Assembly (NCBI GenBank): GCA_964384035.1
Contig: CAYLIB010000004.1
Coordinates: 5,340-69,339, forward strand
Reading direction: 5' to 3'
DNA from: an uncultured Candidatus Saccharibacteria bacterium
Lineage (GTDB): Bacteria > Patescibacteriota > Doudnabacteria > UBA920
Length of the DNA: 64,000 nucleotides
Part shown: positions 1 through 64,000 of the stretch, piece after piece
Layout: every line of letters begins with the position of its first letter
How positions within the stretch are numbered: position 1 is the stretch's first letter
Notes under the pieces: model-generated
Database searches by the model: none
Told to the model about the DNA's origin: nothing
Seen by the model: only the letters and a program-made list of their open reading frames with translations
Program-made: the position numbers and the translations under genes

Positions 1-6
1 GGAGAG

Positions 7-2556
7 TTGAGCAGAAGGGAAATGGTTTATTTAACTCCGCTTAGAAAGCCAATAGATGGAACGTTACCACCAGTAAAAGAACCGTTATTTACATTTGAAA
101 CTCAAACACTCCCTGTTGGTCAGCTAAATACTACTTATACAGCTAAAATTTATTTCAACTACCATACTGCAGGTGAAAATTATGCTACTAATGCTTACTT
201 TTCGGGGTTACCTGCTGGTATAATTACTGGTAGTTCTTCTGGGCCAGACACTACTTTTGGTATCTTGCCTGGTATTGAAGGTCCAAATGGAAGGGCTTCG
301 GTTCAGATTTCTGGTATCCCTACGGTTTCGGGAACATATACTGTAACTCTCACGCTGAGTGATCAACATACTGTTAAGACTCAGAAGACTTACAGTTTAA
401 ATATACAAAGTCCTAGAATACCGTCTGATATTAGGGTAGGACAGGTCATTAACAAAGATGGAACAATTTATTTAGTAGCAACCAATGGTTTACTAGGATT
501 CCCTACATTAGCCGTGTTTAATTCGTGGGGTTTCTGTTTTGCGGATGCGCTTCCTGCTAATGCTTCTGAAAAGACTTTAACTCAAGTAGGAGTGATGCCG
601 ATGAAACCTGTAAACGCCGATATACCTAGCTGGATTCCTCCTTTAAAACCGTCGGTCTGTGTAGTAGAAGATAAACCGAATTTAACAGTAGCGTTAGACG
701 CTGCTTCGACCCCAATAGCGCAGACAGTACAAGCGGGAACAACTGATGTTATTTTCACTGGTATAGTAATGTACGCCACTGGTGGTGATGTGAATTTAGG
801 TCAAATGTCTATAGGTGCAGACACTGCTAGTGGTGCAGCGCTTGTGAAAAATATTAGACTTTTCGATGGTACGACTGAGGTTGGTTCGGTACAGACGCTG
901 AGTAATGTAAGTGCTGATGGTGTAGGAAGGTGGGGAACTATTCAATTTAGTGGAGGTAGATTAATTCCAAATAACTCTGCTAAAAGATTAACCATAAAGG
1001 CAGATGCAGTAGCTGGTCTGGCCGGTGTTGTTAAACTTGGGGTAGTAGGTGTTGCATTTAATCCTGGTTACAACGCGAATGTAACGTTGCCAAGTAATTT
1101 GTTTGGTAATCCAGTTACGGTTCAGTTGCCTCGCCAGGGGGTATCGAGTTTAAACGTAAGCCTTTCAGCGGCAACTCCTATTTCTCAAACTGTGGATGCC
1201 AATAAAACTGATGTTAAATTTTCAACCTTCAATTTGACCGCGATTGGTAGTGATGTGGGTTTATCTAAAATTTATGTAAATTCAGATTCTGCGAATGGGC
1301 AGACGAATATAAAAAATGTGAGGGTAATAGATGCCAGCACGAATACTGTTTTGGGTTCTGTGGCGTCTCTAGTAAATGTTGGAGCAGATGGAAATCAGCG
1401 TTTTGGAGTTGTTAATCTTAATTCTTTCGTCATTACTAAAGACAGTACAAGAACGGTAACCTTAATGGCTGATATTTCTTCTAGCGCAACTGGCTCGACA
1501 AAATTAGGGATTAATGGAGTTACTCTTAACCCTGAAACTAATACTGTTATTAATTTGCCAAACAATCTGTTTGGTTACCCCGTTACTTTCAATTCAGCTA
1601 TAGATGATACTGTGCTTGAGCTTCAGAAAATAGAATTATCTAACAATACTCTTACTCCTGGGGTGCCAAATCAAACAGCGCTAAAATTTAAGGTTACGAA
1701 TAAAACAAGTACCGCAAGACAACTTAATATTATTTCGGTACATGTTGCTACTACAAACGCGCAAGCTAGCGAATTTTCCCAAATGTACTGGTATTCAAAT
1801 GGGGTGCTACTTGGGAATAGACAAATGGTGAATAATTTTAATAGCATAGCTGGGACTTACTATATTGGCTCTACGGGTTCGACTATCCCACTTGTAACGG
1901 TACCTGCTTTGGGGTCTATAGATATCACGATTAACGTAGATGTACCTGCTTCGGCAGTAGCTGGCAGAAGCGCAGATTTTCATATTTTTGGTTACACATT
2001 GGGTTATATGGGTGGACCAAGTGATCCAGTGGGGAAATATGTAAAAATAATTGGTGGAACTACGGTTTCTAATACAGTCTCGATTGGCCAGAGTGCCACT
2101 AGTACTGGTGCTGTTGTTGCTCAGTTGGCTTCTAGTAACCCGACTAGCCTTACAATAAGTAGAGGAAGCCAGGGTGTAAATGTGATGGCCTTTAATCTCG
2201 CAAATCCCAGTGGTGAAAAAGTGAGTTTAGCTAGTCTTCGTTTGGTGTGTCAGGGTTGTGGTGGTGCGGTTGAATTTAGTGAAGCAAGAATTTATAGAGC
2301 AGGAACGCTCGTCGGTACAGCAAAACCTTCAGCTGGTAATCCATTTATAGACTTTGATTTAACCGGAACGCCGCTGGAGCTTGCAGTAGTTAGCATTTCT
2401 ACATTTACAGTCCAACTAGATTTAATTCCTACTGCGGTACAGCAATTTTCTCAAAATTTCTATATTGAGCTGCGATCGGTTGGTGTTTCTAAAGGTGGTG
2501 CAGATGTGTCGGTAGGAGGACTTCCACTTTATAGTAGTGCTCACAAAGTTCAGTAA
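7..2556 (+). CDS. Large repetitive secreted/surface protein rich in Ser/Thr/Asn/Gly/Val with tandem ~130-aa beta-rich repeats; 5' end may lie upstream of the window
   Basis: 849-aa ORF whose frame is open to the window start. Internal repeats are visible (e.g. NLPNNLFGYPVTF / TLPSNLFGNPVTVQ blocks); no Cys; adhesin or S-layer-like composition. Confidence 0.6.
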   Translation: MSRREMVYLTPLRKPIDGTLPPVKEPLFTFETQTLPVGQLNTTYTAKIYFNYHTAGENYATNAYFSGLPAGIITGSSSGPDTTFGILPGIEGPNGRASVQISGIPTVSGTYTVTLTLSDQHTVKTQKTYSLNIQSPRIPSDIRVGQVINKDGTIYLVATNGLLGFPTLAVFNSWGFCFADALPANASEKTLTQVGVMPMKPVNADIPSWIPPLKPSVCVVEDKPNLTVALDAASTPIAQTVQAGTTDVIFTGIVMYATGGDVNLGQMSIGADTASGAALVKNIRLFDGTTEVGSVQTLSNVSADGVGRWGTIQFSGGRLIPNNSAKRLTIKADAVAGLAGVVKLGVVGVAFNPGYNANVTLPSNLFGNPVTVQLPRQGVSSLNVSLSAATPISQTVDANKTDVKFSTFNLTAIGSDVGLSKIYVNSDSANGQTNIKNVRVIDASTNTVLGSVASLVNVGADGNQRFGVVNLNSFVITKDSTRTVTLMADISSSATGSTKLGINGVTLNPETNTVINLPNNLFGYPVTFNSAIDDTVLELQKIELSNNTLTPGVPNQTALKFKVTNKTSTARQLNIISVHVATTNAQASEFSQMYWYSNGVLLGNRQMVNNFNSIAGTYYIGSTGSTIPLVTVPALGSIDITINVDVPASAVAGRSADFHIFGYTLGYMGGPSDPVGKYVKIIGGTTVSNTVSIGQSATSTGAVVAQLASSNPTSLTISRGSQGVNVMAFNLANPSGEKVSLASLRLVCQGCGGAVEFSEARIYRAGTLVGTAKPSAGNPFIDFDLTGTPLELAVVSISTFTVQLDLIPTAVQQFSQNFYIELRSVGVSKGGADVSVGGLPLYSSAHKVQ

Positions 2557-2565
2557 TCTAATAAA

Positions 2566-2592
2566 ACCGCCGTAAATTCGGTGGTTTTTTTA
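2566..2592 (+). terminator. Rho-independent terminator after the surface-protein gene
   Basis: ACCGCCG / CGGTGGT stem (one G-U pair), loop TAAATT, then a T7 run. Confidence 0.7.
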
Positions 2593-2697
2593 TTCGAAAT
2601 TATTGAACTAATTGGATCAAAAAAGTGTTCAATAGTTGCAACTGGACAGAGGGGGCTGGTCGTTACATTATATAGAGGGGGAATTAACTAAAAATGT

Positions 2698-4419
2698 ATG
2701 AAAATTGGGATGTCTTTGGATAAAATTGTGGGGGTTTTTAAGTCTGTAATTGTGGGGTATCCTATTACCTCTGTTTTAACACTCGTGGGGGTAATTTGTG
2801 GATTAATTTTAGTAGGAAGTTCGAGTAATTTAATGGCCTCACGGATGTTGTTTACAGCTTTGTTGTTTTTTTCAGTTTCTATAGGTCTTAAGCAGATTGA
2901 AAAACAAGGTTTTTCCAAAAATTTTAAGATTTGGTCATATCTTTTGTCTGCAATTTTGCTGGTCTTGTTTTTTGTATATAGGAGCGGAATGGATGGGTAT
3001 ATATTAAGAGATATATTGCAGTTTATTATGTGGTTTGGGTTGGGTGTGTTGTTTTTAAGCATATCTCCTTTTTTATTAAAAAATTTAGGAAGTGCTCAGG
3101 ATTATTGGGAATATTGTAGAAGGATAGGTAATGCCATAGCAGCAGCCTTTGCATATTCGGCGATAGTTTTTTTAGGTTTATCGGTTGCACTTAAAGCTAT
3201 CAATGAACTTTTTTCACTTTATTTACAAGGGGAGGTCTGGGTGCAGTTGTGGATTTTGGTAGTAGGGTTGATGAGCGTGCCAATATTCCTTACTAAGTTT
3301 CCAAATGTAGATGCAAAAGCAGATATAGAGAATTTCCCAAAAGAAATAAGGCTTTTGGGGGGTTGGGTATTTTTGAGCTTAGTTAGTATATATTTTTTAA
3401 TTCTGTATACATACACAGTTCAAATTCTCATTACTAACGAGTGGCCAAAAGGTATTATTTCGGCACTTATTGTTGGGTTTTCAACTTTAGGGTTGGCTAC
3501 GTTTGTAATGTTGTATCCGCTTTCCATGCGAGAGGATAGGTATAAAAAGATTTTTACAGTAATGTTTATTTCTTTCATTCCTCAGGTAGCGGTACTGTTT
3601 TATGCATTGTCCTTTAGATTGAAAGACTATGGAATTACTGAAAATAGATATTTATTGTTTGGTTTTGGTTTGTGGTTGGTTTTGATTTCTTTGTATTTCA
3701 TTTTTAGTAAAGTAAAAAACCTTAAAGTGGTAGTTTATAGCCTCGCGATTGTATTAGTTTTAGTTTCGGTGGGTCCATTGAGTGCATCGAACGTGGCTAA
3801 GAATAGCCAGCTTTCCAGGTTGAGGAACTTACTAGCCTCGGGTGATCTTTTAGAAAACAATAAACTTAAAAAGGGAAGCGTAGGAGAAAGTAATTCTAGT
3901 GGAGAGATTTATAGTTTATTTAGATATTTTAATAGTTATCATGGTGTGTCTTCTTTAAAAAATCTATTTCCTAAGGAAGTAAAACTCACTTCTTTGCAGG
4001 ATGTGGTTGATTATGCTGGTCCAGATTATGGTTCTGGGTATGGAGATTTGGATAGTAGATATTTCTTTACTAACAGGGATGAACAAGGGTCTATTAATAT
4101 AGCAGGTTATGATTATCTAGTTGAGCAATATGGAATTCTTAAGATAGGAGATGATACTTATACTTTTGAATTGGATCAGGATAAATATGTTTATGAAATT
4201 AGGAAGAATAATCTGACCGTAGGAAAAATAGATTTAAATCCGTTATTAGAAAAACTTAAACAGAATACTACTAGTGGTCAGAGTATGGGATTCTCTAGTG
4301 AAGAGATGAGTGTGGTTTTTAGTGAAGGTAATTTAGATGTAAAAATACATTTTGACTCAATAAATCTCCAGGGTCGAAGGCTTGAGGTAACGGGATGGAA
4401 ACTGGTAAAAATAAAATAA
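2698..4419 (+). CDS. Polytopic membrane protein (about 10 predicted TM helices) with a C-terminal soluble domain; function unknown
   Basis: 573-aa ORF. Long hydrophobic segments occupy the N-terminal ~370 aa; the C-terminal ~200 aa are hydrophilic. Confidence 0.6.
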   Translation: MKIGMSLDKIVGVFKSVIVGYPITSVLTLVGVICGLILVGSSSNLMASRMLFTALLFFSVSIGLKQIEKQGFSKNFKIWSYLLSAILLVLFFVYRSGMDGYILRDILQFIMWFGLGVLFLSISPFLLKNLGSAQDYWEYCRRIGNAIAAAFAYSAIVFLGLSVALKAINELFSLYLQGEVWVQLWILVVGLMSVPIFLTKFPNVDAKADIENFPKEIRLLGGWVFLSLVSIYFLILYTYTVQILITNEWPKGIISALIVGFSTLGLATFVMLYPLSMREDRYKKIFTVMFISFIPQVAVLFYALSFRLKDYGITENRYLLFGFGLWLVLISLYFIFSKVKNLKVVVYSLAIVLVLVSVGPLSASNVAKNSQLSRLRNLLASGDLLENNKLKKGSVGESNSSGEIYSLFRYFNSYHGVSSLKNLFPKEVKLTSLQDVVDYAGPDYGSGYGDLDSRYFFTNRDEQGSINIAGYDYLVEQYGILKIGDDTYTFELDQDKYVYEIRKNNLTVGKIDLNPLLEKLKQNTTSGQSMGFSSEEMSVVFSEGNLDVKIHFDSINLQGRRLEVTGWKLVKIK

Positions 4420-4431
4420 TGTGCGAATTTT

Positions 4432-4456
4432 AAAGCCGGCGTATGCCGGCTTTTTG
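4432..4456 (+). terminator. Rho-independent terminator
   Basis: AAAGCCGGC-GTAT-GCCGGCTTT hairpin followed by a T-run. Confidence 0.75.
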
Positions 4457-4638
4457 TGTATTACAACATATGTCTTTCAGGTAAGCGTTAAATAAAAATA
4501 TGGGGTGTTGTTAAGCCTTGAATTGTGGTTAAAAGTGGTAGAAAAGTGCGTTTAAGAGGTGTTTTGAGGGTATATACAATGGGATTTAGTTATTGCTATA
4601 TACGGCAGCAAGGAATGCGAGTAGGCTTAAGTTACGGC

Positions 4639-4670
4639 TTAAATAGTTAAATTATTAAATAACTATTTAA
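4639..4670. promoter_or_regulatory. Candidate operator: perfect 10-bp inverted repeat TTAAATAGTT-N12-AACTATTTAA upstream of the ArsR-family gene
   Basis: Palindrome read directly from the sequence, ~25 nt upstream of the 4694 start. Confidence 0.35.
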
Positions 4671-4693
4671 TTAATTTTTCCAGAAATAAATTT

Positions 4694-4999
4694 ATGTTGT
4701 CAGAAAAACAAATATTAAGAATAAGAAAGACCTTTAACGGAACTAATCAGAGAATAATTTTTAAGATTCTTGGTGATAGGAATCGGTATCGAATTTTTGA
4801 AATGCTTGGAAAACACCCCGAACTCACTGTTGGTGAAGTAGCAACTATACTTAAGATTTCTAATCCTTTAAGTTCTCAGCATCTGAAAATTTTAGTAGAT
4901 GGTGATCTTTTGGAAAAAGAGAAGCGGGGGCAAAAAGTATTTTATAGACTGAGAGTGGATAATAAGTTAGCACAGTCTATTATTCACGAAATAATATAA
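4694..4999 (+). CDS. ArsR/SmtB-family HTH transcriptional regulator
   Basis: 101 aa; the segment RYRIFEMLGKHPELTVGEVATILKISNPLSSQHLKILVDGDLL resembles the ArsR winged helix. Confidence 0.75.
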   Translation: MLSEKQILRIRKTFNGTNQRIIFKILGDRNRYRIFEMLGKHPELTVGEVATILKISNPLSSQHLKILVDGDLLEKEKRGQKVFYRLRVDNKLAQSIIHEII

Positions 5000-5366
5000 A
5001 TTACAGTTTTGGGTGTTCAAAGGTCGTGTGTTAGAAGGGTTATTCAATTGCTAATATCAGAAATTTTAAATGAAAGAGGAATTCTATGGAAAAGGTCAAA
5101 ATCACTTTTTCTCTGAACTTGGATTATTATCCGATGTATCAGTGCGACCCGTCTGCCTGTGTCGTTAGGCAATTAGTTGGTGGCCGTTGGTAATTTATTT
5201 ACCAATTGAGAGGTCGTAATAACAAATAAAGACAGCGTCATAAAGTATATAGCCAATTAGTATATGAGCGCAGTGTAGACGTTACACTGCGCTATTGGTG
5301 CTCTAATGAAAAAAGTTTGGGTTTTAAATTTTAAAGATATGTTAATAATAATTAAACAAATATCGT

Positions 5367-5615
5367 ATGGGAATAATTTTATGGATAGTTTTTGGGGCCA
5401 TTGTGGGTTGGATGGCTTCGATTTTTATGAAAACAGATGTGGAGCAAGGGCCTATTTTGAATATAGTGGTGGGTATTCTAGGATCTGTTTTGGGAGGTTG
5501 GATAATGAGTCAAATAGGAAAAACAGGGGTAAGTGGATTTAATCCATATAGTTTCTTGGTGGCTTTGTTAGGAGCAATGATACTTATAGGATTGGTAAAA
5601 TTGGTAAGAAGATAA
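5367..5615 (+). CDS. GlsB/YeaQ/YmgE-family small transmembrane protein
   Basis: 82 aa; GIILWIVFGAIVGWMAS...GILGSVLGGWI resembles the transglycosylase-associated small membrane proteins. Confidence 0.55.
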   Translation: MGIILWIVFGAIVGWMASIFMKTDVEQGPILNIVVGILGSVLGGWIMSQIGKTGVSGFNPYSFLVALLGAMILIGLVKLVRR

Positions 5616-5653
5616 AAAAATGCCTGGATGTTTTATCCAGGCATTGTTTTTTT
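5614..5653. terminator. Bidirectional rho-independent terminator
   Basis: 11-bp stem AATGCCTGGAT/ATCCAGGCATT flanked by an A-run and a T-run; it sits between convergent genes. Confidence 0.75.
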
Positions 5654-5984
5654 ACAGCTTGATCCCTACTAGGCTATATGCTTTTACCCACCACTGGTGG
5701 GCTATTGGTTCTTTTTCAATATTGGGCTCATGGCATATGAGCCTAATTATTTTTGGAGATACTTTTATTCTCATAACCCTAAGTGTAATTAAGGCAAAGT
5801 ATGTTTTTGCTATTTGTTCTTTTGACCAGCCTTTAATTACATCACAGGATATTAGACTTAGGCACTCTTTAATTTCTAAATTTATCTTGGCAGTCTCAAA
5901 TCTTTTTGAGGATTTAGAAGAGACCAGTCTAATGAGTTTATCCGGTAATTCTTCACTGCAATTTTGAAGTGTTTCGATTTCCAC
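5652..5984 (-). CDS. Hypothetical protein
   Basis: 110-aa ORF, more protein-like than the overlapping plus-strand ORF; in tandem with the 6008-6460 minus-strand gene. Confidence 0.35.
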   Translation of the reverse strand: MEIETLQNCSEELPDKLIRLVSSKSSKRFETAKINLEIKECLSLISCDVIKGWSKEQIAKTYFALITLRVMRIKVSPKIIRLICHEPNIEKEPIAHQWWVKAYSLVGIKL

Positions 5985-6007
5985 CTCCTTGAAAATATTG
6001 GATTGTT

Positions 6008-6460
6008 TTATATTTTAGTTTGGTGATCTTTTAGATCTTTTATGATGTTGGAGATTTTTTTAAGTTCTTGTTTTATTTTTATCAATTCTTTAGCTTCGAT
6101 TTTTACTTCATCTTCTGTTTTTTCAGAAAGTTTTTTTTCACCTTTTACTCCAGAGATCAGGATTTCGTTTCCGATAAAATTAGAGACCAGAGTCCCTGTT
6201 ATAAGTAGTATAAGTGTACCTATTAGTATGGAAAGTGGGCCATCCCACCATAGCAATTGTTGAAGATTTATACTAGATTCAGAGTAATTTGCATAGGCTG
6301 AGATTAGAGTCATTAGAAAATCCATGCTGTGCCATATACCTCTCCAGAATATTACTATACCTGCCCCTGCAAAAAGGGCATACCAAATGGGGAATTTACT
6401 TAGAAAACCTCTGGTGTGGTCTTCGAGTCTGTCGAAGAAGTGATAAATTTTTTTATACAT
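6008..6460 (-). CDS. Membrane protein with a C-terminal Lys/Glu-rich coiled-coil tail; function unknown
   Basis: 150 aa with two hydrophobic helices followed by a KE-rich region. Confidence 0.5.
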   Translation of the reverse strand: MYKKIYHFFDRLEDHTRGFLSKFPIWYALFAGAGIVIFWRGIWHSMDFLMTLISAYANYSESSINLQQLLWWDGPLSILIGTLILLITGTLVSNFIGNEILISGVKGEKKLSEKTEDEVKIEAKELIKIKQELKKISNIIKDLKDHQTKI

Positions 6461-6734
6461 CTGAATATTTTTGTATTATTTGTTTGGGTAAAGTATGTTA
6501 TATCTCCCGGCATGGGAGCTAAAAGTTTTTTTACTAGAAATTTTTAGACAATATTAATCCTTATTAGTATTCTATACTGTTTTAAATTTCAGTGAAGAGT
6601 AAAATAATTATGATATCCTAGAGATATAATTAATTTAAATAAAATTATGAATAGAATAACAAGACTTTTTGTTTTGGTTATGTTAATGGGGCTATTTGGG
6701 TCAATAAATAATAATGTAGATAAGTTTCTGTAAT

Positions 6735-6770
6735 AAAAGCCAATAAATATATAGTATTTATTGGCTTTTT
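6735..6770. terminator. Strong hairpin terminator (11-bp stem GCCAATAAATA/TATTTATTGGC)
   Basis: Flanked by AAAA and TTTTT; it follows a 28-codon signal-peptide-like mini-ORF (6647-6733). Confidence 0.6.
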
Positions 6771-6838
6771 ATAATATAAATTAAATATTGTAGATAATTT
6801 TTTGACAAAAAATAAATATTGCTTCATACTTTTTTGGT

Positions 6839-7585
6839 ATGAATACCAGGCAATTACTCAAGGATTTTGGATTGAGCGATAAAGAAATATCAGTCTACTT
6901 GGCTTTAGTAGAACTTGGGCCTTCTCCGGTGAGACAAATTGGAGAAAAGGCTGAGATCAACCGTGGGACAACGTATGATATTCTTAGGTCTCTACAGGAC
7001 TTAGGTTTAGTTTCTTTTTTTGACAAAGAAGCAAAACAGTACTTTACAGCTGAGGATCCTGAAAAGCTTATAACCGCACTTGATGAAAGAAAAAAGAATA
7101 TAGATAAGGTGCGGGGTGAGCTTACAGAGCATTTACCTGAATTACGTGCTTTGTTTCAGGTTTCAGGAGATAAGCCAAGAGTGGCTTTATATGAAGGAAT
7201 GGAAGGTGTTAGGCAAATTCTCGAAGATGTACTGGATGTTATGGATGAGACGGAAACACGTGAATACTATGTTTATTCTTCCGCTGGGATTCGTGGAAAT
7301 GTTTATGAGGCCATGCCGGATTTTTCTAACAGAAGAATAAAGCGAAAAATTTCGGTGAAGACGTTAGCACTTGGAAATGGTGGGCAGACAGTGGGTCTTG
7401 ATGAACGCAAGTGGCTGCCAACAAATGGGAAAGAATTTAAATCGACATACGAAATTATTTATGGTAATAGAGTCGCGCATATTAGTTTGGACGTAGGGCA
7501 GAATCCTGTAGGAGTAATTATTCAGAACAGTGGAATATACGAGACTCAAAAATTTATCTTTAATTCTCTTTGGGAGAAAATATAG
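6839..7585 (+). CDS. TrmB-family transcriptional regulator
   Basis: The N-terminal HTH LSDKEISVYLALVELGPSPVRQIGEKAEINRGTTYDILRSL is typical of the TrmB family. Confidence 0.7.
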   Translation: MNTRQLLKDFGLSDKEISVYLALVELGPSPVRQIGEKAEINRGTTYDILRSLQDLGLVSFFDKEAKQYFTAEDPEKLITALDERKKNIDKVRGELTEHLPELRALFQVSGDKPRVALYEGMEGVRQILEDVLDVMDETETREYYVYSSAGIRGNVYEAMPDFSNRRIKRKISVKTLALGNGGQTVGLDERKWLPTNGKEFKSTYEIIYGNRVAHISLDVGQNPVGVIIQNSGIYETQKFIFNSLWEKI

Positions 7586-7589
7586 CTAA

Positions 7590-7862
7590 ATGAGTATTAC
7601 GATAGATTTTAGTTGGATATTGGTTCTATACGCTATCGTGTGGTTATTGGCTTTTGTTAGACTTTCTTATTTGCAATGGATTGAAGCAAAGGTGAGAAAG
7701 CAGATGGATGCAGAAATATTTAAAATAATAAAGGAGCCTGTCCCTGTATCGATTAAGAATGGTCAAATAAGAAATATAAATAATATATATGAACCAGAAA
7801 TTGAAAGAATAAAAAGAAGTAGAGAGTTCGTAAGGGATATAATACCTTTTTTAAAAAATTAA
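7590..7862 (+). CDS. Small membrane protein, hypothetical
   Basis: 90 aa with an N-terminal TM helix. Confidence 0.45.
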   Translation: MSITIDFSWILVLYAIVWLLAFVRLSYLQWIEAKVRKQMDAEIFKIIKEPVPVSIKNGQIRNINNIYEPEIERIKRSREFVRDIIPFLKN

Positions 7863-7870
7863 TGTTCGCT

Positions 7871-7904
7871 TTTTGAAAATCTGGCTTTGCCAGTTTTCAA
7901 AAAT
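7871..7904 (+). promoter_or_regulatory. Hairpin in the intergenic region/5' leader upstream of glmS
   Basis: TTTGAAAA(T)CTGGC-TTT-GCCAGTTTTCAAA inverted repeat; no T-run follows it. Confidence 0.4.
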
Positions 7905-7988
7905 ACTTCTCCGGAAAAGAGAGGCTGTAGCGAAGCGAAAGGTTTGGAAGAGAAAAACCTGGTAAGGTTTGTCTCTCCAAGGATATAT

Positions 7989-9824
7989 ATGTGTGGAATT
8001 GTCGGATATATAGGTAATAAAAATGCAGAGGAAATATTGGTGGATGGGTTAACTCGACTCGAGTATAGGGGGTATGACTCGGCTGGTATTGCTGTTTTAG
8101 GTGAGGCAGGTTTTAGTGTTTTTAAAACTAAAGGACGAGTTAAGGATCTTGAGGATAAGATTAATGGACATGAGCTTAAAGGGAATCTTGGAATTGCTCA
8201 TACTCGCTGGGCAACACACGGGGAACCAAGTGATGTAAATGCTCATCCACACTGCGATGATAAAGGTCAGGTTTATTTGGTCCATAACGGGATAATAGAA
8301 AATTATCGACAACTTAAAGAAGAGCTTATTAGTGAAGGACATGTTTTTGTTAGTGCTACAGATAGTGAGGTCTTAGCACATTTAATAGCTAGAGAGCTTG
8401 AGAAGGAAAGGTCCCTAGTGAAAGCTGTGCGTAAGGCTTTGCGTCTAGTAATTGGTGCTTATGGTATTGCAGTTGTGGCAAAAGATTATCCTGGTGTATT
8501 AGTGGTTGCAAGACTGGGTAGTCCGCTAGTGATTGGTAGGGGGGAAGGCGAGAATATTGTTGCATCGGATGTGACTGCAATATTACCGACTACCCGAGAA
8601 GTGATTTATTTAAACGATGGTGAGATCGCTGAAGTAACGGCTTCGAAAATTACGGTATCAGATTTGGACGCAAGAATTAAAAGAACAAAGAGTGAAAAAG
8701 TAGACTGGAGCTTGGAAGAAGCTAGTAAGGGTGGCTTCGAGCACTATATGCTTAAAGAAATTTATGAGGCACCAGATGCAGTAAAAAATAGCATGCGAGG
8801 TCGTTTAGATTTTGCGAATGCGACAGCAAAACTTGGTGGTTTGGAGGATGTGAGTAAAAGACTCTCTAAAGTAAAACATATAACTATGGTGGGCATGGGT
8901 ACTGCGAGGCTTGCTGCTATGGTAGGTGAATACATGTTAGAGGAGTACGCTAGGATTCCAGTAGAGGTTGAGTTCGCTGGAGAATATACTTACAAGCAAC
9001 AACCGAATATGGATGGGGGTGCGATTTTGGCTGTTTCGCAATCGGGTGAAACAGCAGACACATTGCTAGCGGTAAAAGAAGCTAAGAGAAAAGGAGTATT
9101 GTCTTTAGGTATTGTGAACGTTATAGCTAGTTCGATCGCAAGAGAGACAGATGCTGGTGTGTATAACCATATTGGTCCGGAAGTGGCGGTCGCTTCGACA
9201 AAAGCTTTTATTTCACAGTTAACAATTTTGACTTTATTCACTTTATTCTTAGGACGCCAGAGAGATATGTCTGTTGCTACCGCGGAGCGTATAATGAAGG
9301 AGTTAAAGGGTTTACCGGAGAAGACTAAAGGTTTAATTGCAGGTTTAGATGAAGCTATAAAAGTAATTGCAGATAAATATAAAGATAAACATAACTTTTT
9401 CTTTTTAGGTAGAAAATATAATTATCCGGTTGCATTGGAAGGTGCATTGAAACTTAAAGAAGTTGCATACGTCCATGCTGAGGGATATAACGCTGCTGAA
9501 ATGAAGCATGGACCGATTGCACTTTTGGAAAAAGATTTTCCGGTAATTGTAATAGCGCCGAGTGATAGTGTGTACGAGAAAAATTTAAGCCATATCCAGG
9601 AAGTTAAAGTTCGAGGTGCAAGGGTGATAGCTATAGCAACCGAAGGTAACGAAGAAATAAAAGAATTGGTAGATGACGTCATCTATATTCCGAGGACTCT
9701 AGAAATGCTAACTCCAATCTTGTCGGTGATACCACTTCAGTTGTTTGCATATTATGTCGCGGTAGCGAGGGGGGCAGATGTAGATAAGCCGAGGAATCTC
9801 GCCAAAAGTGTAACTGTTGAGTGA
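7989..9824 (+). CDS. glmS: Glutamine--fructose-6-phosphate aminotransferase (isomerising)
   Basis: MCGIVGYIG N-terminal nucleophile (start taken at the Met before the Cys, 7989), a GATase-2 domain and two SIS domains; ends KSVTVE. Length 611 aa. Confidence 0.9.
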   Translation: MCGIVGYIGNKNAEEILVDGLTRLEYRGYDSAGIAVLGEAGFSVFKTKGRVKDLEDKINGHELKGNLGIAHTRWATHGEPSDVNAHPHCDDKGQVYLVHNGIIENYRQLKEELISEGHVFVSATDSEVLAHLIARELEKERSLVKAVRKALRLVIGAYGIAVVAKDYPGVLVVARLGSPLVIGRGEGENIVASDVTAILPTTREVIYLNDGEIAEVTASKITVSDLDARIKRTKSEKVDWSLEEASKGGFEHYMLKEIYEAPDAVKNSMRGRLDFANATAKLGGLEDVSKRLSKVKHITMVGMGTARLAAMVGEYMLEEYARIPVEVEFAGEYTYKQQPNMDGGAILAVSQSGETADTLLAVKEAKRKGVLSLGIVNVIASSIARETDAGVYNHIGPEVAVASTKAFISQLTILTLFTLFLGRQRDMSVATAERIMKELKGLPEKTKGLIAGLDEAIKVIADKYKDKHNFFFLGRKYNYPVALEGALKLKEVAYVHAEGYNAAEMKHGPIALLEKDFPVIVIAPSDSVYEKNLSHIQEVKVRGARVIAIATEGNEEIKELVDDVIYIPRTLEMLTPILSVIPLQLFAYYVAVARGADVDKPRNLAKSVTVE

Positions 9825-9825
9825 T

Positions 9826-9946
9826 GTAATTAAAATTTTGGCGAATTTCGTTGTCGCAAACTACGTTTGGGTCTCACCGTACCAGTCGCGTACGCCTCGA
9901 CTCAAGCCTCGCTTGCTCCTAGAACTTCACTCAAAATTTTAATTAC
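9826..9946. repeat. 121-bp element: perfect 15-bp AT-rich terminal inverted repeats (GTAATTAAAATTTTG / CAAAATTTTAATTAC) flanking a GC-rich ~90-bp core
   Basis: Read directly from the sequence. It lies immediately 3' of glmS; the core is far GC-richer than its surroundings. Confidence 0.5.
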
Positions 9947-9959
9947 TTAAGTTAAAATT

Positions 9960-10196
9960 ATGAAAATTTTTGATAAAATATTGTATGCTAATCGGTATTA
10001 CAAGATGAGCGATGTGGAATTGGAAATGGAAGGTAGGAAATGGAATGTTTCGGGAGGTCTATCAAATGGTAATTTGGATAGACAGTTTGTGGTTAATGAA
10101 TTATTACAGCGTCATCAAGCAAATGAAGCACGTGTAGCTATTTTGATTTCTATGATAGCTTTAGTTGTAAGTTTAATTTCTATATTTTGTAACTAA
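9960..10196 (+). CDS. Hypothetical small protein with a C-terminal TM helix
   Basis: 78-aa ORF. Confidence 0.4.
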   Translation: MKIFDKILYANRYYKMSDVELEMEGRKWNVSGGLSNGNLDRQFVVNELLQRHQANEARVAILISMIALVVSLISIFCN

Positions 10197-10206
10197 TCAA
10201 TTAACA

Positions 10207-10719
10207 ATGATACAGGAAAATTATATTAGAAAAGTGCAGACTTCTGTTACGGTGTTTTTGAAGCACGGAGATGAATATTTGTTTTTGCATAGACTTCCGA
10301 CTAAGAAAGTAGATGCGAATAAATTAAATGGTGTTGGTGGTAGAGTTGAGCATGGGGAAGACCATTTAACTGCGGCAGTTCGCGAAGTAGAGGAAGAAAC
10401 TGGATATAAAATAGCTCATGAAGATTTTGTCTTGAGGACAGTTTTTAGAATTCAAGAAGGGTATCCGGAAGACTGGATTGGGTGTTTTTTCGTTGCCGAA
10501 GTAGAGAGTAAGGAAATTCCAATTGGTCATGAAACACCAGACGGAAAATTAGTTTGGATTCATAAAGACAAGGTTCTGGATAGTGAGTACGATTTAGTAG
10601 ATGATTTAAATTATATTTGGAAAGATATTATCTCTACAGAAGATTTAATATTTTTTAACGCAATTGTTGGAGATGATGAAAAAATAAAAAACATTAATAT
10701 TAGTAGATTGAAAAAATGA
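10207..10719 (+). CDS. NUDIX hydrolase
   Basis: Nudix box GGRVEHGEDHLTAAVREVEEETGY. Confidence 0.75.
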   Translation: MIQENYIRKVQTSVTVFLKHGDEYLFLHRLPTKKVDANKLNGVGGRVEHGEDHLTAAVREVEEETGYKIAHEDFVLRTVFRIQEGYPEDWIGCFFVAEVESKEIPIGHETPDGKLVWIHKDKVLDSEYDLVDDLNYIWKDIISTEDLIFFNAIVGDDEKIKNINISRLKK

Positions 10720-10891
10720 TTATCTAGTAAAGAAGATCTTGTTTTTTGTTTTTAGTAAGGACAAATCAGATAATAGATTTGAGTTATACTTTTACTAAGT
10801 TGAAGTATCAATAAGATTGATTGCGAATTGGATAGTGCTAATTCATAGATAGTCTAAAAAAGAATTACTACATAAAAATAAAATAATAAAT

Positions 10892-12442
10892 ATGGCAGAT
10901 ATACCAATACCACAACCAAAAGAAGACCCAAAACTAGTTGAACAAGCTAGAGCGATGATGCAAGGTAGGTTTAAGGCGCTTATTGAACATAGTACAGATG
11001 TTATTGCGCTTTTTGGTGCAGACATGACCGTGCTCTACGATAGTCCTTCTATAGTTAAGGTTATGGGTTATACCCCAGAAGAACATGTTGGTCATAATGT
11101 TCTTGAGTTTTTGCATCCAGATGAACGAGAAGAAGCGGTTGGATTGCTAGGTTCCGTACTGGAAGAACCACTTAAGAGTATGGATTTTGAAATGCGCGTT
11201 AGGCATAAAGATGGGCATTTTGTTTGGCTCGAGGTGGTCGCAACAAATATGCTCGAGGTGCCGGAAGTAAAAGCGATAGTTATTAACTATCGTGATATTA
11301 CTGCAAGAAAAAAGATGGAAGAAGACTTGGCTGATAAGAGTAAGAGATTGCAGGAAGCAAACTTAGCGTTGGAAGAGTCGAGAGCGAGAACTCAAGCTAT
11401 TTTAGAAAGTATGGGTGAAGGTGTATTGGCTACAGATACCCAGAGTAATATTGTGTCTTGGAACAGGCAGATGGAGCAGATGTTTGGGTATACATCTGCT
11501 GAAGTTATAGGTAAAAAAGTAAGTGAAGTTTTAAAAATTCAAGACGCCCTAGGCAATGCCATACCAGAGGAAGAGAGAATGCTTAACAGAGCTTATTCGA
11601 CGAACAAAAAAGCAACAGGACAATATTTTTATATTCGTAAGGATGGTACGAGATTCCCTGCTGCAATAACAGCAACGCCGTTTTTGCTTGCAGATACTGT
11701 CTTGGGTGCAGTTAGTGTTATTAGAGATATAACTGAGCAGCTGGCAATTGATGCTGCTAAGAACGAATTTGTGACACTTATTTCTCATGAGTTAAGAACA
11801 CCATTAACAGTAGTAAGGTGGAACTCTCAGGAATTAATTAGAGAAAAAAACGTATATCAGTTATCCGACGGGGCTTTGAAATTGGTGAAATATGTTTTTC
11901 AGGCAGCAGTTACTATGAGTGAAATAGTTGAATCGGTGCTTACGGTATCTAAGTTGGATTTGAATAAGTTATATATTAATAATCAGCAGGTTAGTATATT
12001 TGATACCTTAAGTCATATTGTAGAAGAATTTTCACTTCAACTAGAAAATAAGAATATTTCTTTAAGTACAGACTTTCCTCCAGAGTCGGGATTTGTGAAA
12101 GTAGATGAAGTGTATTTAAAAATAATATTAAGGACTTTAATTTCTAATGCGACAAAGTATACACCGGAGAAGGGAGTGATTAAAGTTGGAATGAATAAAG
12201 ACGGTGATTATTTAAATTTATATGTGCAAGATTCTGGTTGTGGAATACCTGACGATGAAAAAGAAAGGATATTTACAAAGCTATATAGGGCAAGCAACGT
12301 AAAGTCGATTGAACCCAATGGTATGGGTCTGGGTTTGTTTATTTCTAGGGTGGTAGCGAGGATGATGGGAGGGGATTTATGGTTTGAGTCCGAGGTTGGT
12401 AAGGGCACAACGTTTCATTTAAAGTTATTAATTTATAAATAA
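10892..12442 (+). CDS. PAS-domain sensor histidine kinase
   Basis: Two PAS-like regions, an H-box ISHELRTPL and an HATPase_c G-box GMGLGL. Confidence 0.85.
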   Translation: MADIPIPQPKEDPKLVEQARAMMQGRFKALIEHSTDVIALFGADMTVLYDSPSIVKVMGYTPEEHVGHNVLEFLHPDEREEAVGLLGSVLEEPLKSMDFEMRVRHKDGHFVWLEVVATNMLEVPEVKAIVINYRDITARKKMEEDLADKSKRLQEANLALEESRARTQAILESMGEGVLATDTQSNIVSWNRQMEQMFGYTSAEVIGKKVSEVLKIQDALGNAIPEEERMLNRAYSTNKKATGQYFYIRKDGTRFPAAITATPFLLADTVLGAVSVIRDITEQLAIDAAKNEFVTLISHELRTPLTVVRWNSQELIREKNVYQLSDGALKLVKYVFQAAVTMSEIVESVLTVSKLDLNKLYINNQQVSIFDTLSHIVEEFSLQLENKNISLSTDFPPESGFVKVDEVYLKIILRTLISNATKYTPEKGVIKVGMNKDGDYLNLYVQDSGCGIPDDEKERIFTKLYRASNVKSIEPNGMGLGLFISRVVARMMGGDLWFESEVGKGTTFHLKLLIYK

Positions 12443-12446
12443 ATAT

Positions 12447-12836
12447 ATGAGCGATACAGCAGATTCTAAAACAATATTGGTAGTGGAGGACGATGAGAGT
12501 ATTAGGGATTTTTTGGTGAATGTACTTACGCAGGCGGGTTTTAAGGTTGTCTCAGGTAAAGATGGGGAAGAGGGGTTGGCACAGGCTAAAGCGAGTAAGC
12601 CAGATTTTGTTTTATTAGATATTATGATGCCGAAGTTGGATGGTTTGGGAATGCTTAGACAGATGAGAAATGATCCTGCGTTATCACATACTCATGTAAC
12701 TATGCTTACTAATATTAGTGATCCCGATTCAATGGCCACTGCCTTAGAATTTGGAGTAAAAGATTATTTGGTTAAGTCTAATTTAGATACGCAGGCATTG
12801 ATCTCGGATATTAAATCGAAATTATTTGTAAAATAG
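12447..12836 (+). CDS. Stand-alone response-regulator receiver (CheY-like)
   Basis: ILVVEDDESIRDFL...DFVLLDIMMPKLDG; 129 aa, immediately downstream of the kinase. Confidence 0.8.
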   Translation: MSDTADSKTILVVEDDESIRDFLVNVLTQAGFKVVSGKDGEEGLAQAKASKPDFVLLDIMMPKLDGLGMLRQMRNDPALSHTHVTMLTNISDPDSMATALEFGVKDYLVKSNLDTQALISDIKSKLFVK

Positions 12837-12843
12837 TTTATTT

Positions 12844-13980
12844 ATGAAAGCTCTTGTATTTAACAAAAAAAAAGCTGAGTGGGAGAATTCTAAAGGTTTT
12901 GATTTGGCAGAAGTACCTAATCCTGAGTTGGGCGAAGGAGATGAGAAAAAGGTTATAGTGAAAGTTCATTTTGCAGGAGTATGTGGAAGTGATAGGGGTA
13001 TTTGGTATAGGCAGGCATTTCGTGATCAGATTCTTTCCAGTTTAGAGAGTGAGAGTGTAGATGTGAGGGTTATTGGGCATGAGCACTTTGGTGAAATTGT
13101 AGAAGTGGGATCTAAGGTAACTAATTTTAAAGTAGGAGATTTCGTCTCCGCTGAGTCACACGTTATTTGTCAGGAGTGTTTTCAGTGCAAGAATGGTCAG
13201 AGTAACGTTTGTACTAATGAGAAAATTTTAGGAATTAGCCACCCTGGTATATTTGCCGAGTTTGTTAAATTGCCTGAGCATATAGTTTGGCATACAGATA
13301 CTTCTAAAATTCGTCCGGAAGTAGCTGCTGTCCAGGAACCTTTTGGAAATGCAGTGCATGCGGCTAGTAAGGTGGATTTAAAAGGTAAGAGTGTGGCTAT
13401 TTTTGGGTTGGGTCCTATAGGGCTATTTTTGGTATTGGTAGCTAGAGGGATGGGTGCCAAAATAATTATTGGTGTAGATCCAAATCCGGTAGCAGCTGAA
13501 ATGGCTAAGAAGTTGGGTATAGATTTTACAATTACTCTTAATGCAGAAAAAAAAGAAAAAACCTATTCTCATGATTTGGGTGTTACTGATGAGATCATGA
13601 AAATAACGAATGGGCTGGGGGTGGATGTTAGTTTTGAAATGGCTGGGTTTAATTCTTCGGTAAATAATTGTTTGTATGCCACTCGCAGAGGTGGGGACGT
13701 GGTTTTGTTTGGAATTAAAACTGGAGATTTTGTTTTTGAAGATTTTAATAGAATGGTCGTGAGAGGTTTTACGATTCATTGTGTAATTGGAAGAGAGGTT
13801 TTTAAGACATGGGAAATTACTAAAAGATTATTAGAAGATTCTAGTAATCAGATACAAGAAAAAATTTGGAATGTAATTTTAAACCAAGGCAAAGGGACTG
13901 TTCTAGATATAACTGATTATACAAAGGAAAAATTTGAGGAACTTATGTTAGAGCATCCAAAAATATTAGTTAAATTTTAG
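12844..13980 (+). CDS. Zn-dependent MDR dehydrogenase, L-threonine 3-dehydrogenase-like
   Basis: AGVCGSD and GHEHFGEIVEVG zinc-ADH motifs; it lies near kbl. Confidence 0.7.
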   Translation: MKALVFNKKKAEWENSKGFDLAEVPNPELGEGDEKKVIVKVHFAGVCGSDRGIWYRQAFRDQILSSLESESVDVRVIGHEHFGEIVEVGSKVTNFKVGDFVSAESHVICQECFQCKNGQSNVCTNEKILGISHPGIFAEFVKLPEHIVWHTDTSKIRPEVAAVQEPFGNAVHAASKVDLKGKSVAIFGLGPIGLFLVLVARGMGAKIIIGVDPNPVAAEMAKKLGIDFTITLNAEKKEKTYSHDLGVTDEIMKITNGLGVDVSFEMAGFNSSVNNCLYATRRGGDVVLFGIKTGDFVFEDFNRMVVRGFTIHCVIGREVFKTWEITKRLLEDSSNQIQEKIWNVILNQGKGTVLDITDYTKEKFEELMLEHPKILVKF

Positions 13981-13981
13981 A

Positions 13982-14854
13982 ATGACTGAGATTAGAAAAG
14001 GCGAGTTATTAATATTGGGTTCGGCAATTACTTGGGGATTTTTTCCTGTTTTTGCTGTTCTATCTTACAGAACTTTACCGCCACTATTTTCCTTGGTTTG
14101 TAGTCTTTTTGTGGCTGCTATTATTTTTGCGATTTCGGTTACCGTAAGAAAAGAATGGGGAGAATTGAAAAATAAAGAGGCATGGAAGCATTTATTTTGG
14201 GTTTTAGTGTGTAATTCTGTTGGTTATCATGCCCTCTATTATATTGCCTTAAAATTTACGACTCCGGGGAATGCATCGCTTGTCGCTCTTACCGAGGTGC
14301 TTATGGCTTTTTTGTTATTTCATGTTTGGCATAAAGAAGAAATAACAAAAATACACGTGCTAGGGGTACTTTTAATGTTATCTGGTGCAGTGACTATTTT
14401 GTCACAAAATTTTCATGGATTCGTTTGGGGTGACTGGTTGATAGTTTTAGCGGCTACCCTCTCTCCTTACGGGAATAGACACCAGCAAAAAGTGAGAAAA
14501 TTAATTAGCTCTCATACTTTGTTGTTTGTTAGGAGTGCGTTTAGTATTCCGTTTATAGTATTGATAGCACTTTTATTAGGGGAGAGTCTTCAAAGAACAG
14601 ATTTGTTCAATTCATTATGGTCTATTGTTTTTGTGGGAGTTGTTAGTATGGTAATATCGAAAATTCTTTGGATAGAGGGAATACATAGAATACCCGTAAC
14701 TAAATCTAATACTATTGCTTCGCTAGGAGCTGGGTTCACCATTCTTTTTGCTTGGTTATTTTTAAGCCAAGTACCTACAGCTAGGCAATTAGTCGCATTG
14801 CCATTGTTAGTTGTTGGTTTATTTTTTATTACAAAGAATAAAATTGGTGAATAA
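13982..14854 (+). CDS. EamA/DMT-family transporter
   Basis: About 10 TM helices arranged as a duplicated EamA-like fold. Confidence 0.65.
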   Translation: MTEIRKGELLILGSAITWGFFPVFAVLSYRTLPPLFSLVCSLFVAAIIFAISVTVRKEWGELKNKEAWKHLFWVLVCNSVGYHALYYIALKFTTPGNASLVALTEVLMAFLLFHVWHKEEITKIHVLGVLLMLSGAVTILSQNFHGFVWGDWLIVLAATLSPYGNRHQQKVRKLISSHTLLFVRSAFSIPFIVLIALLLGESLQRTDLFNSLWSIVFVGVVSMVISKILWIEGIHRIPVTKSNTIASLGAGFTILFAWLFLSQVPTARQLVALPLLVVGLFFITKNKIGE

Positions 14855-14898
14855 AAAATAACCACCATAGAAGATGATGGTTATTAATATTAACTAAT

Positions 14899-15450
14899 TT
14901 AAAAAGTAATTGGAATAGAAATTGAGTCGGCATTTTGAGGTTCGCCGGATGGATTATCTTTTTCTAAGATTAATGTACCGGTTGTAGTAGATGGAGTTGG
15001 GAAAGTTAATGTTGCTGTGAAAGGCACGAAGCTTGTTGTCATCCAATTCCCTTGTGCCTGGCCGGTGGTTTGTGTCAGCAAAGTATTGTTCGCATCGTAG
15101 AGTTTAATAGGAAAACTGGCTTCAAAGTACCAAGACCCCTTGGCTTGACCGGAAATTGTAAGCGGACTTGAAACTTGTGTGTTTGGTTGAGGAAATGTAA
15201 CAGTGATATTTGTGTTCAGTGGTTTTGGGTCTGGTACTGGTTGTGGTTTGGCAGATATGCTTTGTGTATAGCTTTTTTTGCCTACTACACAATTTGCTGG
15301 ATAACTTTCTTGTACGGGGTAACCCGCGGCAACGCAACTGTCGAAATCCACAATATTTGTTTTTATATGCCATTCGCGTAGATAAGAGACTCCAAAGGCG
15401 ATACCAATACCAAAGATAATTAATAGTACTGGTTTAAGATATTTTTTCAT
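14899..15450 (-). CDS. Secreted protein with a C-terminal Gmad2-like Ig domain
   Basis: Signal peptide MKKYLKPVLLIIFGIGIAFG. The C-terminal segment SWYFEASFPIKLYDANN...TLILEKDNPSG resembles the GerM-associated Gmad2 domain. Confidence 0.5.
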   Translation of the reverse strand: MKKYLKPVLLIIFGIGIAFGVSYLREWHIKTNIVDFDSCVAAGYPVQESYPANCVVGKKSYTQSISAKPQPVPDPKPLNTNITVTFPQPNTQVSSPLTISGQAKGSWYFEASFPIKLYDANNTLLTQTTGQAQGNWMTTSFVPFTATLTFPTPSTTTGTLILEKDNPSGEPQNADSISIPITF

Positions 15451-15493
15451 AAAAGAAGTTTAATATTCGATATTAATATAGACTAAGAATGAT

Positions 15494-16660
15494 ATGTATA
15501 CAATAAAAGAACAAATTCAAGAAGAAATTAGTGCTATTAGGGATTCTGGAAGTTATAAAAAAGAGTTACCAATATCTGGATGGCAAGGGGTGGAGATAGA
15601 AGTTGAGGGCAAGAAATTGCTTAATTTCTGCGCAAATAATTATCTAGGTTTGGCCGGGAGTCAAATGTTAGTCGATATAGCTAAAGAAGGCTTGGATAAG
15701 TACGGCTTTGGCATGGCTAGTGTTAGGTTTATTTGTGGTACCTCCACTGTTCACAAAGAGCTTGAAGCAGAAGTCTCAAAGTTTTTTAATACCGAAGATA
15801 CAATTTTGTACGGGTCGTGTTTTGACGCAAACACTGGGTTATTCGAGATAATTTTAACAGCGGAAGATGCAATTATTTCAGATGAACTCAATCATGCTTC
15901 TATTATAGACGGTGTGAGATTATGTAAAGCCGAAAGGTATAGATATCTTCACTCTGATATGAGTGATTTGGAGGTGAAATTAAAAGAGGCAGAGGGGAAG
16001 AGAAGAAAATTGATAGTTACAGATGGTGTGTTTTCTATGGATGGTGAAACTGCAAAGCTCAAGGAAATTTGTGACTTGGCTGATAAGTATGGAGCGCTTG
16101 TAGTAGTTGATGAATCACACGACGCAGGAGTCTCGGGGGAGACAGGTAGAGGTGCGGTAGAAGTGTGTGGAGTGATCGATAGGGTAGATTTAATTACAGG
16201 AACTTTTGGAAAAGCTTTTGGCGGAGCGAGTGGTGGGTTTACAACCGGCAAAAAAGAAATAGTGGAACTTTTGCGTCAGAGAAGTAGAACAACTTTGTTT
16301 TCTAATTCATTAGCACCGAGCATAGCATATGCGGCGCTATATGTGTTTAAGAATTTCGAGGAAAAAATATTACCACTCAGAGGACAGTTAAAAGAGAATA
16401 CAGAGTATTTTAGAAATAAAATGAAGGAAGCTGGATTTGATCTTGGAGGAGATGGTACGCACCCAATTACTCCGGTTATGTTGTATGATGAAAAAAAAGC
16501 TAGTGAGATGGCGGATAAGTTATTCGAAAAAGGAATATATGTTCGAGGATTTACTTATCCTGTAGTCCCTAAAGGTAAGGCAAGAATCAGGGTACAGATT
16601 TCAGCTTCTCATAATAGGGATCAATTAGATAAAGCAGTAGTAGCTTTTTCTGCTGTTTAG
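15494..16660 (+). CDS. kbl: Glycine C-acetyltransferase (2-amino-3-ketobutyrate CoA ligase)
   Basis: FCANNYLGLAGSQ motif and PLP-lysine region TFGKAFGGASGG; class-II aminotransferase, 388 aa. Confidence 0.85.
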   Translation: MYTIKEQIQEEISAIRDSGSYKKELPISGWQGVEIEVEGKKLLNFCANNYLGLAGSQMLVDIAKEGLDKYGFGMASVRFICGTSTVHKELEAEVSKFFNTEDTILYGSCFDANTGLFEIILTAEDAIISDELNHASIIDGVRLCKAERYRYLHSDMSDLEVKLKEAEGKRRKLIVTDGVFSMDGETAKLKEICDLADKYGALVVVDESHDAGVSGETGRGAVEVCGVIDRVDLITGTFGKAFGGASGGFTTGKKEIVELLRQRSRTTLFSNSLAPSIAYAALYVFKNFEEKILPLRGQLKENTEYFRNKMKEAGFDLGGDGTHPITPVMLYDEKKASEMADKLFEKGIYVRGFTYPVVPKGKARIRVQISASHNRDQLDKAVVAFSAV

Positions 16661-16679
16661 TTTTTAATAGTTATTTTTT

Positions 16680-17429
16680 ATGTCTGAGAATCGTGTTGAA
16701 TATCCGTTTATTTCGGAACCAGTTGAACATTCAGGGATCACAGGTAAAATTTGGCAATTATCTGATAATCCTGAGGTGCTTTTACGAAAGACAATAATAG
16801 ATGATCTAGATAACTTTGATTTTATCACCGATAGATTTCGTAGAGGCGCAGATATTTTTAAATCTTTGAATGAGAAATATGGTATAAAAATCCCTAGTAA
16901 TGAGATGGTAATTAGTAACGATGAGAAAGGTATTCCTTGTGTATTTCAAAGAGTGGAGAAAATTCATGGAAATAGTTTAGATAGTCTAGATCTGAGTTCA
17001 GAAACCGATTTGGAACAAGTGAAGAGTAAGTTTTTGATTTTGTGTAATGGGCTCTTGTCGTATATTAAGGAAACGTATGAGCAAGGGGGTGATTTATTGT
17101 GGGATATTAAGGATGAGCAGATTATGTATGGTAAAAGAAGTGGTGATAAGAATAACGAATTTTGGTTTGTAGATGTAGATCCGTATTTTAAAGTACAGCA
17201 AAGTAAATTTCCTAATATATACTTTCTTATGACCTTGAAAAAATTAAGAGATCTGATTAATGATTTCAAAAACAAATATCTTCAATTAGGCCATTCGGAT
17301 CAGCTCGATGATTTTAATAAATTGGATAAGTCAATTTTGGGATTTGTGAATGATATAGAAATAGATCCAAGAAAATACCCAGATGGTCAATATATGTTGG
17401 ATTATAAAGCTGGAAATTTTAGTTTGTAG
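16680..17429 (+). CDS. Hypothetical protein, possibly with an atypical kinase-like fold
   Basis: 249 aa; weak kinase-like motifs DLLWDIKDEQIMYG and FWFVDVDPYF. Confidence 0.45.
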   Translation: MSENRVEYPFISEPVEHSGITGKIWQLSDNPEVLLRKTIIDDLDNFDFITDRFRRGADIFKSLNEKYGIKIPSNEMVISNDEKGIPCVFQRVEKIHGNSLDSLDLSSETDLEQVKSKFLILCNGLLSYIKETYEQGGDLLWDIKDEQIMYGKRSGDKNNEFWFVDVDPYFKVQQSKFPNIYFLMTLKKLRDLINDFKNKYLQLGHSDQLDDFNKLDKSILGFVNDIEIDPRKYPDGQYMLDYKAGNFSL

Positions 17430-17451
17430 ATTTTAAATTAAAATAATTTTT

Positions 17452-18426
17452 ATGAAAAAAATTGTAATTATTGGAGGCGGTACTGGAACTTATACTTTAC
17501 TTTCCGGTCTCCGGCAGTTTCCTTCGGAGAATAGTGTAATTGTGTCTACTGCGGACGATGGTGGGAGCGGTGGAAAACTCCGAAATGAACTTGGGGTTTT
17601 GCCTCCAGGAGATTTTAGACAGTGCTTACTAGGACTTTCATATACAGATGAAAGCTTGAAGGAAGTATTTGGGTATAGGTTTTCTAAAGGTAGTTTAGCT
17701 GGTCATACGGTTGGTAATATTCTATTGGCTGCTTCAGAACTGGTAACAAAAAATGCTGAGAGTGGGATAGAGTTGATTGGACGAATCTTAAATACTCGGG
17801 GTTCGGTTGTGCCTGTTTCTTTAAAACAAACTGTTCTTTCAGCCAAATTGGATAATGGGAAGACGATTAAGGGAGAGCATAATATAGATGAACCAGAATC
17901 TAAAAAGCCATACTTAATAAAAGATTTAAGTTTGATGCCTAAGGTTTCTGCTAACCCTAAGGCATTAAATTTAATAAAAGAGGCTGATGTTGTAGTTTTT
18001 GGACCTGGTGATTTGTATACAAGTACAATTCCTAATTTATTGGTTTCCGGAATTCGTGATGCCTTAAAGAAAAGTAAGGCGAAAAAAGTTTTGGTGGTTA
18101 ATTTAATGACAAAATTTGGCCAAACTCAAGGTTTCAGTTCTACGGATTTTGTAAAAGAATTTATTAAGTATGCTGGTGAAAAAATACTCGATTATGTAAT
18201 AGTAAATACCAAAAAACCAGACAGTTCGACTTTAAAACTTTATAGTAAAGAAAAGGCGGGATTCATGGATGCCAAAATAAATGAATTGGAATCTTTGGGT
18301 GTTAGAGTATTGTCAGCGGATTTGGTATCTAGGGTTAAGTATAAAAAAGTGGCGGGGGACACTCTTAATAGAAGTCATCTTAGGCATGATTCTAATAAAC
18401 TTGCTCAAATATTATGGGAGTTATAA
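17452..18426 (+). CDS. YvcK/CofD-family protein (gluconeogenesis factor / 2-phospho-L-lactate transferase family)
   Basis: IVIIGGGTGTYTLLSGL...TADDGGSGGKLR signature. Confidence 0.8.
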   Translation: MKKIVIIGGGTGTYTLLSGLRQFPSENSVIVSTADDGGSGGKLRNELGVLPPGDFRQCLLGLSYTDESLKEVFGYRFSKGSLAGHTVGNILLAASELVTKNAESGIELIGRILNTRGSVVPVSLKQTVLSAKLDNGKTIKGEHNIDEPESKKPYLIKDLSLMPKVSANPKALNLIKEADVVVFGPGDLYTSTIPNLLVSGIRDALKKSKAKKVLVVNLMTKFGQTQGFSSTDFVKEFIKYAGEKILDYVIVNTKKPDSSTLKLYSKEKAGFMDAKINELESLGVRVLSADLVSRVKYKKVAGDTLNRSHLRHDSNKLAQILWEL

Positions 18427-18794
18427 ATAAAATGGAAATATCTAAAGAAGAAATCAGAGAGAATATTTATGCCGTTAAATTAAATGTGCATGAACAAGGG
18501 ACTATAATTGGCTGGGCACTTATTTATGTAATTGCGAATGAAAGACATGATGAACCTTATGCATTTTTAGAGAATGTGTACATAGAACAGGAATATAGAA
18601 AAAAAGGATTGGGGACAGACCTTTTAAATGAAGTAATAGAAGAAGCAAAAAGAAGGAATTGTTATAAAATAATAGGTACTAGCAGATTTCCAAAAGAGTA
18701 CGTGCACGACTTCTATCTGAAACATGGCTTTACTAAATGGGGATATGAGTTTAGGATGGATTTAAAAGACTCCGAAATAAAACAACGCGATTAA
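18414..18794 (+). CDS. GNAT-family N-acetyltransferase
   Basis: YRKKGLGTDLLNEVIEEAKRR acetyl-CoA binding motif. Confidence 0.7.
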   Translation: MGVINKMEISKEEIRENIYAVKLNVHEQGTIIGWALIYVIANERHDEPYAFLENVYIEQEYRKKGLGTDLLNEVIEEAKRRNCYKIIGTSRFPKEYVHDFYLKHGFTKWGYEFRMDLKDSEIKQRD

Positions 18795-18932
18795 TTTATT
18801 TTATTTAATGTCAAATAAGAAAGTAGCTAGTAAAAAGAGTTTGTTAAGTAGGGCTGGTAAGTTTGTGGGTTCCTGGATTATTCGAATTATTGGAATGATC
18901 TTAATAGGTGGTAAATAGTAAATTATAAGACA

Positions 18933-19688
18933 ATGGGTTTAACAGATCATGATAGTTTACAAGTTATAGTATTGGCAGGCGGTAAAGGGAAGCGTATGCA
19001 GAATGAGGATACTCCAAAAGTTCTAATTCCCTTTAAAGGGAGACCGCTGTTGTCGTATGCGTTAAATGCCGTACTTGGTTTAAATTTAGATGTTAAGCCA
19101 ATAGCTGTGGTGGGATACTTAAGAGAGCAAATAATAGAAGTATTTGCGAATAGATTTCAGTATGCGGTGCAGGAGCAGCAGTTAGGGACAGCACATGCTG
19201 TTTTAACAGCAAAGGGTTTAGTGTCAGCAGATAAAGTTTTGGTAATGTATGGTGACATGCCTTTTATTACAACTGAGAGTTTGAAAAAACTTATAATTTC
19301 GCATGCTCTTTCTGGGAGTGGAATTTCTATGCTAACTGCTGTGGTTGATAATTTTGAGGGAAGGTACATTAGCCTTTATCATTATGGTCGTATTATAAGA
19401 GCGAGTTATGAAGAGGTTTCAGAAATAAAAGAATTTAGAGATTGTAGTGATGCCGAAAGACAGATAAAGGAGGTAAATCCTGGTATTTATTTGGTTGAGA
19501 CAGAGCTTCTTTGGAAGTATTTGGAAAAAGTGGATAAGAATAATGACCAGAATGAGTATTATTTAACAGATATTGTGAAAATTGCGATTGAAGATGGTCA
19601 AGAAGTTAATACAGTATTATTCCCTCCCGAAGAAGCCGTGGGGATAAACAGTATGGAAGACTTAAAGGAAGCTGAAAAAATTGTCTGA
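18933..19688 (+). CDS. Sugar-phosphate nucleotidyltransferase (GlmU N-terminal domain-like, no acetyltransferase domain)
   Basis: VIVLAGGKGKRM...QQLGTAHAV motifs. Confidence 0.7.
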   Translation: MGLTDHDSLQVIVLAGGKGKRMQNEDTPKVLIPFKGRPLLSYALNAVLGLNLDVKPIAVVGYLREQIIEVFANRFQYAVQEQQLGTAHAVLTAKGLVSADKVLVMYGDMPFITTESLKKLIISHALSGSGISMLTAVVDNFEGRYISLYHYGRIIRASYEEVSEIKEFRDCSDAERQIKEVNPGIYLVETELLWKYLEKVDKNNDQNEYYLTDIVKIAIEDGQEVNTVLFPPEEAVGINSMEDLKEAEKIV

Positions 19689-19913
19689 ACCTGACTATTG
19701 TTGACAACGAAAGATGATGGTGTATGATAAAGTATGAAAAGGGAAATTTAGTTTTTCGACTTGAGCTTTAGTATGGGCAAAGCCCGAAGCTAATCAAGAG
19801 CTCTCTTCTTGGTTTCTTCTCTTCGATGGTTATTATCTGACTCCGGAGAAACTAGGGAGCGCCTTAGGTTTATGGAGCGAACTGGGTCCGTCCCAGAACA
19901 GGAGGTTCGCTTC

Positions 19914-19961
19914 ATGGATCGGGGAAAACCTATTTATTGGAAATCATACAATCATAGATGA
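19914..19961 (+). CDS. 15-codon upstream ORF whose TGA stop overlaps the ATG of the next gene (ATGA)
   Basis: AGGAGG lies 8 nt upstream; the uORF is embedded in a GC-rich structured leader. Confidence 0.3.
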   Translation: MDRGKPIYWKSYNHR

Positions 19962-20806
19962 CACGTCAGAGGCTTACTATTACTCTTAAGAACGATATAC
20001 TCAAATTGTTAGATGGGTATATTGATGGAGAAAAAATTAGAAATCGCAGTCATGCGGTTGAATTTTTATTATCTCAATCTTTAGTCCCTAAAGGGGTAAA
20101 AGTTTTAATTTTGGCTGGTGGAGAAGGGGTAAAATTTAGACCACTTACATATGAGTTACCTAAGGCAATGATTCCATTAGCTGGCAAACCTTTGTTAGAG
20201 CATACTATAGAAAGGTTAGTGAGGTCTGGGCTAACCGATATTATAGTTTCTATAGGGTATTTAGGTGAGAAAGTAAGAAATTATTTTGGAGATGGAACTA
20301 GATTTGGTGCGCATATAACTTATTTAGATCAGACCGGTCTTAAGAACGGAACCGCACAACCCTTAAGACAAGCGAGAAAATTGTTAGAAGGAAATAGTTT
20401 TTTACTTATTTACGGTGATGTTCTGGCAGATATTCATTATGCGGATTTAATAGAATTTCATAGAAGTGTTGCTGGTAGTCAGGTAACTATGGCGTTAACT
20501 TCTGTAGAAACTATTGCTCAGTGGGGAAGCGCACGTGTTGTGGGGAATAAAATTGTTGAATTTGTAGAGAAACCAAAAACTAAAAACGTAAGATCGCATT
20601 TGGTTAATGCAGGTATGTACGTAATAGAGCCAGCATTTTTCAATTTATTAGACGAAAAAGCAATAAGGTTGGAGAGCGATGTTTTGCCCAAACTTTCTGA
20701 GCAAGGCAAGCTCTCCGCGTACCCATTCGATGGGACTTGGTTCGATATTTCTACACCAGAAATTTACGAAAAAGCTTTAAAATTTTTGAAACAAATTAAC
20801 TCATAA
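19958..20806 (+). CDS. Ribbon-helix-helix (CopG-like) domain fused to a sugar-phosphate nucleotidyltransferase (RmlA/ManC-like)
   Basis: N-terminal RLTITLKNDILKLLDGYIDGEKIRNRSHAVEFLL, then LILAGGEGVKFRPLT...LAGKPLL. It has no SD of its own. Confidence 0.7.
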   Translation: MTRQRLTITLKNDILKLLDGYIDGEKIRNRSHAVEFLLSQSLVPKGVKVLILAGGEGVKFRPLTYELPKAMIPLAGKPLLEHTIERLVRSGLTDIIVSIGYLGEKVRNYFGDGTRFGAHITYLDQTGLKNGTAQPLRQARKLLEGNSFLLIYGDVLADIHYADLIEFHRSVAGSQVTMALTSVETIAQWGSARVVGNKIVEFVEKPKTKNVRSHLVNAGMYVIEPAFFNLLDEKAIRLESDVLPKLSEQGKLSAYPFDGTWFDISTPEIYEKALKFLKQINS

Positions 20807-20810
20807 ATAT

Positions 20811-22070
20811 ATGGATTTGAGTAAATTAAAAAAACTCGAGGATTTTGATGTTGCGGGGAAAAAGGTACTTCTTAGAGTTGCCTTTGACTTTAGTTTGAAA
20901 GAGGTAGATGGAAATATTTTTTCCCCTGATCACTCGAGGATAAGATCGGTAATACCTACTATTGAGTTTTTACTAAGTAAGGGTTGTAGTATTGGTTTGT
21001 TAACTTGGTTAAAGAGACCACAGGGTCAGGTAAATGAAAAACTTAGGTTAAAGCCTGTAGCTATAAAACTTTCGGAAATTTTAAATAAACCGGTAGAGGC
21101 TTTAAGTGATTGTGTGGGCGAAGAAGTGGCTATGAGGGTTAATGCTTTGAAACCCGGTGAGATTTTAATGCTAGAAAATGTGAGATTTCATGCTGAGGAA
21201 GAAAAAGGCGATGAGCTCTTTGCAAAAGAGTTAACTAAAGGTTTTGATTGTATAGTTTTTGAAGCATTTGCCCAAGCGCATAGGAAAAGCGCTAGCGTGA
21301 TTGGAATATGTAAAAATTTACCTGTTTGTATTGGTTTTTTAATGGAGAAGGAATTATCTAACTTGTCTAAAATTACTGATGATCCTGAAAGACCTTTTGT
21401 AGTAGTAGCGGGTGGAGCTAAGATATCTGACAAAGTAGATTTATTAGAGTTATTTTTGAAGAAAGCAGATTGTATTTTGGTGGGTGGTGCATTAGCAAAT
21501 ACTTTCCTGAAAGCAAGTGGGGTAAAAGTGGCGAATTCTTTGGTAGATGATCCGTCGGTTGATGCTGAAAAAGCTAATGGGTTCGATTCGACTGTTGTGG
21601 CGAAGAGACTGCTTGAAGAAGGAAAAACCACATTGTCTTTGGGTGATACTCAGGTAGATAAAGTTCAAATTCCTGTAGATTTATTAGCAGCAAAATCTCC
21701 AGATGATAGGGAGATAGTAACGGTGAATGTGGACAGGGGTGAGGAAATACCTGACGGGTATAGTTTTTTGGATATAGGTCCTAGGACGGTGGATATGTAT
21801 AATAGGGCGCTTAAAGGAGCCAGGCTTATTTTTGCTAACGGTCCTATGGGTTATTTTGAAAAGGAAAATTTTCAGGCAGGTACAAAAAAAATAGCCATAG
21901 GTATTATTGAGTCTGGTGCAATGAGTATTTTGGGTGGGGGTGATACGGAGTCCATGATAGAAAAATTTGATTTGCAAGGAAAGTTTGGGCATGTGTCAAC
22001 CGGTGGGGGTGCAGCTTTGGAATTTTTAGTGGGCAAGGAATTTGAAGTATTGCGCTATTTAATGAAATAG
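20811..22070 (+). CDS. pgk: Phosphoglycerate kinase
   Basis: VLLRVAFDF, FANGPMGYFE and STGGGA motifs. Confidence 0.9.
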   Translation: MDLSKLKKLEDFDVAGKKVLLRVAFDFSLKEVDGNIFSPDHSRIRSVIPTIEFLLSKGCSIGLLTWLKRPQGQVNEKLRLKPVAIKLSEILNKPVEALSDCVGEEVAMRVNALKPGEILMLENVRFHAEEEKGDELFAKELTKGFDCIVFEAFAQAHRKSASVIGICKNLPVCIGFLMEKELSNLSKITDDPERPFVVVAGGAKISDKVDLLELFLKKADCILVGGALANTFLKASGVKVANSLVDDPSVDAEKANGFDSTVVAKRLLEEGKTTLSLGDTQVDKVQIPVDLLAAKSPDDREIVTVNVDRGEEIPDGYSFLDIGPRTVDMYNRALKGARLIFANGPMGYFEKENFQAGTKKIAIGIIESGAMSILGGGDTESMIEKFDLQGKFGHVSTGGGAALEFLVGKEFEVLRYLMK

Positions 22071-22081
22071 CAAGAATAAAG

Positions 22082-22151
22082 AATAGAGAATGACGAATAA
22101 CGAATAGAAAGATTTTGAGACCATCCTTTATTCTTCATTCGTCATTCTCTA
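22082..22151. repeat. AT-rich 18-bp inverted repeat (GAATAGAGAATGACGAAT / ATTCGTCATTCTCTATTC) carrying the dispersed word GAATGACGAATAACGAAT
   Basis: Follows pgk; the same 18-mer recurs at 25201-25218. Confidence 0.5.
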
Positions 22152-22207
22152 TTCGAAGGGAAAAGAAAGATGATTTACATAATAAAATTAGCAAGATTAA
22201 GTGATAT

Positions 22208-23212
22208 ATGAATAAGTTACGTATAGCAATAAATGGATTTGGGAGAATAGGTAGAGTATTTTTTAGACAAGCATTTGAGAATCCTAATTTAGAGATTGTT
22301 TGTATACAGAGTAGGAGCGATATTTCTATGTATGCGCATCTGTTAAAGTATGATTCTGCTTTTGGTGTTTGGAGTAAAGAAGTAGGGGTTGATTCAGATG
22401 GTTTTGTTATAGATGGGAGAAGGATTCCTTTTATTCAGTCGACTGAACCAGAAGGGGATATTTGGCAAAAATATGATATAGATTTTGTTGTAGAAGCCAG
22501 TGGTAAACTAAAAAGTATCGATGAGGCGAGTAAGCATTTAGATGCTGGTGCAAGGCATGTTGTTCTTACTTCTCCTGGTTCACATGTAGATGGGACTTTT
22601 GTTTTTGGTATAAACCATGAGCAGTTTGAGTTAGGCAAGCATAAAGTCATTTCCGCTGCATCTTGCACCACAACTTGTACAGCTTTGGTGGTAAAGGTGC
22701 TTGAAGAAAGTTTTGGAGTTGAGAGCGGTTTTATAAATACCGTACATGCTTTTACCCAGGATCAGAATTTGCATGATGGAAGTCATAAAGATCTACGAAG
22801 AGCAAGAAGTGCAATGCAGTCAATTATTCCTACAAGTACCGGTGTTACTAAGGCTCTTGGTGAATTGTTTCCAGATCTTAAGGGTAAGTTTTCAGGAATA
22901 TCTTTTAGGGTACCAGTAATTGTGCCTTCTCTCATATCTGCTTCGTTTATTTTAAAGTCAAACCTCACAAAGGAAATTTTAAATGACGCTTTTATAAAAG
23001 CGAACGAGAGTAATCTTAAGAATTCCTTGGGTGTTACAAATTTACCACTTGTGTCAGTAGACTTAAAAGGTACGACTACAGGGGCTACTATTGATTTACT
23101 TTCAACGGAAATTGTAGATGGTAAAATGGCAAACATAGTTGCCTGGTATGATAACGAATGGGGTTACGTAGCTAACGTGATTAGGTTATTAGAATCTATT
23201 GTAAAGCAATAG
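22208..23212 (+). CDS. gap: Glyceraldehyde-3-phosphate dehydrogenase
   Basis: INGFGRIGR Rossmann motif and active-site region ASCTTTC. Confidence 0.9.
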   Translation: MNKLRIAINGFGRIGRVFFRQAFENPNLEIVCIQSRSDISMYAHLLKYDSAFGVWSKEVGVDSDGFVIDGRRIPFIQSTEPEGDIWQKYDIDFVVEASGKLKSIDEASKHLDAGARHVVLTSPGSHVDGTFVFGINHEQFELGKHKVISAASCTTTCTALVVKVLEESFGVESGFINTVHAFTQDQNLHDGSHKDLRRARSAMQSIIPTSTGVTKALGELFPDLKGKFSGISFRVPVIVPSLISASFILKSNLTKEILNDAFIKANESNLKNSLGVTNLPLVSVDLKGTTTGATIDLLSTEIVDGKMANIVAWYDNEWGYVANVIRLLESIVKQ

Positions 23213-23286
23213 ATTCTAGAAGATGGAATTGCATATTTTGGCGGCTTTTTTCCGATTTTCTGCGAGAAGCGAATCCTTTCAGTTCA

Positions 23287-23449
23287 GGACAGGCTGAGCC
23301 TGCTCCTCAACTGAAAGGATGCTCCCTCAGGCTTGCTACACCGGAGGGAGTAGTCTTTATTCCAGGACCGGCAAAGCCGGATCCTTGCATAAAGACTTCG
23401 CTGTTTCCCCCCGCGTACGCCCTGAGCAAGGACTGGCAAAGCCAGATCC
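23287..23449. repeat. Three copies of a GC-rich hairpin motif GGAC-N-GGC-(A/T)(A/G)-AGCC-N-GATCC within nested inverted repeats
   Basis: Copies at 23287-23306, 23365-23384 and 23430-23449; related copies at 33674-33692 and 37165-37178. Confidence 0.55.
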
Positions 23450-23552
23450 TTTCAGGAGTCCCTCCGTTCACTTCTCGAAAATCGAAAAAAATCCACTCAA
23501 AATCTGCAATTGAACTTGATTGAGTTAGTTTCTAAACACAAAAGGAGGTTGT

Positions 23553-23729
23553 ATGAATTTTACAGATAGCGAAAATATTCGGAGTGGGGATAGAAAGCCG
23601 AATCGGGTTTTGGTTTTGCGCGTACCTGGTGAGGATCCAAAACGCTTTTTGGTTGTCGCTTCTTCCAGGCGCGGGAAAAAACTTATTACCAAGGATCAGC
23701 AAGGAAAAATTCACAAGTTCGTGAATTAA
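23553..23729 (+). CDS. Small basic protein (58 aa), hypothetical
   Basis: Perfect SD AAAGGAGG 4 nt upstream of the ATG. It falls below the 60-aa cut-off of the supplied track; sequence MNFTDSENIRSGDRKPNRVLVLRVPGEDPKRF... Confidence 0.5.
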   Translation: MNFTDSENIRSGDRKPNRVLVLRVPGEDPKRFLVVASSRRGKKLITKDQQGKIHKFVN

Positions 23730-23740
23730 CGGAGTTATAA

Positions 23741-23851
23741 ATGAAATTTAGTACCGAACAAACTGATAAAAGTGCAGGAGAAGTACTCCTGGAATTGCTT
23801 ATTGCTGAAGGGGTTGTAAATCCACCCATAGAAGAAAATGACCCAGAATAA
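23741..23851 (+). CDS. Small acidic protein (36 aa), hypothetical
   Basis: GGAG lies upstream; MKFSTEQTDKSAGEVLLELLIAEGVVNPPIEENDPE. Confidence 0.3.
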   Translation: MKFSTEQTDKSAGEVLLELLIAEGVVNPPIEENDPE

Positions 23852-23864
23852 TTCTGGGTATTTT

Positions 23865-24605
23865 TTATAAACTTAACTTCGAGACAATTTGGCCGCCAGC
23901 GAGAATGGAAGTATTTTTTTGGATAACTGTACCACCTGCTTCTTTAACTATAAGTAAACCTGCTGCTACATCCCACAAATTTGCTTTATGAATAATACAT
24001 GCATCTAGTTGACCTTGGCTTACCCTAGTTAGGTCTGTGGCTATGGAGCCAAAAGTGCGGAATTTTATTTTTTCTTCTGCGAAATATTTTATAGTTTTTT
24101 GGTAGTCTCGATATCCTTCTGGGTTTCGAATAAGTCCTAGACCAATGAGGCTATTGCTAAGATTGTTTGTCGTGCTCACGTTAATAGCTTTTCCGTTACA
24201 AAATGCACCTCTGTCTTTTTCTGCCCAGATTATTTTTTCTTCTAGTGGTAGGGCAATACATCCGACTATGGTTTCTTCTTTATGAGTTAGGGCAATAGAA
24301 ATGGAAAAATATGGAATTCCATGCGAAAAGTTACTAGTGCCATCTATTGGGTCTATTATCCATCTATATTCAGATCCATTGTTTTGTTTTAGATTTTCTT
24401 CTCCTAAAAGGTCGTGGTGGGGGAATTTTTCTGAAATTACGTTTGAGATCTTCTTTTGAGAAAGAAGGTCATACTTGGTTACCCAATCAGCACTGATATT
24501 TGTATTTTTATTTGAGGTGGTAATTTTTTTTGTAAATGCGGTTCTTAATAACACCGATGATTCTTTTGCTGCAATTAAAGCTGTTTGAAGGAAAATTGAT
24601 TTCAT
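23865..24605 (-). CDS. Inositol monophosphatase family protein (SuhB/IMPase-like)
   Basis: WIIDPIDGTSNF motif. Confidence 0.75.
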   Translation of the reverse strand: MKSIFLQTALIAAKESSVLLRTAFTKKITTSNKNTNISADWVTKYDLLSQKKISNVISEKFPHHDLLGEENLKQNNGSEYRWIIDPIDGTSNFSHGIPYFSISIALTHKEETIVGCIALPLEEKIIWAEKDRGAFCNGKAINVSTTNNLSNSLIGLGLIRNPEGYRDYQKTIKYFAEEKIKFRTFGSIATDLTRVSQGQLDACIIHKANLWDVAAGLLIVKEAGGTVIQKNTSILAGGQIVSKLSL

Positions 24606-24667
24606 ATTTTAAGTATACCTGCGAACAGGTATTTTTGGAATTTATTGTCTGGTGGTAAAATTTTATT

Positions 24668-25213
24668 ATGTTAACTTTAATAGTTTTGTTTATTCTACTG
24701 ATTTACTCAATAGGATTACTTTTTGTAATAGGTAGTGCCTTTTGGGCTTTTGTTGTTACAAAAGTACCTTTTGTTCCGACACCTAGTAGAGACATTAAAC
24801 AATTAGTTGAGTATTTAAAGTTATCTCAAAAAGATAGAGTTTTGGATATAGGTAGCGGAAATGGGAGAGTGGTGTTTTTATTTGAAGAACTGGGGTGTGT
24901 TAAGGTAAGAGGCATAGAGGCTGGTAGATGGACCCATTATACAGCGCTTATAAACAAATATTTGAAAAAGTCACAAGCAGAATTTATAAGGGGTAACTTT
25001 TTTAAATCGGACTGGTCGGATGTAACTGTGTTATATTGTTATTTGTACCCACCATTAATGAAACGTGTAGGAGAGAAAGCGGGAGAGGAAATGAAACAAG
25101 GAGCAAGAGTGGTAAGTAGGGATTTTCCTATACCTAATTTAAAATTAGTAGAAACTTTAAAGATGGATCACAAGCATGAGTTTTATGTTTATAGGATATT
25201 GAATGACGAATAA
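24668..25213 (+). CDS. Class I SAM-dependent methyltransferase with an N-terminal TM helix
   Basis: VLDIGSGNGRVV motif I. Confidence 0.6.
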   Translation: MLTLIVLFILLIYSIGLLFVIGSAFWAFVVTKVPFVPTPSRDIKQLVEYLKLSQKDRVLDIGSGNGRVVFLFEELGCVKVRGIEAGRWTHYTALINKYLKKSQAEFIRGNFFKSDWSDVTVLYCYLYPPLMKRVGEKAGEEMKQGARVVSRDFPIPNLKLVETLKMDHKHEFYVYRILNDE

Positions 25214-25224
25214 CGAATGAAGAA
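25201..25224. repeat. Second copy of the dispersed repeat GAATGACGAATAACGAAT, overlapping the 3' end of the methyltransferase gene
   Basis: 18/18 identity with 22093-22110; related GAATAGAGAATAG words follow it. Confidence 0.4.
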
Positions 25225-25280
25225 TAGAGGATTTCGAATAGAGAATAGTGAATGATGAATGATAAACTTATGATAAATTT

Positions 25281-26537
25281 ATGAAGATATTTGCTGACTT
25301 TCATATACACTCTAGATATTCGCGGGCGTGTAGTAAGGATCTAACACCGGCGAATTTAAGTTTGTGGGCGAAGAAGAAGGGTATTCAGGTTTTGGGTACA
25401 GGAGATTTTACGCATCCAAAATGGGTTAATGAATTAGAAGAATCCTTCGAGGAGTCTTTACCAGGGCTTTATTGCCTGAGAGGTGAAAAGACTGGTCCCT
25501 ATTTTTTATTTACAGCGGAAGTGGCCTCTATTTATAAACAGGGGGATAAAACTAGGCGGGTGCATAATTTGCTTTTTGCGCCTTCTCTTGAGGCGGTGAA
25601 GAAGGTTAATAATGCCTTGGAAAAGAGAGGAGCGAATTTGAAGTCGGATGGTCGGCCTATTTTTAAAATTACATGTGAGGAGTTAATGAAGTTGTGTAAG
25701 GACGCGGATAGTAGAATGGAAATAATTCCTGCTCATGCTTGGACACCGCATTTTGGAATTTTTGGTTCAATGTCAGGATTTAATTCTATCGGGGAAGCTT
25801 TTGGTGATTATGCTAAATATGTTTTTGCTATTGAGACAGGGTTGTCTAGTGATCCCAAAATGAATTGGCAAGTGGGGCAATTAAATAATATTGCTTTAAT
25901 TTCAAATTCAGATGCGCATAGTCTTAGAAAACTTGGGAGAGAAGCGAATGTTTTTGAGATTGCTGAAAATGAATTAAGTTTTGATAAAATTATTAAAGTA
26001 ATCAAAAACAACAATCCTAAAGATTTTTTAAATACAATAGAATTTTTCCCTGAGGAGGGGAAGTATCACTTAGATGGTCACGCTGACTGCAAATTTAGTT
26101 GTTTACCAAGAGAGACGAAAAAAATGGGAGATGTGTGTCCCAAGTGCGGTAAAAAATTGCTTAAGGGTGTTTTGAATAGAGTAGAGATGCTTTCGGATAG
26201 AGTAGTTGAAAAGGGTAGAATACCTTATAAATCTATTATTCCTCTAGAAGAAGTTATAGCTGAAAGTATGGGTGTGGGGGTTAATAGTAAAAAGGTGGTT
26301 GAGGCTTATGAGAAAATGGTTAGTATGTATTCTGAGTTTAATATTTTGCTAGATTTAGAGCGGACGGAATTGGAAGCAATATCAAACCAGGTAATAACAG
26401 AGAGTGTTTTAAGAGTTAGGGAGGGGAGGGTGAGTATTGAACCGGGTTATGATGGCATATTCGGAAAAATAGAAATATATACGAATACTGAAAGAGAAAA
26501 AATTTTAAAAAAACCAAAACAAATTGAATTGTTTTAA
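25281..26537 (+). CDS. PHP-domain metal-dependent phosphoesterase with an internal zinc ribbon (Endonuclease Q / TIGR00375-like)
   Basis: N-terminal FADFHIHSRYSRACSKDL...GTGDFTHPKW PHP motifs and a CPKCGKK zinc ribbon. Confidence 0.55.
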   Translation: MKIFADFHIHSRYSRACSKDLTPANLSLWAKKKGIQVLGTGDFTHPKWVNELEESFEESLPGLYCLRGEKTGPYFLFTAEVASIYKQGDKTRRVHNLLFAPSLEAVKKVNNALEKRGANLKSDGRPIFKITCEELMKLCKDADSRMEIIPAHAWTPHFGIFGSMSGFNSIGEAFGDYAKYVFAIETGLSSDPKMNWQVGQLNNIALISNSDAHSLRKLGREANVFEIAENELSFDKIIKVIKNNNPKDFLNTIEFFPEEGKYHLDGHADCKFSCLPRETKKMGDVCPKCGKKLLKGVLNRVEMLSDRVVEKGRIPYKSIIPLEEVIAESMGVGVNSKKVVEAYEKMVSMYSEFNILLDLERTELEAISNQVITESVLRVREGRVSIEPGYDGIFGKIEIYTNTEREKILKKPKQIELF

Positions 26538-26670
26538 TTTTTATAAATCCCCATAAAAATGCGGATTTATTAATTATACTCTTGACGGATGTTAATAAAA
26601 GTATACCATTTTAGTTTGTTAGAAGCTCACTCAGCATAGGGCCGAGTGTAAAACACGCAACGGAGGATAT

Positions 26671-26856
26671 ATGACAGAAGAAGATGAAATAATTGACCGC
26701 CGCCAGGAAGCCTCCAGCGACGAAGTTACTGAATTGGGGCCAGAGACCCCTCCGAAGGGGAAAGATATTATGGCGCATCTCACACAGGTGGCTAATAATT
26801 CTGCGGCTATGAAAGCCGCAAGTACTTACCCTGTGCCGGGTTCATTAAATGCATAA
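26671..26856 (+). CDS. Small acidic hypothetical protein
   Basis: GGAGGA SD lies 5 nt upstream of the ATG; a hairpin plus T-run follows it. Confidence 0.35.
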   Translation: MTEEDEIIDRRQEASSDEVTELGPETPPKGKDIMAHLTQVANNSAAMKAASTYPVPGSLNA

Positions 26857-26921
26857 CTAGAGGAAAGCCTCTTTTTTTAATATCTGAAAATTGTTATAGT
26901 TTTTGTCGAAAGGATGGAAAT

Positions 26922-27284
26922 ATGAGAACTAATTTTATTAGGCCCCGAGTTGAATTTGTCGAAAATGGTGGTACAGTTATGCGTATGGTTGGGTATATTA
27001 CGATTCAGAATTTATCACAGGAAATACTATTTAGAGTCAGGGAACAACCTGAAATTATAGTACCTGAGGGGGATCTGGATTTTGAGGATCTTTACGCAGA
27101 TGATGCTTTGGTCAGGATTTTATTTCCTTGTATGAACTTATTCGACTTTCGGGCATTCTTTTTAGAGTACCCTAGGATCTCTTATTTGTACCAAATTGAT
27201 TCTGGGTTGTTGAAGTTGAAGGTTGGGGGTAGGTGTTATGAGCTGAATGTTGAAAGCGGTCAGTGTTTTCCTGTCGAGTCTTAA
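26922..27284 (+). CDS. Hypothetical protein
   Basis: 120-aa ORF with a weak SD. Confidence 0.4.
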   Translation: MRTNFIRPRVEFVENGGTVMRMVGYITIQNLSQEILFRVREQPEIIVPEGDLDFEDLYADDALVRILFPCMNLFDFRAFFLEYPRISYLYQIDSGLLKLKVGGRCYELNVESGQCFPVES

Positions 27285-27326
27285 GCAGGGCTTTTTTTAT
27301 TATTTTTTTTGTCATTATGCTAGAAT

Positions 27327-28721
27327 ATGCCTATGAAATCTACGAAAATTGTTTGTACTATAGGACCTTCTAGTGAAAAAATTGAAGTTTTAAGAGAGAT
27401 GGTAAAAGCAGGTATGAATGTGGCGAGGTTAAATTTTAGCCATGGTACCTATGAAAACCACGCTTTGTTAATGCAGAATATTCGAACTGTTTCTAAGGAG
27501 TTAGATGTACCCATAGCTATTATTCAGGACTTACAAGGACCGAAAATTCGGGTTGACTCGAAAACTGAGTTGTTTTCTATAACTGAGGGACAAGAAGTGG
27601 TAATAGGAAGAGACTTTGGTTTGGATTTTCCAATTCATGAGTCAGTTAAATCTGGGGAGAGAATACTAATACAGGATGGGTTAATTCAACTTAAGATAAA
27701 GCAAATAGAAGGTGAGTTAATTTTCTGTGAAGCGGTGAATTCGGGTGTAGTTAGAAAACATAAGGGTATAAATTTACCTGATAGTGATATTAAATTTCCG
27801 ATTCTTACTGAAAAAGACAAGAGAGACTTGGTTTTTGGATTAGGGGCAGATGTGGATTATGTCGCTGTCTCTTTTGTGAGAAATAAACAGGATGTCTTGC
27901 AAATAAAAGAATTAATAGCAACTCAAAGTTCTGCTAATTCAGAGCTTCCTTTGGTAATAGCAAAAATTGAAAGACCTGAGGCGATAAAAAACATTGATGA
28001 AATTATTTCTGTTGCGGACGCTATAATGGTAGCAAGAGGAGATATGGGGGTAGAGTTACCTGTAGAACAAGTCCCGGTTATTCAAAAGGATATAATAGAA
28101 AAATGTTTAAAACACGCTAAACCGGTTATTGTAGCAACTCAGATGCTTGAATCTATGATTTCTAATCCGAGACCAACGAGGGCTGAGGTGAGTGATGTAG
28201 CGAATGCGGTAATAGATCATACTGATGCGGTTATGCTTTCTGAGGAGAGTGCATTTGGCAATTTTCCTATTCCAGCAGTTACAGAGATGGCAAAGATTAT
28301 CGAAACTATCGAGTCTTCAAGATATGTTGGGCCTGGATATGTTTTTGAAGGAGCTGAAGAAGATAAAAATGTTGCTACAGTTGCGTATTCAGCAGGGGAA
28401 TTGGTAAAGGGGAGTGAGGCTAAGGCGATTATAGGTTTAACTCAGAGTGGATTAACGGCTAGAATGCTTGCGCATATGAGACCCAGTGTGCCAATTTTTA
28501 TGCTTACTGATAAACCCAAAGTTCATAGACAATTATGTTTGCTTCGAGGGGTATATCCGGTTTTGGTACCGAGTTATGAATCTGTGATGGAGCTTTTAGA
28601 TAAAGCGGTAGATGAAGTTAAGGCTAGGGGGTTGGTTAAGACAGGTGACTCGGTAGTACTTGTTACGGGGAGACCTTTAGGTGGAAAGGCTAATTTATTG
28701 GAATCGATTATTATTAATTAA
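27327..28721 (+). CDS. pyk: Pyruvate kinase
   Basis: KIVCTIGP...NVARLNFSHG...MVARGDMGVE motifs. Confidence 0.9.
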   Translation: MPMKSTKIVCTIGPSSEKIEVLREMVKAGMNVARLNFSHGTYENHALLMQNIRTVSKELDVPIAIIQDLQGPKIRVDSKTELFSITEGQEVVIGRDFGLDFPIHESVKSGERILIQDGLIQLKIKQIEGELIFCEAVNSGVVRKHKGINLPDSDIKFPILTEKDKRDLVFGLGADVDYVAVSFVRNKQDVLQIKELIATQSSANSELPLVIAKIERPEAIKNIDEIISVADAIMVARGDMGVELPVEQVPVIQKDIIEKCLKHAKPVIVATQMLESMISNPRPTRAEVSDVANAVIDHTDAVMLSEESAFGNFPIPAVTEMAKIIETIESSRYVGPGYVFEGAEEDKNVATVAYSAGELVKGSEAKAIIGLTQSGLTARMLAHMRPSVPIFMLTDKPKVHRQLCLLRGVYPVLVPSYESVMELLDKAVDEVKARGLVKTGDSVVLVTGRPLGGKANLLESIIIN

Positions 28722-28733
28722 TTTAGTTATACT

Positions 28734-28830
28734 ATTTCAGAAAATATTTTCTCCTCACTAGGTCCTCCTACGCCTCTGGATGCACAGATGCTGGGTCCGG
28801 ATATCGTTCGAAGCAAATATTTTCTGAAAT
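28734..28830. repeat. 97-bp element: perfect 16-bp AT-rich terminal inverted repeats (ATTTCAGAAAATATTT / AAATATTTTCTGAAAT) flanking a GC-rich core
   Basis: Same architecture as the 9826-9946 element; it lies immediately 3' of pyk. Confidence 0.5.
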
Positions 28831-28857
28831 AGTATGCTATGTCATTAGGAAAATAAT

Positions 28858-29160
28858 ATGCACGGGTTTATAAAATTTGTCCGGGAGCAGGGGGTGGTGG
28901 GGCTTGCGGTTGGTTTTATTTTAGGAGGTGCAGTGTCTAAGGTAGTAAGTGCTTTTGTTGAAGACATAGTTCAACCAATTTTGGGTTTACTGTTAGGTTC
29001 GGCCAAGGGTCTTACTTCTGTAACTTTGGGTTTTGGTAAGACACACTTGCTCGTGGGAAATTTTATTTCGGTAGTTATCGATTTTCTAATAGTTGCTGCG
29101 GTTGTTTATTGGTTATTTACTTGGTTTAAGTTGGATAAATTGGATTCAAAAAAAGAATAA
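28858..29160 (+). CDS. mscL: Large-conductance mechanosensitive channel
   Basis: FIKFVREQGVVGLAVGFILGGA N-terminus; 100 aa. Confidence 0.85.
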   Translation: MHGFIKFVREQGVVGLAVGFILGGAVSKVVSAFVEDIVQPILGLLLGSAKGLTSVTLGFGKTHLLVGNFISVVIDFLIVAAVVYWLFTWFKLDKLDSKKE

Positions 29161-29166
29161 AAAATG

Positions 29167-29190
29167 GACCCAAATGGGTCTATTTTTTAT
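29167..29190. terminator. Bidirectional terminator between mscL and the convergent NUDIX-MazG gene
   Basis: GACCC-AAAT-GGGTC hairpin plus a T-run. Confidence 0.6.
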
Positions 29191-29930
29191 TCTTTATTCA
29201 TTGGTACTTCCATATAAACTCTTTCGTCGAAGCCACCTTTTAGGTCACGTTTTGCTTTTTGGATTTCAGCAATGTCATCCATTGTCCATTTGTAAGTTTT
29301 TAGGATTGCGGAAATGACTTCAAATACATCTGCCAGTTCTGTTTTTATATTTTGTTCGTCGTGAGCTTTTTCGACCTCTACGCTTTCCTCTATAAGTTTC
29401 TTCGATAGAAGGTGTTTGTAGAATTCGGTATCTGCAATTTTTTTGTTTAGGGTTTCTATACCGTATTTTTCTTTAAATTGTTTTGGGACTTTATCTCTTA
29501 TAAGTTTTGGAAAGAAATGTGCGGCGAACATTGCGTAGGCCTCACGTGCGTATGGGTCTAGGTCTTCGATTTTATTTATTTCTTCAAGAAATAACCATTT
29601 ATATTCTGTATGTTCGCTCTCGTCTAGTTCCACGTTTCCTTCGCATTCTGCAGTATAGCTCAATCTTACCACATGTAAGTCAGTTCGCAGTATATCTTGT
29701 GCGTGCAAGAGTTTGGGATTTGTAATAATTTTTAAACCGGTTTCTTCCTTTACTTCTCTTTTAAGATTTTCAATTAGTGGTGTAGAAGGTTCTATTCTTC
29801 CACCTGGAATATCCCATTTTTCTTTTACACCTGGGTACTTTTTTGGGTTTCTTTTAAGTATTAAGAATTGCCCGTCTTGGTTTTTTAATATTACTTTTAC
29901 ACCGACTTGTAATTCGATTTTTTCGTTCAT
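29187..29930 (-). CDS. NUDIX hydrolase fused to a MazG-like nucleotide pyrophosphohydrolase domain
   Basis: Nudix box GGRIEPSTPLIENLKREVKEETG in the N-terminus; MazG-like EExxE/D motifs (ESVEVEKAHDE...ELADVFEV) in the C-terminus. Confidence 0.7.
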   Translation of the reverse strand: MNEKIELQVGVKVILKNQDGQFLILKRNPKKYPGVKEKWDIPGGRIEPSTPLIENLKREVKEETGLKIITNPKLLHAQDILRTDLHVVRLSYTAECEGNVELDESEHTEYKWLFLEEINKIEDLDPYAREAYAMFAAHFFPKLIRDKVPKQFKEKYGIETLNKKIADTEFYKHLLSKKLIEESVEVEKAHDEQNIKTELADVFEVISAILKTYKWTMDDIAEIQKAKRDLKGGFDERVYMEVPMNKE

Positions 29931-29942
29931 ATTTGCTACATT

Positions 29943-31016
29943 ATGACTCTGTTATTTTATCTTAGTTTATGTGGAGGAAATATGAAAGTTATTGTTGGTA
30001 TGCCGATTTTTAATGCTTTACCGCTTATAGATGACACAGTTATTGTTCCGGCGGGACAGTTTACTACAGCCGATGCTGTGAGGGTTAAATATCAAAACTG
30101 GACACCTGGTATCACTGGGCAGCAAATAGTTCACGAATATAGTGTTATTGCAGAGGCGTTATTGAGTTCTGGGCACGAACCTTTTTTGCTTTATGATTTC
30201 AGGTATGTTCAACAAGTGGTTTTGGAGTTTTTTATTGAGATGGGTTATAAGTTTCTCAATTTGGAACTTGTAGATACCGGTATGCTTAGGTTTCCAAGGG
30301 ATGTATTTACCTATTTGAGCGAAGAAATTGTACTTGTTAACCCGGAGTCGACTTTCGACCCAATTGTTGAGACTCCACCAAGACTAAATTTGGTTAATTC
30401 TCCATTCGGTGAAGGTGGGCGGGTTTATGTTCTTGGAACCAAAATACTTTGTACAGAGTATTTTGTGTTCAATGGGCATACGTTGGACGAGGCAAAAAAG
30501 CATTCACAAGTAATCGAAAGTTTAGGTTTTGAAGTAGTATATCTTCCAAATCACCTACTCATGTCTAACTTGCCGGAAAGGGGGCCATACGTTGAGCCCG
30601 ATGATCATCTTGATAGGGTGATGGGGAAAGTGTTGGACAGAAATGGTAAATTTCACCTTATTCTGGACCCAACACTAAAGGTTGGTATGAATGAGGGGCG
30701 AATTAAAATGCTTCCTAGTAGTAAGGAGGGCATTCATTCGTGGAGAAAAATTCTTGAACAGGCAGGTTTTCAGGTCCATGTTCCTAAGATGAGCTCGGTC
30801 CCTATGTCGTGTGGTTTTTATCAGATGCCGTGTGGGAAAATTATTGTAACGTCGGGTGATGATGCCTTAATAGATGTACTTTTGAAGATAGTACCCATGG
30901 AAGAGTTGCTTATTTTGAATCCACCCATAGAGGTATTTCCTTCCCAGTTGGGAGCTGGGATTAGGTGTCTAATTAATGAAGTCCCTGATTCTTTAGTTTT
31001 ACCTAGGGTAGTCTGA
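29943..31016 (+). CDS. Hypothetical protein
   Basis: 357-aa ORF; an alternative start at 29982 (MKVIVGMPIF) is possible. Confidence 0.5.
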   Translation: MTLLFYLSLCGGNMKVIVGMPIFNALPLIDDTVIVPAGQFTTADAVRVKYQNWTPGITGQQIVHEYSVIAEALLSSGHEPFLLYDFRYVQQVVLEFFIEMGYKFLNLELVDTGMLRFPRDVFTYLSEEIVLVNPESTFDPIVETPPRLNLVNSPFGEGGRVYVLGTKILCTEYFVFNGHTLDEAKKHSQVIESLGFEVVYLPNHLLMSNLPERGPYVEPDDHLDRVMGKVLDRNGKFHLILDPTLKVGMNEGRIKMLPSSKEGIHSWRKILEQAGFQVHVPKMSSVPMSCGFYQMPCGKIIVTSGDDALIDVLLKIVPMEELLILNPPIEVFPSQLGAGIRCLINEVPDSLVLPRVV

Positions 31017-31048
31017 TCCAGAGATTATCCGGTTTTTTTATTCAAAAA

Positions 31049-31073
31049 GATCACTCGAAAGTGACCTTTTTTT
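31049..31073 (+). terminator. Rho-independent terminator
   Basis: TCACT-CGAA-AGTGA hairpin flanked by an A-run and a T7 run. Confidence 0.5.
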
Positions 31074-31290
31074 AAAATTTACTTTTGGCGGAAGCGGAGG
31101 GATTTGTCGTCGTACTTTTCTACGACCTCCGCCACTGATGCAGTGGCTGCAATCTCCGCAAAGTACTCCTCTTCCCAAATTGCTTCTTTCTTTGTTTTTT
31201 GAAAAATCCCTCTTCGGGCTATTTCAAACAAACTCATAGGTAAGCAAGTAATTTGGGAGCCCATAAAAATCCGTCTTCATACAGAAAAAG

Positions 31291-31316
31291 ACTACTCATA
31301 TTGAGTAGCCTTTTTC
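31291..31316 (-). terminator. Terminator downstream of the tRNA-Ser gene (hairpin plus U-run on the minus strand)
   Basis: GGCTACTCA-ATA-TGAGTAGTC on the minus strand, followed by TTTTTCT. Confidence 0.5.
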
Positions 31317-31406
31317 TGGCGGAGACGGGGAGATTCGAACTCCCGAGAGCTTTGACACCCTACTCGCTTTCCAAGCGAGCGCACTCGACCACTATGCGAC
31401 GTCTCC
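31317..31406 (-). tRNA. tRNA-Ser (anticodon GGA), type II with a long variable arm; CCA encoded
   Basis: Reverse complement folds by hand: acceptor GGAGACG/CGUCUCC, D-stem GCA/UGC, anticodon stem CUCGC/GCGAG with loop UUGGAAA, T-arm GGGAG-UUCGAAU-CUCCC, discriminator G, CCA. Confidence 0.9.
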
Positions 31407-31488
31407 AACAAAATAGGTTTTTATGCTTTGGGATTATAACTGGAATTTTATTAATTGTCGATTAATTAGTAATTTGTAGCGGGTATGT

Positions 31489-31517
31489 TTGACAGAGTTG
31501 GATTATTTATGTATAAT
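31489..31517 (+). promoter_or_regulatory. Consensus sigma70-type promoter TTGACA-17-TATAAT
   Basis: Exact consensus hexamers read directly from the sequence. Confidence 0.6.
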
Positions 31518-31615
31518 GTATTTTAAATACAGTTGCACGTTAGGGTTTTCCACCAGTTAAAGGCGGGCTGGTTGGAAAATAGGGTAAAAGGGAACGCCTG
31601 AGAGATAAAGAGGGT

Positions 31616-31822
31616 GTGATGGCGAAGAAGGATGAAAAAGAAAAGGCTCCTCAGATTACTTTGCAAACCAGGCCCATAGTGAGGAAAAAAGTGGGTGAGT
31701 GTACATGTGGGGCTTTTGCCGCTTTAGCGGCGAATGGGTTTGCGGATAGATATGATCCCGAATCCCATTCAGAGGATTGTGGGATGCGCCAGATTCTTAT
31801 ATCTGGCACAGACAAGTGGTAG
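31616..31822 (+). CDS. Small Cys-containing hypothetical protein (68 aa)
   Basis: Preceded by a ~95-nt structured leader and followed by a terminator. Confidence 0.4.
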   Translation: MMAKKDEKEKAPQITLQTRPIVRKKVGECTCGAFAALAANGFADRYDPESHSEDCGMRQILISGTDKW

Positions 31823-31824
31823 GC

Positions 31825-31848
31825 TGTGAAAATTCACAGTCTTTTTTT
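31825..31848 (+). terminator. Rho-independent terminator
   Basis: CTGTG-AAAAT-CACAG hairpin plus a T7 run. Confidence 0.65.
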
Positions 31849-31885
31849 ATTTGCTTAAGTTTTGGTCTGAAGATAGTATTAAATT

Positions 31886-32419
31886 ATGCAAAATAATATT
31901 GAAACAATTGTTTTGGGGGGAGGGTGTTTTTGGTGTACGGAAGGGATATTCCAGAGGGTGCCGGGGGTAGTTAGTGTGGTAAGTGGGTATGCGGGTGGAA
32001 CTGTTGAAAATCCGACTTATGAACAAGTTTCTACAGGGAGAACTGGTCATGCCGAGGTGGTTAAGGTGGAATATGAAAACTCTTCTGATGTACTTCAAAA
32101 AATACTTGATATATTTTTTGTTTTGCATGATCCGACCAGTTTAAATAAGCAAGGAAATGATGTTGGGACGGAATATAGATCGGCAGTATTTTTTACGATT
32201 CCTGAACAGGAGAAAATGATAACCGATACTATAAATAATATTAAAGGAGACTACGAAAAGCCTATAGTTACAGAAGTTAAGCCTTTGAATGTGTTTTATA
32301 TGGCTGAGGATTATCATCAGAATTACTACAATAATAATTCTAATAAACCTTATTGTACTTTGGTCATTGGTCCAAAGCTTGAAAAGTTAAACAAGATATT
32401 AGCTAAAGGTAATGCATAG
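31886..32419 (+). CDS. msrA: Peptide methionine sulfoxide reductase MsrA
   Basis: GGGCFWCTEGIF active-site motif. Confidence 0.85.
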   Translation: MQNNIETIVLGGGCFWCTEGIFQRVPGVVSVVSGYAGGTVENPTYEQVSTGRTGHAEVVKVEYENSSDVLQKILDIFFVLHDPTSLNKQGNDVGTEYRSAVFFTIPEQEKMITDTINNIKGDYEKPIVTEVKPLNVFYMAEDYHQNYYNNNSNKPYCTLVIGPKLEKLNKILAKGNA

Positions 32420-33599
32420 TTTTAAGAAGATTTTATTTTTATTAATACCTATATTGTTAGTTGGAGCTGTGTTATTTTTTGGTTACAAATACTACAACCA
32501 GAAACGACAGGAAAAAGCGGAAGCGAAACAAGTTGAAAAGCTTGAAAGTAAGGGTCTTACCGAGTCGGATTCAAATAACGTTATAAGTGATGCTGTTATA
32601 ACAAAAGAAAAAGAGAATAAGCAAGAAGAGCAGAAAGAGAAGACCAAAGAAGAACCACCAAGTGACGCGTGCATGAAAAATCAACCGGCAGATTTCGACT
32701 GTTATATGGGTTATTATCAAGGCTTGGTAAGGGTATCGGGTTCTTCTGTTGCTTTTAAGGATCTTAGGAAACGGTATGAGTCTGATAGTTATGTTGTGGC
32801 CCAGTGTCATCAGTTAACTCATATTATTGGTCGTACTGTAGCGTTAAGATATAACGATGTTGCTTTGGCGTATCAGGAAGGTGACAATTTTTGTTGGTCC
32901 GGATTTTATCACGGGGTTATGGAAACGGTGGCTCAAAAATTGGGTCCAAAAAAAATTGTAGGTCAAATTAATACTATTTGTGCCAATGTGCCGGGTAAAG
33001 ATAAATATTCGTTTGAATATTTTAATTGTGTGCATGGGTTAGGGCATGGACTTATGGCTATTTCAGACAATGAACTTCCGAAGTCTCTAAGCGACTGTGA
33101 GAAGTTGGTCGGCAGTTGGGAGCAGTCTAGTTGTTATGGTGGAGTCTTTATGGAAAATGTTATGGCAGACAATAGGGAGCATGTGACTAAATATTTAGAC
33201 CCAAAGAGGCCTCTGTATCCATGTGATTCTATAGATGATAAATACCAGAGTGACTGTTACTTAATGCAAACATCTTACATGATGAAAGTAACAAAAAGTG
33301 ATTTTCCTAGAATATTTGAATTGTGTGTAGGTGCGGGAAAATATAAAGATATTTGTTGGCAAAGTTTGGGAAGAGATGCTTCTGGGTCAACCGTGAGCGA
33401 TATTCAAAGAACACATGATATTTGTGAACTTGGGAGGTCTTTCGAACAAAAGTCTAATTGTATTGTTGGGGCGGTGAAAGATTTTGTTTCTTATTATCAT
33501 GGTGAGGAAAAGGCAATTGCATTGTGTAATTCGTTTGAAGAAGATTTGAAAAGTGTTTGTCTCCAGACAGAAAAAGAGTATTTTGTTTCTTTTAAGTAG
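32412..33599 (+). CDS. Membrane-anchored or secreted Cys/His-rich protein, function unknown
   Basis: N-terminal TM helix, a Lys/Glu-rich linker, then a domain with many conserved-looking Cys and His residues. Confidence 0.5.
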   Translation: MHSFKKILFLLIPILLVGAVLFFGYKYYNQKRQEKAEAKQVEKLESKGLTESDSNNVISDAVITKEKENKQEEQKEKTKEEPPSDACMKNQPADFDCYMGYYQGLVRVSGSSVAFKDLRKRYESDSYVVAQCHQLTHIIGRTVALRYNDVALAYQEGDNFCWSGFYHGVMETVAQKLGPKKIVGQINTICANVPGKDKYSFEYFNCVHGLGHGLMAISDNELPKSLSDCEKLVGSWEQSSCYGGVFMENVMADNREHVTKYLDPKRPLYPCDSIDDKYQSDCYLMQTSYMMKVTKSDFPRIFELCVGAGKYKDICWQSLGRDASGSTVSDIQRTHDICELGRSFEQKSNCIVGAVKDFVSYYHGEEKAIALCNSFEEDLKSVCLQTEKEYFVSFK

Positions 33600-33659
33600 G
33601 TTGTATTTATCAGTAAAAAATATCGTGGACACGGGTCAAAAATTTCCGGGAGGGAGCAC

Positions 33660-33704
33660 CTCTTCTTCTCAGAGGCAGGCTCAGCCTGACCCTGAGAAGA
33701 AGAG
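33660..33704. repeat. GC-rich hairpin element of the same motif family (core GGCAGGCTCAGCCTGACC) inside a 13-bp inverted repeat CTCTTCTTCTCAG/CTGAGAAGAAGAG
   Basis: Read directly; it lies upstream of dnaG. Confidence 0.5.
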
Positions 33705-33886
33705 ATTCGCTTTTCGAATTTTTGCCCTCACTCTCAGCAAAAAACTGCGATGCAGGACCAAGCTTTTTTGTTTCCGAGACGGTCCGCGATATTTTTTTTC
33801 GGATAAATACAATAGTATATTGAAAAAGAAATCGGGATCTAGAGTGGGAATTTGATAAGTAGGTGGGGGGAGGGTAAAATGAAGGT

Positions 33887-35647
33887 ATGGCAGATAAAGA
33901 AGTTGTTGAAATAAAGGATAAAATAGATATTGTGGACCTTGTGGGGTCTTATGTAAGCTTAAAAAAGGCAGGCACAAACTTTAGGGGTTTGTGCCCGTTT
34001 CATCATGAGAAGAGTGGGAGCTTTATGGTTTCTCCCCAAAAGCAAATTTTTCATTGTTTTGGTTGTGGAGAGGGTGGGGATATTTTTGAATTTATTATAA
34101 AAATAGAAAACGTAGATTTTAGAGAGGCGTTAAAGATATTGGCAGATAAGGCTGGAATTAAAGTGGCTGAGTATAAGAAAAAAGATAAGGCAGTGGAAGA
34201 AAAGGAAGATTTGGCTTTTCGTATAAATGCTTTTGCTAGTCAATATTATCATAAGGTTTTATTGTCACCTGCTGCTAATTTTGCCTTAGAGTATGTTCAT
34301 GGTAGAGGGCTTTCTAAGGAGACCATAGAGAAGTGGCAAATAGGTTTTGCTCCTGATGATTTTCATTCACTCGAGCGTGCTTTAATGCAGAAAAATATAC
34401 GTACCCTGGATATGCTTGAAGCAGGGGTAAGTGTAAAAAATGACACAGGAAAAATATTTGATAGGTTTAGGAACAGAATTACTTTTCCTATTTATAACTA
34501 TGTAGGAGAGTGTGTTGGCTTTACGGCTAGGGTGTTGCCCGGTGCATCGTCTAACACGCAAGCGAAATATATAAATTCACCAGAAACTCGAATTTACAAT
34601 AAGAGTAAAGTTTTGTTTGGTTTAAATTTTGCAAAACTTGAGATTAGAAAAAAAGATTATTCTATTGTTGTTGAGGGGCAGATGGATTGTATTAAAGCTC
34701 ACCAGGCTGGTTTTACTAATTGTGTGGCGACGAGTGGTACTGCACTCACTCAGGATCAGTTGGTTATGCTTAAGAAACTTTCTTCGAATATTATTTTTTG
34801 TTTCGATAGCGACGAAGCAGGTGAGAAGGCTCTAAGAAGAGCTGTAGAGATTGCATTACCTTTAGGTTTGTCGGTAAAAATAATGAGGCTGGTTGGCGCG
34901 AAGGATCCAGATGAGCTAATTTCTGATTCAGTAGAAAAATTTAAGAGTGCTATTAAAGAAAGTTTGTGGGCACTTGAGTACTATATTTTGAAGGCTAAAA
35001 AAGATTTTGAGTACCAATCTATAGAGCAAAAGAAATTTGTTAAAGTTAATATTTTGCCTTTGATAGATATGTTTACGGATAGGTTGGAGCAAGAACACTA
35101 TATGGATAAAGTGGTAGTGGAGTTTGGTATGACGAAGAATGCGTTACTTGAAACTATAAAAACTAAGGAAATGCCGGAGAAGGAGAATGTCGTTGTAAGT
35201 AAAGAAGGAGGGGATGAACAAGAGAGGTTAATTCTTGGAGGAATAATTGAGATATCGCAGTTTAGAGAAAAAATACAAGAAGAACTTGAGTCTACTGACT
35301 TTACTGACCCTAGGGTGAAAGAGTTTGTGGAGCTATTTAACTTGGGTTCGGAAGGGAGTGTAAGGTTAGAAAGTATGCTTGCAGAGCCATTTGCCAAAGA
35401 GGCAGCGTTTATGGTAGAGTTACGCTTGCAAGAACTACAGCAAAACAAAGAAGCTGTAGCGGGTGAACTTTTGCGAAGTTTTCACCTTTTAAGACTCAAT
35501 GCAGTTAAAAGGAAATTAACGGACCTAGTTTCGGCCTTGAAAAGGGCGGAAGCACAAAAGGATCCAGTTTCCGTAAGTAAGCTAAGTCAGGAATATCAGC
35601 ATTTAATAGCTGAAAGACTTAGGTTAGAAAAAATGTATAACTTGTAG
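33887..35647 (+). CDS. dnaG: DNA primase
   Basis: CHC2 zinc finger CPFHHEKSGSF...FHCFGCGEGGD and a Toprim region. Confidence 0.85.
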   Translation: MADKEVVEIKDKIDIVDLVGSYVSLKKAGTNFRGLCPFHHEKSGSFMVSPQKQIFHCFGCGEGGDIFEFIIKIENVDFREALKILADKAGIKVAEYKKKDKAVEEKEDLAFRINAFASQYYHKVLLSPAANFALEYVHGRGLSKETIEKWQIGFAPDDFHSLERALMQKNIRTLDMLEAGVSVKNDTGKIFDRFRNRITFPIYNYVGECVGFTARVLPGASSNTQAKYINSPETRIYNKSKVLFGLNFAKLEIRKKDYSIVVEGQMDCIKAHQAGFTNCVATSGTALTQDQLVMLKKLSSNIIFCFDSDEAGEKALRRAVEIALPLGLSVKIMRLVGAKDPDELISDSVEKFKSAIKESLWALEYYILKAKKDFEYQSIEQKKFVKVNILPLIDMFTDRLEQEHYMDKVVVEFGMTKNALLETIKTKEMPEKENVVVSKEGGDEQERLILGGIIEISQFREKIQEELESTDFTDPRVKEFVELFNLGSEGSVRLESMLAEPFAKEAAFMVELRLQELQQNKEAVAGELLRSFHLLRLNAVKRKLTDLVSALKRAEAQKDPVSVSKLSQEYQHLIAERLRLEKMYNL

Positions 35648-35753
35648 GGTCGGGCTTGAGGCCACTCTAAGGTTAGTGTTCATGAGACTTAGGAAATTGT
35701 TTTATATATAAACAATAGATACAGTCTCGATTTTTGGTAATTAATTTATATAT

Positions 35754-37091
35754 ATGAAGATGAGAAGCAAGTCGTCAAAAAAATCTTTAAAGAAGGTTTT
35801 TAAGCGGCCGAAACTCCAAAGGAAGGTTAAGTTAAAAGTGGTCAAGAAGAAAAAAATTGCTCCAAAGAAAGTTAAGCCAGTAAAGAAGAAAGTCGTTTTA
35901 AAAAAGCAAGTAAAGAAAGTTAAACCTTCTGCGCCTGCAAAAAAGACTGTTGTAAAAGCTAAGGAGTCCGCAGAAGCGGTGCTTTTGGATATCCCAAAAG
36001 TAATGAATAGGTTACTTGCAAGAGGTGGTGATAGAGGTTTCGTAACTGAAGCAGAAATTTTGCATGAAGCACCAGCTCTAGAAGATGATATTGCTGGGCT
36101 AGAACAAATATTTGACCAGTTGGATGTTCGTGGTATAGAAGTGGTAGACCAGGAACTTGCTTCGGTATGGGAACAGAATAAAGCGGAAGAACCAGTGGAG
36201 GGTAAGCCAAAAAAAGGCAGGAAACGTAAGGAAGAAGTACCTGAAGCGTTTGATTTAGGTGATATTTATGATGACTCTATTCAGATGTATCTGAGAGAGA
36301 TTGGTAAGGTGCCACTACTTACCGCTGAAGAAGAAATAGATCTCGCTAAGCGTATTACTAAGGGAGATGTGCAAGCTCGCAAGCGTTTGACTGAGGCAAA
36401 CTTGCGCTTAGTTGTTTCTATAGCGAAGAAGTATATGGGTAGAAACCTTGGTTTGCTTGATCTTATTCAAGAGGGTAACCTTGGTCTTTTCCGTGCGGTA
36501 GATAAGTTTGATTGGAGAAAAGGTTATAAGTTTTCTACGTACGCAACTTGGTGGATTCGTCAGGCTATTACTAGAGCCCTCGCCGACCAGTCTCGTACTA
36601 TTCGTATTCCGGTGCACATGGTGGAAACACTTAACAAGTATGCACAGGCAGAGCGTCAGTTAGTGCAAGATCTCGGTAGAGAACCGTTACCAGAAGAAAT
36701 TGCTGCGGAAATGGGTATAGAAGTAGAAAAGGTTTACCACTTAAAAAAGATTTCTCAGGAAACTGTTTCTATAGATTCCCCAGTTGGCGAAGACGAGGGT
36801 GAAGATTCTAACTTAGGTGATTTTATTGTAGACGAAGACACCACTAAGCCAAACGAAATGGCTGGCAGACAAATTTTAAAAGAATATGTTGGTGGAATAC
36901 TTAAAGACCTAGACCCAAGAGAGCAGAAGATATTAAAGATGCGCTTCGGGCTCGATGATGGTGTTACTCATACACTTGAAGAGGTTGGGGAAGAATTTGG
37001 TGTTACTAGAGAGCGTATTAGGCAGATTGAAGCTAAGGCGCTTGAGAAGATTAAGGATCATCCGGATATTCTTAAATTGCGCGACTATTAG
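35754..37091 (+). CDS. rpoD: RNA polymerase sigma-70 factor RpoD with a Lys-rich N-terminal extension
   Basis: Region 2 [10 protein letters not shown], and regions 3 and 4 ([24 protein letters not shown]). Confidence 0.9.
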
Positions 37092-37153
37092 TCGTTCTAT
37101 GGACGGTGGGGCTTCCCCTCCGCCATTACCACCAACCCCTTACGGGAAGATAT

Positions 37154-37190
37154 AAAACCGCACACGGCAAAGCCGGATGCGGTTTTATAC
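37154..37190. terminator. Hairpin terminator (AAAACCGCA...TGCGGTTTT) containing the recurring CGGCAAAGCCGGAT motif
   Basis: 9-bp outer stem with a nested CGGC-AAA-GCCG hairpin; only a short T-run follows. Confidence 0.5.
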
Positions 37191-37244
37191 TATTAACCCT
37201 AAATAGGTAGTCCTTGGATATATCTTACTAGATCATTAACTGAA

Positions 37245-38102
37245 TTATTTATTTAGTTGTATGGCAATTTTACCATCATTTTTTATTAATTCTATTTTTT
37301 CCCAACCATTACCTTTAATAATCTTATTTTTGCATAATTCAAGTGCTGGGTATTCTATATTCTGATCAAATCCTTGTCTGTTAATGTCTAGAATTGTAGA
37401 CATTGAAGGCCAGATTAATGGGGCAGTTGAATAATTGTGGTTATCTTTTTCCCAATTACTTGTTCCTATTAGCCCGCATACGAAACCTTTTTCATTAAAT
37501 ACGGGTCCTCCGCTCATTTGATTTTTCCATGGTGCGTTTGTGAGTATGCTTGGGTAATTTAAACCCATAGTCTTGTTAATTATTTCCTTTACTTCGCCCA
37601 CTGATGTCATAGGAATAGCTCTCCATTCAAAATGATTTTTTTGTGGTTTTTTTATCTCGACGTTGCTATATCCAAAAGCAAAAATTCGTTCACCGATTTT
37701 TGGAGGTATTAGATCTAAGCCCAGACTCTTCCACTTATATTCCCAGGCTTCTTGGTTGTAGGGTTCAAGAGATAGAAACGCTATGTCAGTAACCGGGGAA
37801 AAAAATATTTTTTTTATATTCCAAATTGCCAGTTTCTTCCCATTGTCGTACAGCTGTGCAGCCTGCATGTTGTAGTTCAGTTCAATGCTCTTTGAAGGAG
37901 ATGTATTCTCTAAGGCTCTTATATCTGATTCAACAACATGTTTAGCTGTAATTGCTATTCCTTCTGCAATAATTACCCCAACTCCTCCTGGTGAAAAATT
38001 TTTATTTTTAAATGACCCTAGACAGAATGCGAATTCTAGAATAGGTTGATCGAAAGAAGTTATTTTTAAAGAAGGTTCTTTGGATAATTTTACTTCATTC
38101 AT
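37245..38102 (-). CDS. Trypsin-like (S1 family) serine peptidase domain protein
   Basis: His region AITAKHVV and a Ser region QMSGGPVF resembling GDSGGP. Confidence 0.55.
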   Translation of the reverse strand: MNEVKLSKEPSLKITSFDQPILEFAFCLGSFKNKNFSPGGVGVIIAEGIAITAKHVVESDIRALENTSPSKSIELNYNMQAAQLYDNGKKLAIWNIKKIFFSPVTDIAFLSLEPYNQEAWEYKWKSLGLDLIPPKIGERIFAFGYSNVEIKKPQKNHFEWRAIPMTSVGEVKEIINKTMGLNYPSILTNAPWKNQMSGGPVFNEKGFVCGLIGTSNWEKDNHNYSTAPLIWPSMSTILDINRQGFDQNIEYPALELCKNKIIKGNGWEKIELIKNDGKIAIQLNK

Positions 38103-38333
38103 TTGAGAAATATAGATTTAGGACCACTCCCTATTTCAAATAATGGAAATAAGGAAAAATTATATATAAGGCGGTTTGCATATTAATTATATGTTAATTT
38201 GTTGGGATGTAATATTAAAAATAAGAATTTTGACTATAGTAAAGATTTTTTAAAATATGTATTTAGCTGAATGTAATACAATAATTTTGTGACAGTTTTG
38301 TTATACTGGATTTAAGAATTAACATATAAAAAT

Positions 38334-38408
38334 ATGGTAAAAAAAAATTATGTGGATGGGTTTGTGTTTTTTAGAGATCCGGATGGGAATTTTTGGGTGG
38401 TGCAGTAG
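38334..38408 (+). pseudogene. Remnant duplicated copy of the 5' end of the DUF1428-like gene at 39386 (shared upstream ATAAAAATATGGTAAAA and AATTATGTGGATGGGTTTGTGTTTT)
   Basis: Translates to MVKKNYVDGFVFFRDPDGNFWVVQ and then stops. It matches the MVKGNYVDGFVF start of 39386; the tail resembles a glyoxalase-type C-terminus. Confidence 0.45.
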
Positions 38409-38454
38409 CTTCCGCCGAAATAAAATTAACTAAATAGAAATTAATAATAAATTT

Positions 38455-38766
38455 ATGAATAATGAAATGAACGAGGCTGTTAGGTTTCCTTTGTTAGAGG
38501 ACCTTCGGTTGTATCTAGGGGGAATGGATGAAAAGTATTCGGAGGTAAGTTTGGGATCAGTTTATTATATGGTGGTGAAAGATTTGAAGGCGGGTCATTT
38601 GACGTTAGACCAATTAAGAGAATTACACTTACGGACTAAGAAGTGTATGACGGATAGAGATACCTGGATGAATAATGGGGAGCTGTCTGATTTGGAACGA
38701 GATTTGGGTTCATTTTTAGAGGGCGTCGATTATGCAAAGATGAAAATAGAGAATGCTTTAAAATAA
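38455..38766 (+). CDS. Hypothetical protein
   Basis: 103-aa ORF. Confidence 0.4.
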   Translation: MNNEMNEAVRFPLLEDLRLYLGGMDEKYSEVSLGSVYYMVVKDLKAGHLTLDQLRELHLRTKKCMTDRDTWMNNGELSDLERDLGSFLEGVDYAKMKIENALK

Positions 38767-38873
38767 TTTATGGATAAATTAACCCTGAGTGATCGGGGTT
38801 TTGTCTTGACAAAATAGATAAAAATGTTATAAATATAAATTCTTTCATAATTCTAAACAAAGAGGATATTACT

Positions 38874-39299
38874 ATGTTTGAAGGTACTGGTCGGGTTATC
38901 CAGGGTTTGTTTGTTGCGGTGGTAGCTCTGATTGTTTTGGGTGTTGCTGGGGTTGCTTCTATGTATTGGTACAAAGGCCACCAAGTCAGCCAGGCAAAAC
39001 AACAGCAAGCTGAGACGGCAAACACATTGGGTCAGGTGTATAAAGCCAGGTTAATTATGAAGGAGCAGAAATTGCTCGTTTCTGAAATTAACGTTTGGCC
39101 CAGGAACGTTTTAGGTGACGCCGATCCTTCTTTTCCGCAGGAAGTGTTGCTGTTTAAGATTCCTGATGATCCACAAGTGACAGCAAAAAATAGATCGTTT
39201 GCTGTGGCTGGGCAAGGTACAGCGACTCGGGTGCTTTGGTTTACAGAAGCTGAAAATACCGTGCGCCCAGTCCGTTGCCGAGCAGAGTTCTGTAAATAG
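38874..39299 (+). CDS. Membrane-anchored hypothetical protein
   Basis: N-terminal TM helix; preferred over the overlapping low-complexity minus-strand ORF 39032-39640. Confidence 0.45.
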   Translation: MFEGTGRVIQGLFVAVVALIVLGVAGVASMYWYKGHQVSQAKQQQAETANTLGQVYKARLIMKEQKLLVSEINVWPRNVLGDADPSFPQEVLLFKIPDDPQVTAKNRSFAVAGQGTATRVLWFTEAENTVRPVRCRAEFCK

Positions 39300-39307
39300 T
39301 TAGTTGT

Positions 39308-39336
39308 TACCACTTTTGAAGTGGTATTTTTTATTT
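39308..39336 (+). terminator. Rho-independent terminator
   Basis: TACCACT-TTTGA-AGTGGTA hairpin plus a T-run. Confidence 0.7.
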
Positions 39337-39385
39337 TAGAATGTAATAGTGAAAGAAGTTTATTAAAAAAGGAAATAATAAAAAT

Positions 39386-39766
39386 ATGGTAAAAGGGAAT
39401 TATGTGGATGGGTTTGTGTTTTCGGTGCCTAAGGATAAAAAGTCTGATTACATGAAAATGGCTAAAGAGGCTAGCGCAGTTTGGAAGAAGTTTGGGGCGC
39501 TGGAATATAAAGAGTGTGTGGGTGACGACCTTGCGCCGGATTCCCAGGGTATGAAGGCTTGGAGTTTTCCGGCTATGGCTAAAACTAAACCTACGGAAGA
39601 AGTTTGGTTTTCGTTTATTGTTTTTAAATCGCGTGCACATCGCGACGCCGTAAATAAAAAAGTTATGGCGTTTTTTGCAAAGAAGTATGGTGATGAAATG
39701 GCAGCTATGCCATTCGATATGAAACGTTTTTCTTATGGTGGGTTTAAAGTAGAGGTTGGGGCATAG
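39386..39766 (+). CDS. DUF1428 (YbaA-like) family protein
   Basis: MVKGNYVDGFVFSVPKDKKSDYMKMAKEASAVWKKFGALEYKECVGDD resembles the DUF1428 N-terminus. Confidence 0.5.
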   Translation: MVKGNYVDGFVFSVPKDKKSDYMKMAKEASAVWKKFGALEYKECVGDDLAPDSQGMKAWSFPAMAKTKPTEEVWFSFIVFKSRAHRDAVNKKVMAFFAKKYGDEMAAMPFDMKRFSYGGFKVEVGA

Positions 39767-39796
39767 TTTATATTTTAGGAAGATTGGAACTAATTT

Positions 39797-40537
39797 ATGG
39801 ATTTTGAAAGACCTGATATAGCTACGTTTAATAATATTGAGAGAAATTATCCGGGGAATGACTCAGAGCTTTTAATAAATAGATTGCATAATCCGGACAT
39901 AAAGAAACAGATGTGCGATTTGATGTTTAGGTTAGGGCAGCGAAACCTTGAGCCGTCCTCGTATGAATTTTACGAACATGCTTATGATGTAAATTTGAAT
40001 AACCTTAAAAATTTTACAGAGCTTGATTTTGATTCAGGTGCACAGCATCGTGTTACCGCTATGGCGCTTCATTCGAAAAATCCTACTTCGGGTGAAAAGT
40101 ATACAGAAAAACAGTTGAGTGCCATTGAAGCGCATGAAAAAGGTCACGCGATAAGGAGATTCAATGGTCCGCAGTTTGACGAATATTTTAGAGCTGGGTT
40201 GGATATATCTAAAGTAAGATTTTCGGATGAAACCATTTGGGAAGCAAAGAAGATTCTTTCACCAACATACCCAGAAGATATGCCGGATGATTTGGTCTTA
40301 CATGAATTGTATGATTATTTTTTTTCTGGAATGGAGATAGCAGAACGAATGAATCAGTTAAAGAATTATTTTGGTTTTAGAGGTACTGAACAATTTACTA
40401 AAATACATTTAGAGATTGCTAGAGAACACTACGTTTCCGATATGGGTTTTGATAACTATATGTCATATTTTTTAAGTGCTATAACTCCAGAGAAGGAAGA
40501 TAAATTTTTGGAAATAATAAATAATTCAGGTATATGA
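39797..40537 (+). CDS. Hypothetical protein with an HExxH motif (HEKGH)
   Basis: 246 aa; overlaps the next gene by 4 nt. Confidence 0.5.
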   Translation: MDFERPDIATFNNIERNYPGNDSELLINRLHNPDIKKQMCDLMFRLGQRNLEPSSYEFYEHAYDVNLNNLKNFTELDFDSGAQHRVTAMALHSKNPTSGEKYTEKQLSAIEAHEKGHAIRRFNGPQFDEYFRAGLDISKVRFSDETIWEAKKILSPTYPEDMPDDLVLHELYDYFFSGMEIAERMNQLKNYFGFRGTEQFTKIHLEIAREHYVSDMGFDNYMSYFLSAITPEKEDKFLEIINNSGI

Positions 40538-41019
40538 CAGAAGAGAATAGATTTGGTGATTCTAATGAGGGTAGATATATTGATGTTAATGAGTTGGTTG
40601 AATCTGCAAGAAATAGATTGTTTGTTAAGGTAAGTCAGGGTTCAAGTGAGGAGTCCATAAGGGCAACCCTGGGAAAGGAAAAATCTAGGATTAGTATATT
40701 GGTAAATGCTGAAGGGGTTATCTTTATTAGTGATTCTGATCATTCAGATATTAAGAACAAAGACGAAGTTAAGAGGTATTATTCTATGGGGTCGCTACAG
40801 TTTACCAAAGGTGTTCTTACTCATTCCTGGTTGAATCGGGACATAGATATTTTACTTATTCGTTCAGACCTGGGTTCTTATAGTTATGTTGGTAATTCGG
40901 CTAGGGATAATGAACTTAGGAGGTCGGTAATTTCTAAAGTGCAAGATGAGTTGCGTGAAATATATCCAGAGATATATTTTTCTCCAGAAGTGTTATTGCA
41001 AGATTGGAGAAACGGCTAG
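40534..41019 (+). CDS. Hypothetical protein
   Basis: 161 aa; start overlaps the upstream stop (ATGA). Confidence 0.5.
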   Translation: MTEENRFGDSNEGRYIDVNELVESARNRLFVKVSQGSSEESIRATLGKEKSRISILVNAEGVIFISDSDHSDIKNKDEVKRYYSMGSLQFTKGVLTHSWLNRDIDILLIRSDLGSYSYVGNSARDNELRRSVISKVQDELREIYPEIYFSPEVLLQDWRNG

Positions 41020-41329
41020 TGTGATAATTGGCAGATCTAAGTTGTTATTTTTATTTTAGATAAAGGGGAAAATATTTTTTTGGGGATTTGTATGCTGGAT
41101 TTTTGAGTTTTCCACTTTTTTAGACTTGAATTCCTTTTAGGGGGGAGTATAGTAAAAGTAGAAAGGAAAGATTATAGATGAATAAGGCGCACCAGAGCTT
41201 CGGCTAACCCTTTTGGGTAAGTACAAGGCACTTAAGCCTATTGTCTAGAAGACTATTAACCCACAATATGAGTAAGACCGAAGCAATATAGCAGACCTGC
41301 ATTTATATGTTGAATGCAGGTCTGTTTTA

Positions 41330-41358
41330 TTTACAAAGGGTTGGAAAAATGTTATATT
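41330..41358 (+). promoter_or_regulatory. Sigma70-like promoter TTTACA-17-TATATT
   Basis: Read directly; lies ~90 nt upstream of the 41446 start, right after a hairpin plus T-run. Confidence 0.5.
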
Positions 41359-41445
41359 GAAACGTTTTTGGAAGATCTTTTAGGTTTTGGGCTGGGTTTT
41401 TGCCTAGTCTTCGATACTTATACTACAAAAACTAGGAGGAATAAG

Positions 41446-41676
41446 ATGTTTATTATCATCTGTGCGATCACGACAATATTGGGTGCTTTAATAGGGGCAC
41501 CTTACGACCATGCAGGTTATGGGGCTTTGGCTGGCTTCGCCGTTGGTGTGGTTTTTTCGGCTATGGCATGGGCTTTTGGTTTTGGTTGTGCTACCGAATG
41601 CTGTCTTGAGACAGCTGATGTGGCTGTTTCGAGTGGGTCTGTAGACTGCGATCCCCCAGACTGTGGAGACTGTTAA
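41446..41676 (+). CDS. Small membrane protein with a Cys-rich C-terminus (CATECC...CDPPDCGDC)
   Basis: AGGAGG SD before the ATG at 41446; the longer track ORF from 41314 lacks an RBS. Confidence 0.45.
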   Translation: MFIIICAITTILGALIGAPYDHAGYGALAGFAVGVVFSAMAWAFGFGCATECCLETADVAVSSGSVDCDPPDCGDC

Positions 41677-42077
41677 TGAAATCTTTATTGATAAGGTTAC
41701 TCAAGAAGATTTATTTGTACGCAAAGTGCGTTTATGCGAATAAGGTGACTTTATTTGGTTGGGTTTTCTTGGTCTTGGGTATTTCTATCTTGTTTCGCGG
41801 TATTAGGCATCCATTTTCAAGCGAATTTGCTGAGGCTGGTTTGATTTCAGAATTGGTTATTGCTTCTACCCTCCTAGTAATTACTAAACTAGGGATTGGG
41901 ACAATTAAATCTTATGTAAGGTCATATAAAGCCTTTCGTAAGAGAGTCGCTAGGGGTAAAGAGCTGAATCATTTTGAGATAATACCACGTAAAAGTTATT
42001 GTGGTTACGTAGGTATGAAATTGGCCTTGCAGGATGTACTATTGCGTGTGAAGAGGAAAAAAGAACATAGGGCTTGA
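41676..42077 (+). CDS. Membrane protein, hypothetical
   Basis: 133 aa with 2-3 TM helices; start overlaps the upstream stop. Confidence 0.45.
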   Translation: MKSLLIRLLKKIYLYAKCVYANKVTLFGWVFLVLGISILFRGIRHPFSSEFAEAGLISELVIASTLLVITKLGIGTIKSYVRSYKAFRKRVARGKELNHFEIIPRKSYCGYVGMKLALQDVLLRVKRKKEHRA

Positions 42078-42153
42078 AAAAGTCTTTTTTATTTGCAAAA
42101 AATTTTGAAAAGGTGTAAATTTTATTTTTTGTACAAATAACTAGGAGGTTTGT

Positions 42154-42456
42154 GTGAGAAATTTTTTGTCGAAAATGTGGGGAATTCCTGAAGAGCTTTA
42201 TAAGCCTATTCCAAGAAAGGGGCATTTCCTTCTTTGGGGGGCCGTGTGGCTAGTGACAGGTGTGGGTATGATGTTGGCTTCGGTTTTTTTAACAAGTAAT
42301 GTTGTATTCGCGCAAATCGCATTTGTGTTGGGGTTGCTTGTAACTGTGTTCATGGGGATGGCTGGCTTATGTATGTATAGTTGTCATTCCCTTATAGAAG
42401 AAAGCAGGTACAATGAAAGGATGAGATTGCGTGAGGATCATATTCCTTGGCATTAA
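42154..42456 (+). CDS. Membrane protein, hypothetical (GTG start)
   Basis: AGGAGG lies 7 nt upstream of the GTG; two TM helices. Confidence 0.45.
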   Translation: MRNFLSKMWGIPEELYKPIPRKGHFLLWGAVWLVTGVGMMLASVFLTSNVVFAQIAFVLGLLVTVFMGMAGLCMYSCHSLIEESRYNERMRLREDHIPWH

Positions 42457-42499
42457 GAATATACAAATAGACTTGACCTAAAAGTGTTTGGAGGCAAGT

Positions 42500-42841
42500 C
42501 TAATTTTTTATTTCTAGTGTTAGCCAGTTATAATACTCTTTATTTATGTGTAAGAATTCGTGAGCACTTATAAAGGGGACTTTGTCAGAGTGGTATTTTT
42601 GAACTATGTGTTCAGCCATGCGTAGGTGTTTACTAAATGTATAGAAAATTAGAAAACAGCCTTTGGCTGTTTTTACTTTTCCTTTTTTTGGTGGCCAATA
42701 GTAGAGGGTTTTGAATCTTGGAAGAATATCTGTACATGCGGCGATTCGGTTTTTAAGTAATTGCTTGGCTATTCTTTCTGCTTCTTTGGTGTTATTGCAG
42801 CTCGTTGTTACTTGAATTACTTTGTGTGAAATTAGGGACAT
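42500..42841 (-). CDS. CutA1 divalent-cation tolerance protein family
   Basis: RIAACTDILPRFKTLYYW...FISAHEF matches the CutA pattern AAC.NI.P...S.Y.W. Confidence 0.6.
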   Translation of the reverse strand: MSLISHKVIQVTTSCNNTKEAERIAKQLLKNRIAACTDILPRFKTLYYWPPKKGKVKTAKGCFLIFYTFSKHLRMAEHIVQKYHSDKVPFISAHEFLHINKEYYNWLTLEIKN

Positions 42842-42847
42842 GGCGGT

Positions 42848-43165
42848 TTATTCTGCTATATAAAAAATAGGTAGTTCGGTTTGAGGGAGTTCTGCTACTT
42901 CAAATTTTTCTACAGAAGACCAAGCAGGAGAGTTACGACACCAGTTAACTAGTTCTTCTAGATATTCCTTTCTGCCTTGTGCTTCGAAATATACCGTAGT
43001 TTTATCAGATTCGTTTTTTACGAAACCCATTAAATGTAAGTCGTGAGCTTTGTGCATAATAGCTTGCCTTAGGCCTACACCTTGAACAAGCCCAGTAAGC
43101 TTAACTGCTATATGACGTTCTTCAACGCGTTCGGTTGGTTTATTGTGGGAGTGATTTTCTATCAT
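42848..43165 (-). CDS. Acylphosphatase
   Basis: VKLTGLVQGVGLRQ and GFVKN signatures. Confidence 0.7.
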   Translation of the reverse strand: MIENHSHNKPTERVEERHIAVKLTGLVQGVGLRQAIMHKAHDLHLMGFVKNESDKTTVYFEAQGRKEYLEELVNWCRNSPAWSSVEKFEVAELPQTELPIFYIAE

Positions 43166-43878
43166 TTTAGGAGTTGGTAGTTGTTAAGTTTATAAATTAC
43201 ATCTTTTCTTTCTACGACTATTGTCCATTTATTTTTTTGTGCTATTTTGGCTAGTTCTAAATTTGGATTAAAGGCTATGGGCTTTCCTACGGATTCCAGT
43301 AACGGTAGATCGCTTGTTGTATCTCCTATGGCCGTGCTTGCTTTCCAGTTTACGTTTAAGTGTTGTGCTTCTACATATTCTTTTAAAGTTTTGAATTTAT
43401 CTTCGTCGCCAATCTTTATAACTCCACCGGTGAATTTGCCATTCTCTACCACAAAATGCGAACCGAAACTAGCGTTGAATTTTAAGAGTTCGGCAAATTT
43501 AGATACAAGAAAATATGGAGAGCCGGAAACAGCGACTAAGTGGAAATTATTTTTTTTAAATTCTTTTACTAAATTTCGTGTGTATATGTATTGCCTGTCG
43601 CCTTGTTCTTCGATAATTTTACTACTAACTTTTAAAATTTCTTTTTCGCTTTTCTCGGGAATGTATTTCATAAATACATTAATAAGCTGGGTGAGGTATT
43701 TGGGGTAACTGCCTTTGCGGTCTAACCAATTTTGGTAGTCGAATTCTATTTCCTTGCCGGCTTGTTTTGGGAAAATACCCTCACGTACCAGTGAGTGAAT
43801 TAGTTCGACTGCGAGGCTGGAACGAAAAATGGTGCCATCGATATCGAAAACTGCTATCTTTATAGTAGATGCTTTCAT
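43162..43878 (-). CDS. HAD-superfamily hydrolase (subfamily IB / phosphoserine phosphatase-like)
   Basis: FDIDGTIF motif I and GDTTSD motif IV. Confidence 0.7.
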   Translation of the reverse strand: MKASTIKIAVFDIDGTIFRSSLAVELIHSLVREGIFPKQAGKEIEFDYQNWLDRKGSYPKYLTQLINVFMKYIPEKSEKEILKVSSKIIEEQGDRQYIYTRNLVKEFKKNNFHLVAVSGSPYFLVSKFAELLKFNASFGSHFVVENGKFTGGVIKIGDEDKFKTLKEYVEAQHLNVNWKASTAIGDTTSDLPLLESVGKPIAFNPNLELAKIAQKNKWTIVVERKDVIYKLNNYQLLK

Positions 43879-43923
43879 AGAGTCATTTTACTTGAAACCA
43901 AGACAAAAATGTAGGAGGGGATT

Positions 43924-44385
43924 ATGTATTCTATTAAATCGCGATTGGTTATGGGGGAAATGGTGTTGCCAACGTGGATATCTACCAGTAGGGATTTAGG
44001 TAATGTTCTTATGGACAAAGGGGTGGAGAAGGATGATATATATTGGCAAGCATTGCCAGTGGTAGGAAGTATACCTCAAAAAGCACGAGCTGAAATTCCC
44101 TTTGTAACTACGGATAGCGGTGTATTCGTGGAGATTAAGAGACTTGGAAATGTGCAGTTCTGGTTAAACGGTCCTAGGCTTATTCTCGATACAGAGAATT
44201 TGAAACAAATGGGGGTAATGTTGGATTCGAGGTGCGGGATGCTTGCGAGTACAGCTGATTGGCAAATCGAGGTAAAGATTTTAGATATCGTGTCGGCAAG
44301 TTTATCCGCTCATTGCTTCCATACGAAACCTACTATTTTAGGACATCCATCCAATTGCTTTATAGCTAAGTTAATTAAATCTTAG
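43924..44385 (+). CDS. Hypothetical protein
   Basis: 153-aa ORF. Confidence 0.4.
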   Translation: MYSIKSRLVMGEMVLPTWISTSRDLGNVLMDKGVEKDDIYWQALPVVGSIPQKARAEIPFVTTDSGVFVEIKRLGNVQFWLNGPRLILDTENLKQMGVMLDSRCGMLASTADWQIEVKILDIVSASLSAHCFHTKPTILGHPSNCFIAKLIKS

Positions 44386-44555
44386 TTTACCCAATTTTGT
44401 TGGGTTTTTTAATTAATTATAACCATTGCGAAAATAGCTTAAATTGTTATTGTGCGCAGTTATTTTCTGACTTGTTTTTGAGTATTTATAAGAACGTTTA
44501 AAAGATTGGCTCTTTCAGTATTCGGAACATTTGCTAATTGTAGTTCTGGTGAATG

Positions 44556-45325
44556 TTAATCTTCATATTCATATTCTCGTTGTGCATCATGGGCAGTACT
44601 AGATTCAGAATTAATTTGTGAAAATTTATTTATAAAGCCAGTAACTCGTGGTGCTTCTAGGTCCTTAAATTTTTTGGAATGTAGAACGTCCCGGTGTATA
44701 AAACCTACTTCGTTTAATGTTCTTTTTATGATTGTCTTGTCGTATTGTTTTGTGAATAGCGCAGAAAGGCCGTCGATGAGTTTGTGATTTTTTGGATTTT
44801 ATCAACTGCTACTAAAAATTTATTATTTACCTCGGTTTCGTATTCTTCGGGAGAATTTTCCGGATATAAGTCTAGGAATTTTAGAAACTCGTAAAGTTTG
44901 CGACCTGCTTTGTTTTTTACAGATTTGGGTGCTTCTCGTTCAAGAACAGAAAAATCTGGGTTGGAGTTATTGGCTTCAGATTTAGAACAGTTGAAAAGCT
45001 TTTCTAGGTGTCTCGCTGGTCTAGAGTTTCCTCAGAGTAGAGGAATTAGTTGTTGCCATGAATGACCGTTTAGTTCACGCGGGAGTCTTGGGTTCTCTTT
45101 AAAATTAACGCTAATTATTTCTGGTAATTGAACATATTCGAAAGAGTCGGGTAGTTTACGAAGTTCAAGTGGAGTATCGGATCCTGCTCGCTCACGAAAA
45201 ATATCGATAAGAGTCGCTTCCGCTACTTGCCTTTGTTCTTTTTGTGATTCTTGTGTTTCGGGTTGTGTATTTATTTCTACTAGATCTGCGCCTTCAGGCC
45301 CGGATTTGTAACCTTTTTTATTCAT
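44556..45325 (-). pseudogene. Decayed gene: a 97-codon ORF ends at an in-frame TGA, the same frame stays open ~95 more codons, and a third segment continues in another frame
   Basis: Hand translation of the minus strand below 45032: ...LIPLL*GNSRPARHLEKLFNCSKSEANN...RQS* and then ...GFIHRDVLHSKKFKDLEAPRV...EYEYED*. The 650-bp stretch has no ORF of 60 aa or more in a gene-dense genome. Confidence 0.5.
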
Positions 45326-45565
45326 ACGCGTGGGCTAATTATACCAGGCAAAATTTTGAATAAGAATAAAAAATTATCTTATCTTTGAAGAGTTTAAATT
45401 GTATAAAAGATTTTTATATTATTTACTTATCAATGAAAAAGAAAAAAATTACAAAGGAGAATAGTTTTTACAAGAAAAAGTTGAGTGTTTTTTTATGGAC
45501 AGAATCTCTGGTTTATGCTAGAGTGCGCTTTAAAATCTTGAAATTTAGAAAGGAGGGAAACTGAA

Positions 45566-46627
45566 ATGTATTCGCATTTGTTTTTTCGAATGAGTAAACG
45601 ATTTCAGCGGTATGTGCAACGCTCGGGTTGGCTTGTGCTTTTCTTGCCGCTACTGGGAACTTTCGTCATTGGCGCGGTTTTTATGCCGATGATCGAGAAA
45701 ACGGGAACGCTTCAGTCTTTCAATAACTATTGGTGGTGGTTTTGGGTTACCATACTAACCATTGGGTACGGCGATGTTTATCCGATAACGATTCCTGGTA
45801 AACTTCTAACTATAGTAATTTGCACCATTGGCCTGTGTACTGCTGGTGCGATTATAAACAAGCTTGGTCAGGCTTGGGAATACAGAGGGAGGTTAAGATT
45901 TATGGGACTTGCACAACTTAAACTTAAAGACCACATTGTTATTTATGGTTGGCGGGAAGAGGAAACACAGTTGCTGGTTGCAGAACTCTTGGCAGACCAA
46001 AAGGAGCATGAGCAAAAAGAAATCGTGCTGTGTTCTGCAAGCCAGACTACTAACCCCATGCCTGATTTGGTTGAATTTGTACATGGTACGCTTGCTTCTA
46101 ATGAAGTTATCCAGAAGGCGTGCGTTGCGGATGCAAGCATGGTAATAATTCATGCGTCTGAAGACGAAAAGTCTGTCTTGGCTACGCTCAAGGTTTGCAA
46201 AGTTAACTCTACTGCGCGGATTATTGTAAAGCTTGACGACCCGCAATTTCAGGAGCACCTCCATGTAGTCTCCAGTCGGATTGAATGTTCGCTGCCCCTT
46301 AGCGTTGCGCTCATAGCACAGGAAGCAAAGATGCCGGGAATTATAAAGCTTATGAGAGGCATGGTTGCTCTGGGGGAAGAGGATGAACTTCATTCGGTGA
46401 CAGTACCGGAGTGGGTGAGGGCTTTTAAGTACAAACATTTTCGAACGATCCTTATGGATGAGCTGGAGGGGTTGGCTCTGGGTATTGGGTTTACAGAAAA
46501 TGGAAGCCTAAGAGTAGTAAACCGTCCAACAGGAAATACTTTAGTAGAACCAGGGACACTAATTTACTACCAAGCCGAGAAGCCTCTTACTAAAAAGCAA
46601 ATAGAGGATATTTTCGCTAGGGTCTAA
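45566..46627 (+). CDS. Two-TM potassium channel with a C-terminal RCK/TrkA-N domain (MthK-like)
   Basis: Selectivity filter TIGYGD; RCK region IVIYGWREE...; SD AAAGGAGGG upstream. Confidence 0.8.
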   Translation: MYSHLFFRMSKRFQRYVQRSGWLVLFLPLLGTFVIGAVFMPMIEKTGTLQSFNNYWWWFWVTILTIGYGDVYPITIPGKLLTIVICTIGLCTAGAIINKLGQAWEYRGRLRFMGLAQLKLKDHIVIYGWREEETQLLVAELLADQKEHEQKEIVLCSASQTTNPMPDLVEFVHGTLASNEVIQKACVADASMVIIHASEDEKSVLATLKVCKVNSTARIIVKLDDPQFQEHLHVVSSRIECSLPLSVALIAQEAKMPGIIKLMRGMVALGEEDELHSVTVPEWVRAFKYKHFRTILMDELEGLALGIGFTENGSLRVVNRPTGNTLVEPGTLIYYQAEKPLTKKQIEDIFARV

Positions 46628-46685
46628 CTTTACTACTATAGTTGCACTTGCAACTTGAGTGGTAAAGTTTTTTTATTTGACAGAT
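46627..46685 (+). terminator. Long hairpin (AACTTTAC ... GTAAAGTT with an inner GTTGCA-CT-TGCAAC palindrome) followed by a T8 run
   Basis: Read directly; the loop is unusually long. Confidence 0.45.
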
Positions 46686-46704
46686 TTTTGGGAAAGATTA
46701 TAAT
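46677..46704 (+). promoter_or_regulatory. Consensus promoter TTGACA-16-TATAAT in front of the nrtR-like gene; a GTGTA-N5-TACAC inverted repeat follows at 46705-46719
   Basis: Exact hexamers; the inverted repeat fits a GT-N7-AC core pattern. Confidence 0.6.
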
Positions 46705-46737
46705 GTGTATATCTTACACTAAGTAATAAATTTAGTA

Positions 46738-47412
46738 ATGACAAAGATTTTAAAAAAGTATAAACATGCTGTTATTGCAACCGATGTTGTAATTTTTACG
46801 GTGGATGAAAATAAGCTTAAAGTGTTACTGATTTCTATGAAGAAAGCTCCCTTTTCTGGGAAACTGGCTATTCCGGGTGGGTTAGTATTGGGAGATGAAT
46901 CTATAGACCAAGGAGCCGAGCGAATACTTCGTGAGAAGGCGGGTATAGAGAATGTATATTTGGAACAGTTGTATACATTTGGAAAAGTAGATAGGGATCC
47001 GTTTGGTAGGGTGGTCTCTGTGGCTTACTTTGCACTGCTTCCCAATACCCATGTCCAACTAAAGACCACCACGGAATATTCGGGGATTGGGTGGTATGAT
47101 GCTCGTAATTTACGAGGGTTGGCTTACGACCACGATGAAGTTTTAAGGACTGCAATTGAGAGGCTTAAGAATAAGATAGAGTATACGAACGTGGTTTATA
47201 GTCTGTTACCAAAGGAGTTTACTTTGACTGAGCTACAGAAAGTCTATGAAGTTATTTTGGATAGACGCTTGGATAAACGAAATTTTAGGAAAAAGCTTCA
47301 GGAAACGAAAATGCTTAAGAAGTTGGCTAAAAAGCAAAAAGATTCCGCGCATAGACCTGCTGAGCTTTATTCTTTTGTTAAAAAAACTATAACTAGAGTT
47401 CAAATGTTATAA
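46738..47412 (+). CDS. nrtR: NrtR-like Nudix-related transcriptional regulator (N-terminal Nudix fold with a degenerate Nudix box plus a C-terminal winged helix)
   Basis: Nudix region GGLVLGDESIDQGAERILREKAGI (RE..EE reduced to REKAG). C-terminal EFTLTELQKVYEVILDRRLDKRNFRKK matches the NrtR wHTH; it sits beside NAD salvage genes. Confidence 0.7.
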   Translation: MTKILKKYKHAVIATDVVIFTVDENKLKVLLISMKKAPFSGKLAIPGGLVLGDESIDQGAERILREKAGIENVYLEQLYTFGKVDRDPFGRVVSVAYFALLPNTHVQLKTTTEYSGIGWYDARNLRGLAYDHDEVLRTAIERLKNKIEYTNVVYSLLPKEFTLTELQKVYEVILDRRLDKRNFRKKLQETKMLKKLAKKQKDSAHRPAELYSFVKKTITRVQML

Positions 47413-47436
47413 GTTAGGCAATAAATTGGTTGATGC

Positions 47437-47448
47437 GTCAATATTGAC
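47437..47448. promoter_or_regulatory. Perfect 12-bp palindrome GTCAATATTGAC between the nrtR-like gene and the kinase-like gene
   Basis: Read directly. Confidence 0.3.
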
Positions 47449-47614
47449 ATTTTGGGTAAATTTTAGAAGAATATGCGGTATTTTGTTTCTGTTTCTGGCT
47501 TGAGAATTGGGGCCAAGGAAAATGCTAGGCCCTAAGTCTCTTGCTTGAAAAACCCTACGTGGGTGGCTCAGGCAGGAATGCACATATCAAAAGAATAGGA
47601 GGTTTAGTAGCCAA

Positions 47615-48454
47615 ATGAAAAGGATTACCAGTCCTAGTGGCGTGGTATACGAAGTTGATACTGATCTTCCTTTGGGTGAGACTGCAAACTTCAGAATGTA
47701 CGTTTGCAAAATACCCGATGGACGGATTGGCGTGCTTAAGTGCGCTGTCTCCATTGAGCAGAATGGGCTCCTTGACCGTGAAGCTTTCTTGCTTCGGCAG
47801 ATGACCGAGGAAGCAGAGCGACGGGAAAAGGTTTACCAGGCTCTCAAACCGGGGGCGGTGGCGCTCAACTATCATCTCTGTTTTCCAAGCCTTGTGGAGA
47901 GTTTTGTTTCGAATGACCAAGGTGGTCGACGGATTAACGTTATTGGATTCTTTGGAATCTGTGATGACCAAAGAGATTTGGTGCCGTTGGCCCATGTGGT
48001 GACTCGCGATAATGCTCGGGTAGACCCGAAAACAAGCGCGTGGATTCTGGGCAAGGCGCTCAAGAGTCTCGATTTCGCACACTCTCAGGGGATTGAACTC
48101 TCCTGGGTAGACGGCGAGAATATCTTGATTAATCGTGATGACCACTTTGTCGCGTTTTTCGATTGGAGTGCGGCTAAGGTACATCCTGATGGTAGTGTTC
48201 CAAAGGCGATTGTGCGGATCGAGATTTCTAAAATCGCTTCCGCTGTTCTATTCGCCTTGGGTGCAAGCGAAATTGGGATAATTCCACCAAGCGATCAACT
48301 CCCAGATGGTCGTTATGAAGACTTTCTGGTTTCCCTTTCCCGTGGTGCATTTAGCGAAGCGGGTCAGGCACATGCGAGATTCTATGAGCTTGTTGATTCC
48401 CTCTGGGGTCGCAAGTTTCATCCCTACACAACGTTTGAACTGACAGGAGAATAA
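47615..48454 (+). CDS. APH/ChoK-family (protein-kinase-like fold) small-molecule kinase, substrate unknown
   Basis: Brenner-like catalytic motif LSWVDGENILI and FFDWSAA (compare hGDlhpgNil / liDwEya). Preferred over the overlapping minus-strand ORF 47555-48184. Confidence 0.55.
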   Translation: MKRITSPSGVVYEVDTDLPLGETANFRMYVCKIPDGRIGVLKCAVSIEQNGLLDREAFLLRQMTEEAERREKVYQALKPGAVALNYHLCFPSLVESFVSNDQGGRRINVIGFFGICDDQRDLVPLAHVVTRDNARVDPKTSAWILGKALKSLDFAHSQGIELSWVDGENILINRDDHFVAFFDWSAAKVHPDGSVPKAIVRIEISKIASAVLFALGASEIGIIPPSDQLPDGRYEDFLVSLSRGAFSEAGQAHARFYELVDSLWGRKFHPYTTFELTGE

Positions 48455-48458
48455 GCAG

Positions 48459-49679
48459 ATGAAGAATAAAGGTGGTTACTCGAGAGATGCATTTACTGCC
48501 GTAGCCGAGGAGACAGTGAAAAGATCTGGTCCCAGTGTTACGGAGAAGGCGGAACAGCGTGCGAGAGAAGGGTTGGGTCTGCATGATCTGGTTGACCCGG
48601 CGAAGTATGGAATCGTTCGTCGTTCGCTTACCTACTATCAAGACTTGGGCGATGGTCGGTATACGATTCCTCGTGGTGTTGCTATGCCATGGGAGTCGCG
48701 GTCCGACACAACTGGATCTATGGGTTATAGCATTGACGGCGTTATGATCGTGTTGCCAACGCTCTACGATTTGCTCATTGAGGGTCCGAGTCCGGTACTT
48801 GGCCGGTATGACCTGCATGTGAGCAATGGTGCGTTTGGTGACAGGTCCGACCAGTTCGTGCTGATGCGTCCGCAGTTTGAAACAGACGAGAGGGTTCTCG
48901 AACAGATGACCTATATCGTTCCTGAGCGTGCGGGCGATGATCATCCCGAAGACCCTCACTATGGTTGGTTTGCGGCGGCGTTTTTAACCCACCGTTCAAT
49001 CAATCTCTATGACCTGAAAGCGTATGACACAACGATCACCGATGCCCCGGCGCGACTTGAGTTTGATGCCGATATCGTTGAAAGGATTTTCGGCAAAGAT
49101 GTCTGGCAGAAAGCAACGGAAAATGGTTATCAGTTGAATCCACGCAAGTTGCCTTCGGTCAGGGATGTTGTCGCTGAGATGCAGAAACGCGTCCATGGCT
49201 ATGTGGCGGTGGTTCAGAGATCGGGTTATGAAAGCGCGGTGCGTTTTTACACCTCGATGTTCGGTTCCGACCACGTCGTTGTTATCCCTACTACGAGCGA
49301 GCTTGGGAGGTTCGACAAATTGCTGAAGGCCAAGGAGCGTGATGAAGCGTACAGGCTCCAGGAAGGGCTTCATTACACAGCTTTGTTGCCAGCAATTCAA
49401 GCCGCGATCATCGGGCTAACCGAAGGGACTTTGGATTTACAGGGTCTTCGTGACTATCTGACTTCCAAGGACACCTTTGGAAACTCCGCGATTTCGACTG
49501 TTGAAGCAAAGGCAGTGGTTGATGCTGTAAAAGGCATCGCCATTGGAGCACAAGCTGTGCTTCCGAATTTCTCCAAGTTGCCGCCGAAGTTCTCGATTTT
49601 CGCCAACAAGAACGATCTGTGGCCAGTGGAAGCTGGTTCGGGGAGTTCTGACAAGGGCGAGTCGGGTGTCTGGTTGTAA
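48459..49679 (+). CDS. Hypothetical protein (406 aa), no recognisable motifs
   Basis: GC-rich ORF starting 5 nt after the kinase-like gene, consistent with co-transcription. Confidence 0.5.
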   Translation: MKNKGGYSRDAFTAVAEETVKRSGPSVTEKAEQRAREGLGLHDLVDPAKYGIVRRSLTYYQDLGDGRYTIPRGVAMPWESRSDTTGSMGYSIDGVMIVLPTLYDLLIEGPSPVLGRYDLHVSNGAFGDRSDQFVLMRPQFETDERVLEQMTYIVPERAGDDHPEDPHYGWFAAAFLTHRSINLYDLKAYDTTITDAPARLEFDADIVERIFGKDVWQKATENGYQLNPRKLPSVRDVVAEMQKRVHGYVAVVQRSGYESAVRFYTSMFGSDHVVVIPTTSELGRFDKLLKAKERDEAYRLQEGLHYTALLPAIQAAIIGLTEGTLDLQGLRDYLTSKDTFGNSAISTVEAKAVVDAVKGIAIGAQAVLPNFSKLPPKFSIFANKNDLWPVEAGSGSSDKGESGVWL

Positions 49680-49708
49680 ACTCGTTGAAAGAAAACTCAA
49701 TTGAACTC

Positions 49709-49742
49709 GGGTGAGCCTTAAACAAGTTCACCCACCCTTTTT
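49709..49742 (+). terminator. Rho-independent terminator
   Basis: GGGTGA ... TCACCC stem followed by CTTTTTAT. Confidence 0.55.
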
Positions 49743-49755
49743 ATAGAGGTGAAGG

Positions 49756-51144
49756 ATGGCAAGACAAGTTTTTACGGTTACCGACTTGGGTCCGGGTGAT
49801 GGCGGAAAAGGCGGAGTAGTTCACAAAATTGCTTCGCATAAGAAAGCACATACGGTCGTAAAAGTTGGTGGCGCGCAGGGTTGTCATGGTGTTCGTACCT
49901 CAAGAGGGGAAGTTTTCAACTTTAGCCAATTGGGTTGCGGAACCTTCGAAGGCGCAAAGACTTTCATTTCGAAGAATTTTGTGGTGGATCCGGGTGGTCT
50001 GTTGGTGGAAGCCAATGACCTTCGGTATTCACACGGTATTCGAGAAGTGTTTGAACTGTTGATCCTAGACGCCGACGCTTTGTGTACGACACCATTTCAC
50101 GGGATAGCATCGAGACTTAGGGAACTTGCTCGGAAAGAGAATCAGAAAGGAATTGTAGGGCTTGGGATAGGCGAAGCCTATTTGGACTCCGAACTTCACC
50201 CTGATTTAGCTATTCGAGTGGGAGACCTTTTGGGTAGCGGGCTTGAAGAAAAGCTTGAAGCGATTCGACTCTTAAAACTTCGAGAACTTTCGGACATAAT
50301 TGATAGAATGAGCGAGTTATGGCCGGGAGATATTGAGATGGCGAGAGAAGAAATTGCTTTCTTGCAGAACCCGAATGCAGTTAGGGTTGTGGCTAATAAG
50401 TACCGCGAGTTCGCGAGAACTGTGAGGATTGTAGACACAGACTTTCTTCGGAAAGATATTCTGTTGCGAGACGGAGTAGTGGTGTTTGAAAGTTCTCATG
50501 GGATACTTACGGACAGAATTCATGGGTTTTACCCTCATACCAGTAAACTTCGAACTTTACCGGAACTAACTACATTTAACCTGTTGGATGAATGTGGATA
50601 CAACGGTCAGGTTGTGAAGTTCGGGATTACGCGTGGTTACCAGATACGGCATGGTGCTGGGCCTATGGTGACGCATAATCCTGACCTCTCTGAGTTATTG
50701 CTTCCAGGAAGCAGTGGCGAAGAAAACCGATGGAGAGGTAAGGTGCGAGTGGGGCCGTTGGATTTTGTTTCTCTGCGGTATGCGCTAGGCATAATTGACC
50801 ACTTGGATGCGATTGCTGTTACGTGGTTCGACCAGATTGGAATTTTCGGGCAGTGGCAGATATGCGATAGTTATTCTGCAAATGACCCGAAAGGATTCCT
50901 GACGGAAGAAAAGCGAGACATTAAACGTGTTCAGCTTGAGGGACAAGCTAAGCTCGATTATCAAACAGAGCTAACCCGGTTTCTGTTTGGGTGCAAGCCT
51001 AATGTAACTCATCTTGCTCTTCCTGAGAATGGAAGTAGGCAAGGTATGTCGGGTTTGTGTTCAGAGGTTTTTGCTGAAAAGCTAGGTGTTCCCGTGAGAA
51101 TGATTTCATTTGGGCCTACAGAAGTAGAAAAAATTTTGTTGTAG
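49756..51144 (+). CDS. Divergent adenylosuccinate synthetase (PurA)-family ligase
   Basis: VFTVTDLGPGDGGKGGVVHKIA...VVKVGGAQGCHGV parallels PurA VVVLGTQWGDEGKGKIVD...VVRYQGGHNAGHT, with the catalytic Asp and His positions kept. GLGIGEAYLD parallels GRGIGPAYEDK. Confidence 0.6.
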   Translation: MARQVFTVTDLGPGDGGKGGVVHKIASHKKAHTVVKVGGAQGCHGVRTSRGEVFNFSQLGCGTFEGAKTFISKNFVVDPGGLLVEANDLRYSHGIREVFELLILDADALCTTPFHGIASRLRELARKENQKGIVGLGIGEAYLDSELHPDLAIRVGDLLGSGLEEKLEAIRLLKLRELSDIIDRMSELWPGDIEMAREEIAFLQNPNAVRVVANKYREFARTVRIVDTDFLRKDILLRDGVVVFESSHGILTDRIHGFYPHTSKLRTLPELTTFNLLDECGYNGQVVKFGITRGYQIRHGAGPMVTHNPDLSELLLPGSSGEENRWRGKVRVGPLDFVSLRYALGIIDHLDAIAVTWFDQIGIFGQWQICDSYSANDPKGFLTEEKRDIKRVQLEGQAKLDYQTELTRFLFGCKPNVTHLALPENGSRQGMSGLCSEVFAEKLGVPVRMISFGPTEVEKILL

Positions 51145-51178
51145 GCAGAGTTCAAAATAAACTTTGCCTAAATTTTTT
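51144..51178 (+). terminator. Rho-independent terminator
   Basis: GGCAGAGTT-CAAAATA-AACTTTGCC hairpin plus a T6 run. Confidence 0.6.
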
Positions 51179-51346
51179 AAAAGTAGATTGACAAAAGTAA
51201 TAAAATATTGTAGTGTGTACAGTCTTCGTGGTTAGTAGATTATTGGTGAAAATAATTTTTCGACAATAATCCGCTAGTCAACGCGACATGCGGGGAAGTT
51301 CTCGTACCTAACAACAACACAATTTCAATTGGAGGAAACAATTGCC

Positions 51347-52381
51347 ATGGCAATGAACGTTGAATTGAAAACACGACTCCAGTCCGAGGAATTCGGACTC
51401 AACGATGAACAGATCGGAAAGCTCGAAGCTGCTGGTTTGAAAGAAGCGACTGACTTCGCTCTTTTGAGCGGAACTCAGATTGCTGAAATCGCGAGCGTTG
51501 GAGTCATTACTGCGTTGAAGATTGGTCAGGCGTTTGCGCCTACGCCGGTCTTTACGGCTCCGGCTGCTGCAACCTCTGATTCCGATGATCACCCGATGAC
51601 TCCGCCGTCGAAAGCGGAGGTGAACAACTTTGCCGGCTCGCTCGGTATGAGTTCGGATGTTCTGATGATGGTCCTGATGGGCAATTTGGCCGGTGGTGGA
51701 ACAAACGGCATGGACTTTTCGGGCTTGATCCCTTATGGTCCTTTGCTGCTCAGTTATAACCCGCGCCGCAAAGATATCGCTTATCAGGTACTCGCATCGC
51801 TGGAACGCCAGCTTGGCACCGACATTATCGTCATCAACAGCGACGGCTCGATTAATCGAGAGCTGACGGCTCAGTACATTGAGTCCTTGGAGCAAGGGTA
51901 TGACTCGGCTCCTGACAACATCTACACGGATCGTAATGGTGAACTCCATGAGATCGTTCGTGTCGGTGTGGACGCGCAGAGTATCGCGGACGCGGATCCG
52001 CTCGATTCAACCAAGGCCCTTCAGCAGAACGGTCAGGGTATCGGTCGAATTCAGTGGGGTGGTGTCAGTCTCGACGTTCGTCAGACTGTTTACTTCGCCG
52101 TCAAGACTGGTGAAGTCGGTCCGGCCAATGAGTCCAGCCTGGTGTGGTTGCGTGACAACGTCAAACCCGGAATGAATCGTTTGATTTTGAGTCGCCAGGC
52201 TCCGAAGGCGATAGCAATGTTCAACGAAGCGTCTCGGACGGGCAACCTGCCCACTCTTCGGGTGATGCTGGGCCGTGGTCCACGCAAGCAGGAAGTGACG
52301 AATCGTCGCCGTTTTACTACGCCCAAGGACCTGAGTGGCATCGGTCGCAACAACCCCTTTAACGAAGACGATCGTCTGTAA
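51347..52381 (+). CDS. Hypothetical protein (345 aa)
   Basis: ATG at 51347 with GGAGG 12 nt upstream; the track's TTG start at 51329 is less likely. Preferred over the overlapping minus-strand ORF 51308-51949. Confidence 0.5.
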   Translation: MAMNVELKTRLQSEEFGLNDEQIGKLEAAGLKEATDFALLSGTQIAEIASVGVITALKIGQAFAPTPVFTAPAAATSDSDDHPMTPPSKAEVNNFAGSLGMSSDVLMMVLMGNLAGGGTNGMDFSGLIPYGPLLLSYNPRRKDIAYQVLASLERQLGTDIIVINSDGSINRELTAQYIESLEQGYDSAPDNIYTDRNGELHEIVRVGVDAQSIADADPLDSTKALQQNGQGIGRIQWGGVSLDVRQTVYFAVKTGEVGPANESSLVWLRDNVKPGMNRLILSRQAPKAIAMFNEASRTGNLPTLRVMLGRGPRKQEVTNRRRFTTPKDLSGIGRNNPFNEDDRL

Positions 52382-52391
52382 TCGTCTGAAT

Positions 52392-52421
52392 GGATAACTT
52401 TAAAAAGAGTTATCCTTTTTT
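52392..52421. terminator. Bidirectional terminator between convergent genes
   Basis: GGATAACT-TTAAAAAG-AGTTATCC hairpin plus a T6 run. Confidence 0.7.
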
Positions 52422-54363
52422 ATTTGTCCAGATTTGGGAGGAAAACTTTGTCTATATATAGTTTGCTCGCGAGTCTTCTGTAGCCGGGGTCCCAGAATGT
52501 ACTTTCACCGTCTACTTCTGCTTTGTGTTTGCTTCTAACTCCCGGTATGGCTGGATGGAATCTTTCGTAGCCTTTATGTAGTAGGCGATATTGTAATGTG
52601 TCGCGCTCCATGGCCTCTAGCCATATTCTTCTGGCTGGTTGGTTTTCTATTTTTTTGTCTTTTGGGTGCAAGAATCCTGGAAGAGTTTTTTTGTAAATTT
52701 CTTTAATGCTATCTGTGTTACCTACCCAAACGCCGCCTAAGAGTACGTGGGAAAGTGAGCTGTCGCCAAGATGGTTGTCTGGAGTTGGAAAGTCTTGGAT
52801 GTTTAATTCTTCTTCGGTTTCATATAGCCAAAACTGCATTGCTTCGCCTTCGGCTTTGTGGTTGCCGAAATGTGTTTTGAGTAACTTCTCTATTTGAGGT
52901 TTGTCAGTGGAAGGTATTCCTGGTTTGATAAATATAGCTATGTCTACGTCGGCTGTTATTTTTCCGTAACCTTTTACTTTAGAACCATACATAATGGCAA
53001 TGGGATAGATGAATTTAGAAAGTTCTGGATTTTCTTCAATGGTTTTAATCATCTCGTTTAGTTCTGAAATTTCTTTTTCCACCTGACTGTTTTCAATCGA
53101 AAATGCAGAATCTAACTTGGGGATTTTAAAACCTTTTTGTGAAATGCTATTTTCGTCTACAAGACCTAGAGAGTGTAGACGCGACCAAAACACTAACAGT
53201 GAATCTTGTATTTCTAGATCTCCGGTTTTTTGTATTTGCTCAAGTAAAGGTTCTAATCTTTTTAGTAAATCTTCTGTGTTCTGGGGTTTGGACTCAAGGG
53301 TTTTTCCTAATGTCTTGATGACTAGGAGTTTATAAACTTTACCTTCTGTATTGGCGATTCCCGATATTTGTTCTGGTGTTAGATTGCCTTCTTTTAAACT
53401 CTCGGATAGTGCTTCTGCGAATTGTTCTAGAATTGCGTTTTCCTCTGTGAGTCTTAGCCAATCTGCCCTGGCTTTGGGGAGGTTAGTGAGATTTCTTTCG
53501 TATCTTGTACTTAATTCGGCGAGTGATGTTTGAAATTTAATAGCTAGGTTAGTTTTTTCTAACTTAGGTTTTTCGGAATGTTGGGTATGTGTTACAGATT
53601 CTATTTGAGATTTTAAGTTTACTAATACATCTTCTCCAGATTCTTCCAATTGTTTTAGAAGTTCCTCTGAGAAAGGATTTTGTTCGTTTAGAATGAGTAG
53701 TGTGTCTGCTAGGCTTTGTTTTTGAATTGGGTCTTTTGCTTCGACGATTAGTTTAATAACATCGGAATGGGAGAGGTAGTTTTTTTCTACAAGCTTAACA
53801 GCAAGGTGGCCTGCTTTGGCGACTCTTGGTAGTGGTTCACTACGAATTTCTGGTTCGGGAATATTGCCGTCTTTGAAATTTGCCGGGATGTCAAAAATTT
53901 CTAACTGTTCATGCCAGCGTTGCATGTAGACCTCAGAGAAGTGTTTTGCGGATTCTGCAAGTGGTTTAGATTTCGTTTTTAGGTTTTTTTCTGGGAGTAA
54001 CTCGAAGGGTAAATATAAAATGAGTCGGCCGTAGTCTGGGTCGCTTAGTAGTTCTGTTAGTTTGTCGTATAGGTCGGCGAGTTCTTTTGGGGTTACTTGT
54101 TTTTCTTTTAGGGCTTCGGTGAAGTTTTTTGTGGGGTCGGGGATGCGCTCGAAAATAGCCCTAACCAGAACAGAGAGTTCTCGTCTTTTTTCGGCGAGTT
54201 GTTTTAATTCTGGGTTGTTTTTTATTTCTTCTGGCCAGGGGGACTCTGGGTCTTGTGGATTCAGTAAATATTCGGTGGCGGGTTTGAATACTTTTATGTT
54301 TTTTTCTTTTTCCCGAAATTCTTGTTGTGCTTCCGGGGGAGTGAATCTTTCTGCTGTAGTCAT
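52420..54363 (-). CDS. Large protein with a C-terminal Pol-beta-superfamily nucleotidyltransferase domain; N-terminal ~450 aa helical, unknown
   Basis: NTase motif GSKVKGYGKITADVDIAIF. The gene is conspicuously AT-richer than its neighbours (~33 % GC in a sampled line). Confidence 0.6.
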   Translation of the reverse strand: MTTAERFTPPEAQQEFREKEKNIKVFKPATEYLLNPQDPESPWPEEIKNNPELKQLAEKRRELSVLVRAIFERIPDPTKNFTEALKEKQVTPKELADLYDKLTELLSDPDYGRLILYLPFELLPEKNLKTKSKPLAESAKHFSEVYMQRWHEQLEIFDIPANFKDGNIPEPEIRSEPLPRVAKAGHLAVKLVEKNYLSHSDVIKLIVEAKDPIQKQSLADTLLILNEQNPFSEELLKQLEESGEDVLVNLKSQIESVTHTQHSEKPKLEKTNLAIKFQTSLAELSTRYERNLTNLPKARADWLRLTEENAILEQFAEALSESLKEGNLTPEQISGIANTEGKVYKLLVIKTLGKTLESKPQNTEDLLKRLEPLLEQIQKTGDLEIQDSLLVFWSRLHSLGLVDENSISQKGFKIPKLDSAFSIENSQVEKEISELNEMIKTIEENPELSKFIYPIAIMYGSKVKGYGKITADVDIAIFIKPGIPSTDKPQIEKLLKTHFGNHKAEGEAMQFWLYETEEELNIQDFPTPDNHLGDSSLSHVLLGGVWVGNTDSIKEIYKKTLPGFLHPKDKKIENQPARRIWLEAMERDTLQYRLLHKGYERFHPAIPGVRSKHKAEVDGESTFWDPGYRRLASKLYIDKVFLPNLDK

Positions 54364-54483
54364 GCATTTATCGTATACTGGACAATTAAACCTTACAAGA
54401 AGCTTGATTTTAGTGAGCTTTTTCTATATAGTGCAATTTCAGTTTTCTGAGTGTTGGAATTTCAAAAATGCAAAGGAGAAAAT

Positions 54484-55230
54484 ATGATGGAGCTGAAAAA
54501 TCGCTACGAAGGCGTGTTTGTTATGAGACCCAATGTAGCTTGTCTCAATACCGATACGCTAAATGGGTTCATGGAAGGATATCCTCTCGGTGTGCCAGGG
54601 TTCAATAAAGAGTTCACTCAAAGAGTAGTTAAGGTGAACTTGCAGACTCCCTTTGAAAGACGCGTGTTGCTTGGTGATAACCACCCCTACGATTCTTGGA
54701 CATACGCAAAGAATTTTAAGGTTCCGAATTTTGCTAAGATTACCTATGAGCAATCTTTGGGTTTTACTGAGGCGAGTTTTTTACCCGGGATGCGTTGGAA
54801 AAAGCAAAACTTGGTCAACTACCTTGCGAGAGTAGGAAGTATGACGGTTTTCCCCGAGCATTGTGGGGCTGGAACAGATGAGGTCCTGCCGCCACCGGAG
54901 CTGCTTGAGATCGGGTTTGGGTTGTACTGGCCAAAAGCCAATGGGTGGGCGGAATCTCATTCGGGGTTTACTGATGCTTATGGCGATGACACTGGTCTGG
55001 AAGCAGCTCTTCGCACCAGAGCGGTTAACACTCTTGTGGTTACAGGTGTTGTTACCGAGATTTGTGTTCACGCTACTGCAGAAGACGCAAAGCGAAGAGG
55101 GTTCGATGTTTTTGTGGTTTTGGATGCCATCGCCGAGCTTAGTCCGGATGGTGGTAGAAAAGCCCTACTTGATCTGGACAGGCAAGGTGTTAGGTTCCTG
55201 ACCAGCGACCAGATTCAGCTTCATTATTAG
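54484..55230 (+). CDS. Isochorismatase-family cysteine hydrolase, putative nicotinamidase (PncA-like)
   Basis: Catalytic-Cys region LVVTGVVTEICVHATAEDAKRRGFDVFVVLDA. AAGGAG lies 5 nt before the ATG at 54484; NAD-salvage context. Confidence 0.6.
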   Translation: MMELKNRYEGVFVMRPNVACLNTDTLNGFMEGYPLGVPGFNKEFTQRVVKVNLQTPFERRVLLGDNHPYDSWTYAKNFKVPNFAKITYEQSLGFTEASFLPGMRWKKQNLVNYLARVGSMTVFPEHCGAGTDEVLPPPELLEIGFGLYWPKANGWAESHSGFTDAYGDDTGLEAALRTRAVNTLVVTGVVTEICVHATAEDAKRRGFDVFVVLDAIAELSPDGGRKALLDLDRQGVRFLTSDQIQLHY

Positions 55231-55357
55231 AAAAGCTACCCGTGAAAGTAGTATTTTTTTATCTAAAAGTTGAGTCACATCGTGGACAATGTGTGGCTTT
55301 TGGATTATTATGCAGTCTTTCCTCTTGCCGAAAATTTAAACTATTTAGGGGGTAAAA

Positions 55358-55675
55358 ATGGTAATTGGTTATTTTGTCTGGGCGGCGATATATGGGGCTT
55401 TGGTGGCTCTTTTCACCGCTCTTGGATTTGACTTCGAGGCTAACAGCTTAAATGAGACGAAAGGACAAAGGTTGCTCAAGGCGGTAGTGGTGTCGTTTGC
55501 TTTTACGGCATTTACGTCGCTTCCTTTTGTCTATGTTCCGTGTGCTTTAATTAACTGGTATTTTAAGCCGGGCGGAGGCCTTGCTTTTAAGGCAGCTGGT
55601 ATATCGCTACCTTGGCTAATTTCCGTGATCTCGGCAGTTATGGTCTCCTTTTCAATAAAGCTTAGATATAAGTAA
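55358..55675 (+). CDS. Small membrane protein, hypothetical
   Basis: 105 aa with three hydrophobic helices. Confidence 0.45.
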   Translation: MVIGYFVWAAIYGALVALFTALGFDFEANSLNETKGQRLLKAVVVSFAFTAFTSLPFVYVPCALINWYFKPGGGLAFKAAGISLPWLISVISAVMVSFSIKLRYK

Positions 55676-55713
55676 GATACTGCGAAAGTTGTTCGCGGTT
55701 TTTTATTTAGGAT

Positions 55714-55742
55714 TTGATAAAAGGGCTTAAAATTGGTATTAT
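55714..55742 (+). promoter_or_regulatory. Promoter TTGATA-17-TATTAT upstream of the nadD-like gene
   Basis: Read directly. Confidence 0.55.
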
Positions 55743-55759
55743 TTAGTGTTTTAATACCA
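55734..55759. promoter_or_regulatory. Perfect 8-bp inverted repeat TGGTATTA-N10-TAATACCA overlapping the -10 element; candidate operator
   Basis: Read directly; a related half-site TGGTATT lies in the pncB promoter at 57583-57589. Confidence 0.4.
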
Positions 55760-55777
55760 TTTTTCAAGGAGAGGAAT

Positions 55778-56356
55778 ATGGAGAGACTTGCTTTGTTTGG
55801 AGGAGCGTTTGATCCGTTTGGGAATCATCATTTGGAAGTTGTTAACGCCTTAATCAAATGTCAGTTTGTGGACCGAGTTGTGGTTTTTCCTTCCGGGGAC
55901 AGGCCGGACAAGCCTTACATTACAAAAGGTGTTCACCGGGGGGAAATGATTCGTTTGGCTTGTGAGAGACTGCGAAGGGTGCAAGTAGATTTATCGGACA
56001 TCACGGAAGGGACTTATAGTCGGGCTTGGGACTTGCAGATGAAGTTTGGCAAGAAGTACGAAGTTCTGCATGTAATCGGTTCGGACTGGCTGGTGGTGGG
56101 TGAAGATGGAATTGTGCCGGTAAAGAAATGGTTTAAAGGAAACGAGCTTTGGGATAATGCGCAGTTCTTAATTGTTACAAGACCGGGGTTCGAATACGGT
56201 GCGATTCAGACACCGACGAAGTCTTTTACTTTAAAACTTGAGAGACAAGGTTCGAGTACGGAAATTCGGAATTTAGTGAAAGCGGGAAAATGTATTTCCG
56301 GACTTGTAGACCCCAAAGTGGAAAAGTATATTTATGAAAATGAGTTGTATGTTTAG
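55778..56356 (+). CDS. nadD: Nicotinate/nicotinamide mononucleotide adenylyltransferase (NadD/NadM-like)
   Basis: LFGGAFDPFGNHH (variant of the (H/T)xGH motif) and a C-terminal SSTEIR motif. Start taken at 55778 with AAGGAGAGG upstream. Confidence 0.7.
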   Translation: MERLALFGGAFDPFGNHHLEVVNALIKCQFVDRVVVFPSGDRPDKPYITKGVHRGEMIRLACERLRRVQVDLSDITEGTYSRAWDLQMKFGKKYEVLHVIGSDWLVVGEDGIVPVKKWFKGNELWDNAQFLIVTRPGFEYGAIQTPTKSFTLKLERQGSSTEIRNLVKAGKCISGLVDPKVEKYIYENELYV

Positions 56357-56493
56357 TCTGGCATGGACTGTTGTTTCTGTGCCAGAAATATTTTTAGAGG
56401 TTTTTATCTGAACTACTCGGATGGAAATTTCTGGGCTTGAAAAGTTCGAGCCTGAAGTACTAACAACCGAAGAAAATAATTGGAGGAAACGAG

Positions 56494-56556
56494 ATGCGGA
56501 AATTAATCGTGTCTACTGAGTTCAAAGCGGGTAAGTGGGTGATTGAAAAGATCTAG
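56494..56556 (+). CDS. 20-codon candidate leader peptide (MRKLIVSTEFKAGKWVIEKI) preceded by the recurring AATTGGAGGAAAC motif
   Basis: ATG lies 4 nt after GGAGGAAAC; the motif also occurs at 51327 and 57627. Confidence 0.25.
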   Translation: MRKLIVSTEFKAGKWVIEKI

Positions 56557-56574
56557 GATGCAACGGCGGGTTTG

Positions 56575-57534
56575 ATGAATGCTGGAGCGCCTATTTCTGA
56601 AAACTTTCCGGGTTTTGTTCCCGTCGTGTTTGGCACCACAGAGGGCGAGAATGAAAATTTTGATGTTCTTAAAAGCCAACTCGACCCGATCTATCAAGCG
56701 ATGTGTATTGACCCAAAGATCCGTGTGGGCGGTCCGTATGGTGACTACCTTACAGTGGTGGAATCTAGTGGTTCTTACACTCTCATTGAAGCGGGTTTGA
56801 AGGCGTGGCCGAAGGCGGCTATTGCTTCTGACCTGTTTCCGGTTATTATCACACCTTCGGGTAAGGTTTTCTTCGTTGGAATTGTTCGCGTGCAACCGCC
56901 GGGTGTTGGTGGACCAGCCTCGCTTGGTGGGTTCAATGGGGTGTTTGGACCTCACTTTGCTTCTTCGCCGGAATGCTTGCTTGGTTACGATAAAAAGGAG
57001 AAAGACGAGGCGCGTGAAGAGATTGGTATGAAGGTGTGGGTCAACAATGACATTCCCTTCGACCAGGAAACTCCATTCCCAGATATGGTTGCAGTCAAGG
57101 TTAAGATTGGCGAAAAAACCTATGAAACGTCAATCTACAGTCTTGGTGAGACGTATACTACGGAAGAAGAATACCTCCCAAATTTGAACGAACAGCGGGT
57201 GCATGCGGCTTGGGGTTACCTTATGCCGGTCGTGATTCACGAAGAAGTGACCAGAGAGGAATTGCTTGCCCAGTTCAAATGCAACGACCCTAAAGAGGGT
57301 AATGGCATTTATGTGCAAGAGATTACCGCTGAGTCTGGCTTCGAGCTTCCGCTACCCATTGGACATCATCAACGACTGTGGATGCGCGCGGTTCAATTGC
57401 TTCAAACTTTCACTGCGGCTACCATTAACCCGATCGGAGAACTTTTCCAAATTCTCGAAGAGGGGCTTGATTTTGCCTCGGAACGGTTTGCGCAATATGC
57501 TAACGGGGGCGGAAAGATTAAACCACTTGGTTAA
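56575..57534 (+). CDS. Hypothetical protein (320 aa) inside the NAD cluster
   Basis: GC-rich ORF between nadD and pncB; preferred over the overlapping minus-strand ORF 56503-56955. Confidence 0.5.
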   Translation: MNAGAPISENFPGFVPVVFGTTEGENENFDVLKSQLDPIYQAMCIDPKIRVGGPYGDYLTVVESSGSYTLIEAGLKAWPKAAIASDLFPVIITPSGKVFFVGIVRVQPPGVGGPASLGGFNGVFGPHFASSPECLLGYDKKEKDEAREEIGMKVWVNNDIPFDQETPFPDMVAVKVKIGEKTYETSIYSLGETYTTEEEYLPNLNEQRVHAAWGYLMPVVIHEEVTREELLAQFKCNDPKEGNGIYVQEITAESGFELPLPIGHHQRLWMRAVQLLQTFTAATINPIGELFQILEEGLDFASERFAQYANGGGKIKPLG

Positions 57535-57562
57535 GAGCTACTAAAAGGTAGTTCTTTTTTTA

Positions 57563-57591
57563 TTGACATTTAGGCTGAAAAATGGTATTTT
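57563..57591 (+). promoter_or_regulatory. Promoter TTGACA-17-TATTTT upstream of pncB, followed by the inverted repeat AAATCT-N5-AGATTT (57598-57614)
   Basis: Read directly. Confidence 0.55.
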
Positions 57592-57640
57592 TGGGCTTAA
57601 ATCTTGACCAGATTTCATTTCAATTGAATTGGAGGATTCT

Positions 57641-59227
57641 ATGAATAGTTTGACGTTGCCGAGACTTGGCATGCTTCAATCCGATATGTACCAGCTAACC
57701 ATGCTGTACGCATATTGGAAAAGTGGTACCCATAACAAGCATGCTGTATTTGATCTGTTTTTCCGCAAGACACCTTTCGGTGGAGAATTCGCGGTGTTTG
57801 CCGGGTTGTCTGATGTACTTAGCTATCTTGAGAATTTTCGGTTTACTGCCGAGGATATCGAGGTAGCTCGCGAGTTGTTACCGCACGCAGAACCTGCTTT
57901 CTTCGTTTTTCTTTCTGAGCTTGACGCGAGCGAAGTTAAAATTTACGCGCAACCTGAAGGTTCTTTGGTTTTTCCTCGGACTCCGCTGATTCGAGGCGAA
58001 GGCCCATTGGGTGTGCTCCAATACATGGAGACCACCTCGCTTAACCTCGTTAACTATGCGACTTTGGTTGCGACCAATGCGGCGAGGTTCAGGTTGGCTG
58101 CCGGACCGACTGCTGTGCTAATGGAATTTGGAATGCGTAGAGCGCAGGGTCTGGACGGCGCGCTGACTGCTTCCAAGTATACGTATCTGGGTGGGTTTGA
58201 TTACTCTTCCAATATGCGTTCGAAGCAGATTGATGGTGTTCCTTGTAGAGGTACTCATGCTCATGCTTTTGTCTCTTCCTTTACCGGACTTGAAGACATT
58301 ACGTCTCGGTCTATTACCATGCAAGATGGTGGTGTGAACCAGGACTTTGTCGGCATGGTCTTGCAAATGAGACGAGTGTTGGGCTACAACAAAACGAACG
58401 ATGGAGAATTGGCTGCGTTTATTAGTTACGCACAAGCTTTTCCGTCAGGATTTCTCGCTCTCGTGGACACCTATGACACACTGAAGTCCGGCATTCCTAA
58501 CTACATCTGTGTTGCTTCCGCTTTAGGGTGGATAGGTCTGAGCGCTCAAGGTATTCGTTTGGATTCTGGTGACTTGGCTTATTTATCAAAAGAGGCTAAG
58601 AAGATGATTCTGGATGCCAAAGAAAAAACCGGAGTGGATCTTTCAGGGCAAGCTTCAAAAATCGTGGCGAGTAACGACATTACCGAAGATATTTTGCTGT
58701 CCTTAAAGGAGCAGGGTCATGCAATTGATGTTTTCGGCATTGGAACTCATCTCGTAACCTGTTTGAAACAACCCGCCTTGGGTGGTGTTTATAAACTGGT
58801 GTCCATCGACGGTAAAGACCGGATAAAGCTGTCGCAAGAGAAAGTGAAAATTACTATCCCAGGTCGGAAGAAAGTTTTCAGGCTTTTCGATAGCAATTCG
58901 GAAATGATCGCCGATGTGATGGTGGAAGATGGAAACGCAGAGCCAGAGGAAGGTCAACCGTTTTTACTCAGAGATCCGTTCGATGAGTATAAGCAGATGG
59001 TTGTAGTGCCTTATGCTGTGGAGTCCAGACTCGAGTGTTATTGGGACGACGGTTTGCTTCGTAAGCCCACCTTACAACAAGGTAAGGATTTGCTTCAGTC
59101 TGAACTCAAGAAAATCCGCCCTGATCATTTGCGGTTCTTGAATCCAACACCATACAAGGTCTCGGTCGGTAGTGAACTTTTTGATAAGCTACACAGTCTC
59201 TGGAAGAAAGAGCTTGTGCTTATATAG
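57641..59227 (+). CDS. pncB: Nicotinate phosphoribosyltransferase (long eukaryote-like NAPRT type)
   Basis: LQSDMYQLTMLYAYWKSG...FDLFFRKTPFGGEFAVFAGL...LVATNAARFRLAAGP...RRAQG.DG.LTAS.Y.YLGGFD.SSN closely parallels NAPRT. ATG at 57641 after GGAGG. Confidence 0.85.
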   Translation: MNSLTLPRLGMLQSDMYQLTMLYAYWKSGTHNKHAVFDLFFRKTPFGGEFAVFAGLSDVLSYLENFRFTAEDIEVARELLPHAEPAFFVFLSELDASEVKIYAQPEGSLVFPRTPLIRGEGPLGVLQYMETTSLNLVNYATLVATNAARFRLAAGPTAVLMEFGMRRAQGLDGALTASKYTYLGGFDYSSNMRSKQIDGVPCRGTHAHAFVSSFTGLEDITSRSITMQDGGVNQDFVGMVLQMRRVLGYNKTNDGELAAFISYAQAFPSGFLALVDTYDTLKSGIPNYICVASALGWIGLSAQGIRLDSGDLAYLSKEAKKMILDAKEKTGVDLSGQASKIVASNDITEDILLSLKEQGHAIDVFGIGTHLVTCLKQPALGGVYKLVSIDGKDRIKLSQEKVKITIPGRKKVFRLFDSNSEMIADVMVEDGNAEPEEGQPFLLRDPFDEYKQMVVVPYAVESRLECYWDDGLLRKPTLQQGKDLLQSELKKIRPDHLRFLNPTPYKVSVGSELFDKLHSLWKKELVLI

Positions 59228-59254
59228 TAAGAAATTTTCTTACTTCTTTTTTCT
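59227..59254 (+). terminator. Rho-independent terminator
   Basis: GTAAGAA-ATT-TTCTTAC hairpin plus a T-rich run. Confidence 0.6.
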
Positions 59255-59301
59255 AGGTTCTAAACATTTGGAATTTGGAAATTGGGTTTTTAGGAGGAAT
59301 T

Positions 59302-59493
59302 ATGCTGCTAGTTAATACGCTCTTGGTTTATTGGAAAATTTGGCTTACTGGGTTTGGTGTGGGGATTGCTGTCTTCTTTTTTGGGGGCAGACAGTTTTAT
59401 ACATTGCTTGGTATGTTGATAAGTGTGGTATTCGGATTTTTGTTATTTGTACCACTTATCATAGTTGGGATAGTAAAGTTATTGCACTTGTAG
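59302..59493 (+). CDS. Small two-TM membrane protein
   Basis: TAGGAGG lies 4 nt upstream of the ATG at 59302. Confidence 0.45.
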   Translation: MLLVNTLLVYWKIWLTGFGVGIAVFFFGGRQFYTLLGMLISVVFGFLLFVPLIIVGIVKLLHL

Positions 59494-59565
59494 GCAATAA
59501 TTTCTTTTTTTCTTTCGCTAATAGAGATATTGGCGTAGGAAATTTGGAAATTTTAGGAGGGGAAT

Positions 59566-60531
59566 ATGAATTCGATTTTAGATCCGGAACAGGTGGTTAT
59601 GGTTAGTACGAAACCATACCAGTACTTCGCGGAACTGCTTGCGCAGAAACTTGGAATTCCTTTTGGGAAAATTAAGATTTCTCGTGAGAGGTTTTCTGAT
59701 GGCGAAGATTATTTGCGTGCAGGAATTGGCGATCGCAACGAACTTGCTGGTAAGGATGTAATTGTTGTTGGTGGGGGTCTGGATAATGCGAGTTTGATTG
59801 AAGTGGTTCGTCTTGGAAATATTTTTGCGCCTAATACGCGCAAAAGAATTTTCGTGAATCCGTTTCAAGCTTACTCAACCATGGAACGAGCGAAAAAACC
59901 AGGAGAGAGTGTAAACGATTGGCTTTACAATATTTACCACTCAATTCCGAACAACGGTTTGGGGAATGCTTTTATGTTCTTAGACCTCCACGAAGAAGGT
60001 CAGCTTAACTCTTTGAAACGTGATCGACAGGCTGCTTCTCTTTATGCAGAACCCGTCATGTTTGAAGCTATTCGTGGATTCACGCTTCCGGAGGTTTTTG
60101 GATCAGCAGATACCGGAAGGCCAGATTGGGTGAAGAGCTATGCGGATAAGTTTGACGTAGAGATTGCAGTCGTAGCGAAAGATCGTGACTTCGAAACTAC
60201 AAAACTTATGTACGCCATTGGTGACGTGGAAGGGAAGGTTGTCTGGATTTATGACGACATGATAAGGTCGTTCGGCACTGCTGAACTTGCGGTGAACGCT
60301 TACCTTTCAAGGGGCGCGAAGGCTGTTTATATGGCATCTACCCATATGACGCTTAACAACGGCAAATGGCGGCGGTGTCTGGACAAGCTGGAGCACTCCA
60401 AGGTCGCACATGTCATAACCACTAACTCGCATCCGGTAACGCAGAAGCTTGCCGTGAGTGGGTCGAAGAAAGTAACCGTTGTGGACGTGAGTGGTGTGTT
60501 CGTAGAACCGATACTCGCGTTACTCAGATAG
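59566..60531 (+). CDS. Ribose-phosphate pyrophosphokinase (Prs)-family protein, divergent
   Basis: RERFSDGEDYLR, LHEEGQL...LYAEPVM, AIGDVEGKVVWIYDDMIRSFGT and GAKAVYMASTH parallel Prs motifs. The canonical GYARQDRK loop is not obvious. Confidence 0.65.
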   Translation: MNSILDPEQVVMVSTKPYQYFAELLAQKLGIPFGKIKISRERFSDGEDYLRAGIGDRNELAGKDVIVVGGGLDNASLIEVVRLGNIFAPNTRKRIFVNPFQAYSTMERAKKPGESVNDWLYNIYHSIPNNGLGNAFMFLDLHEEGQLNSLKRDRQAASLYAEPVMFEAIRGFTLPEVFGSADTGRPDWVKSYADKFDVEIAVVAKDRDFETTKLMYAIGDVEGKVVWIYDDMIRSFGTAELAVNAYLSRGAKAVYMASTHMTLNNGKWRRCLDKLEHSKVAHVITTNSHPVTQKLAVSGSKKVTVVDVSGVFVEPILALLR

Positions 60532-60540
60532 GAGAACTAA

Positions 60541-62385
60541 ATGAATTCCGTAAAGCTTTCAATTGGACAGATGCGGGTTAAGCCTGCTTCGCCGATGCAT
60601 AACGCGGAGAGTATGGTCTCGGAAATAAATGAGGCTGTCCGGCGTGGGCAGGAGCTTATTGTGTTTCCGGAAATGGCTATCCCGGGATATTTACTCGGTG
60701 ACCGGTTCGAGTTTGAAGATTTTCTTCGCCAAATCGAATTGGCTAACCAGAAAGTGATTGAAGCCAGCAAGGCCGGTATCGTAGTTATTTTTGGTTCCAT
60801 ATACATTGACCGGGCGAAGAAGGGCGAAGATGGTAGGGTGCGGAAACTGAATACGGCGTTTGTTGCCAAAGATGGGAAATTGGTGCAAAAAGTTGTGAAG
60901 ACGCTTCATCCAAACTACAGGTACTTCTTCGACGATAGACAATTCTTCAGTCTCCGTAAGGTTGCTGAGGAAATTGCTCTGGAGTCTGGGAGACCTTTGG
61001 TTGATGTTTTGCGGGAGCTAATTGTTCCGGTTAGAGTCCGGGTCGGTTCGCAGGAGGTCTCCATTGGCTTGCACCAGTGTGAAGATATGTGGCATGGGGA
61101 CTACAACATTAGCCCCGCACATTTTCTTTACGAGCAGGGTGTAGACTTTTTTGTGAACTTGTCTGCGAGTCCTTGGGGTTGGCAGAAGAACCGCAAACGT
61201 CATCAGGTAGTTAGGGAACTTCTGGCAGATTGTCCTGCGCCGTATGTGTACGTGAACTTTGTGGGTGTAGACCAGATTGGGAAATCTATTATTACCTACG
61301 AAGGAGCGAGCACGGTTTACGATGCCTCGGGACGAATAGTTTACAATGCGCCTCGGCACAAAGAAGGAGTTTACGATTTTCTTCTTTCGGGCCAGATGCG
61401 CGAAGTACACCAGGAAGAACCGAGCGATACGGAACAACTCTATTGGGCGGTGTTTAATGCTATGAAAGCTTGTCTTGGTAACAAGAAAGTTGTGATTGGG
61501 CTTTCTGGTGGCATAGACTCTGCGGTTTCGTTTGCGATGGCGGTTTTGGTTCGTGGGGCAGAAAATGTTATTCCAATTAACATGCCTTACGACTACAACT
61601 CACCCAAACTACAAGACTTTGCAAGAGACATTGCCAGAAATTTCGGCACAGAGTATTTGGTTCAACCGATTGCAGAAATGGCTGAACCTTTCTTGAAGAT
61701 TCGTAGTGTGCAGAAAGAAGGTGTTGCATACGAAAACGTGCTTGCACGTGCCAGGGGAAATATTCTTTGCACTTACGCTCAAACATACGACAACGCGCTG
61801 GTGTTGTGTAACGGCAACAAGGTTGAATATGCTTTTAACTACGGAACGCTTTATGGTGATATCTTAGGAGCGTATGCTTTCCTTGCAGACCTTGCAAAAC
61901 GCGAGGTCAGACAACTTGCGGAATTTATTAACCATATTTACGGTAGGGAAATGATTCCGCAGGAAGTGATAGACCAGAAACCGTCGGCGGAACTAAAGAC
62001 TGGTCAGTTCGATCCGTTCGATTATGGTGACCTGAAAGAAAGAGGTTACCATGATGAACTTGTTCGGGCTTTTACAGAATTCCGTGCGACACCTGCGTGG
62101 GTGCTAGAGCATTTCGCTAATGGTACTCTGGAAGAAGTTATGAAACTAACTCCCGGTAGGCTGGCAAAGTGGTTCTCCAATGGAAATGGTGGTGTGGACA
62201 AGAGAGCCTTTGTTTCGGATTTGGAGCGATGGTGGGCACAGTTCCAGGCTCCTTTCAAACGGAACCAATCGCCATATATTCTGGTGGTAAGCAGGAAAGC
62301 ATTCGGGCACGACTTGGTTGAATCTATGTTTCCGATGGAAGAGACTGCTCGGTATAGCGAACTGAAATCTGCCTTACTCGGGTAG
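60541..62385 (+). CDS. nadE: Glutamine-dependent NAD+ synthetase (N-terminal CN-hydrolase domain plus C-terminal NAD synthetase)
   Basis: Nitrilase-like N-terminus; PP-loop GLSGGIDSAV; 614 aa. Starts 9 nt after the prs-like stop, with AGGAG. Confidence 0.9.
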   Translation: MNSVKLSIGQMRVKPASPMHNAESMVSEINEAVRRGQELIVFPEMAIPGYLLGDRFEFEDFLRQIELANQKVIEASKAGIVVIFGSIYIDRAKKGEDGRVRKLNTAFVAKDGKLVQKVVKTLHPNYRYFFDDRQFFSLRKVAEEIALESGRPLVDVLRELIVPVRVRVGSQEVSIGLHQCEDMWHGDYNISPAHFLYEQGVDFFVNLSASPWGWQKNRKRHQVVRELLADCPAPYVYVNFVGVDQIGKSIITYEGASTVYDASGRIVYNAPRHKEGVYDFLLSGQMREVHQEEPSDTEQLYWAVFNAMKACLGNKKVVIGLSGGIDSAVSFAMAVLVRGAENVIPINMPYDYNSPKLQDFARDIARNFGTEYLVQPIAEMAEPFLKIRSVQKEGVAYENVLARARGNILCTYAQTYDNALVLCNGNKVEYAFNYGTLYGDILGAYAFLADLAKREVRQLAEFINHIYGREMIPQEVIDQKPSAELKTGQFDPFDYGDLKERGYHDELVRAFTEFRATPAWVLEHFANGTLEEVMKLTPGRLAKWFSNGNGGVDKRAFVSDLERWWAQFQAPFKRNQSPYILVVSRKAFGHDLVESMFPMEETARYSELKSALLG

Positions 62386-62392
62386 TAATACT

Positions 62393-62417
62393 ACTCACTT
62401 TTTAGTGAGTTTTTTTA
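62393..62417 (+). terminator. Rho-independent terminator
   Basis: ACTCACT-TTTT-AGTGAGT hairpin plus a T7 run. Confidence 0.7.
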
Positions 62418-62483
62418 TTGACTAAACTTGGTAAATAGATGAATATATAGTGTTTTCCAGCAAATTTTCAACTAGGAGGAAGT

Positions 62484-63380
62484 ATGAAGAACATCTATAT
62501 TCCCAAGACAGAAAGGGAGTGGATTGAGTTCGTTTTGGACCAGCTAATTCCAGATGCGGATATGCGGAAATACTGGTTGGTGCAAAAGGGTGTGAGATTT
62601 GTAGTGGCTCACAAAGCAATGGGCTTCTATGAGGTGTCGGATAATAGTGAAGTGGCGACCGCTTCCAGTTTTACCAACTGGGCAGAAATGCGCGGGTATT
62701 CAAACCCTGCGATGCAGTCGCTTTACTATCTACATGAAATTCCGCTTCACGGCGTGTTTCAGTATGTGATTAATCCGAATGGGATGACTATTGATTCATT
62801 CATTAATGCATATCAGGAACCTGCAGAAACTGTTGCTAGTAATGGGAGTGAAATTGGTGTGTACCGGGACATTCGCTTTTACAGAGATAAGGTTTTCCAA
62901 GATCAGGAAATTTTGAGCGACAGAATACAGCGGCGTGGGTTTGTGAGCTGGCCGAGTGTTTATGACTTGGCTCAGTTCAGGCGTAAGCTTGTAAACACAG
63001 ATGAGCTTGATTGGCTCTATTTTAAAACGAGGGAACAAGAAGATCCTGTTCGCGACTGGGTAAAGCAGTGGGGGGAGACGAATACGAATTGGAGCAAGAA
63101 GCGGTTTAAGCAACTACAAAGCTTGAAACTTAAGAACCAATACGTTTTTCCGGGATGTACCCATTATGGTTACCGGGAAGAGCTATGGTCATGGAAGTTT
63201 AACTTCAGCAAATCACGGTACGAGCGTTTAGTGAAAACTAATTGCGAGTTACTTTACGATATGTTGGGTAGGAATGATGCACCAAAAACTTTCGAGGAAT
63301 GTTTGGAAAGAGTACCCGAGGAACTTGAAGGGGCGGTGTTTCCGTTAGCTAATCAAGAGGAGGTGAAAAATGGAATCTAG
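62484..63380 (+). CDS. Hypothetical protein (298 aa)
   Basis: AGGAGG upstream; no recognisable motifs. Confidence 0.5.
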   Translation: MKNIYIPKTEREWIEFVLDQLIPDADMRKYWLVQKGVRFVVAHKAMGFYEVSDNSEVATASSFTNWAEMRGYSNPAMQSLYYLHEIPLHGVFQYVINPNGMTIDSFINAYQEPAETVASNGSEIGVYRDIRFYRDKVFQDQEILSDRIQRRGFVSWPSVYDLAQFRRKLVNTDELDWLYFKTREQEDPVRDWVKQWGETNTNWSKKRFKQLQSLKLKNQYVFPGCTHYGYREELWSWKFNFSKSRYERLVKTNCELLYDMLGRNDAPKTFEECLERVPEELEGAVFPLANQEEVKNGI

Positions 63381-64000
63381 GCAGCAAACGAGGAAAGAAG
63401 AAATTGCTGAAATCCAGAGACGATTTGGAGTTATGCAGGCGGTCTATTCTTACCCGAATCCGGAATTAAGAGAGTTGGTAATTCCTGGGGTGGTGAATGG
63501 TACCGAAATGTCATTTCGGAGTGTGGCGCCGGCTTGGACTGAGGTTGAACCTTTGGATTACGGCATGGACCGCGCGGGCGTGTCTGTTATGGAAAAGTTT
63601 TTACTCGAATTTGAATCTATGATGAAATTTGAAAAAACCGATTTTCCGAATAGGTACTGGACGCCAGGTGGTTATCATGGTCTGTTTCATCTGTTTAATC
63701 ACATTGCGAATAACTGCCTTGAGAAACCGTACATTTACGTTTTTCACGGTGAGTATGAGGGTGTGTTTGAGCATATTACCGGTCAGAATAATCTCCCTGC
63801 GGTAGCGGTTCCGGAGAGTGTTCCACCGAAGCATTTAGTAAGAAAAGGGATCGATTATTTGTACGTCTCTCAACCGAACGCGAGGGATGGTCGAGTAATA
63901 GATCCTGCTGTGCTTCAGGAGTGGAGTGATGCTGGGGCTAAAATAATTCTCGATGCGGCTTACCTTGGAATGGTAGACGAGCATATTGATGCTACTATGC
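63370..64000 (+). CDS. 3'-truncated ORF (over 210 codons, runs off the window), possibly a class I/II PLP aminotransferase-like protein
   Basis: AGGAGG lies 7 nt before the ATG at 63370. The frame is open to the window end; KIILDAAY resembles the aminotransferase DEAY region. Not in the supplied track because it has no stop. Confidence 0.4.
   Translation, partial: MESRQQTRKEEIAEIQRRFGVMQAVYSYPNPELRELVIPGVVNGTEMSFRSVAPAWTEVEPLDYGMDRAGVSVMEKFLLEFESMMKFEKTDFPNRYWTPGGYHGLFHLFNHIANNCLEKPYIYVFHGEYEGVFEHITGQNNLPAVAVPESVPPKHLVRKGIDYLYVSQPNARDGRVIDPAVLQEWSDAGAKIILDAAYLGMVDEHIDATM

Follow-up and report, generated by a model that had tools for sequence, protein, structure and literature searches.

Why does a short GC-rich segment, closed on either side by perfect AT-rich inverted repeats, lie directly behind glmS, and what kind of sequence is it? 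The locus belongs to a 64-kb stretch of DNA that was analysed as a whole (the window), the best protein matches of which are to Patescibacteria, Parcubacteria or Doudnabacteria by name. In a first-pass annotation, the segment was set beside a second element of the same architecture 3' of pyk, and both were proposed to be MITE-like miniatures, structured RNAs or terminator/insulator modules. We suspect, with a probability of roughly two in three, that the glmS element (E1) belongs to a family (B) of non-coding palindromic repeats dispersed in Patescibacteria, and that B and the modules found with it (P, M and hairpins tipped with GGCAAAGCC) are mobile but non-autonomous. The window features on which this reading draws are given below; L-numbers, here and later, denote Patescibacteria contigs from assemblies other than that of the window.

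7989-9824, plus strand: glmS, 611 aa, with Pfam SIS and GATase domains and a true start at MCGIVGY
9826-9946, better-pairing ("sense") strand minus: E1, a 121-bp imperfect palindrome
9826-9840: left arm of E1, GTAATTAAAATTTTG, in which 9835-9843 (ATTTTGGCG) is family-conserved and GTAATTAAA is the E1-specific outer portion
9887-9896: apex block of E1, CGCGTACGCC, common to the gap copy (23412-23421) and L014
9932-9946: right arm of E1, CAAAATTTTAATTAC, with CACTCAAAAT (9928-9937) as the family-conserved terminus
9960-10196, plus strand: 78-aa ORF that begins 13 nt beyond E1
About 23226-23511, minus strand: E4, the second B-family copy, 3' of gap, a backbone with three nested hairpins
23248-23330, minus strand: module M in E4, consisting of GGGAGCATCC, a variable-stem hairpin and GGATTCGCTTCTCGCAG (E 2e-10)
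23352-23396: nested hairpin in E4 with the conserved tip AGGACCGGCAAAGCCGGATCC; its sister hairpin lies at 23421-23459
27327-28721, plus strand: pyk, 464 aa, upstream of E2
28729-28835, plus strand: E2, 107 bp, with 21-bp AT-rich perfect arms around module P
28755-28797, plus strand: module P, AGGTCCTCCTACGC..GGATGCAC..TGCTGGGTC, homologous to L044 2140-2182
28858-29160: mscL, downstream of E2, which lies between pyk and mscL
33601-33812, plus strand: E3, 212 bp, between a 395-aa ORF and dnaG
33648-33727, plus strand: module M in E3, in the orientation opposite to the E4 copy (E 8e-6)

The basic description of E1 as a perfect 15-bp AT-rich inverted repeat around a GC-rich core 3' of glmS is borne out by the sequence, its GC content and the Pfam domains of the upstream gene. 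The core (9841-9931, 91 nt) has a GC content of 0.54, compared with 0.13 in the arms and 0.32-0.40 in the flanks, and it is richer in C than in G (30 vs 19); in the rest of the window the plus strand has a G:C ratio of about 1.7:1. E1 sets in 2 nt past the glmS stop codon, and a weaker repeat, which reaches 9817-9840 and 9932-9955 at 83%, overlaps this codon. Because the 78-aa ORF starts 13 nt downstream, E1 is intercistronic. Folding of the full elements, suggested earlier as a check, shows both E1 and E2 to be far more stable than their shuffles (z -4.5 to -7.1), each as one long imperfect hairpin. In the window there are three perfect inverted repeats with arms of at least 15 bp and a loop of 20-300 nt, whereas 100 dinucleotide shuffles gave 0.02 on average and never more than 1. 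The spacer 5' of glmS (7863-7988) has structure of its own, a hairpin tipped with CTGGCTTTGCCAG (7865-7900) and a second hairpin, with no match to the glmS ribozyme.

The second element, 3' of pyk, exists as had been proposed, with coordinates that need a slight correction: its arms run from 28729 to 28749 and from 28815 to 28835 rather than spanning 28734-28830, are perfect over 21 bp, and can be extended to 37 nt at 81%. The idea that the glmS and pyk elements represent a single type does not hold, as they carry different modules, B and P, and direct similarity between E1 and E2, or between E1 and E3, was not significant in a shared 8-mer test. Module P is 86% identical over 43 nt between the window and L044 (E 8e-8), and the stem change from UCUG/CAGA to CCCG/CGGG between the two is compensatory.

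A window scan for inverted repeats and unusually stable folds identified two further elements, E3 and E4, both with z about -9.3. In E3, arms of roughly 30 bp, again AT-rich, enclose a core bearing module M. This module, common to E3 on the plus strand and E4 on the minus strand, consists of GGGAGCA(TCC), a hairpin, and (GG)ATTCGCTTC. Its flanks and hairpin tip are conserved; the stem sequence is wholly different and yet complementary. The elements show structural covariation. The modules also nest in one another: removing the three nested hairpins from E4 leaves a B backbone like that of L044 (97.8% identity over 46 nt and 90.5% over 42 nt). Altogether, B is represented twice and M two to three times in the 64 kb. 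The elements of this study range from 107 to 286 bp, and the sole ORF among them is a spurious 41-codon frame that is not kept in L004. A small ORF or glmS read-through across E1 was likewise considered and rejected, given that the frame differs from that of L004, which stops after 15 codons.

The spacers of the window contain other hairpins as well. The tip GGCAAAGCC occurs five times (7883, 19776, 23370, 23435 and 37166) compared with 0.45 expected, always in spacers, and also at L015 8316 and L006 5455; a longer unit with this tip, AGGACNGGCNNAGCCNGNTCC, shows compensatory changes between copies. A GC-rich repeat, GGTGGGGCTTCCCCTCCGC ... ACCACCAACCCCTTA, is common to non-orthologous spacers (window 37100-37145; L015 8277-8408), and the L015 copy is interrupted by a GGGTTGGGCAAAGCCCACCC hairpin. 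A plainer AT-rich hairpin lies 3' of pgk (22081-22154). It is one of a set of strand-asymmetric low-complexity hairpins after genes, made of GAATNA-type repeats in the window (22081-22154, 25201-25260) and of AGTTTTTAG repeats in L017 (839-912, 1711-1783), at two sites each and distinct from B, P and M. Between 46000 and 64000 the GC content of the window climbs from about 0.36 to 0.42-0.50, and long hairpins become fewer.

Assigning E1 to a family depends on its resemblance to other hairpins of about 105-120 nt, which make up family B and have copies in E1, E4, L044, L014, L013 and L004. Three blocks recur exactly and in the same order in E1 and E4, with ATTTTGGCG on the left, CGCGTACGCC at the apex and CACTCAAAAT on the right. 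On the plus strand of the window ATTTTGGCG occurs exactly at 9835 and 23235 only, and CACTCAAAAT exactly at 9928 and 23494 only on that strand. The two elements have eight 8-mers in common, compared with 0.75 expected, in the same orientation only. End-to-end local alignment of the minus strand of E1 with the L044 copy gave a score of 20, compared with 9.5±1.8 for dinucleotide-type shuffles (P 0.002); none of 500 palindrome-preserving shuffles reached 20, and the wrong orientation scored 9. The inner termini ATTTTG(A/G)G.G and C.C(T/C)CAAAAT are conserved in E1, E4, L044 and L014, and the outer AT-rich arms that form the perfect 15-bp repeat are copy-specific.

A consensus of three B sequences forms one long hairpin with 39 pairs, 10 of which show compensatory changes. 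The covariance model of B (R1) gives E1 92.6 bits, E1 itself being in the training set, and it recovers the copy in L004 (E 0.04) as well as the partial one in L014 (E 0.075). A joint MAFFT alignment of E1, E2, E4 and L004 was uninformative. Since the identity of E1 to B is about 55% and BLAST alone reported no match, we regard E1 as a probable diverged copy of this hairpin family with moderate confidence only.

Further copies were sought, as had been recommended, and non-orthologous loci proved to contain them, both in the window and in other genomes. One case is L044, a metagenome-assembled genome labelled Candidatus Saccharibacteria, in which pieces of B, P and M lie within 400 nt. Its B copy is a 106-nt hairpin (matched region 2391-2506) that is 91-98% identical to the E4 backbone, and its M unit directly follows P. 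The flanking genes are unrelated to gap or pgk, and the 8 kb of this contig have no coding similarity to the window. L014 has a new partial B copy at its very contig end, TTGCAGATTTTGAGT...GACGCGTACG, with no counterpart in the window, and in L015 module M lies upstream of pgk, where the window spacer is 4 nt. The modules are present at non-orthologous sites within and between genomes, and in both orientations. The earlier proposal that the elements form a class stands; that the class is specific to one genome does not, given B, P and M in other Patescibacteria contigs. B, P and M were not found in viral contigs, phage records or plasmid records.

Pattern scans for M yielded few real matches among many chance ones. 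In the genome collection, 1 of 16 matches was real (L044) and 15 were chance matches in GC-rich coding DNA; a scan for the M flanks in public metagenome contigs gave 4 real matches out of 17, the other 13 again being chance matches in GC-rich coding DNA. E4 was not re-found in the scanned collections, which therefore do not contain the window's own contigs. The real metagenome matches (L021, L026, L031 and L033) are copies of an element of about 141 nt with M at its centre, 79-96% identical to one another, with 56 predicted pairs, 12 of which show a compensatory change among the four contigs. Three L031-type copies came from one metagenome. The L021, L026 and L033 copies, like E1 to E4, lie in spacers, that of L033 starting 13 nt past a stop codon. 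The L031 copy (700-862) lies in frame within a phosphoglucomutase/phosphomannomutase gene, the frame of which stays open, and at least one related element is thus located inside a protein-coding gene. It adds about 49 aa (product residues 36-88, compared with residues 54-59 of PDB 5kl0) and bears short AT-rich inverted flanks, TTGTTAAAACAG and CTTGTTTTAACG.

Comparison of the glmS, pyk and gap 3' regions with those of relatives, also recommended earlier, showed sites that are empty or hold something else, so that orthologous sites vary in the presence of elements. Percentages are protein identities.

glmS, L004 (80%): left arm of E1 and the next ~20 nt, with a diverged right arm; z +0.5 to +1.3, no fold
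glmS, L006 (73%): a different 290-nt spacer
glmS, L005 (70%): 34 nt only, including GTAATTAAAA (the outer left arm of E1), with no core
pyk, L013 (84%): GCATATTTTGGCTGATCTCCGG, a B-type end instead of E2, where the contig stops
pyk, L014 (62%): pyk overlaps the next gene
gap, L015 (86%, syntenic over 10 kb): E4 absent
gap, L016 (84%): E4 absent
gap, L017 (71%): E4 absent

Given dispersed copies and empty or different sites, E1 is neither a sequence without further copies nor one that is the same in all relatives. At the glmS site it is old and vertically inherited, since the closest glmS relative, L004, holds homologous ends there. In L004 the interval 5880-5979 apparently contains two diverged copies of the E1 right arm, at about 5880-5912 and 5939-5979. 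The L005 spacer (6247-6280) contains GTAATTAAAAAATAT, equal to the outer left arm of E1, without the GC-rich core or the right arm. Four assemblies of the genome from which the window comes (three from JGI samples and one from an SRA run) are 99.9-100% identical to the window; the elements are therefore not assembly artefacts, and there are no filled and empty strain alleles among them. Two contigs of relatives end inside B-type palindromes (L013 2224-2252; L014 1-70, the latter exactly at the hairpin apex), which suggests that B elements break short-read assemblies.

One strand of the elements pairs better than the other. Minimum free energies on the plus and minus strands were -38.6 and -47.0 kcal/mol for E1, -130.2 and -149.5 kcal/mol for E4, and -95.5 and -87.9 kcal/mol for E3, the mRNA-sense strand of E1 thus forming the weaker hairpin. 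In the predicted helices, G.U cells outnumber A.C cells by 16 to 1 in B and by 20 to 2 in the L031-type element, counts that are biased to one strand because the structures were predicted on that strand. In all B copies seen (E1, E4, L004, L013, L014 and L044), the strand that pairs better runs antisense to the genes next to it, a bias that is suggestive, with about five independent loci. At gathering score, Rfam 15 matched only tRNA-Ser in the window, in agreement with a tRNA/tmRNA scan that found tRNA-Ser alone (31317-31406). Relaxed Rfam scans of the window returned generic hairpin (miRNA-precursor) noise, and L015, L021, L026, L031 and L033 gave nothing at gathering or relaxed thresholds.

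The window and L015 also contain structured 5' leaders. That upstream of the NTP-transferase gene (window 19689-19957) folds at -83.9 on the plus strand compared with -52.8 on the minus strand and lies downstream of a near-consensus promoter, TTGACA-16-TATGAT (19701-19728). Two paralogous leaders in L015 (4560-4670 and 5535-5736), of the NTP-transferase gene and of pgk, share GAAAACATGGTTTTCCC, CTCACCCTTTCCGCTGATTTTT and GGGGAAAAGCTATATATTTGATCTCAT. These leaders have no Rfam match and are a candidate cis-regulatory RNA.

The strand preference bears on whether B, P and M could act as RNAs, in other words as a multi-copy structured small RNA gene or regulatory RNA family, transcribed from the better-pairing strand, whose DNA copies arose by duplication and not by transposition. 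The better pairing of one strand in E1, E4 and E3 fits this idea, as do the many G.U and nearly absent A.C cells, compensatory changes in B, P and M, conservation of up to 91-98% between genomes, and the occurrence of M in the 5' leader region of NTP-transferase and pgk genes. However, the copies have no conserved promoter or terminator alongside and match no Rfam family, B tolerates large internal hairpin insertions, M lies in either orientation relative to genes, a related element sits within coding sequence (L031), the L004 copy has lost its fold, and the G.U counts lean to the strand used for prediction. We consider an RNA family unlikely on balance. Another reading is that a locus-specific cis element arose in situ in the glmS and pyk mRNAs, as a terminator, insulator or 3'-end stabiliser. 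In its favour, each element lies a few nt past a stop codon and folds into a hairpin of high stability, the 80%-identical glmS relative retains the left arm and the ~20 nt behind it, and other window genes also end in hairpins. Against this, the mRNA-sense strand of E1 folds more weakly, these sequences recur at unrelated loci as well as in other genomes and are absent from relatives at 62-86% identity, the L004 ortholog has no fold, and on either strand the T-run of E4 lies at the 5' side.

The terminator option, which had been among those proposed, fails its defining test: no U-run stands behind either hairpin, E1 being followed by TTAAGTTAAAATTATG and E2 by GCTATGTCATTAGG, and the canonical hairpin-plus-U sites that exist elsewhere in the window do not include them. 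As a full explanation, evolution in place is already contradicted, and we regard it as improbable in any form. Far less credible still, to the point of being negligible, is an origin by chance or as assembly-artefact palindromes. AT-rich genomes do readily yield short palindromes, and the contigs of two relatives end within B elements; the excess of perfect repeats over shuffles, the identical sequence in four independent assemblies and the homologous copies in unrelated assemblies all speak against it. Mobility, our preferred reading, has points against it as well, namely that only two B copies occur in 64 kb, that the similarity of E1 to B is modest, that E1 is old at the glmS site, where the copy in L004 has homologous ends and no longer folds, and that target-site duplications, constant outer arms and an enzyme gene for movement were not found in the window.

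Among the original proposals, a MITE-like nature fits best, and the small size and lack of coding capacity agree with it, MITEs measuring about 50-500 bp. It is the strict hallmarks that are missing: there is no target-site duplication, the outer repeats are copy-specific rather than conserved, and no partner transposase is seen in the window, so that in the strict sense E1 is no MITE. Direct repeats are lacking on the flanks of E1, E2 and E4, and the nested junctions show only ambiguous repeats of 2-3 nt. The A/T palindromes in both arms of E1 and E2 (AAAATTTT; AAATATTTTCT) mimic a direct repeat and were dropped as target-site duplications because E3 and E4 do not show them. Pfam searches of nearly the whole 64-kb window detected no transposase, recombinase, integrase, reverse transcriptase or Nop-domain gene, and an autonomous IS with matching ends was found neither in the window Pfam lists nor in phage, plasmid and viral collections.

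Several other candidates were rejected. A sigma-54 or sigma-70 promoter in the conserved left end (TTGGC..., TAAAAT) has a motif that is not conserved across copies. Integron attC sites have R''/R' core sites of the form RYYYAAC...GTTRRRY, and Tn7 ends lie about 25 bp after glmS; there are no such core sites here, nor Tn7-like ends, integrase or tns genes. For retron msr/msd, the defining protein gene and motif are absent. TIGR-Tas systems consist of a tandem array by a Nop-domain tas gene, with loops that carry two variable spacers of 8-12 nt between box C/D (PMC12045711). The elements are dispersed rather than tandem and lack a Nop-domain gene, and their "loops" are conserved self-paired modules, not spacers.

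If E1 and its relatives are mobile, they would represent non-autonomous selfish DNA of the MITE, RPE, ERIC or Correia kind that moves now or did so recently. Such elements would pile up in short spacers just past stop codons, where they may do little harm. Upon read-through from the upstream gene, an element would equip the transcript with a long imperfect hairpin in its 3' region, and this hairpin could serve as a 3' stabiliser or an RNase III substrate and not as a canonical intrinsic terminator. Selection may have acted to preserve the hairpin on a single strand, which in B is the one antisense to the neighbours and in the M element of the mutase gene the coding one. Given such selection, a single-stranded intermediate, either DNA or RNA, is probably what matters.

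In E1, E2, E3, L021, L026 and L031, the conserved core is bordered by inverted repeats, short or long, and no two copies have the same ones. These varied outer repeats, together with the arm in L005, could mean that insertion takes place in palindromes already present, or that the flank is copied in inverted form. We tentatively raise the rather unlikely possibility of a structure-directed single-strand mechanism that inserts hairpins in or beside hairpins and copies the adjacent flank in inverted form. It would explain conserved cores with differing arms, the lack of direct duplication, the nesting, and the GTAATTAAAA arm without a core in L005. If correct, this would add to the prokaryotic mobile elements an as yet undescribed kind, spread across CPR bacteria.

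The genomes of CPR bacteria (Patescibacteria) rank among the smallest and most streamlined of any bacteria, and the usual description is that they contain little mobile DNA. From this perspective, it is of interest that modular, nested palindromic repeats are common to different CPR genomes and lie at the 3' ends of core metabolic genes. No description of MITE-like or palindromic repeats in Patescibacteria was found in the literature searched, coverage of which was partial, a negative that speaks only weakly for novelty. Non-coding and conserved in structure, the elements show covariation without any Rfam match, and in practical terms they offer an account of why contigs break in CPR assemblies. 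Should one strand turn out to be the active form, a new hairpin-recognising recombinase or RNA function might be reached through them.

Known systems resemble these elements to different degrees. Intrinsic terminators share with E1 and E2 a stable hairpin right after the stop codon, and the AT-rich outer pairing of the two elements resembles the A-tract/U-tract extension of bidirectional terminators. In contrast to terminators, E1 and E2 have no U-run, are hairpins 5-10 times longer than terminator stems, and are repeated elsewhere. In REP/BIME and the pneumococcal BOX, RUP and SPRITE elements, short GC-rich hairpin units in spacers cluster and insert into one another (PMC10969869), and this clustering is matched by the GGCAAAGCC-tipped hairpins nested in E4. 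Unlike REP/BIME, the present data contain no RAYT/TnpA-REP gene and no GTAG/CGTC tag, and unlike REP or BOX, the present units keep the tip and flanks, with the stem sequence changing completely.

ERIC/IRU and Correia (NEMIS) elements of Enterobacteria and Neisseria, for which processing by RNase III or RNase E is documented (PMC10969869), are imperfect palindromes as well, measure ~100-200 bp and lie in transcribed spacers, frequently at the 3' ends of genes. As the present elements would, they form long RNA hairpins in read-through transcripts, and in both, internal insertion gives rise to size variants. However, Correia elements carry 26-bp terminal repeats that are conserved, along with a TA duplication and an IHF site, and the present elements showed none of these; ERIC and Correia elements reach tens to hundreds of copies per genome, compared with two B copies in 64 kb.

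The Rickettsia palindromic elements (RPEs) are located both in spacers and in frame inside metabolic genes (PMC10969869). The present elements differ from them in being modular and nested with variable outer arms, in having one in-frame case, and in belonging to another phylum. In other respects the two agree, in that RPEs too are non-coding palindromes of ~100-150 bp, fall into several families, inhabit a reduced-genome, host-dependent bacterium, and have no known transposase and no clear target-site duplication. They share the combination of spacer and in-frame sites, which is a likeness of form and no evidence of relationship by sequence. The in-frame insertion into an enzyme gene in L031 thus parallels the RPEs of Rickettsia, in which the genome is likewise reduced.

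Follow-up and report, generated by a model that had tools for sequence, protein, structure and literature searches.

Closest described systems

Adenylosuccinate synthetase (PurA) acts on IMP, aspartate and GTP. In the Escherichia coli enzyme we take Asp13 and His41 to be catalytic, Asp333 to specify guanine, Thr129 to be one of the four ligands of the IMP 5'-phosphate, and T300, T301, R303 and R305 to form the aspartate-binding loop. These roles, which stem from crystallography and mutagenesis, are the basis on which we call a site remodelled.

TerY-P triads combine a TerY-like vWA protein with a Ser/Thr kinase and a PP2C phosphatase (PMC11090510, where Anantharaman et al. 2012 and Gao et al. 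2020 are among the works cited). The NrtR regulon is controlled by a Nudix-wHTH regulator with a palindromic operator of roughly 19-21 bp, whose published consensus core is GT-N7-AC (Rodionov et al. 2008; PMC2330246). Phage NAD+ reconstitution by NARP1 relies on Adps and Namat (bioRxiv 10.1101/2024.02.11.579819; PMC12774641): ADP-ribose is activated by phosphoryl transfer and then coupled to nicotinamide.

The window, the whole 64-kb stretch of DNA that was analysed, is part of a contig of Patescibacteria (CPR). It contains a five-gene cassette of which we found no description in the literature.

A conserved five-gene cassette

Four open reading frames lie on the plus strand, as the first-pass annotation had reported: gene 1 (kinase-like, 47615-48454, 279 aa), gene 2 (vWA protein, 48459-49679, 406 aa), gene 3 (PurA-like, 49756-51144, 462 aa) and gene 4 (helix-hairpin-helix, HhH, adaptor-like, 51347-52381, 344 aa from ATG). 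The peptides quoted from them (LSWVDGENILI, FFDWSAA, GDGGKG and GIGEAY) occur in the translations, and the gap between genes 1 and 2 is 4 nt (48455-48458) instead of the 5 nt given before. The mechanical reading frame of gene 4 runs from TTG 51329 to 52381 (350 aa). Its true start is probably ATG 51347, because the public gene call agrees and GGAGG lies 11 nt upstream. A fifth gene had been missed: the convergent gene 5 on the minus strand (solenoid plus nucleotidyltransferase, 52420-54363, 647 aa) belongs to the unit.

The block sits where it had been placed, with nrtR directly upstream (46738-47412, plus strand) and NAD genes downstream. Pfam (NrtR_WHD 1.8e-26, NUDIX 4e-12) and NCBIfam (NF050029, 2.4e-49) profiles assign the nrtR product to the Nudix-related ADP-ribose-responsive repressors. 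The NAD salvage operon (54451-62385, plus strand) comprises pncA (54451-55230), nadD (55733-56356), a 320-aa gene of no assigned family (56572-57534), pncB (57629-59227), a prs-like gene (59566-60531) and glutamine-dependent nadE (60541-62385).

A promoter scan places the nrtR promoter at 46677-46704 (12/12 hexamer matches). Upstream of gene 1, a sigma-70-like promoter on the plus strand (TTGACA-17-AAGAAT, 47444-47472) is a consensus match only, with 10/12 matches. No terminator is predicted between nrtR and gene 1. Just 3' of gene 3, a terminator-like hairpin with an 11-bp stem and a T-run (51142-51170, plus strand) ends in the tail AATTTTTTAA. Between the convergent genes 4 and 5, the hairpin GGATAACTTTAAAAAGAGTTATCC, followed by a T-run on the plus strand (52392-52415), is likely a terminator common to both.

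The order is conserved in other genomes. Among 83 loci retrieved via the PurA-like protein, 56 show the full order (kinase-like, vWA, PurA-like and fourth gene on one strand, nucleotidyltransferase gene on the other), although these loci are phylogenetically related and the counts are not independent events. Most of the others stop at a contig edge. Partner families occur in 77 (kinase-like), 81 (vWA), 73 (fourth) and 73 (nucleotidyltransferase) loci. Because the same order recurs so often, the grouping is far beyond chance, and the conserved block proposed by the first-pass annotation holds; a lack of shared synteny elsewhere, which that annotation had named as counting against its proposal, is not what we see. 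Median intergenic gaps within the cassette are 15, 44 and 33 nt. One protein (P0307) is a natural fusion of the kinase-like and vWA proteins, and two divergent variants (L092 and L095) retain the kinase-vWA-PurA-like triad. Judged by record titles, the hosts include Paceibacteria-type groups, Saccharimonadia including Nanosyncoccus, Falkow- and Uhrbacteria, and Daviesbacteria. Gene 3 has more than 800 homologues, and all named ones are from Patescibacteria. The best explanation is that the five genes form one functional module, ancient and widespread in Patescibacteria.

Such a module could also serve in conflict with phages or other bacteria by acting on nucleotides or NAD, and its higher GC content could mark a mobile island. 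The kinase-like protein weakly matches the PD-T4-6 defence kinase in PADLOC (6.6e-5), it also matches PHROG 3043 'kinase' (1.8e-11), there is a match to a PHROG PurZ-type family, flanking genes vary among loci, and GC exceeds that of the left part of the window. We nevertheless regard a conflict system as highly improbable. Order and sequence (about 40-57% identity) are kept across CPR classes, apparently by vertical inheritance, and among 2.9 million viral contigs just 3 carry the cassette; one of these, at 408 kb, is probably of cellular origin. No effector (nuclease, TIR, SIR2 or pore) is recognisable, the borders carry no integrase or repeats, and PADLOC below E = 0.003 finds nothing for four of the five proteins. 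The extent of the GC rise argues against it as well. The four genes had been called the GC-richest of the window, and the 1-kb windows at 48-50 kb do have the highest values (0.51 and 0.50). Yet the whole block from 47 to 64 kb has 43-51% GC versus 32-42% before it. The housekeeping NAD operon shares this rise, so high GC is not specific to the four genes.

Protein families and a possible function

Gene 3 shares the fold of PurA and PurZ over its full length (PF00709, 3.9e-36). The family keeps GDGGKG, D15, H44, D359 and S-x-G-P invariant or nearly so. By residue mapping these include the GDxGKG P-loop, the equivalents of Asp13 and His41 and the guanine-specifying Asp333 of E. coli PurA; the G-x-G-x-G-x-A-Y loop is also retained. 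The earlier statement that P-loop and catalytic Asp and His are kept was therefore right. Fold and motifs together make a two-step chemistry plausible: GTP-dependent O-phosphorylation, then displacement by an amine.

The substrate pockets, in contrast, differ from those of PurA. Relative to the E. coli enzyme we find N38->Q, T129->I/V, K331->W, Q224->H (77/79 family members) and V273->H (79/79), and Arg143 has no conserved counterpart. The aspartate loop TTGRRR is replaced by R-W-Q-G-K-V, part of an R-W-Q-G-K-V-R segment, and the replacements are themselves invariant. Judged by these residues, gene 3 encodes a divergent GTP enzyme of the adenylosuccinate-synthetase fold with putatively remodelled sites for the IMP phosphate and aspartate. 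In two divergent variants, L092 and L095 (module B), Gln and Glu respectively stand in place of the catalytic Asp, which makes strictly PurA-like chemistry less certain for the family at large.

Could gene 3 still be a highly diverged housekeeping adenylosuccinate synthetase of Patescibacteria? It would then supply AMP for salvage and NAD, and its neighbours would be regulators or unrelated conserved genes. Public annotations do use the name adenylosuccinate synthase, the full-length PF00709 match and the retained Asp, His, P-loop and guanine Asp fit, and great divergence is usual for CPR proteins. Co-regulation with NAD genes could make sense too, since AMP/ATP is a substrate of NadD, NadE and Prs. 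We consider this clearly unlikely. The first-pass annotation had itself raised a housekeeping PurA as the outcome that would count against its reading, and profile scores are far below the family cut-offs of PurA and PurZ (79-87 bits against 395-402 for NCBIfam purA; 15 against 300 bits for PurZ). The phosphate ligand Thr129, the residues Gln224 and Arg143 and the entire aspartate-binding loop are exchanged or lost, and de novo synthesis of purines is absent from 93% of Patescibacteria. Unlike PurA and PurZ, gene 3 always lies inside the cassette, alongside vWA and pseudokinase partners, it is not phage-borne, and its four strictly co-conserved partners would be left unexplained. Neither the window nor any of the 83 loci contains a homologue of PurB, a weak argument since purA and purB may well lie apart.

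Gene 2, formerly listed as a 406-aa unknown, has a vWA fold with an invariant MIDAS-type metal-binding motif (D83-x-T85-x-S87, DxTxS). A C-terminal helical domain is followed by a flexible tail that ends in W or Y and then L. A vWA/MIDAS protein favours a protein complex over a linear small-molecule pathway.

An APH-like kinase with Brenner-type motifs had been proposed for gene 1. Its family lacks His-x-Asp, and the weak matches go to protein kinases and hardly to APH: among 60 members, Pfam finds Pkinase in 16 and APH in 3, and the PDB profile match is to the catalytic loop of CK2alpha (1.4e-7). In column counts, the position of the catalytic-loop (HRD) Asp holds N, Q, L or W. The beta3 Lys is Lys in 29 of 60 members only, whereas most members retain the Mg ligands N169 and D183. 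Because the catalytic Asp is absent, gene 1 probably encodes a catalytically degenerate pseudokinase of the protein-kinase fold.

Gene 4 starts with a helix-hairpin-helix domain of about 70 aa; the body that follows varies among lineages, and the C-terminal tail is basic. Its PDB profile matches are the RAD51 N-domain (1.1e-3) and the RNA polymerase alpha-CTD (3.9e-3). The window subtype (the window plus 7 further loci) and the majority subtype share only the N-terminal ~70 aa (hhalign probability 97.7). We therefore describe the predicted protein as adaptor-like with a variable body.

In gene 5, an N-terminal alpha-solenoid of ~430 aa, HEAT/ARM-like, is fused to a minimal Pol-beta/MNT-type nucleotidyltransferase and a helical C-terminal domain. 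G460-S461 and D472 are invariant in the family, and D474 is at least 90% conserved. Residues ~445-500 are matched best, in both sequence and structure, by MNT/HI0073-type proteins (MntA antitoxins), with the same G-S ... D-x-D core followed by a helical domain. They differ in that gene 5 carries the solenoid, falls below the Pfam cut-off and has no adjoining HEPN toxin gene.

These parts raise the question of whether the module makes a small molecule at all. The kinase-like and vWA proteins may form a sensing switch of the TerY-P kind within a machine for regulation or protein modification. In that case the MNT-type transferase would nucleotidylate a protein, as MntA does, the PurA-like protein would be a GTP-binding sensor or a protein or nucleic-acid ligase, and no free small-molecule product would arise. 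As in TerY-P triads, where vWA and Ser/Thr kinase genes pair (PMC11090510), the kinase-fold gene adjoins a MIDAS-bearing vWA gene. The two are probably a pair and are fused in one protein, and distant relatives of the vWA protein adjoin genuine Pfam Pkinase genes (L094 and L095 module A). The vWA/MIDAS protein, HEAT-like repeats, pseudokinase and HhH adaptor are interaction modules, the nearest structural match of the transferase domain is an MNT antitoxin, and the variable body of gene 4 is expected of a specificity subunit. Indeed, vWA, HEAT repeats and pseudokinase are no less suited to a regulatory machine, or one directed at proteins, than to a complex of metabolic enzymes. Still, the cassette lacks a PP2C phosphatase, and its kinase has neither zinc ribbon nor OB fold and, lacking the catalytic Asp, no evident phosphorylation switch. 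The vWA proteins match no PADLOC model, TerY-P included, and the pair here, unlike TerY-P, has a PurA-like enzyme as partner. The invariant Asp/His and P-loop of the main PurA-like family argue for turnover and not mere sensing. Near-universal vertical conservation, lineage-wide and not patchy, and NrtR control are atypical of accessory signalling or defence modules. We judge the switch unlikely as an account of the whole module.

From the observed synteny, folds, residue patterns and operator sites we infer, with a probability of about 0.4, a protein complex that uses GTP to drive a non-canonical conversion of nucleotides linked to NAD/ADP-ribose turnover. That all five proteins assemble into one complex is suggested by tight gene spacing, by the fusion of kinase-like and vWA proteins in P0307 and by the conserved motif of the C-terminal tail. 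The intact centres are the PurA-fold GTP enzyme, the Pol-beta/MNT-type transferase on its helical-repeat arm and the MIDAS metal site; the kinase-fold, HhH adaptor and vWA proteins would be non-catalytic partners. In a substantial fraction of lineages both the module and NAD salvage genes lie behind the NrtR operator, and an ADP-ribose signal of NAD breakdown would switch the module on. The PurA-like subunit, with GTP binding and the Asp/His pair kept but the IMP 5'-phosphate and L-aspartate pockets apparently lost, would most likely use GTP to phosphorylate an oxygen of a nucleotide-type acceptor other than free IMP. This acceptor would then be coupled to a nitrogen nucleophile other than aspartate, with the substrate supplied, modified or gated by the transferase and scaffold subunits. 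Overall, the module may recycle or re-route adenylate or ADP-ribose-type material during NAD turnover in organisms unable to make nucleotides de novo; such synthesis is absent in 93% of Patescibacteria genomes (bioRxiv 10.64898/2026.06.21.733656).

NARP1 is a conceptual analogue only, in that ADP-ribose activation would fit ADP-ribose-responsive control. Its PRPS-like and NAMPT-like enzymes are both missing from the cassette, and we found no experimental or sequence link between the two. NARP2 and NARP3 (NMNAT/NadR/PnuC types, PMC13464706) are also unrelated in composition.

NrtR-type operators and the NAD link

NAD genes are the only recurrent specific neighbours beyond the five cassette families: NrtR occurs in 17 loci, NadE in 7, NAPRT in 6, PncA in 5 and NadD in 5. 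An ADP-ribosylglycohydrolase-like (ARH) gene lies nearby in 5 loci, and a generic ABC ATPase recurs in 10.

The NrtR-type operator sequence is the palindrome TAGTGTA-N5-TACACTA, which carries the GT-N7-AC core. With at most 2 mismatches it occurs 47 times in 1.4 Mb, versus 4-12 times in shuffles. As in the described regulon, it precedes nrtR (4/18 loci), pncA (5/9) and nadD (3/6), as well as nadB, nadM-like and nadE genes; ARH genes are preceded by it too. Of 76 loci, 16 also have it no more than 300 nt 5' of the first cassette gene (24 if up to 3 mismatches are allowed), but none of 84 has it upstream of the PurA-like gene. The cassette operator is thus detectable in only about 20-30% of loci. 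Four cassette families are unrecognised by Pfam and so could not be annotated as regulon members; we found no paper naming NrtR together with Saccharibacteria.

Neighbourhood and operator sites uphold the NrtR/NAD connection drawn by the first-pass annotation, and the link is supported via regulation; its suggested action on an ADP-ribose-derived metabolite is conjecture. At least two thirds of the loci have neither a recognisable box nor a NAD neighbour; instead of a core function, the NAD link may thus reflect co-regulation confined to certain lineages.

In the window, the operator ATGTGTATATCTTACACTA (46703-46721; 2 mismatches, GT-N7-AC intact) lies 35 nt ahead of the ATG of nrtR and overlaps the -10 element of its promoter. 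No box with up to 3 mismatches lies upstream of gene 1. Control of the cassette would therefore need read-through from the nrtR promoter or a weak box before gene 4. Such a box, TATTGTAGTGTGTACAGTC (51206-51224; 3 mismatches, GT-N7-AC intact), lies about 120-140 nt upstream of gene 4; taken alone it is at chance level, as the 3-mismatch count is near the shuffle count, and its position is its sole support. Two other loci (L022 and L056) carry 1-mismatch boxes at a similar position.

A five-gene unit across Patescibacteria

Directly downstream of nrtR (46738-47412), which codes for a Nudix-related repressor predicted to respond to ADP-ribose, the first-pass annotation placed four genes, and our ORF check finds all of them at these positions on the + strand. 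They encode a kinase-like protein of 279 aa (47615-48454), a protein of 406 aa (48459-49679), a PurA-like protein of 462 aa (49756-51144) and a fourth protein of 350 aa if read from a TTG codon (51329-52381). For the fourth gene the ATG at 51347, yielding 344 aa, is the more likely start, because it is preceded by GGAGG at a distance of 11 nt and is also the start in the public gene call. Two details have to be corrected. The gap between the first two genes measures 4 nt instead of 5 nt, and a fifth gene, encoding 647 aa on the - strand (52420-54363), had been overlooked, making this a unit of five genes. Downstream of the unit lies a complete Preiss-Handler set: pncA, nadD, an unknown 320-aa gene, pncB, a prs-like gene and the glutamine-dependent nadE.

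The first four genes had also been called the most GC-rich of the window. The GC peak does lie at 48-50 kb (0.50-0.51), but the rise is shared by the whole block of nrtR, cassette and NAD operon (47000-64000), which has a GC content of 43-51% compared to 32-42% in the first 46 kb. The block could be an acquired island, or its composition could reflect a strong amino-acid constraint. Between the genes for the 406-aa and the PurA-like protein, a hairpin made of GGGTGAGCC and GTTCACCC and followed by CCCTTTTTAT (49709-49745) is a possible internal attenuator or terminator; it does not appear in the list from our terminator scan.

To describe the conservation of the unit, we fetched 80 genome loci and 3 metagenome loci via the PurA-like protein. 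HMMs made from the window proteins and refined by iteration were then run against the ORFs of all six frames. The kinase-like family is present in 77 of the 83 loci, the 406-aa family in 81, and the fourth-gene family and the convergent 647-aa family in 73 each. These counts are conditional on the presence of the PurA-like protein, and the loci are related by descent, so that counts do not equal independent events. Gene-neighbourhood conservation had been proposed as a check of the unit, and the gene order indeed recurs widely. Exactly the same order and orientation (four genes on +, the 647-aa gene on -) occurs in 56 of the 83 loci, and departures are mostly due to contig ends. The genes are tightly linked: median intergenic gaps are 15, 44 and 33 nt, with ORF starts being approximate, and about 78 nt separate the stop codons of the convergent pair. 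Record titles name Paceibacteria-type genomes, Saccharimonadia (including the Nanosyncoccus MAGs L073 and L077), Falkow-, Uhr-, Moran- and Daviesbacteria; these titles are our only source of locus taxonomy, and some automatic ones, such as "Gammaproteobacteria", are clearly unreliable. In two loci (L002, 13044-15536; L003, 12816-15359) a homologue of the major vault protein (Pfam Vault_3 and MVP_shoulder, 830-847 aa) follows directly 3' of the cassette on a Paceibacterota contig.

The five genes form a lineage-wide unit. Patescibacteria account for a large part of bacterial diversity; most are uncultured, with tiny genomes, and they rely on their hosts for nucleotides. A module that keeps its order across Patescibacteria classes is likely to be part of the core biology of the group. 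Neither Pfam nor NCBIfam recognizes three of its proteins. Literature searches, although incomplete in coverage, returned no description of the cassette when PurA-like proteins were combined with Patescibacteria, CPR or Saccharibacteria, NrtR with Saccharibacteria, or vWA, pseudokinase and nucleotidyltransferase with Patescibacteria. We rate the ensemble as new as a system.

Distant relatives of the 406-aa protein lead to divergent versions of the cassette. One of them (L092) has homologues of all five genes. In a low-GC genome (L095, 509-12435; also L096 and L097) there are two tandem triads of kinase, 406-aa and PurA-like genes. The first triad comes with a member of the fourth-gene family and is preceded by a gene of the PRK/uridine-kinase family; the second comes with a nucleotidyltransferase. 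The kinases of a further divergent locus (L094) and of module A in L095 are recognized by Pfam Pkinase. Because these divergent versions share it, the triad of kinase-fold, vWA (406-aa) and PurA-fold proteins is the conserved core.

An adenylosuccinate synthetase relative with altered pockets

PF00709 covers the PurA-like protein over its full length (residues 14-455, 125 bits, E = 3.9e-36, cut-off 27). The protein shares the fold of PurA and PurZ and falls outside both families: it scores 78.6 and 86.9 bits with the PurA equivalogs TIGR00184 and NF002223, whose cut-offs are 395.6 and 402, and 15.4 bits with the PurZ model NF038379, whose cut-off is 300. A match to PHROG 1211 (1.3e-38) we put down to the shared fold. 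More than 800 homologues exist in the database. The listed ones are 49-57% identical, and among these every homologue with an organism name belongs to Patescibacteria (Paceibacterota, Sungbacteria, Ryanbacteria, Minisyncoccia and others). The window is therefore part of a CPR genome; a metagenome contig of 186.8 kb encodes a protein identical to the PurA-like one. In IMG/VR the gene occurs on just 3 of 2.9 million viral contigs. We reject a phage origin or an identity with PurZ on these grounds: 15 bits for PurZ, three loci in the viral collection, and homologues that, where named, are all patescibacterial.

We mapped the residues of the protein onto E. coli PurA and counted each column in 79 family members. 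The GTP site and the catalytic residues are kept (D15 in 78/79; K18, H44 and D359 in 79/79; S451 in 70/79). In E. coli numbering, the P-loop GDGGKG, Asp13, Lys16, His41, Asp333 and S-x-G-P are invariant or nearly so, and an invariant Trp stands in place of Lys331. The retention of P-loop and catalytic Asp and His that had been noticed in the single sequence therefore extends to the family.

The substrate pockets look different. We take Asn38, Thr129, Thr239 and Arg143' to be the ligands of the IMP 5'-phosphate in the E. coli enzyme and Gln224 to be the base ligand. Asn38 is replaced by Gln in 77/79 sequences, Thr129 by Ile or Val in 78/79 and Gln224 by His in 77/79. The Arg143 position holds E, Q or K and has no conserved counterpart, while Thr239 is kept as S or T. 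The L-aspartate site of E. coli PurA presumably consists of Thr300-Thr301-Gly-Arg303-x-Arg305 and Val273. Val273 is His in 79/79 sequences. The aspartate loop ATTGRRRR aligns to RWRGK-VR in the window protein (HMMER alignment). In the family consensus, ENRWQGKVRVGPLD, R-W-Q-G-K-V-R takes the place of A-T-T-G-R-R-R-R, and R325, G328 and R331 are invariant. The lost residues are thus, on our assumption about the E. coli enzyme, the binders of the IMP 5'-phosphate and of L-aspartate. Since the replacement residues are themselves invariant, the active site looks re-specified rather than decayed. An active-site alignment with PurA had been suggested to predict the substrates; what it gives is an intact GTP and catalytic core with the IMP-phosphate and aspartate residues replaced.

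Could the protein still be a housekeeping adenylosuccinate synthetase that has merely diverged? The full-length domain match and the intact core would suit this explanation. The equivalog scores of 79-87 bits against about 400 speak against a bona fide housekeeping PurA, and the replaced pocket residues are conserved throughout the family. A search for PurB homologues across the 64 kb of the window and the 83 loci of +/-10 kb came back empty, which is weak evidence. A 2026 preprint (bioRxiv 10.64898/2026.06.21.733656) reports that de novo nucleotide synthesis is missing from 93% of Patescibacteria genomes. Overall we consider simple divergence improbable. Some genomes carry a second, intermediate paralogue (L057, L095 module A) that retains GDEGKG and Gln224 and shares the N-x-W-Q-G loop. 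Two divergent copies have Gln or Glu where the catalytic Asp would be, which counts against a uniform chemistry.

Proteins of the family are routinely mis-annotated as "adenylosuccinate synthase", and calls of purine metabolism in CPR genomes are probably inflated thereby. A PurA paralogue in which the pockets for both acceptor and nucleophile have been rebuilt is a candidate for a new GTP-dependent C-N ligase chemistry, comparable to PurZ for the Z-genome.

The four partner proteins

Folds can be assigned to all five proteins, for the PurA-like and the kinase-like protein from sequence instead of structure models. The kinase-like protein has no match in Pfam or NCBIfam. It matches PHROG 3043 "kinase" (1.8e-11) and, weakly, PD-T4-6; against the PDB its family profile finds the catalytic-loop region of CK2alpha (1.4e-7). 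Pkinase matches 16 of 60 family members weakly and APH matches 3 (best E 0.007). Across these 60 sequences, the position of the HRD Asp (residue 164 in the window protein) is N, Q, L or W and never Asp, and the following Lys is T, N or D. The beta3 (VAIK) Lys is Lys in 29/60 and Gln in 28/60. Other positions are well kept: the catalytic-loop Asn in 57/60, the Asp of D-W-S, equivalent to DFG, in 50/60 and His177 in 60/60. This is a pseudokinase-like pattern on what fold-level signals suggest is a kinase fold.

The protein had been described as an APH-like kinase with Brenner motifs. This description does not hold: the catalytic Asp of H-x-D-x4-N is missing, and a PF01636-type APH match is confined to the three members. 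The missing HxD motif rules out an APH or choline-kinase identity. A typical eukaryotic-like Ser/Thr kinase was likewise rejected, with the HRD Asp absent and the VAIK Lys present in 29/60.

The 406-aa protein has no match in Pfam, NCBIfam, PHROGs, PADLOC or PDB profiles, and its fold was identified by structure prediction alone. The AF2 model, computed from a 46-sequence alignment of database proteins, is confident (pLDDT 88.7, pTM 0.89) and has the Rossmann-like fold of vWA domains. D83-x-T85-x-S87 (DxTxS) and D195 are invariant in the family, which gives a MIDAS-type site with putative metal binding. The middle MIDAS Thr lacks a clear equivalent; E164 and D165 are invariant candidates. A helical domain follows, and then a disordered tail that ends in [W/Y]-L. 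Relatives are rare, with just 563 among the 1.84 billion cluster representatives that we searched by profile. Among these is a database protein of 679 aa (P0307) in which the kinase-like and vWA proteins are naturally fused. The fusion suggests that the two would bind each other, and the [W/Y]-L tail of the vWA protein may dock onto a partner. In a BLASTP alignment the kinase-like half of the fusion looks even more degenerate.

The pairing of kinase and vWA protein resembles two of the three genes of TerY-P (PMC11090510), a triad of vWA protein, Ser/Thr kinase and PP2C phosphatase. A TerY-P-like machine for regulation or protein modification is therefore an explanation to consider. In contrast to TerY-P, the cassette has no PP2C phosphatase and its kinase has no catalytic Asp. 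PADLOC finds no match of any kind for the cassette vWA proteins, and the kinases match only generic defence kinases (PD-T4-6, MkoA, mad6). Membership in TerY-P proper was rejected, with no PADLOC support and no PP2C among the cassette genes. A machine of the TerY-P kind seems unlikely to us, yet it deserves more weight than any other alternative. That the cassette is a defence island, to which the generic kinase matches could point, is very improbable. The triad with the PurA-like protein takes the theme of vWA plus kinase past conflict systems.

The fourth protein (51347-52381) starts with a helix-hairpin-helix domain of about 70 residues, like the N-domain of RAD51 and the C-terminal domain of RNA polymerase alpha. 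Nothing beyond this domain was found in Pfam, NCBIfam, PHROGs, PADLOC or PDB profiles. The domain alone is common to the subtype of the window, which is shared with 7 loci, and the majority subtype (hhalign probability 97.7), and the family has no invariant column. The sequence suggests an adaptor whose body can be exchanged.

The 647-aa protein (52420-54363) carries the hG[GS] ... [DE]x[DE] core of Pol-beta/MNT-type nucleotidyltransferases. G460-S461 and D472 do not vary, and at least 90% of members have D474. Its best matches are minimal nucleotidyltransferases of the MNT/HI0073 type. The structure model rests on a shallow alignment of 11 sequences, the only proteins that the family-profile database search gave. 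The transferase core is intact, next to a degenerate kinase and a putative MIDAS site. In L092 the homologue (11525-14266, -) has 913 aa, with an extra N-terminal domain of about 330 aa that holds a motif like that of type-I phosphoribosyltransferases, LMVFDTCQHTGMS. Pfam and PDB sequence searches did not support reading this extension as a phosphoribosyltransferase.

NrtR operators and a possible role in NAD turnover

We clustered all genes that flank the cassette loci. Beyond the five families, the only specific recurrent neighbours are NrtR (17 loci), NadE (7), NAPRT (6), PncA (5), NadD (5) and an ADP-ribosylglycohydrolase-like protein (5); a generic ABC ATPase occurs in 10 loci. The ADP-ribosylglycohydrolase-like gene (L034, 4406-5464; L062, 12735-13793; three further loci) weakly matches the ADP-ribosylarginine hydrolase Tri1 (6e-8) and in L062 is preceded by an NrtR box.

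This box, the palindrome TAGTGTA-N5-TACACTA, emerged upstream of nrtR, pncA, nadD and the kinase-like gene, and its GT-N7-AC core is the one published as common to NrtR operators (PMC2330246). At up to 2 mismatches there are 47 boxes in 1.4 Mb, compared to 4-12 in shuffled sequences. The same loci served both to derive the operator model and to count boxes, although control counts in other upstream regions and in shuffles are clean. Within 300 nt upstream, a box with at most 2 (at most 3) mismatches precedes the kinase-like gene, the first of the cassette, in 16/76 (24/76) cases, pncA in 5/9 (6/9), nadD in 3/6 (3/6) and nrtR in 4/18 (6/18). The corresponding numbers are 0/84 (0/84) for the PurA-like gene and 0/77 (2/77) for the vWA gene. 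Further boxes precede nadB, nadM-like, nadE and ADP-ribosylglycohydrolase-like genes. Among the cassette boxes, the one at 7846 in L009 is strong. Many boxed cassette loci have no nrtR nearby, hence the cassette box is not a by-product of adjacency. A sizeable minority of cassette loci carries NrtR-type operators, and this provides a testable handle, NAD and ADP-ribose turnover, on an otherwise opaque module.

In the window, the nrtR box (46703-46721) overlaps the -10 element of a perfect-match promoter. There is no box at up to 3 mismatches upstream of the kinase-like gene. The scan shows no terminator between nrtR and this gene, and read-through is possible. A 3-mismatch box (51206-51224) lies before the fourth gene, a position at which two other loci (L022, L056) have 1-mismatch boxes. 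Our first operator guess, GTGTA-N5-TACAC, occurred in the window alone at chance level (18 observed, 18 expected). The operator signal is seen only in comparison across loci.

Taken together, we propose that the five proteins assemble into a complex. The PurA-like subunit would move the gamma-phosphate of GTP onto an oxygen of a nucleotide-type acceptor other than free IMP, and the phosphorylated acceptor would then be joined to a nitrogen nucleophile other than aspartate. The role of the cassette would be tied to NAD and ADP-ribose turnover. We give this general reading, GTP-driven coupling of acceptor and nucleophile by a complex, a probability of about 40%.

A more specific version is that the PurA-like subunit uses ADP-ribose and either nicotinamide or nicotinate to rebuild NAD or NaAD. 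GTP would phosphorylate the anomeric C1'' hydroxyl of ADP-ribose, formally the same step as the phosphorylation of O6 of IMP by PurA. In the second step nicotinamide or nicotinate would attack through its ring nitrogen and expel the phosphate, regenerating NAD or NaAD from the two products of NAD cleavage. The ADP-ribose sensor NrtR would provide induction, and the vWA, pseudokinase, helix-hairpin-helix and transferase subunits might channel or gate the reaction. Type of chemistry, regulation and pocket changes agree with such a ligase: the pocket for a free 5'-monophosphate is weakened and the aspartate loop has given way to an invariant Trp-containing segment. It would also fit a nucleotide-scavenging lifestyle. 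However, it leaves the four partner proteins unexplained, and we regard it as a long shot. If true, the cassette would be a cellular one-enzyme counterpart of NARP1, in which phages reconstitute NAD+ with the PRPS-like Adps and the NAMPT-like Namat. None of the five cassette proteins matches these two folds, and the enzymes of NARP1, NARP2 and NARP3 are all unrelated to the cassette.

Several observations concern the NAD operon itself. pncB passes the NAPRTase equivalog cut-off (474 versus 297). The neighbouring prs-like gene (59566-60531) just reaches the ribose-phosphate diphosphokinase subfamily (113.4 versus 113 bits) and is far under all equivalog cut-offs. The phage ADP-ribose pyrophosphokinase Adps is also PRPS-like, which may bear on the substrate of the encoded enzyme. 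For the 320-aa gene between nadD and pncB (56572-57534), searches of Pfam, NCBIfam, PHROGs and PADLOC gave no match, and none of the other 83 loci contains a homologue. Far from the operon, a perfect palindrome of the NrtR-operator type, CAGTGTAGACGTTACACTG (5271-5289), precedes by about 80-95 nt a small, hydrophobic ORF (5367-5615) that we take to encode a membrane protein; the ORF may be a member of the regulon or the palindrome a chance match. Between pncA and nadD lies a hydrophobic ORF of 105 aa (55358-55675), which is also called as a gene in public records.

Follow-up and report, generated by a model that had tools for sequence, protein, structure and literature searches.

The NAD-related gene cluster found in a 64-kb stretch of patescibacterial DNA (hereinafter the window) is most likely an ordinary Preiss-Handler salvage operon that encodes its own PRPP synthase. 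The Prs homologue of this cluster belongs to a third branch of the Prs family, denoted here the STMER clade, which is widespread and apparently uncharacterised. We consider it probable that this protein makes PRPP as a supply for the salvage operon and that the clade lacks the class I allosteric apparatus. One suggestion of the initial annotation, that the NAPRT and Prs pair may simply provide PRPP, comes out as the likeliest reading, given the conserved substrate contacts, the presence of NadD in the cluster and the standard NAPRT or Nampt-type partners of the clade. The other suggestion, Adps/Namat-like pyrophosphorylation of ADP-ribose (ADPR), is not supported: the protein does not fall within the Adps clade and lacks the Adps hallmarks, and its neighbor scores past the curated NAPRT cut-off. 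The host belongs to the Patescibacteria (CPR), and the best matches of its RpoD come from Patescibacteria/Doudnabacteria. A phage origin of the window, which encodes DnaG, RpoD, PGK, GAPDH and PK, was ruled out.

Table 1. Features of the NAD-related gene cluster and its surroundings in the window
Feature	Coordinates	Strand	Basis
NrtR-type regulator (Nudix domain and winged helix)	46738..47412	+	Pfam NrtR_WHD 92.5 bits and NUDIX
Putative nicotinamidase, PncA-like isochorismatase-family hydrolase	54484..55230	+	Pfam Isochorismatase 64.9 bits, C-terminal half
105-aa membrane protein, no assigned function	55358..55675	+	Conserved in L107
NadD, nicotinate-mononucleotide adenylyltransferase	55778..56356	+	CTP_transf_like; TIGR00482 93.9 bits (cut-off 112, not reached)
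319-aa near-orphan protein, possibly degenerate Nudix fold	56575..57534	+	Weak profile link to Nudix
Promoter-like site TTGACA-17-TATTTT with TG extension, before NAPRT	57563..57591	+	Consensus scan, inference only
NAPRT, 528 aa, TIGR01513 type	57641..59227	+	NAPRTase_N, NAPRTase_C; TIGR01513 474.4 bits (cut-off 297.4)
63-aa two-helix membrane protein, no assigned function	59302..59493	+	Annotated as a gene in JGI/Logan/NCBI records
Prs homologue, STMER clade, putative PRPP synthase, 321 aa	59566..60531	+	Pfam and TIGR01251, clade placement 200/200, motifs
NadE, glutamine-dependent NAD synthetase	60541..62385	+	CN_hydrolase and NAD_synthase

NAPRT, the 63-aa membrane protein, Prs and NadE are encoded in this order at 57641-62385, with the genes for the PncA-like protein, NadD and the possible Nudix-like protein located just upstream (Table 1). 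The open reading frames thus bear out the arrangement first described for this locus, a Prs gene between a genuine NAPRT gene and nadE with a small membrane-protein gene intervening, and the TIGR01513 score leaves the phosphoribosyltransferase a genuine NAPRT. A terminator-like hairpin (57533-57556) is located just 5' of the promoter-like site, and the terminator scan placed another one (62393-62410) 3' of NadE; NAPRT, Prs and NadE may accordingly be bracketed as a candidate co-transcribed unit running from the promoter-like site at 57563 to the hairpin at 62393. The PncA-like protein matched the nicotinamidase/pyrazinamidase model weakly. Neither membrane protein produced a match in the family-model search. 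The 105-aa protein shows 87% identity to its counterpart in the related species L107 (37 synonymous versus 14 non-synonymous codon differences), and the 63-aa protein shows 68% amino acid identity, with an invariant C-terminal half (25 synonymous and 20 non-synonymous differences). The 319-aa protein has two database matches only, and its AF2 model is unusable (pLDDT 37.8); the link to Nudix comes from an hhalign comparison with the Nudix/NrtR alignment (Prob 76%, E 2.3e-5, region GG...EAREEIG) and from a remote homologue in L014 that weakly matches Pfam NUDIX (E 0.038).

The Prs homologue contains the Pfam domains Pribosyltran_N and Pribosyl_synth and scores 113.4 bits with the TIGR01251 subfamily model (cut-off 113), so that the curated model only just admits it as a Prs; all equivalog models scored far below their cut-offs. 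In a neighbor-joining tree (200 bootstraps) that included few canonical sequences, with class II and class III absent, and seven phage sequences for the Adps clade, among them the biochemically verified Adps of ICP1, the protein falls into a third clade (200/200) that is split both from canonical class I Prs (196-200/200) and from Adps (200/200). The phylogenetic comparison with canonical Prs and Adps that had been proposed for this protein thus speaks against a placement among Adps. Among the features initially taken as marks of an ordinary Prs, conserved ribose-5-phosphate (R5P) contacts are present and a position inside the canonical class I clade is not. The identity of the window Prs is 24% to canonical class I and 17% to Adps, and its best match among GTDB species representatives reaches 43%. 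The HMM of its own clade scores 304 bits and that of canonical Prs 87 bits, and the Adps HMM gave no match; a PDB sequence search retrieved canonical PRPS and PAP entries only, and no Adps entry. The clade is recognizable by the signatures GY(S/A/T)TMER, (S/T)xDxGR, YDDM(I/T)R(S/T)xx(S/T) and T(N/D)(S/T)HP, all of which are found in the window protein (GYSTMER, SxDxGR, YDDMIRS and TNSHP), by the invariant residues T105, M106, R108, R185 and R234 (window numbering), and by the lack of the C-terminal SVSxLF tail, also missing in the window protein. No enzymology was found in the literature for any member of the STMER clade.

Despite its divergence, the protein retains the PRPP-site motifs, as claimed from the start. 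In E. coli PRPS, ADP contacts F35, D37, R99 and H131, whereas R5P contacts D170, D220, D221, T225 and T228 (PMC9232217); by alignment, these positions correspond to F43, D45, R108 and H142, and to D182, D230, D231, S235 and T238 of the window Prs, so that all ADP and R5P contacts are kept at the sequence level. The catalytic-loop residues K205 and R207 (equivalent to K194 and R196) are invariant across the STMER clade, as are H142, D182 and D230/D231 in the clade alignment. The AF2 model (pLDDT 88.6) has only PRPP synthases as its top Foldseek matches in the PDB (human, E. coli and B. subtilis; TM 0.80-0.84). Taken at face value, the window Prs is most likely a catalytically competent, putative ribose-phosphate diphosphokinase. 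That it would be a non-catalytic Prs-associated subunit, comparable to eukaryotic PAP39/41, appears extremely unlikely: the weak similarity to PRPP-synthetase-associated proteins (2ji4, 2c4k) that brings this to mind spans the C-terminal 100 residues only, and the catalytic residues are all invariant.

Several clade-invariant changes are found beside the active site, namely R96 to T105, Q97 to M106, G174 to R185 and D224 to R234 (canonical numbering, human alignment). These four substitutions border the ATP site and the 5-phosphate site, and model confidence is lowest in the RF-loop and catalytic-loop regions (pLDDT 60-80), so a shift in specificity that does not involve ADPR has to be considered, whereby the STMER loop together with R185 and R234 would alter either the acceptor (another phosphoribose) or the donor (GTP or dATP, cf. 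the class II enzymes of plants). Such a shift seems unlikely, with all direct E. coli PRPS contacts to ADP and R5P retained and with genomic contexts that demand PRPP.

The allosteric region differs as well. The flexible loop, described as atypical at the outset, is so indeed, with YSTMERAK in place of canonical YARQDR(K/R); across the RF loop, the basic residues are replaced (YSTMERAKKPGE versus canonical YARQDRRVRSAR), the position of the allosteric Arg49 is occupied by Ala, and the protein stops directly after the last helix. Hence the canonical allosteric ADP/Pi site, comprising the basic RF loop ARQDRKxRSR, Arg49 and SVSxLF, is absent. Judging from these losses, the window Prs is probably feedback-insensitive, and with the ADP/Pi sites missing, the adenylate pool would not limit the PRPP supplied to NAD salvage.

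Conceivably, the window Prs could pyrophosphorylate ADPR, NAPRT could join the resulting ADPR-PP with nicotinate to yield NaAD, and NadE could finish the route, which would amount to phage NARP1 in a deamido form. The scheme would fit the adjacency of a divergent Prs and a type II phosphoribosyltransferase, followed by NadE, the enzyme required after NaAD, as well as the loci L007 and L012, where NAPRT, Prs and NadE adjoin and NadD is absent from the available fragment. The catalytic loop of the window Prs, K-x-R-DFExT, is one residue shorter than the canonical one and similar to the loop in several Adps, those of phages CH1, Wilder and PJN02, and an ADPR-sensing NrtR is encoded nearby. We nevertheless regard this scheme as highly improbable. 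The hallmarks of ICP1 Adps are the adenine contacts R87 and F92, the donor loop DDICDGxx(T/S)F with its aromatic cap, and a truncated C-terminus (PMC13586617). In the window Prs, T105 and K110 occupy the positions of R87 and F92, the donor (PP) loop DDI(C/A/S)(D/S)(G/Y)xx(T/S)F is replaced by DDMIRSFGTAEL, F221/F223, DPHS and APDxGA are absent as well (PMC13586617), and the long C-terminus is kept; neither the tree nor the Adps HMM connects the protein with Adps.

The partners of the clade point in the same direction. The neighbor of the window Prs is NAPRT, not Namat. In the close relative L107, where Prs, NadE and NadD are 92%, 96% and 94% identical to those of the window, the place of NAPRT is taken by the other NAPRT type (TIGR01514, 28.7% identity), and therefore the Prs would appear to work with interchangeable standard NAPRTs. 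NadV neighbors of clade members (L061, L092, L109 and L111) are of the Nampt type (GMGGxLLQKxDRD), and the Namat clamp-helix motif GS[YF]xYQ[YF]xTRD (PMC12774641) is absent from all four. NadD is encoded in the cluster of the window and in those of L010, L013 and L020, and therefore NaMN, a product derived from PRPP, would be the intermediate. Nudix hydrolases, which would destroy ADPR, are encoded near clade members as well (L007 and L015). PRPP is thus favored over ADPR-PP as the product because of the NadD gene, the swapped NAPRT and the Nampt-type partners, and also because of the affiliations of relatives: P0121 is a Prs-PncA fusion (the only informative one among ten N-terminal extensions of longer clade members, the other nine containing no Pfam domain), the gene for P0007 (42% identical) shares its operon with those for a UbiA prenyltransferase, GT-C glycosyltransferases, an epimerase and a PHP phosphatase, and in L017 a nucleoside phosphorylase gene is directly upstream of Prs.

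At least 591 species genomes encode a member of the STMER clade, which comprises about 1,100 clusters at 50% identity (E<=1e-30). The clade is essentially cellular: IMG/VR contains 7 contigs with the clade, none of which carries NAPRT, versus 1468 phage records of Adps, and no phage relatives of the window Prs above 28% identity were detected. Apparent phage matches from Listeria, Staphylococcus and Enterococcus were set aside as unverified contigs with canonical, host-type Prs. Among 80 species-representative loci from which the neighborhoods were counted, NAPRT is directly upstream of Prs in 21 of the 69 with enough upstream DNA (~30%), NadE is directly downstream in 17 of 65, and at least one NAD gene is found within 8 kb in 37 of 80; given this recurrence, the NAPRT-Prs-NadE adjacency is not due to chance. 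An nrtR gene is located directly beside Prs in six loci (L036, L038, L046, L047, L049 and L084).

The distribution bears on yet another explanation, under which the window Prs is the sole housekeeping Prs of the organism, lies in an NAD operon by happenstance and owes its divergence to lineage drift. The host belongs to Patescibacteria, with a small, streamlined genome, a phmmer search with E. coli Prs found no second homologue in the 71 kb examined of the 186.8-kb contig (the window and 7 kb beyond), and about half of the 80 clade loci encode a stand-alone Prs with no NAD neighbors; no recurrent neighbors of other kinds were found. This explanation is possible but rather unlikely. The signature motifs are kept in phyla with large genomes (Chitinophaga, Myxococcota and Planctomycetota), and for this reason they are not a product of CPR drift; the linkage to NAPRT, NadE, PncA and NrtR is found again in phyla that are not related; and two prs paralogues have been reported in species with prs-nadV operons (PMC2330246). 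A role as the sole Prs concerns the genomic function of the protein rather than its chemistry and fits the PRPP reaction equally.

Under the preferred reading, a PRPP synthase dedicated to salvage, the window Prs would convert ATP and ribose-5-phosphate to PRPP and AMP. PncA would deamidate nicotinamide to nicotinate, NAPRT would use the PRPP as co-substrate to turn nicotinate into NaMN, NadD would convert NaMN to NaAD, and NadE would complete the Preiss-Handler route by producing NAD. The contribution of NrtR is less apparent. Its gene lies ~10 kb upstream of the NAD genes, and the protein scores 168 bits with the NCBIfam model for the ADPR-responsive repressor, below the cut-off of 400. A single GT-N7-AC palindrome is present 5' of nrtR itself (46704-46720), and no copy of this box was found 5' of pncA, nadD or pncB, although the operator motif of this lineage may differ. 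A 44-bp palindrome (46626-46669) was rejected as an NrtR operator, being the terminator of the upstream gene.

If this reading is correct, an ordinary salvage operon draws attention to a large, apparently uncharacterised branch of PRPP synthases in which the classical feedback sites are gone and which shows a systematic association with NAPRT, Nampt, PncA and NadE. A simple sequence rule would then let annotators distinguish between a housekeeping Prs, one dedicated to salvage and a phage Adps, and a naturally feedback-insensitive PRPP synthase could be of practical value in NMN/NAD bioproduction. It is very unlikely that the STMER clade is anything but a plain ATP:R5P diphosphokinase, with T105, M106, R185 and R234 retuning the acceptor or donor, e.g., toward ADP-ribose or another ribosyl phosphate. 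Were this so, the clade would embody a cellular, deamido NARP-like short-cut, from ADPR-PP and nicotinate via NaAD to NAD by NadE, and one shared by hundreds of species of bacteria, by CPR bacteria and even by metamonad eukaryotes.

Compared with known systems, the locus resembles phage NARP1 (SpbetaL1, Bas63, ICP1) and the bacterial NARP1 of Paenibacillus foliorum in that a gene for a Prs-fold protein adjoins one for a type II phosphoribosyltransferase in the context of NAD rebuilding, and in that the Prs has probably lost allosteric regulation and has a short K-x-R-D-x-x-T catalytic loop. It differs from Adps in clade and sequence, in its full-length C-terminus, in the lack of the aromatic-capped donor loop and ADPR-adenine contacts, and in the clade's partner, which is NAPRT or of the Nampt type, not Namat. 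NARP3 (PnuC and NadR) has no bearing on the NAPRT/Prs pair. Relative to class I Prs (E. coli, B. subtilis and human PRPS1/2), the window Prs belongs to a separate, distantly similar clade and has changed motifs (YARQDR to YSTMER, SPDxGG to SxDxGR, DDxIDT to DDMIRS and TD(T/S)IP to TNSHP), without SVSxLF and the basic allosteric residues; the two-domain fold, the ADP and R5P contacts and the catalytic-loop Lys and Arg are the same, and the reaction is presumably identical. A further precedent is the NrtR-linked prs paralogue in prs-nadV operons described by Rodionov et al. in 2008 (PMC2330246). The partners in the window are NAPRT (pncB) and NadE instead of NadV, a pncB-prs-nadE arrangement is absent from the table of that study (PMC2330246), and no NrtR site was found 5' of the window operon; in both cases, however, a pathway-committed prs gene adjoins that of an NAD-salvage phosphoribosyltransferase, with an nrtR gene nearby. 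The purpose of a "separate machinery for PRPP production" was left unexplained in 2008 (PMC2330246), and the reading favored here, if true, would provide an answer to this question for pyridine salvage.

The interval 57641-60531, which the initial annotation had singled out for a Prs-like gene next to NAPRT, matches real genes exactly. In a consensus scan, the NAPRT gene is closely preceded by a terminator-like hairpin as well as by a promoter-like site (TTGACA-17-TATTTT), with the next convincing terminator-like hairpin located only downstream of nadE; judging from these predicted signals, the genes for NAPRT, the 63-aa protein, Prs and NadE look like a single transcription unit. A viral origin of the window is ruled out by the presence of genes for DnaG, RpoD, PGK, GAPDH, pyruvate kinase and GlmS. 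The best named relatives of the RpoD are from Patescibacteria and Candidatus Doudnabacteria (~80% identity).

Features of the window and of related loci discussed in the text
Feature	Coordinates	Strand	Remarks
NrtR-type regulator	46738-47412		
279-aa and 406-aa proteins	within 47615-54363		
Adenylosuccinate-synthetase-like protein	49756-51144		very divergent; TIGR00184 79 bits (cut-off 396)
350-aa protein	within 47615-54363		
647-aa protein	within 47615-54363	-	weak Pol-beta nucleotidyltransferase match
PncA-like isochorismatase	54484-55230	+	
Membrane protein, 105 aa	55358-55675	+	
NadD	55778-56356	+	
Upstream frame of 319-aa gene	56494-56577		ATG at 56494
Near-orphan protein, 319 aa	56575-57534	+	
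NAPRT, 528 aa	57641-59227	+	NAPRTase_N/C domains; TIGR01513 474 bits (cut-off 297)
Repeat before 63-aa gene	59258-59300		
Two-helix membrane protein, 63 aa	59302-59493	+	
Repeat before Prs gene	59535-59565		
Prs homologue, 321 aa	59566-60531	+	Pribosyltran_N + Pribosyl_synth; TIGR01251 113.4 bits (cut-off 113)
Glutamine-dependent NAD synthetase (NadE)	60541-62385	+	
NAPRT of close relative	L107:2581-3861		
P0007 cluster	L009:598-8036		
P0121, Prs-PncA fusion	L117:8001-9737		
P0004, Barthelona Prs	L116:8001-9125		

The genes for the two small membrane proteins are interleaved with the NAD genes and are retained, with many synonymous changes, in the closely related locus L107; neither protein matches any family or was found in the more distant clusters. 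The sequence GGAAATTTGGAAATT followed by TTAGGAGG is repeated just upstream of the 63-aa gene and of the Prs gene and may be a common translation-initiation or regulatory element. The 319-aa gene is preceded by a longer frame with a GGAGG ribosome-binding site that matches the N-terminus of a 77% identical relative (P0168) and is broken by an in-frame TAG at codon 21, which leaves three options for this gene: a restart at 56575, damage or recoding. Near 46 kb, the G+C content increases from ~36% to 42-52%, and it is still high past the end of the window (window ~46000-64000; locus L001, to ~20 kb). This region of deviating composition may have been acquired; NrtR and the NAD genes lie in it along with several orphans, with a block of proteins of no assigned function between nrtR and the NAD genes.

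The window Prs homologue was aligned with relatives from the databases, with canonical Prs, eight in all (E. coli, Acinetobacter, Staphylococcus, Enterococcus, two Listeria, a Microcystis phage and P0022), and with seven phage ADP-ribose pyrophosphokinases (Adps), including the biochemically and structurally characterized ICP1 enzyme (PMC13586617). The sequences split into three sharply distinct groups, one of which, denoted the STMER clade after its RF-loop signature, includes the window protein.

Motifs that distinguish the three groups
Region	Canonical Prs	Adps	Window (STMER) clade
RF loop	GYARQDR(K/R)	xARxDR	GY(S/A/T)TMER
His motif	DLH	DPHS	DLH
PP loop	SPDxGG	APDxGA	(S/T)xDxGR
Catalytic loop	DKRR	KxR	KxR
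R5P-phosphate loop	DDxIDTxGT	DDI(C/A/S)(D/S)(G/Y)xx(T/S)F	YDDM(I/T)R(S/T)xx(S/T)
Near-C-terminal motif	TD(T/S)IP	variable, none shared	T(N/D)(S/T)HP
C-terminus	SVSxLF tail	short	full-length last helix, no SVSxLF

Neighbour-joining of 53 sequences over 302 columns (distance-based, covering neither class II nor class III enzymes) gave bootstrap support, of 200 replicates, of 196 for the canonical group, 200 for Adps and 191 for the window sub-clade; placement inside canonical class I, considered in the initial annotation, is not recovered, the window clade standing apart in all 200. Phage NARP1 and its bacterial copies (Paenibacillus foliorum) are members of the Adps clade. An HMM of the window clade from which the window protein and its nearest relative had been left out scored the window protein at 304 bits, the canonical HMM at 87 bits, and the Adps HMM gave no match; the protein is also far under the cut-off of every equivalog model. 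The separate tree groups and these scores indicate that it is neither a canonical class I Prs nor an Adps.

The active site nonetheless looks like that of a PRPP synthase. The ADP-site (F35, D37, R99, H131) and R5P-site (D170, D220, D221, T225, T228) residues of E. coli PRPS (cryo-EM, PMC9232217) align with F43, D45, R108, H142 and with D182, D230, D231, S235, T238, respectively; thus, the R5P-binding residues, which the initial annotation proposed to inspect, are conserved. Together with the catalytic-loop K205/R207, nearly all these residues are invariant across the clade. The confident AF2 model (pLDDT 88.6) retrieved only PRPP synthases as top PDB matches (TM 0.80-0.84). In the RF loop, the two residues ahead of the conserved Asp/Glu-Arg are altered (R96 to T, Q97 to M), two invariant arginines are new (R185 of the PP loop and R234 of the 5-phosphate loop), and none of the elements that form the ADP/Pi allosteric sites is retained (basic RF-loop residues, Arg49, C-terminal SVSxLF); the enzyme is probably feedback-insensitive. 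In ICP1 Adps, R87 and F92 contact the ADPR adenine, the donor loop carries an F221/F223 cap and the C-terminus is truncated (PMC13586617); in the alignment, none of these determinants is found in the window protein. There is a small but not zero chance that the invariant substitutions redirect the enzyme to another substrate, ADPR included.

Because direct NaAD synthesis would make NadD needless, the presence of NadD within the cluster in the window, L010, L013 and L020 bears on the choice between PRPP and the Adps product, ADPR-PP. In L107, Prs, NadE and NadD are 92%, 96% and 94% identical to those of the window, whereas the NAPRT slot is occupied by a 426-aa protein of the TIGR01514 (PncB) type, above its own curated cut-offs and only 28.7% identical to the window NAPRT. 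Between these two close CPR relatives, the NAPRT gene has been replaced in situ, and a partner that can give way to a standard NAPRT unrelated to it points to a standard metabolite as the Prs product. The NadV homologues adjoining clade members carry the Nampt form, GMGGxLLQKxDRD, and not the adenine-clamp helix of Namat (PMC12774641), GS[YF]x[YT]Q[YFC]xTRD, found in 7/7 Namat sequences. In P0121, a Prs of the STMER clade is naturally fused to an isochorismatase/PncA domain at the C-terminus, which would bring together the enzymes that make both substrates of NAPRT; NadD and NadE are encoded ~6 kb downstream. In L017, a nucleoside phosphorylase gene lies directly upstream of the clade Prs. P0007 (42% identical) shares its operon with genes for a UbiA prenyltransferase, GT-C glycosyltransferases, an SDR epimerase and a PHP phosphatase, a layout that we take to resemble the PRPP-dependent decaprenyl-phosphoribose/arabinose pathway; this cluster is reminiscent of polyprenyl-phosphoribose/arabinose synthesis outside Actinobacteria. 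Of the two readings in the initial annotation, simple provision of PRPP holds on NadD, the swapped NAPRT, the Nampt-form NadV, the PRPP-type contexts and the fusion, whereas the Adps-like alternative is not supported, given the separate clade, the HMM result, the missing ICP1 determinants and the form of NadV.

Among 80 species-representative loci of the clade, at least one NAD gene is found near Prs in 37, NrtR and PncA within 8 kb in 12 and 11, respectively, and a NadV homologue in only 3. NAPRT is directly upstream, often overlapping, in 21/69 loci, and NadE directly downstream in 17/65. The order NAPRT-Prs-NadE recurs in the distant members L007 (Nudix-NADK-NAPRT-Prs-NadE), L010 (NrtR-x-NadD-NAPRT-x-Prs-NadE, with PnuC and a NadR-like gene adjoining) and L012. 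The Nudix hydrolase genes accompanying the operon in L007 and L015, and the weak profile similarity of the 319-aa protein to the Nudix box (hhalign Prob 76%), would fit the proposed recycling of ADPR via R5P to PRPP (PMC2330246).

Among 1.84 billion representatives, a profile search yielded 1161 clade proteins (E<=1e-30), and a pattern scan confirmed at least 591 relatives in GTDB species genomes, the best match to the window Prs among those listed being 43%. These relatives come from Bacteroidota, Myxococcota, Planctomycetota, Verrucomicrobia, several CPR lineages and others. Viral contigs are nearly free of the clade, with 7 IMG/VR contigs vs 1468 phage records for Adps. Some of the seven (L109-L115) are of 257, 374 and 482 kb and one is a giant-virus MAG; NadV of the Nampt type is a neighbour in two of the contigs, and NAPRT is present in none. 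Several 'UNVERIFIED_ORG' phage records (Listeria, Staphylococcus, Enterococcus; OR845007, OR846588, OR846739, OR846757 and similar) contain canonical host-type prs and look like bacterial contigs deposited as phage. The metamonads Barthelona sp. PCE (P0004) and Aduncisulcus paluster (P0015) encode proteins of the window sub-clade; the typical eukaryotic neighbours of the Barthelona gene on its 689-kb contig (Arf, NOB1, MLH1, DHHC) suggest bacterium-to-eukaryote transfer rather than contamination.

No paper on the STMER clade or its signatures was found in a literature search. NrtR-linked prs-nadV operons, in species with two prs paralogues, have been described by Rodionov et al. 2008 (PMC2330246), who noted that the purpose of the separate PRPP machinery 'is yet to be elucidated'; their table lacks the pncB-prs-nadE order seen in the window. 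Given this precedent and the absence of the clade from the literature searched, the window Prs appears to be a new form of a pathway-committed PRPP synthase, partly precedented by the prs-nadV operons and recognizable by its sequence.
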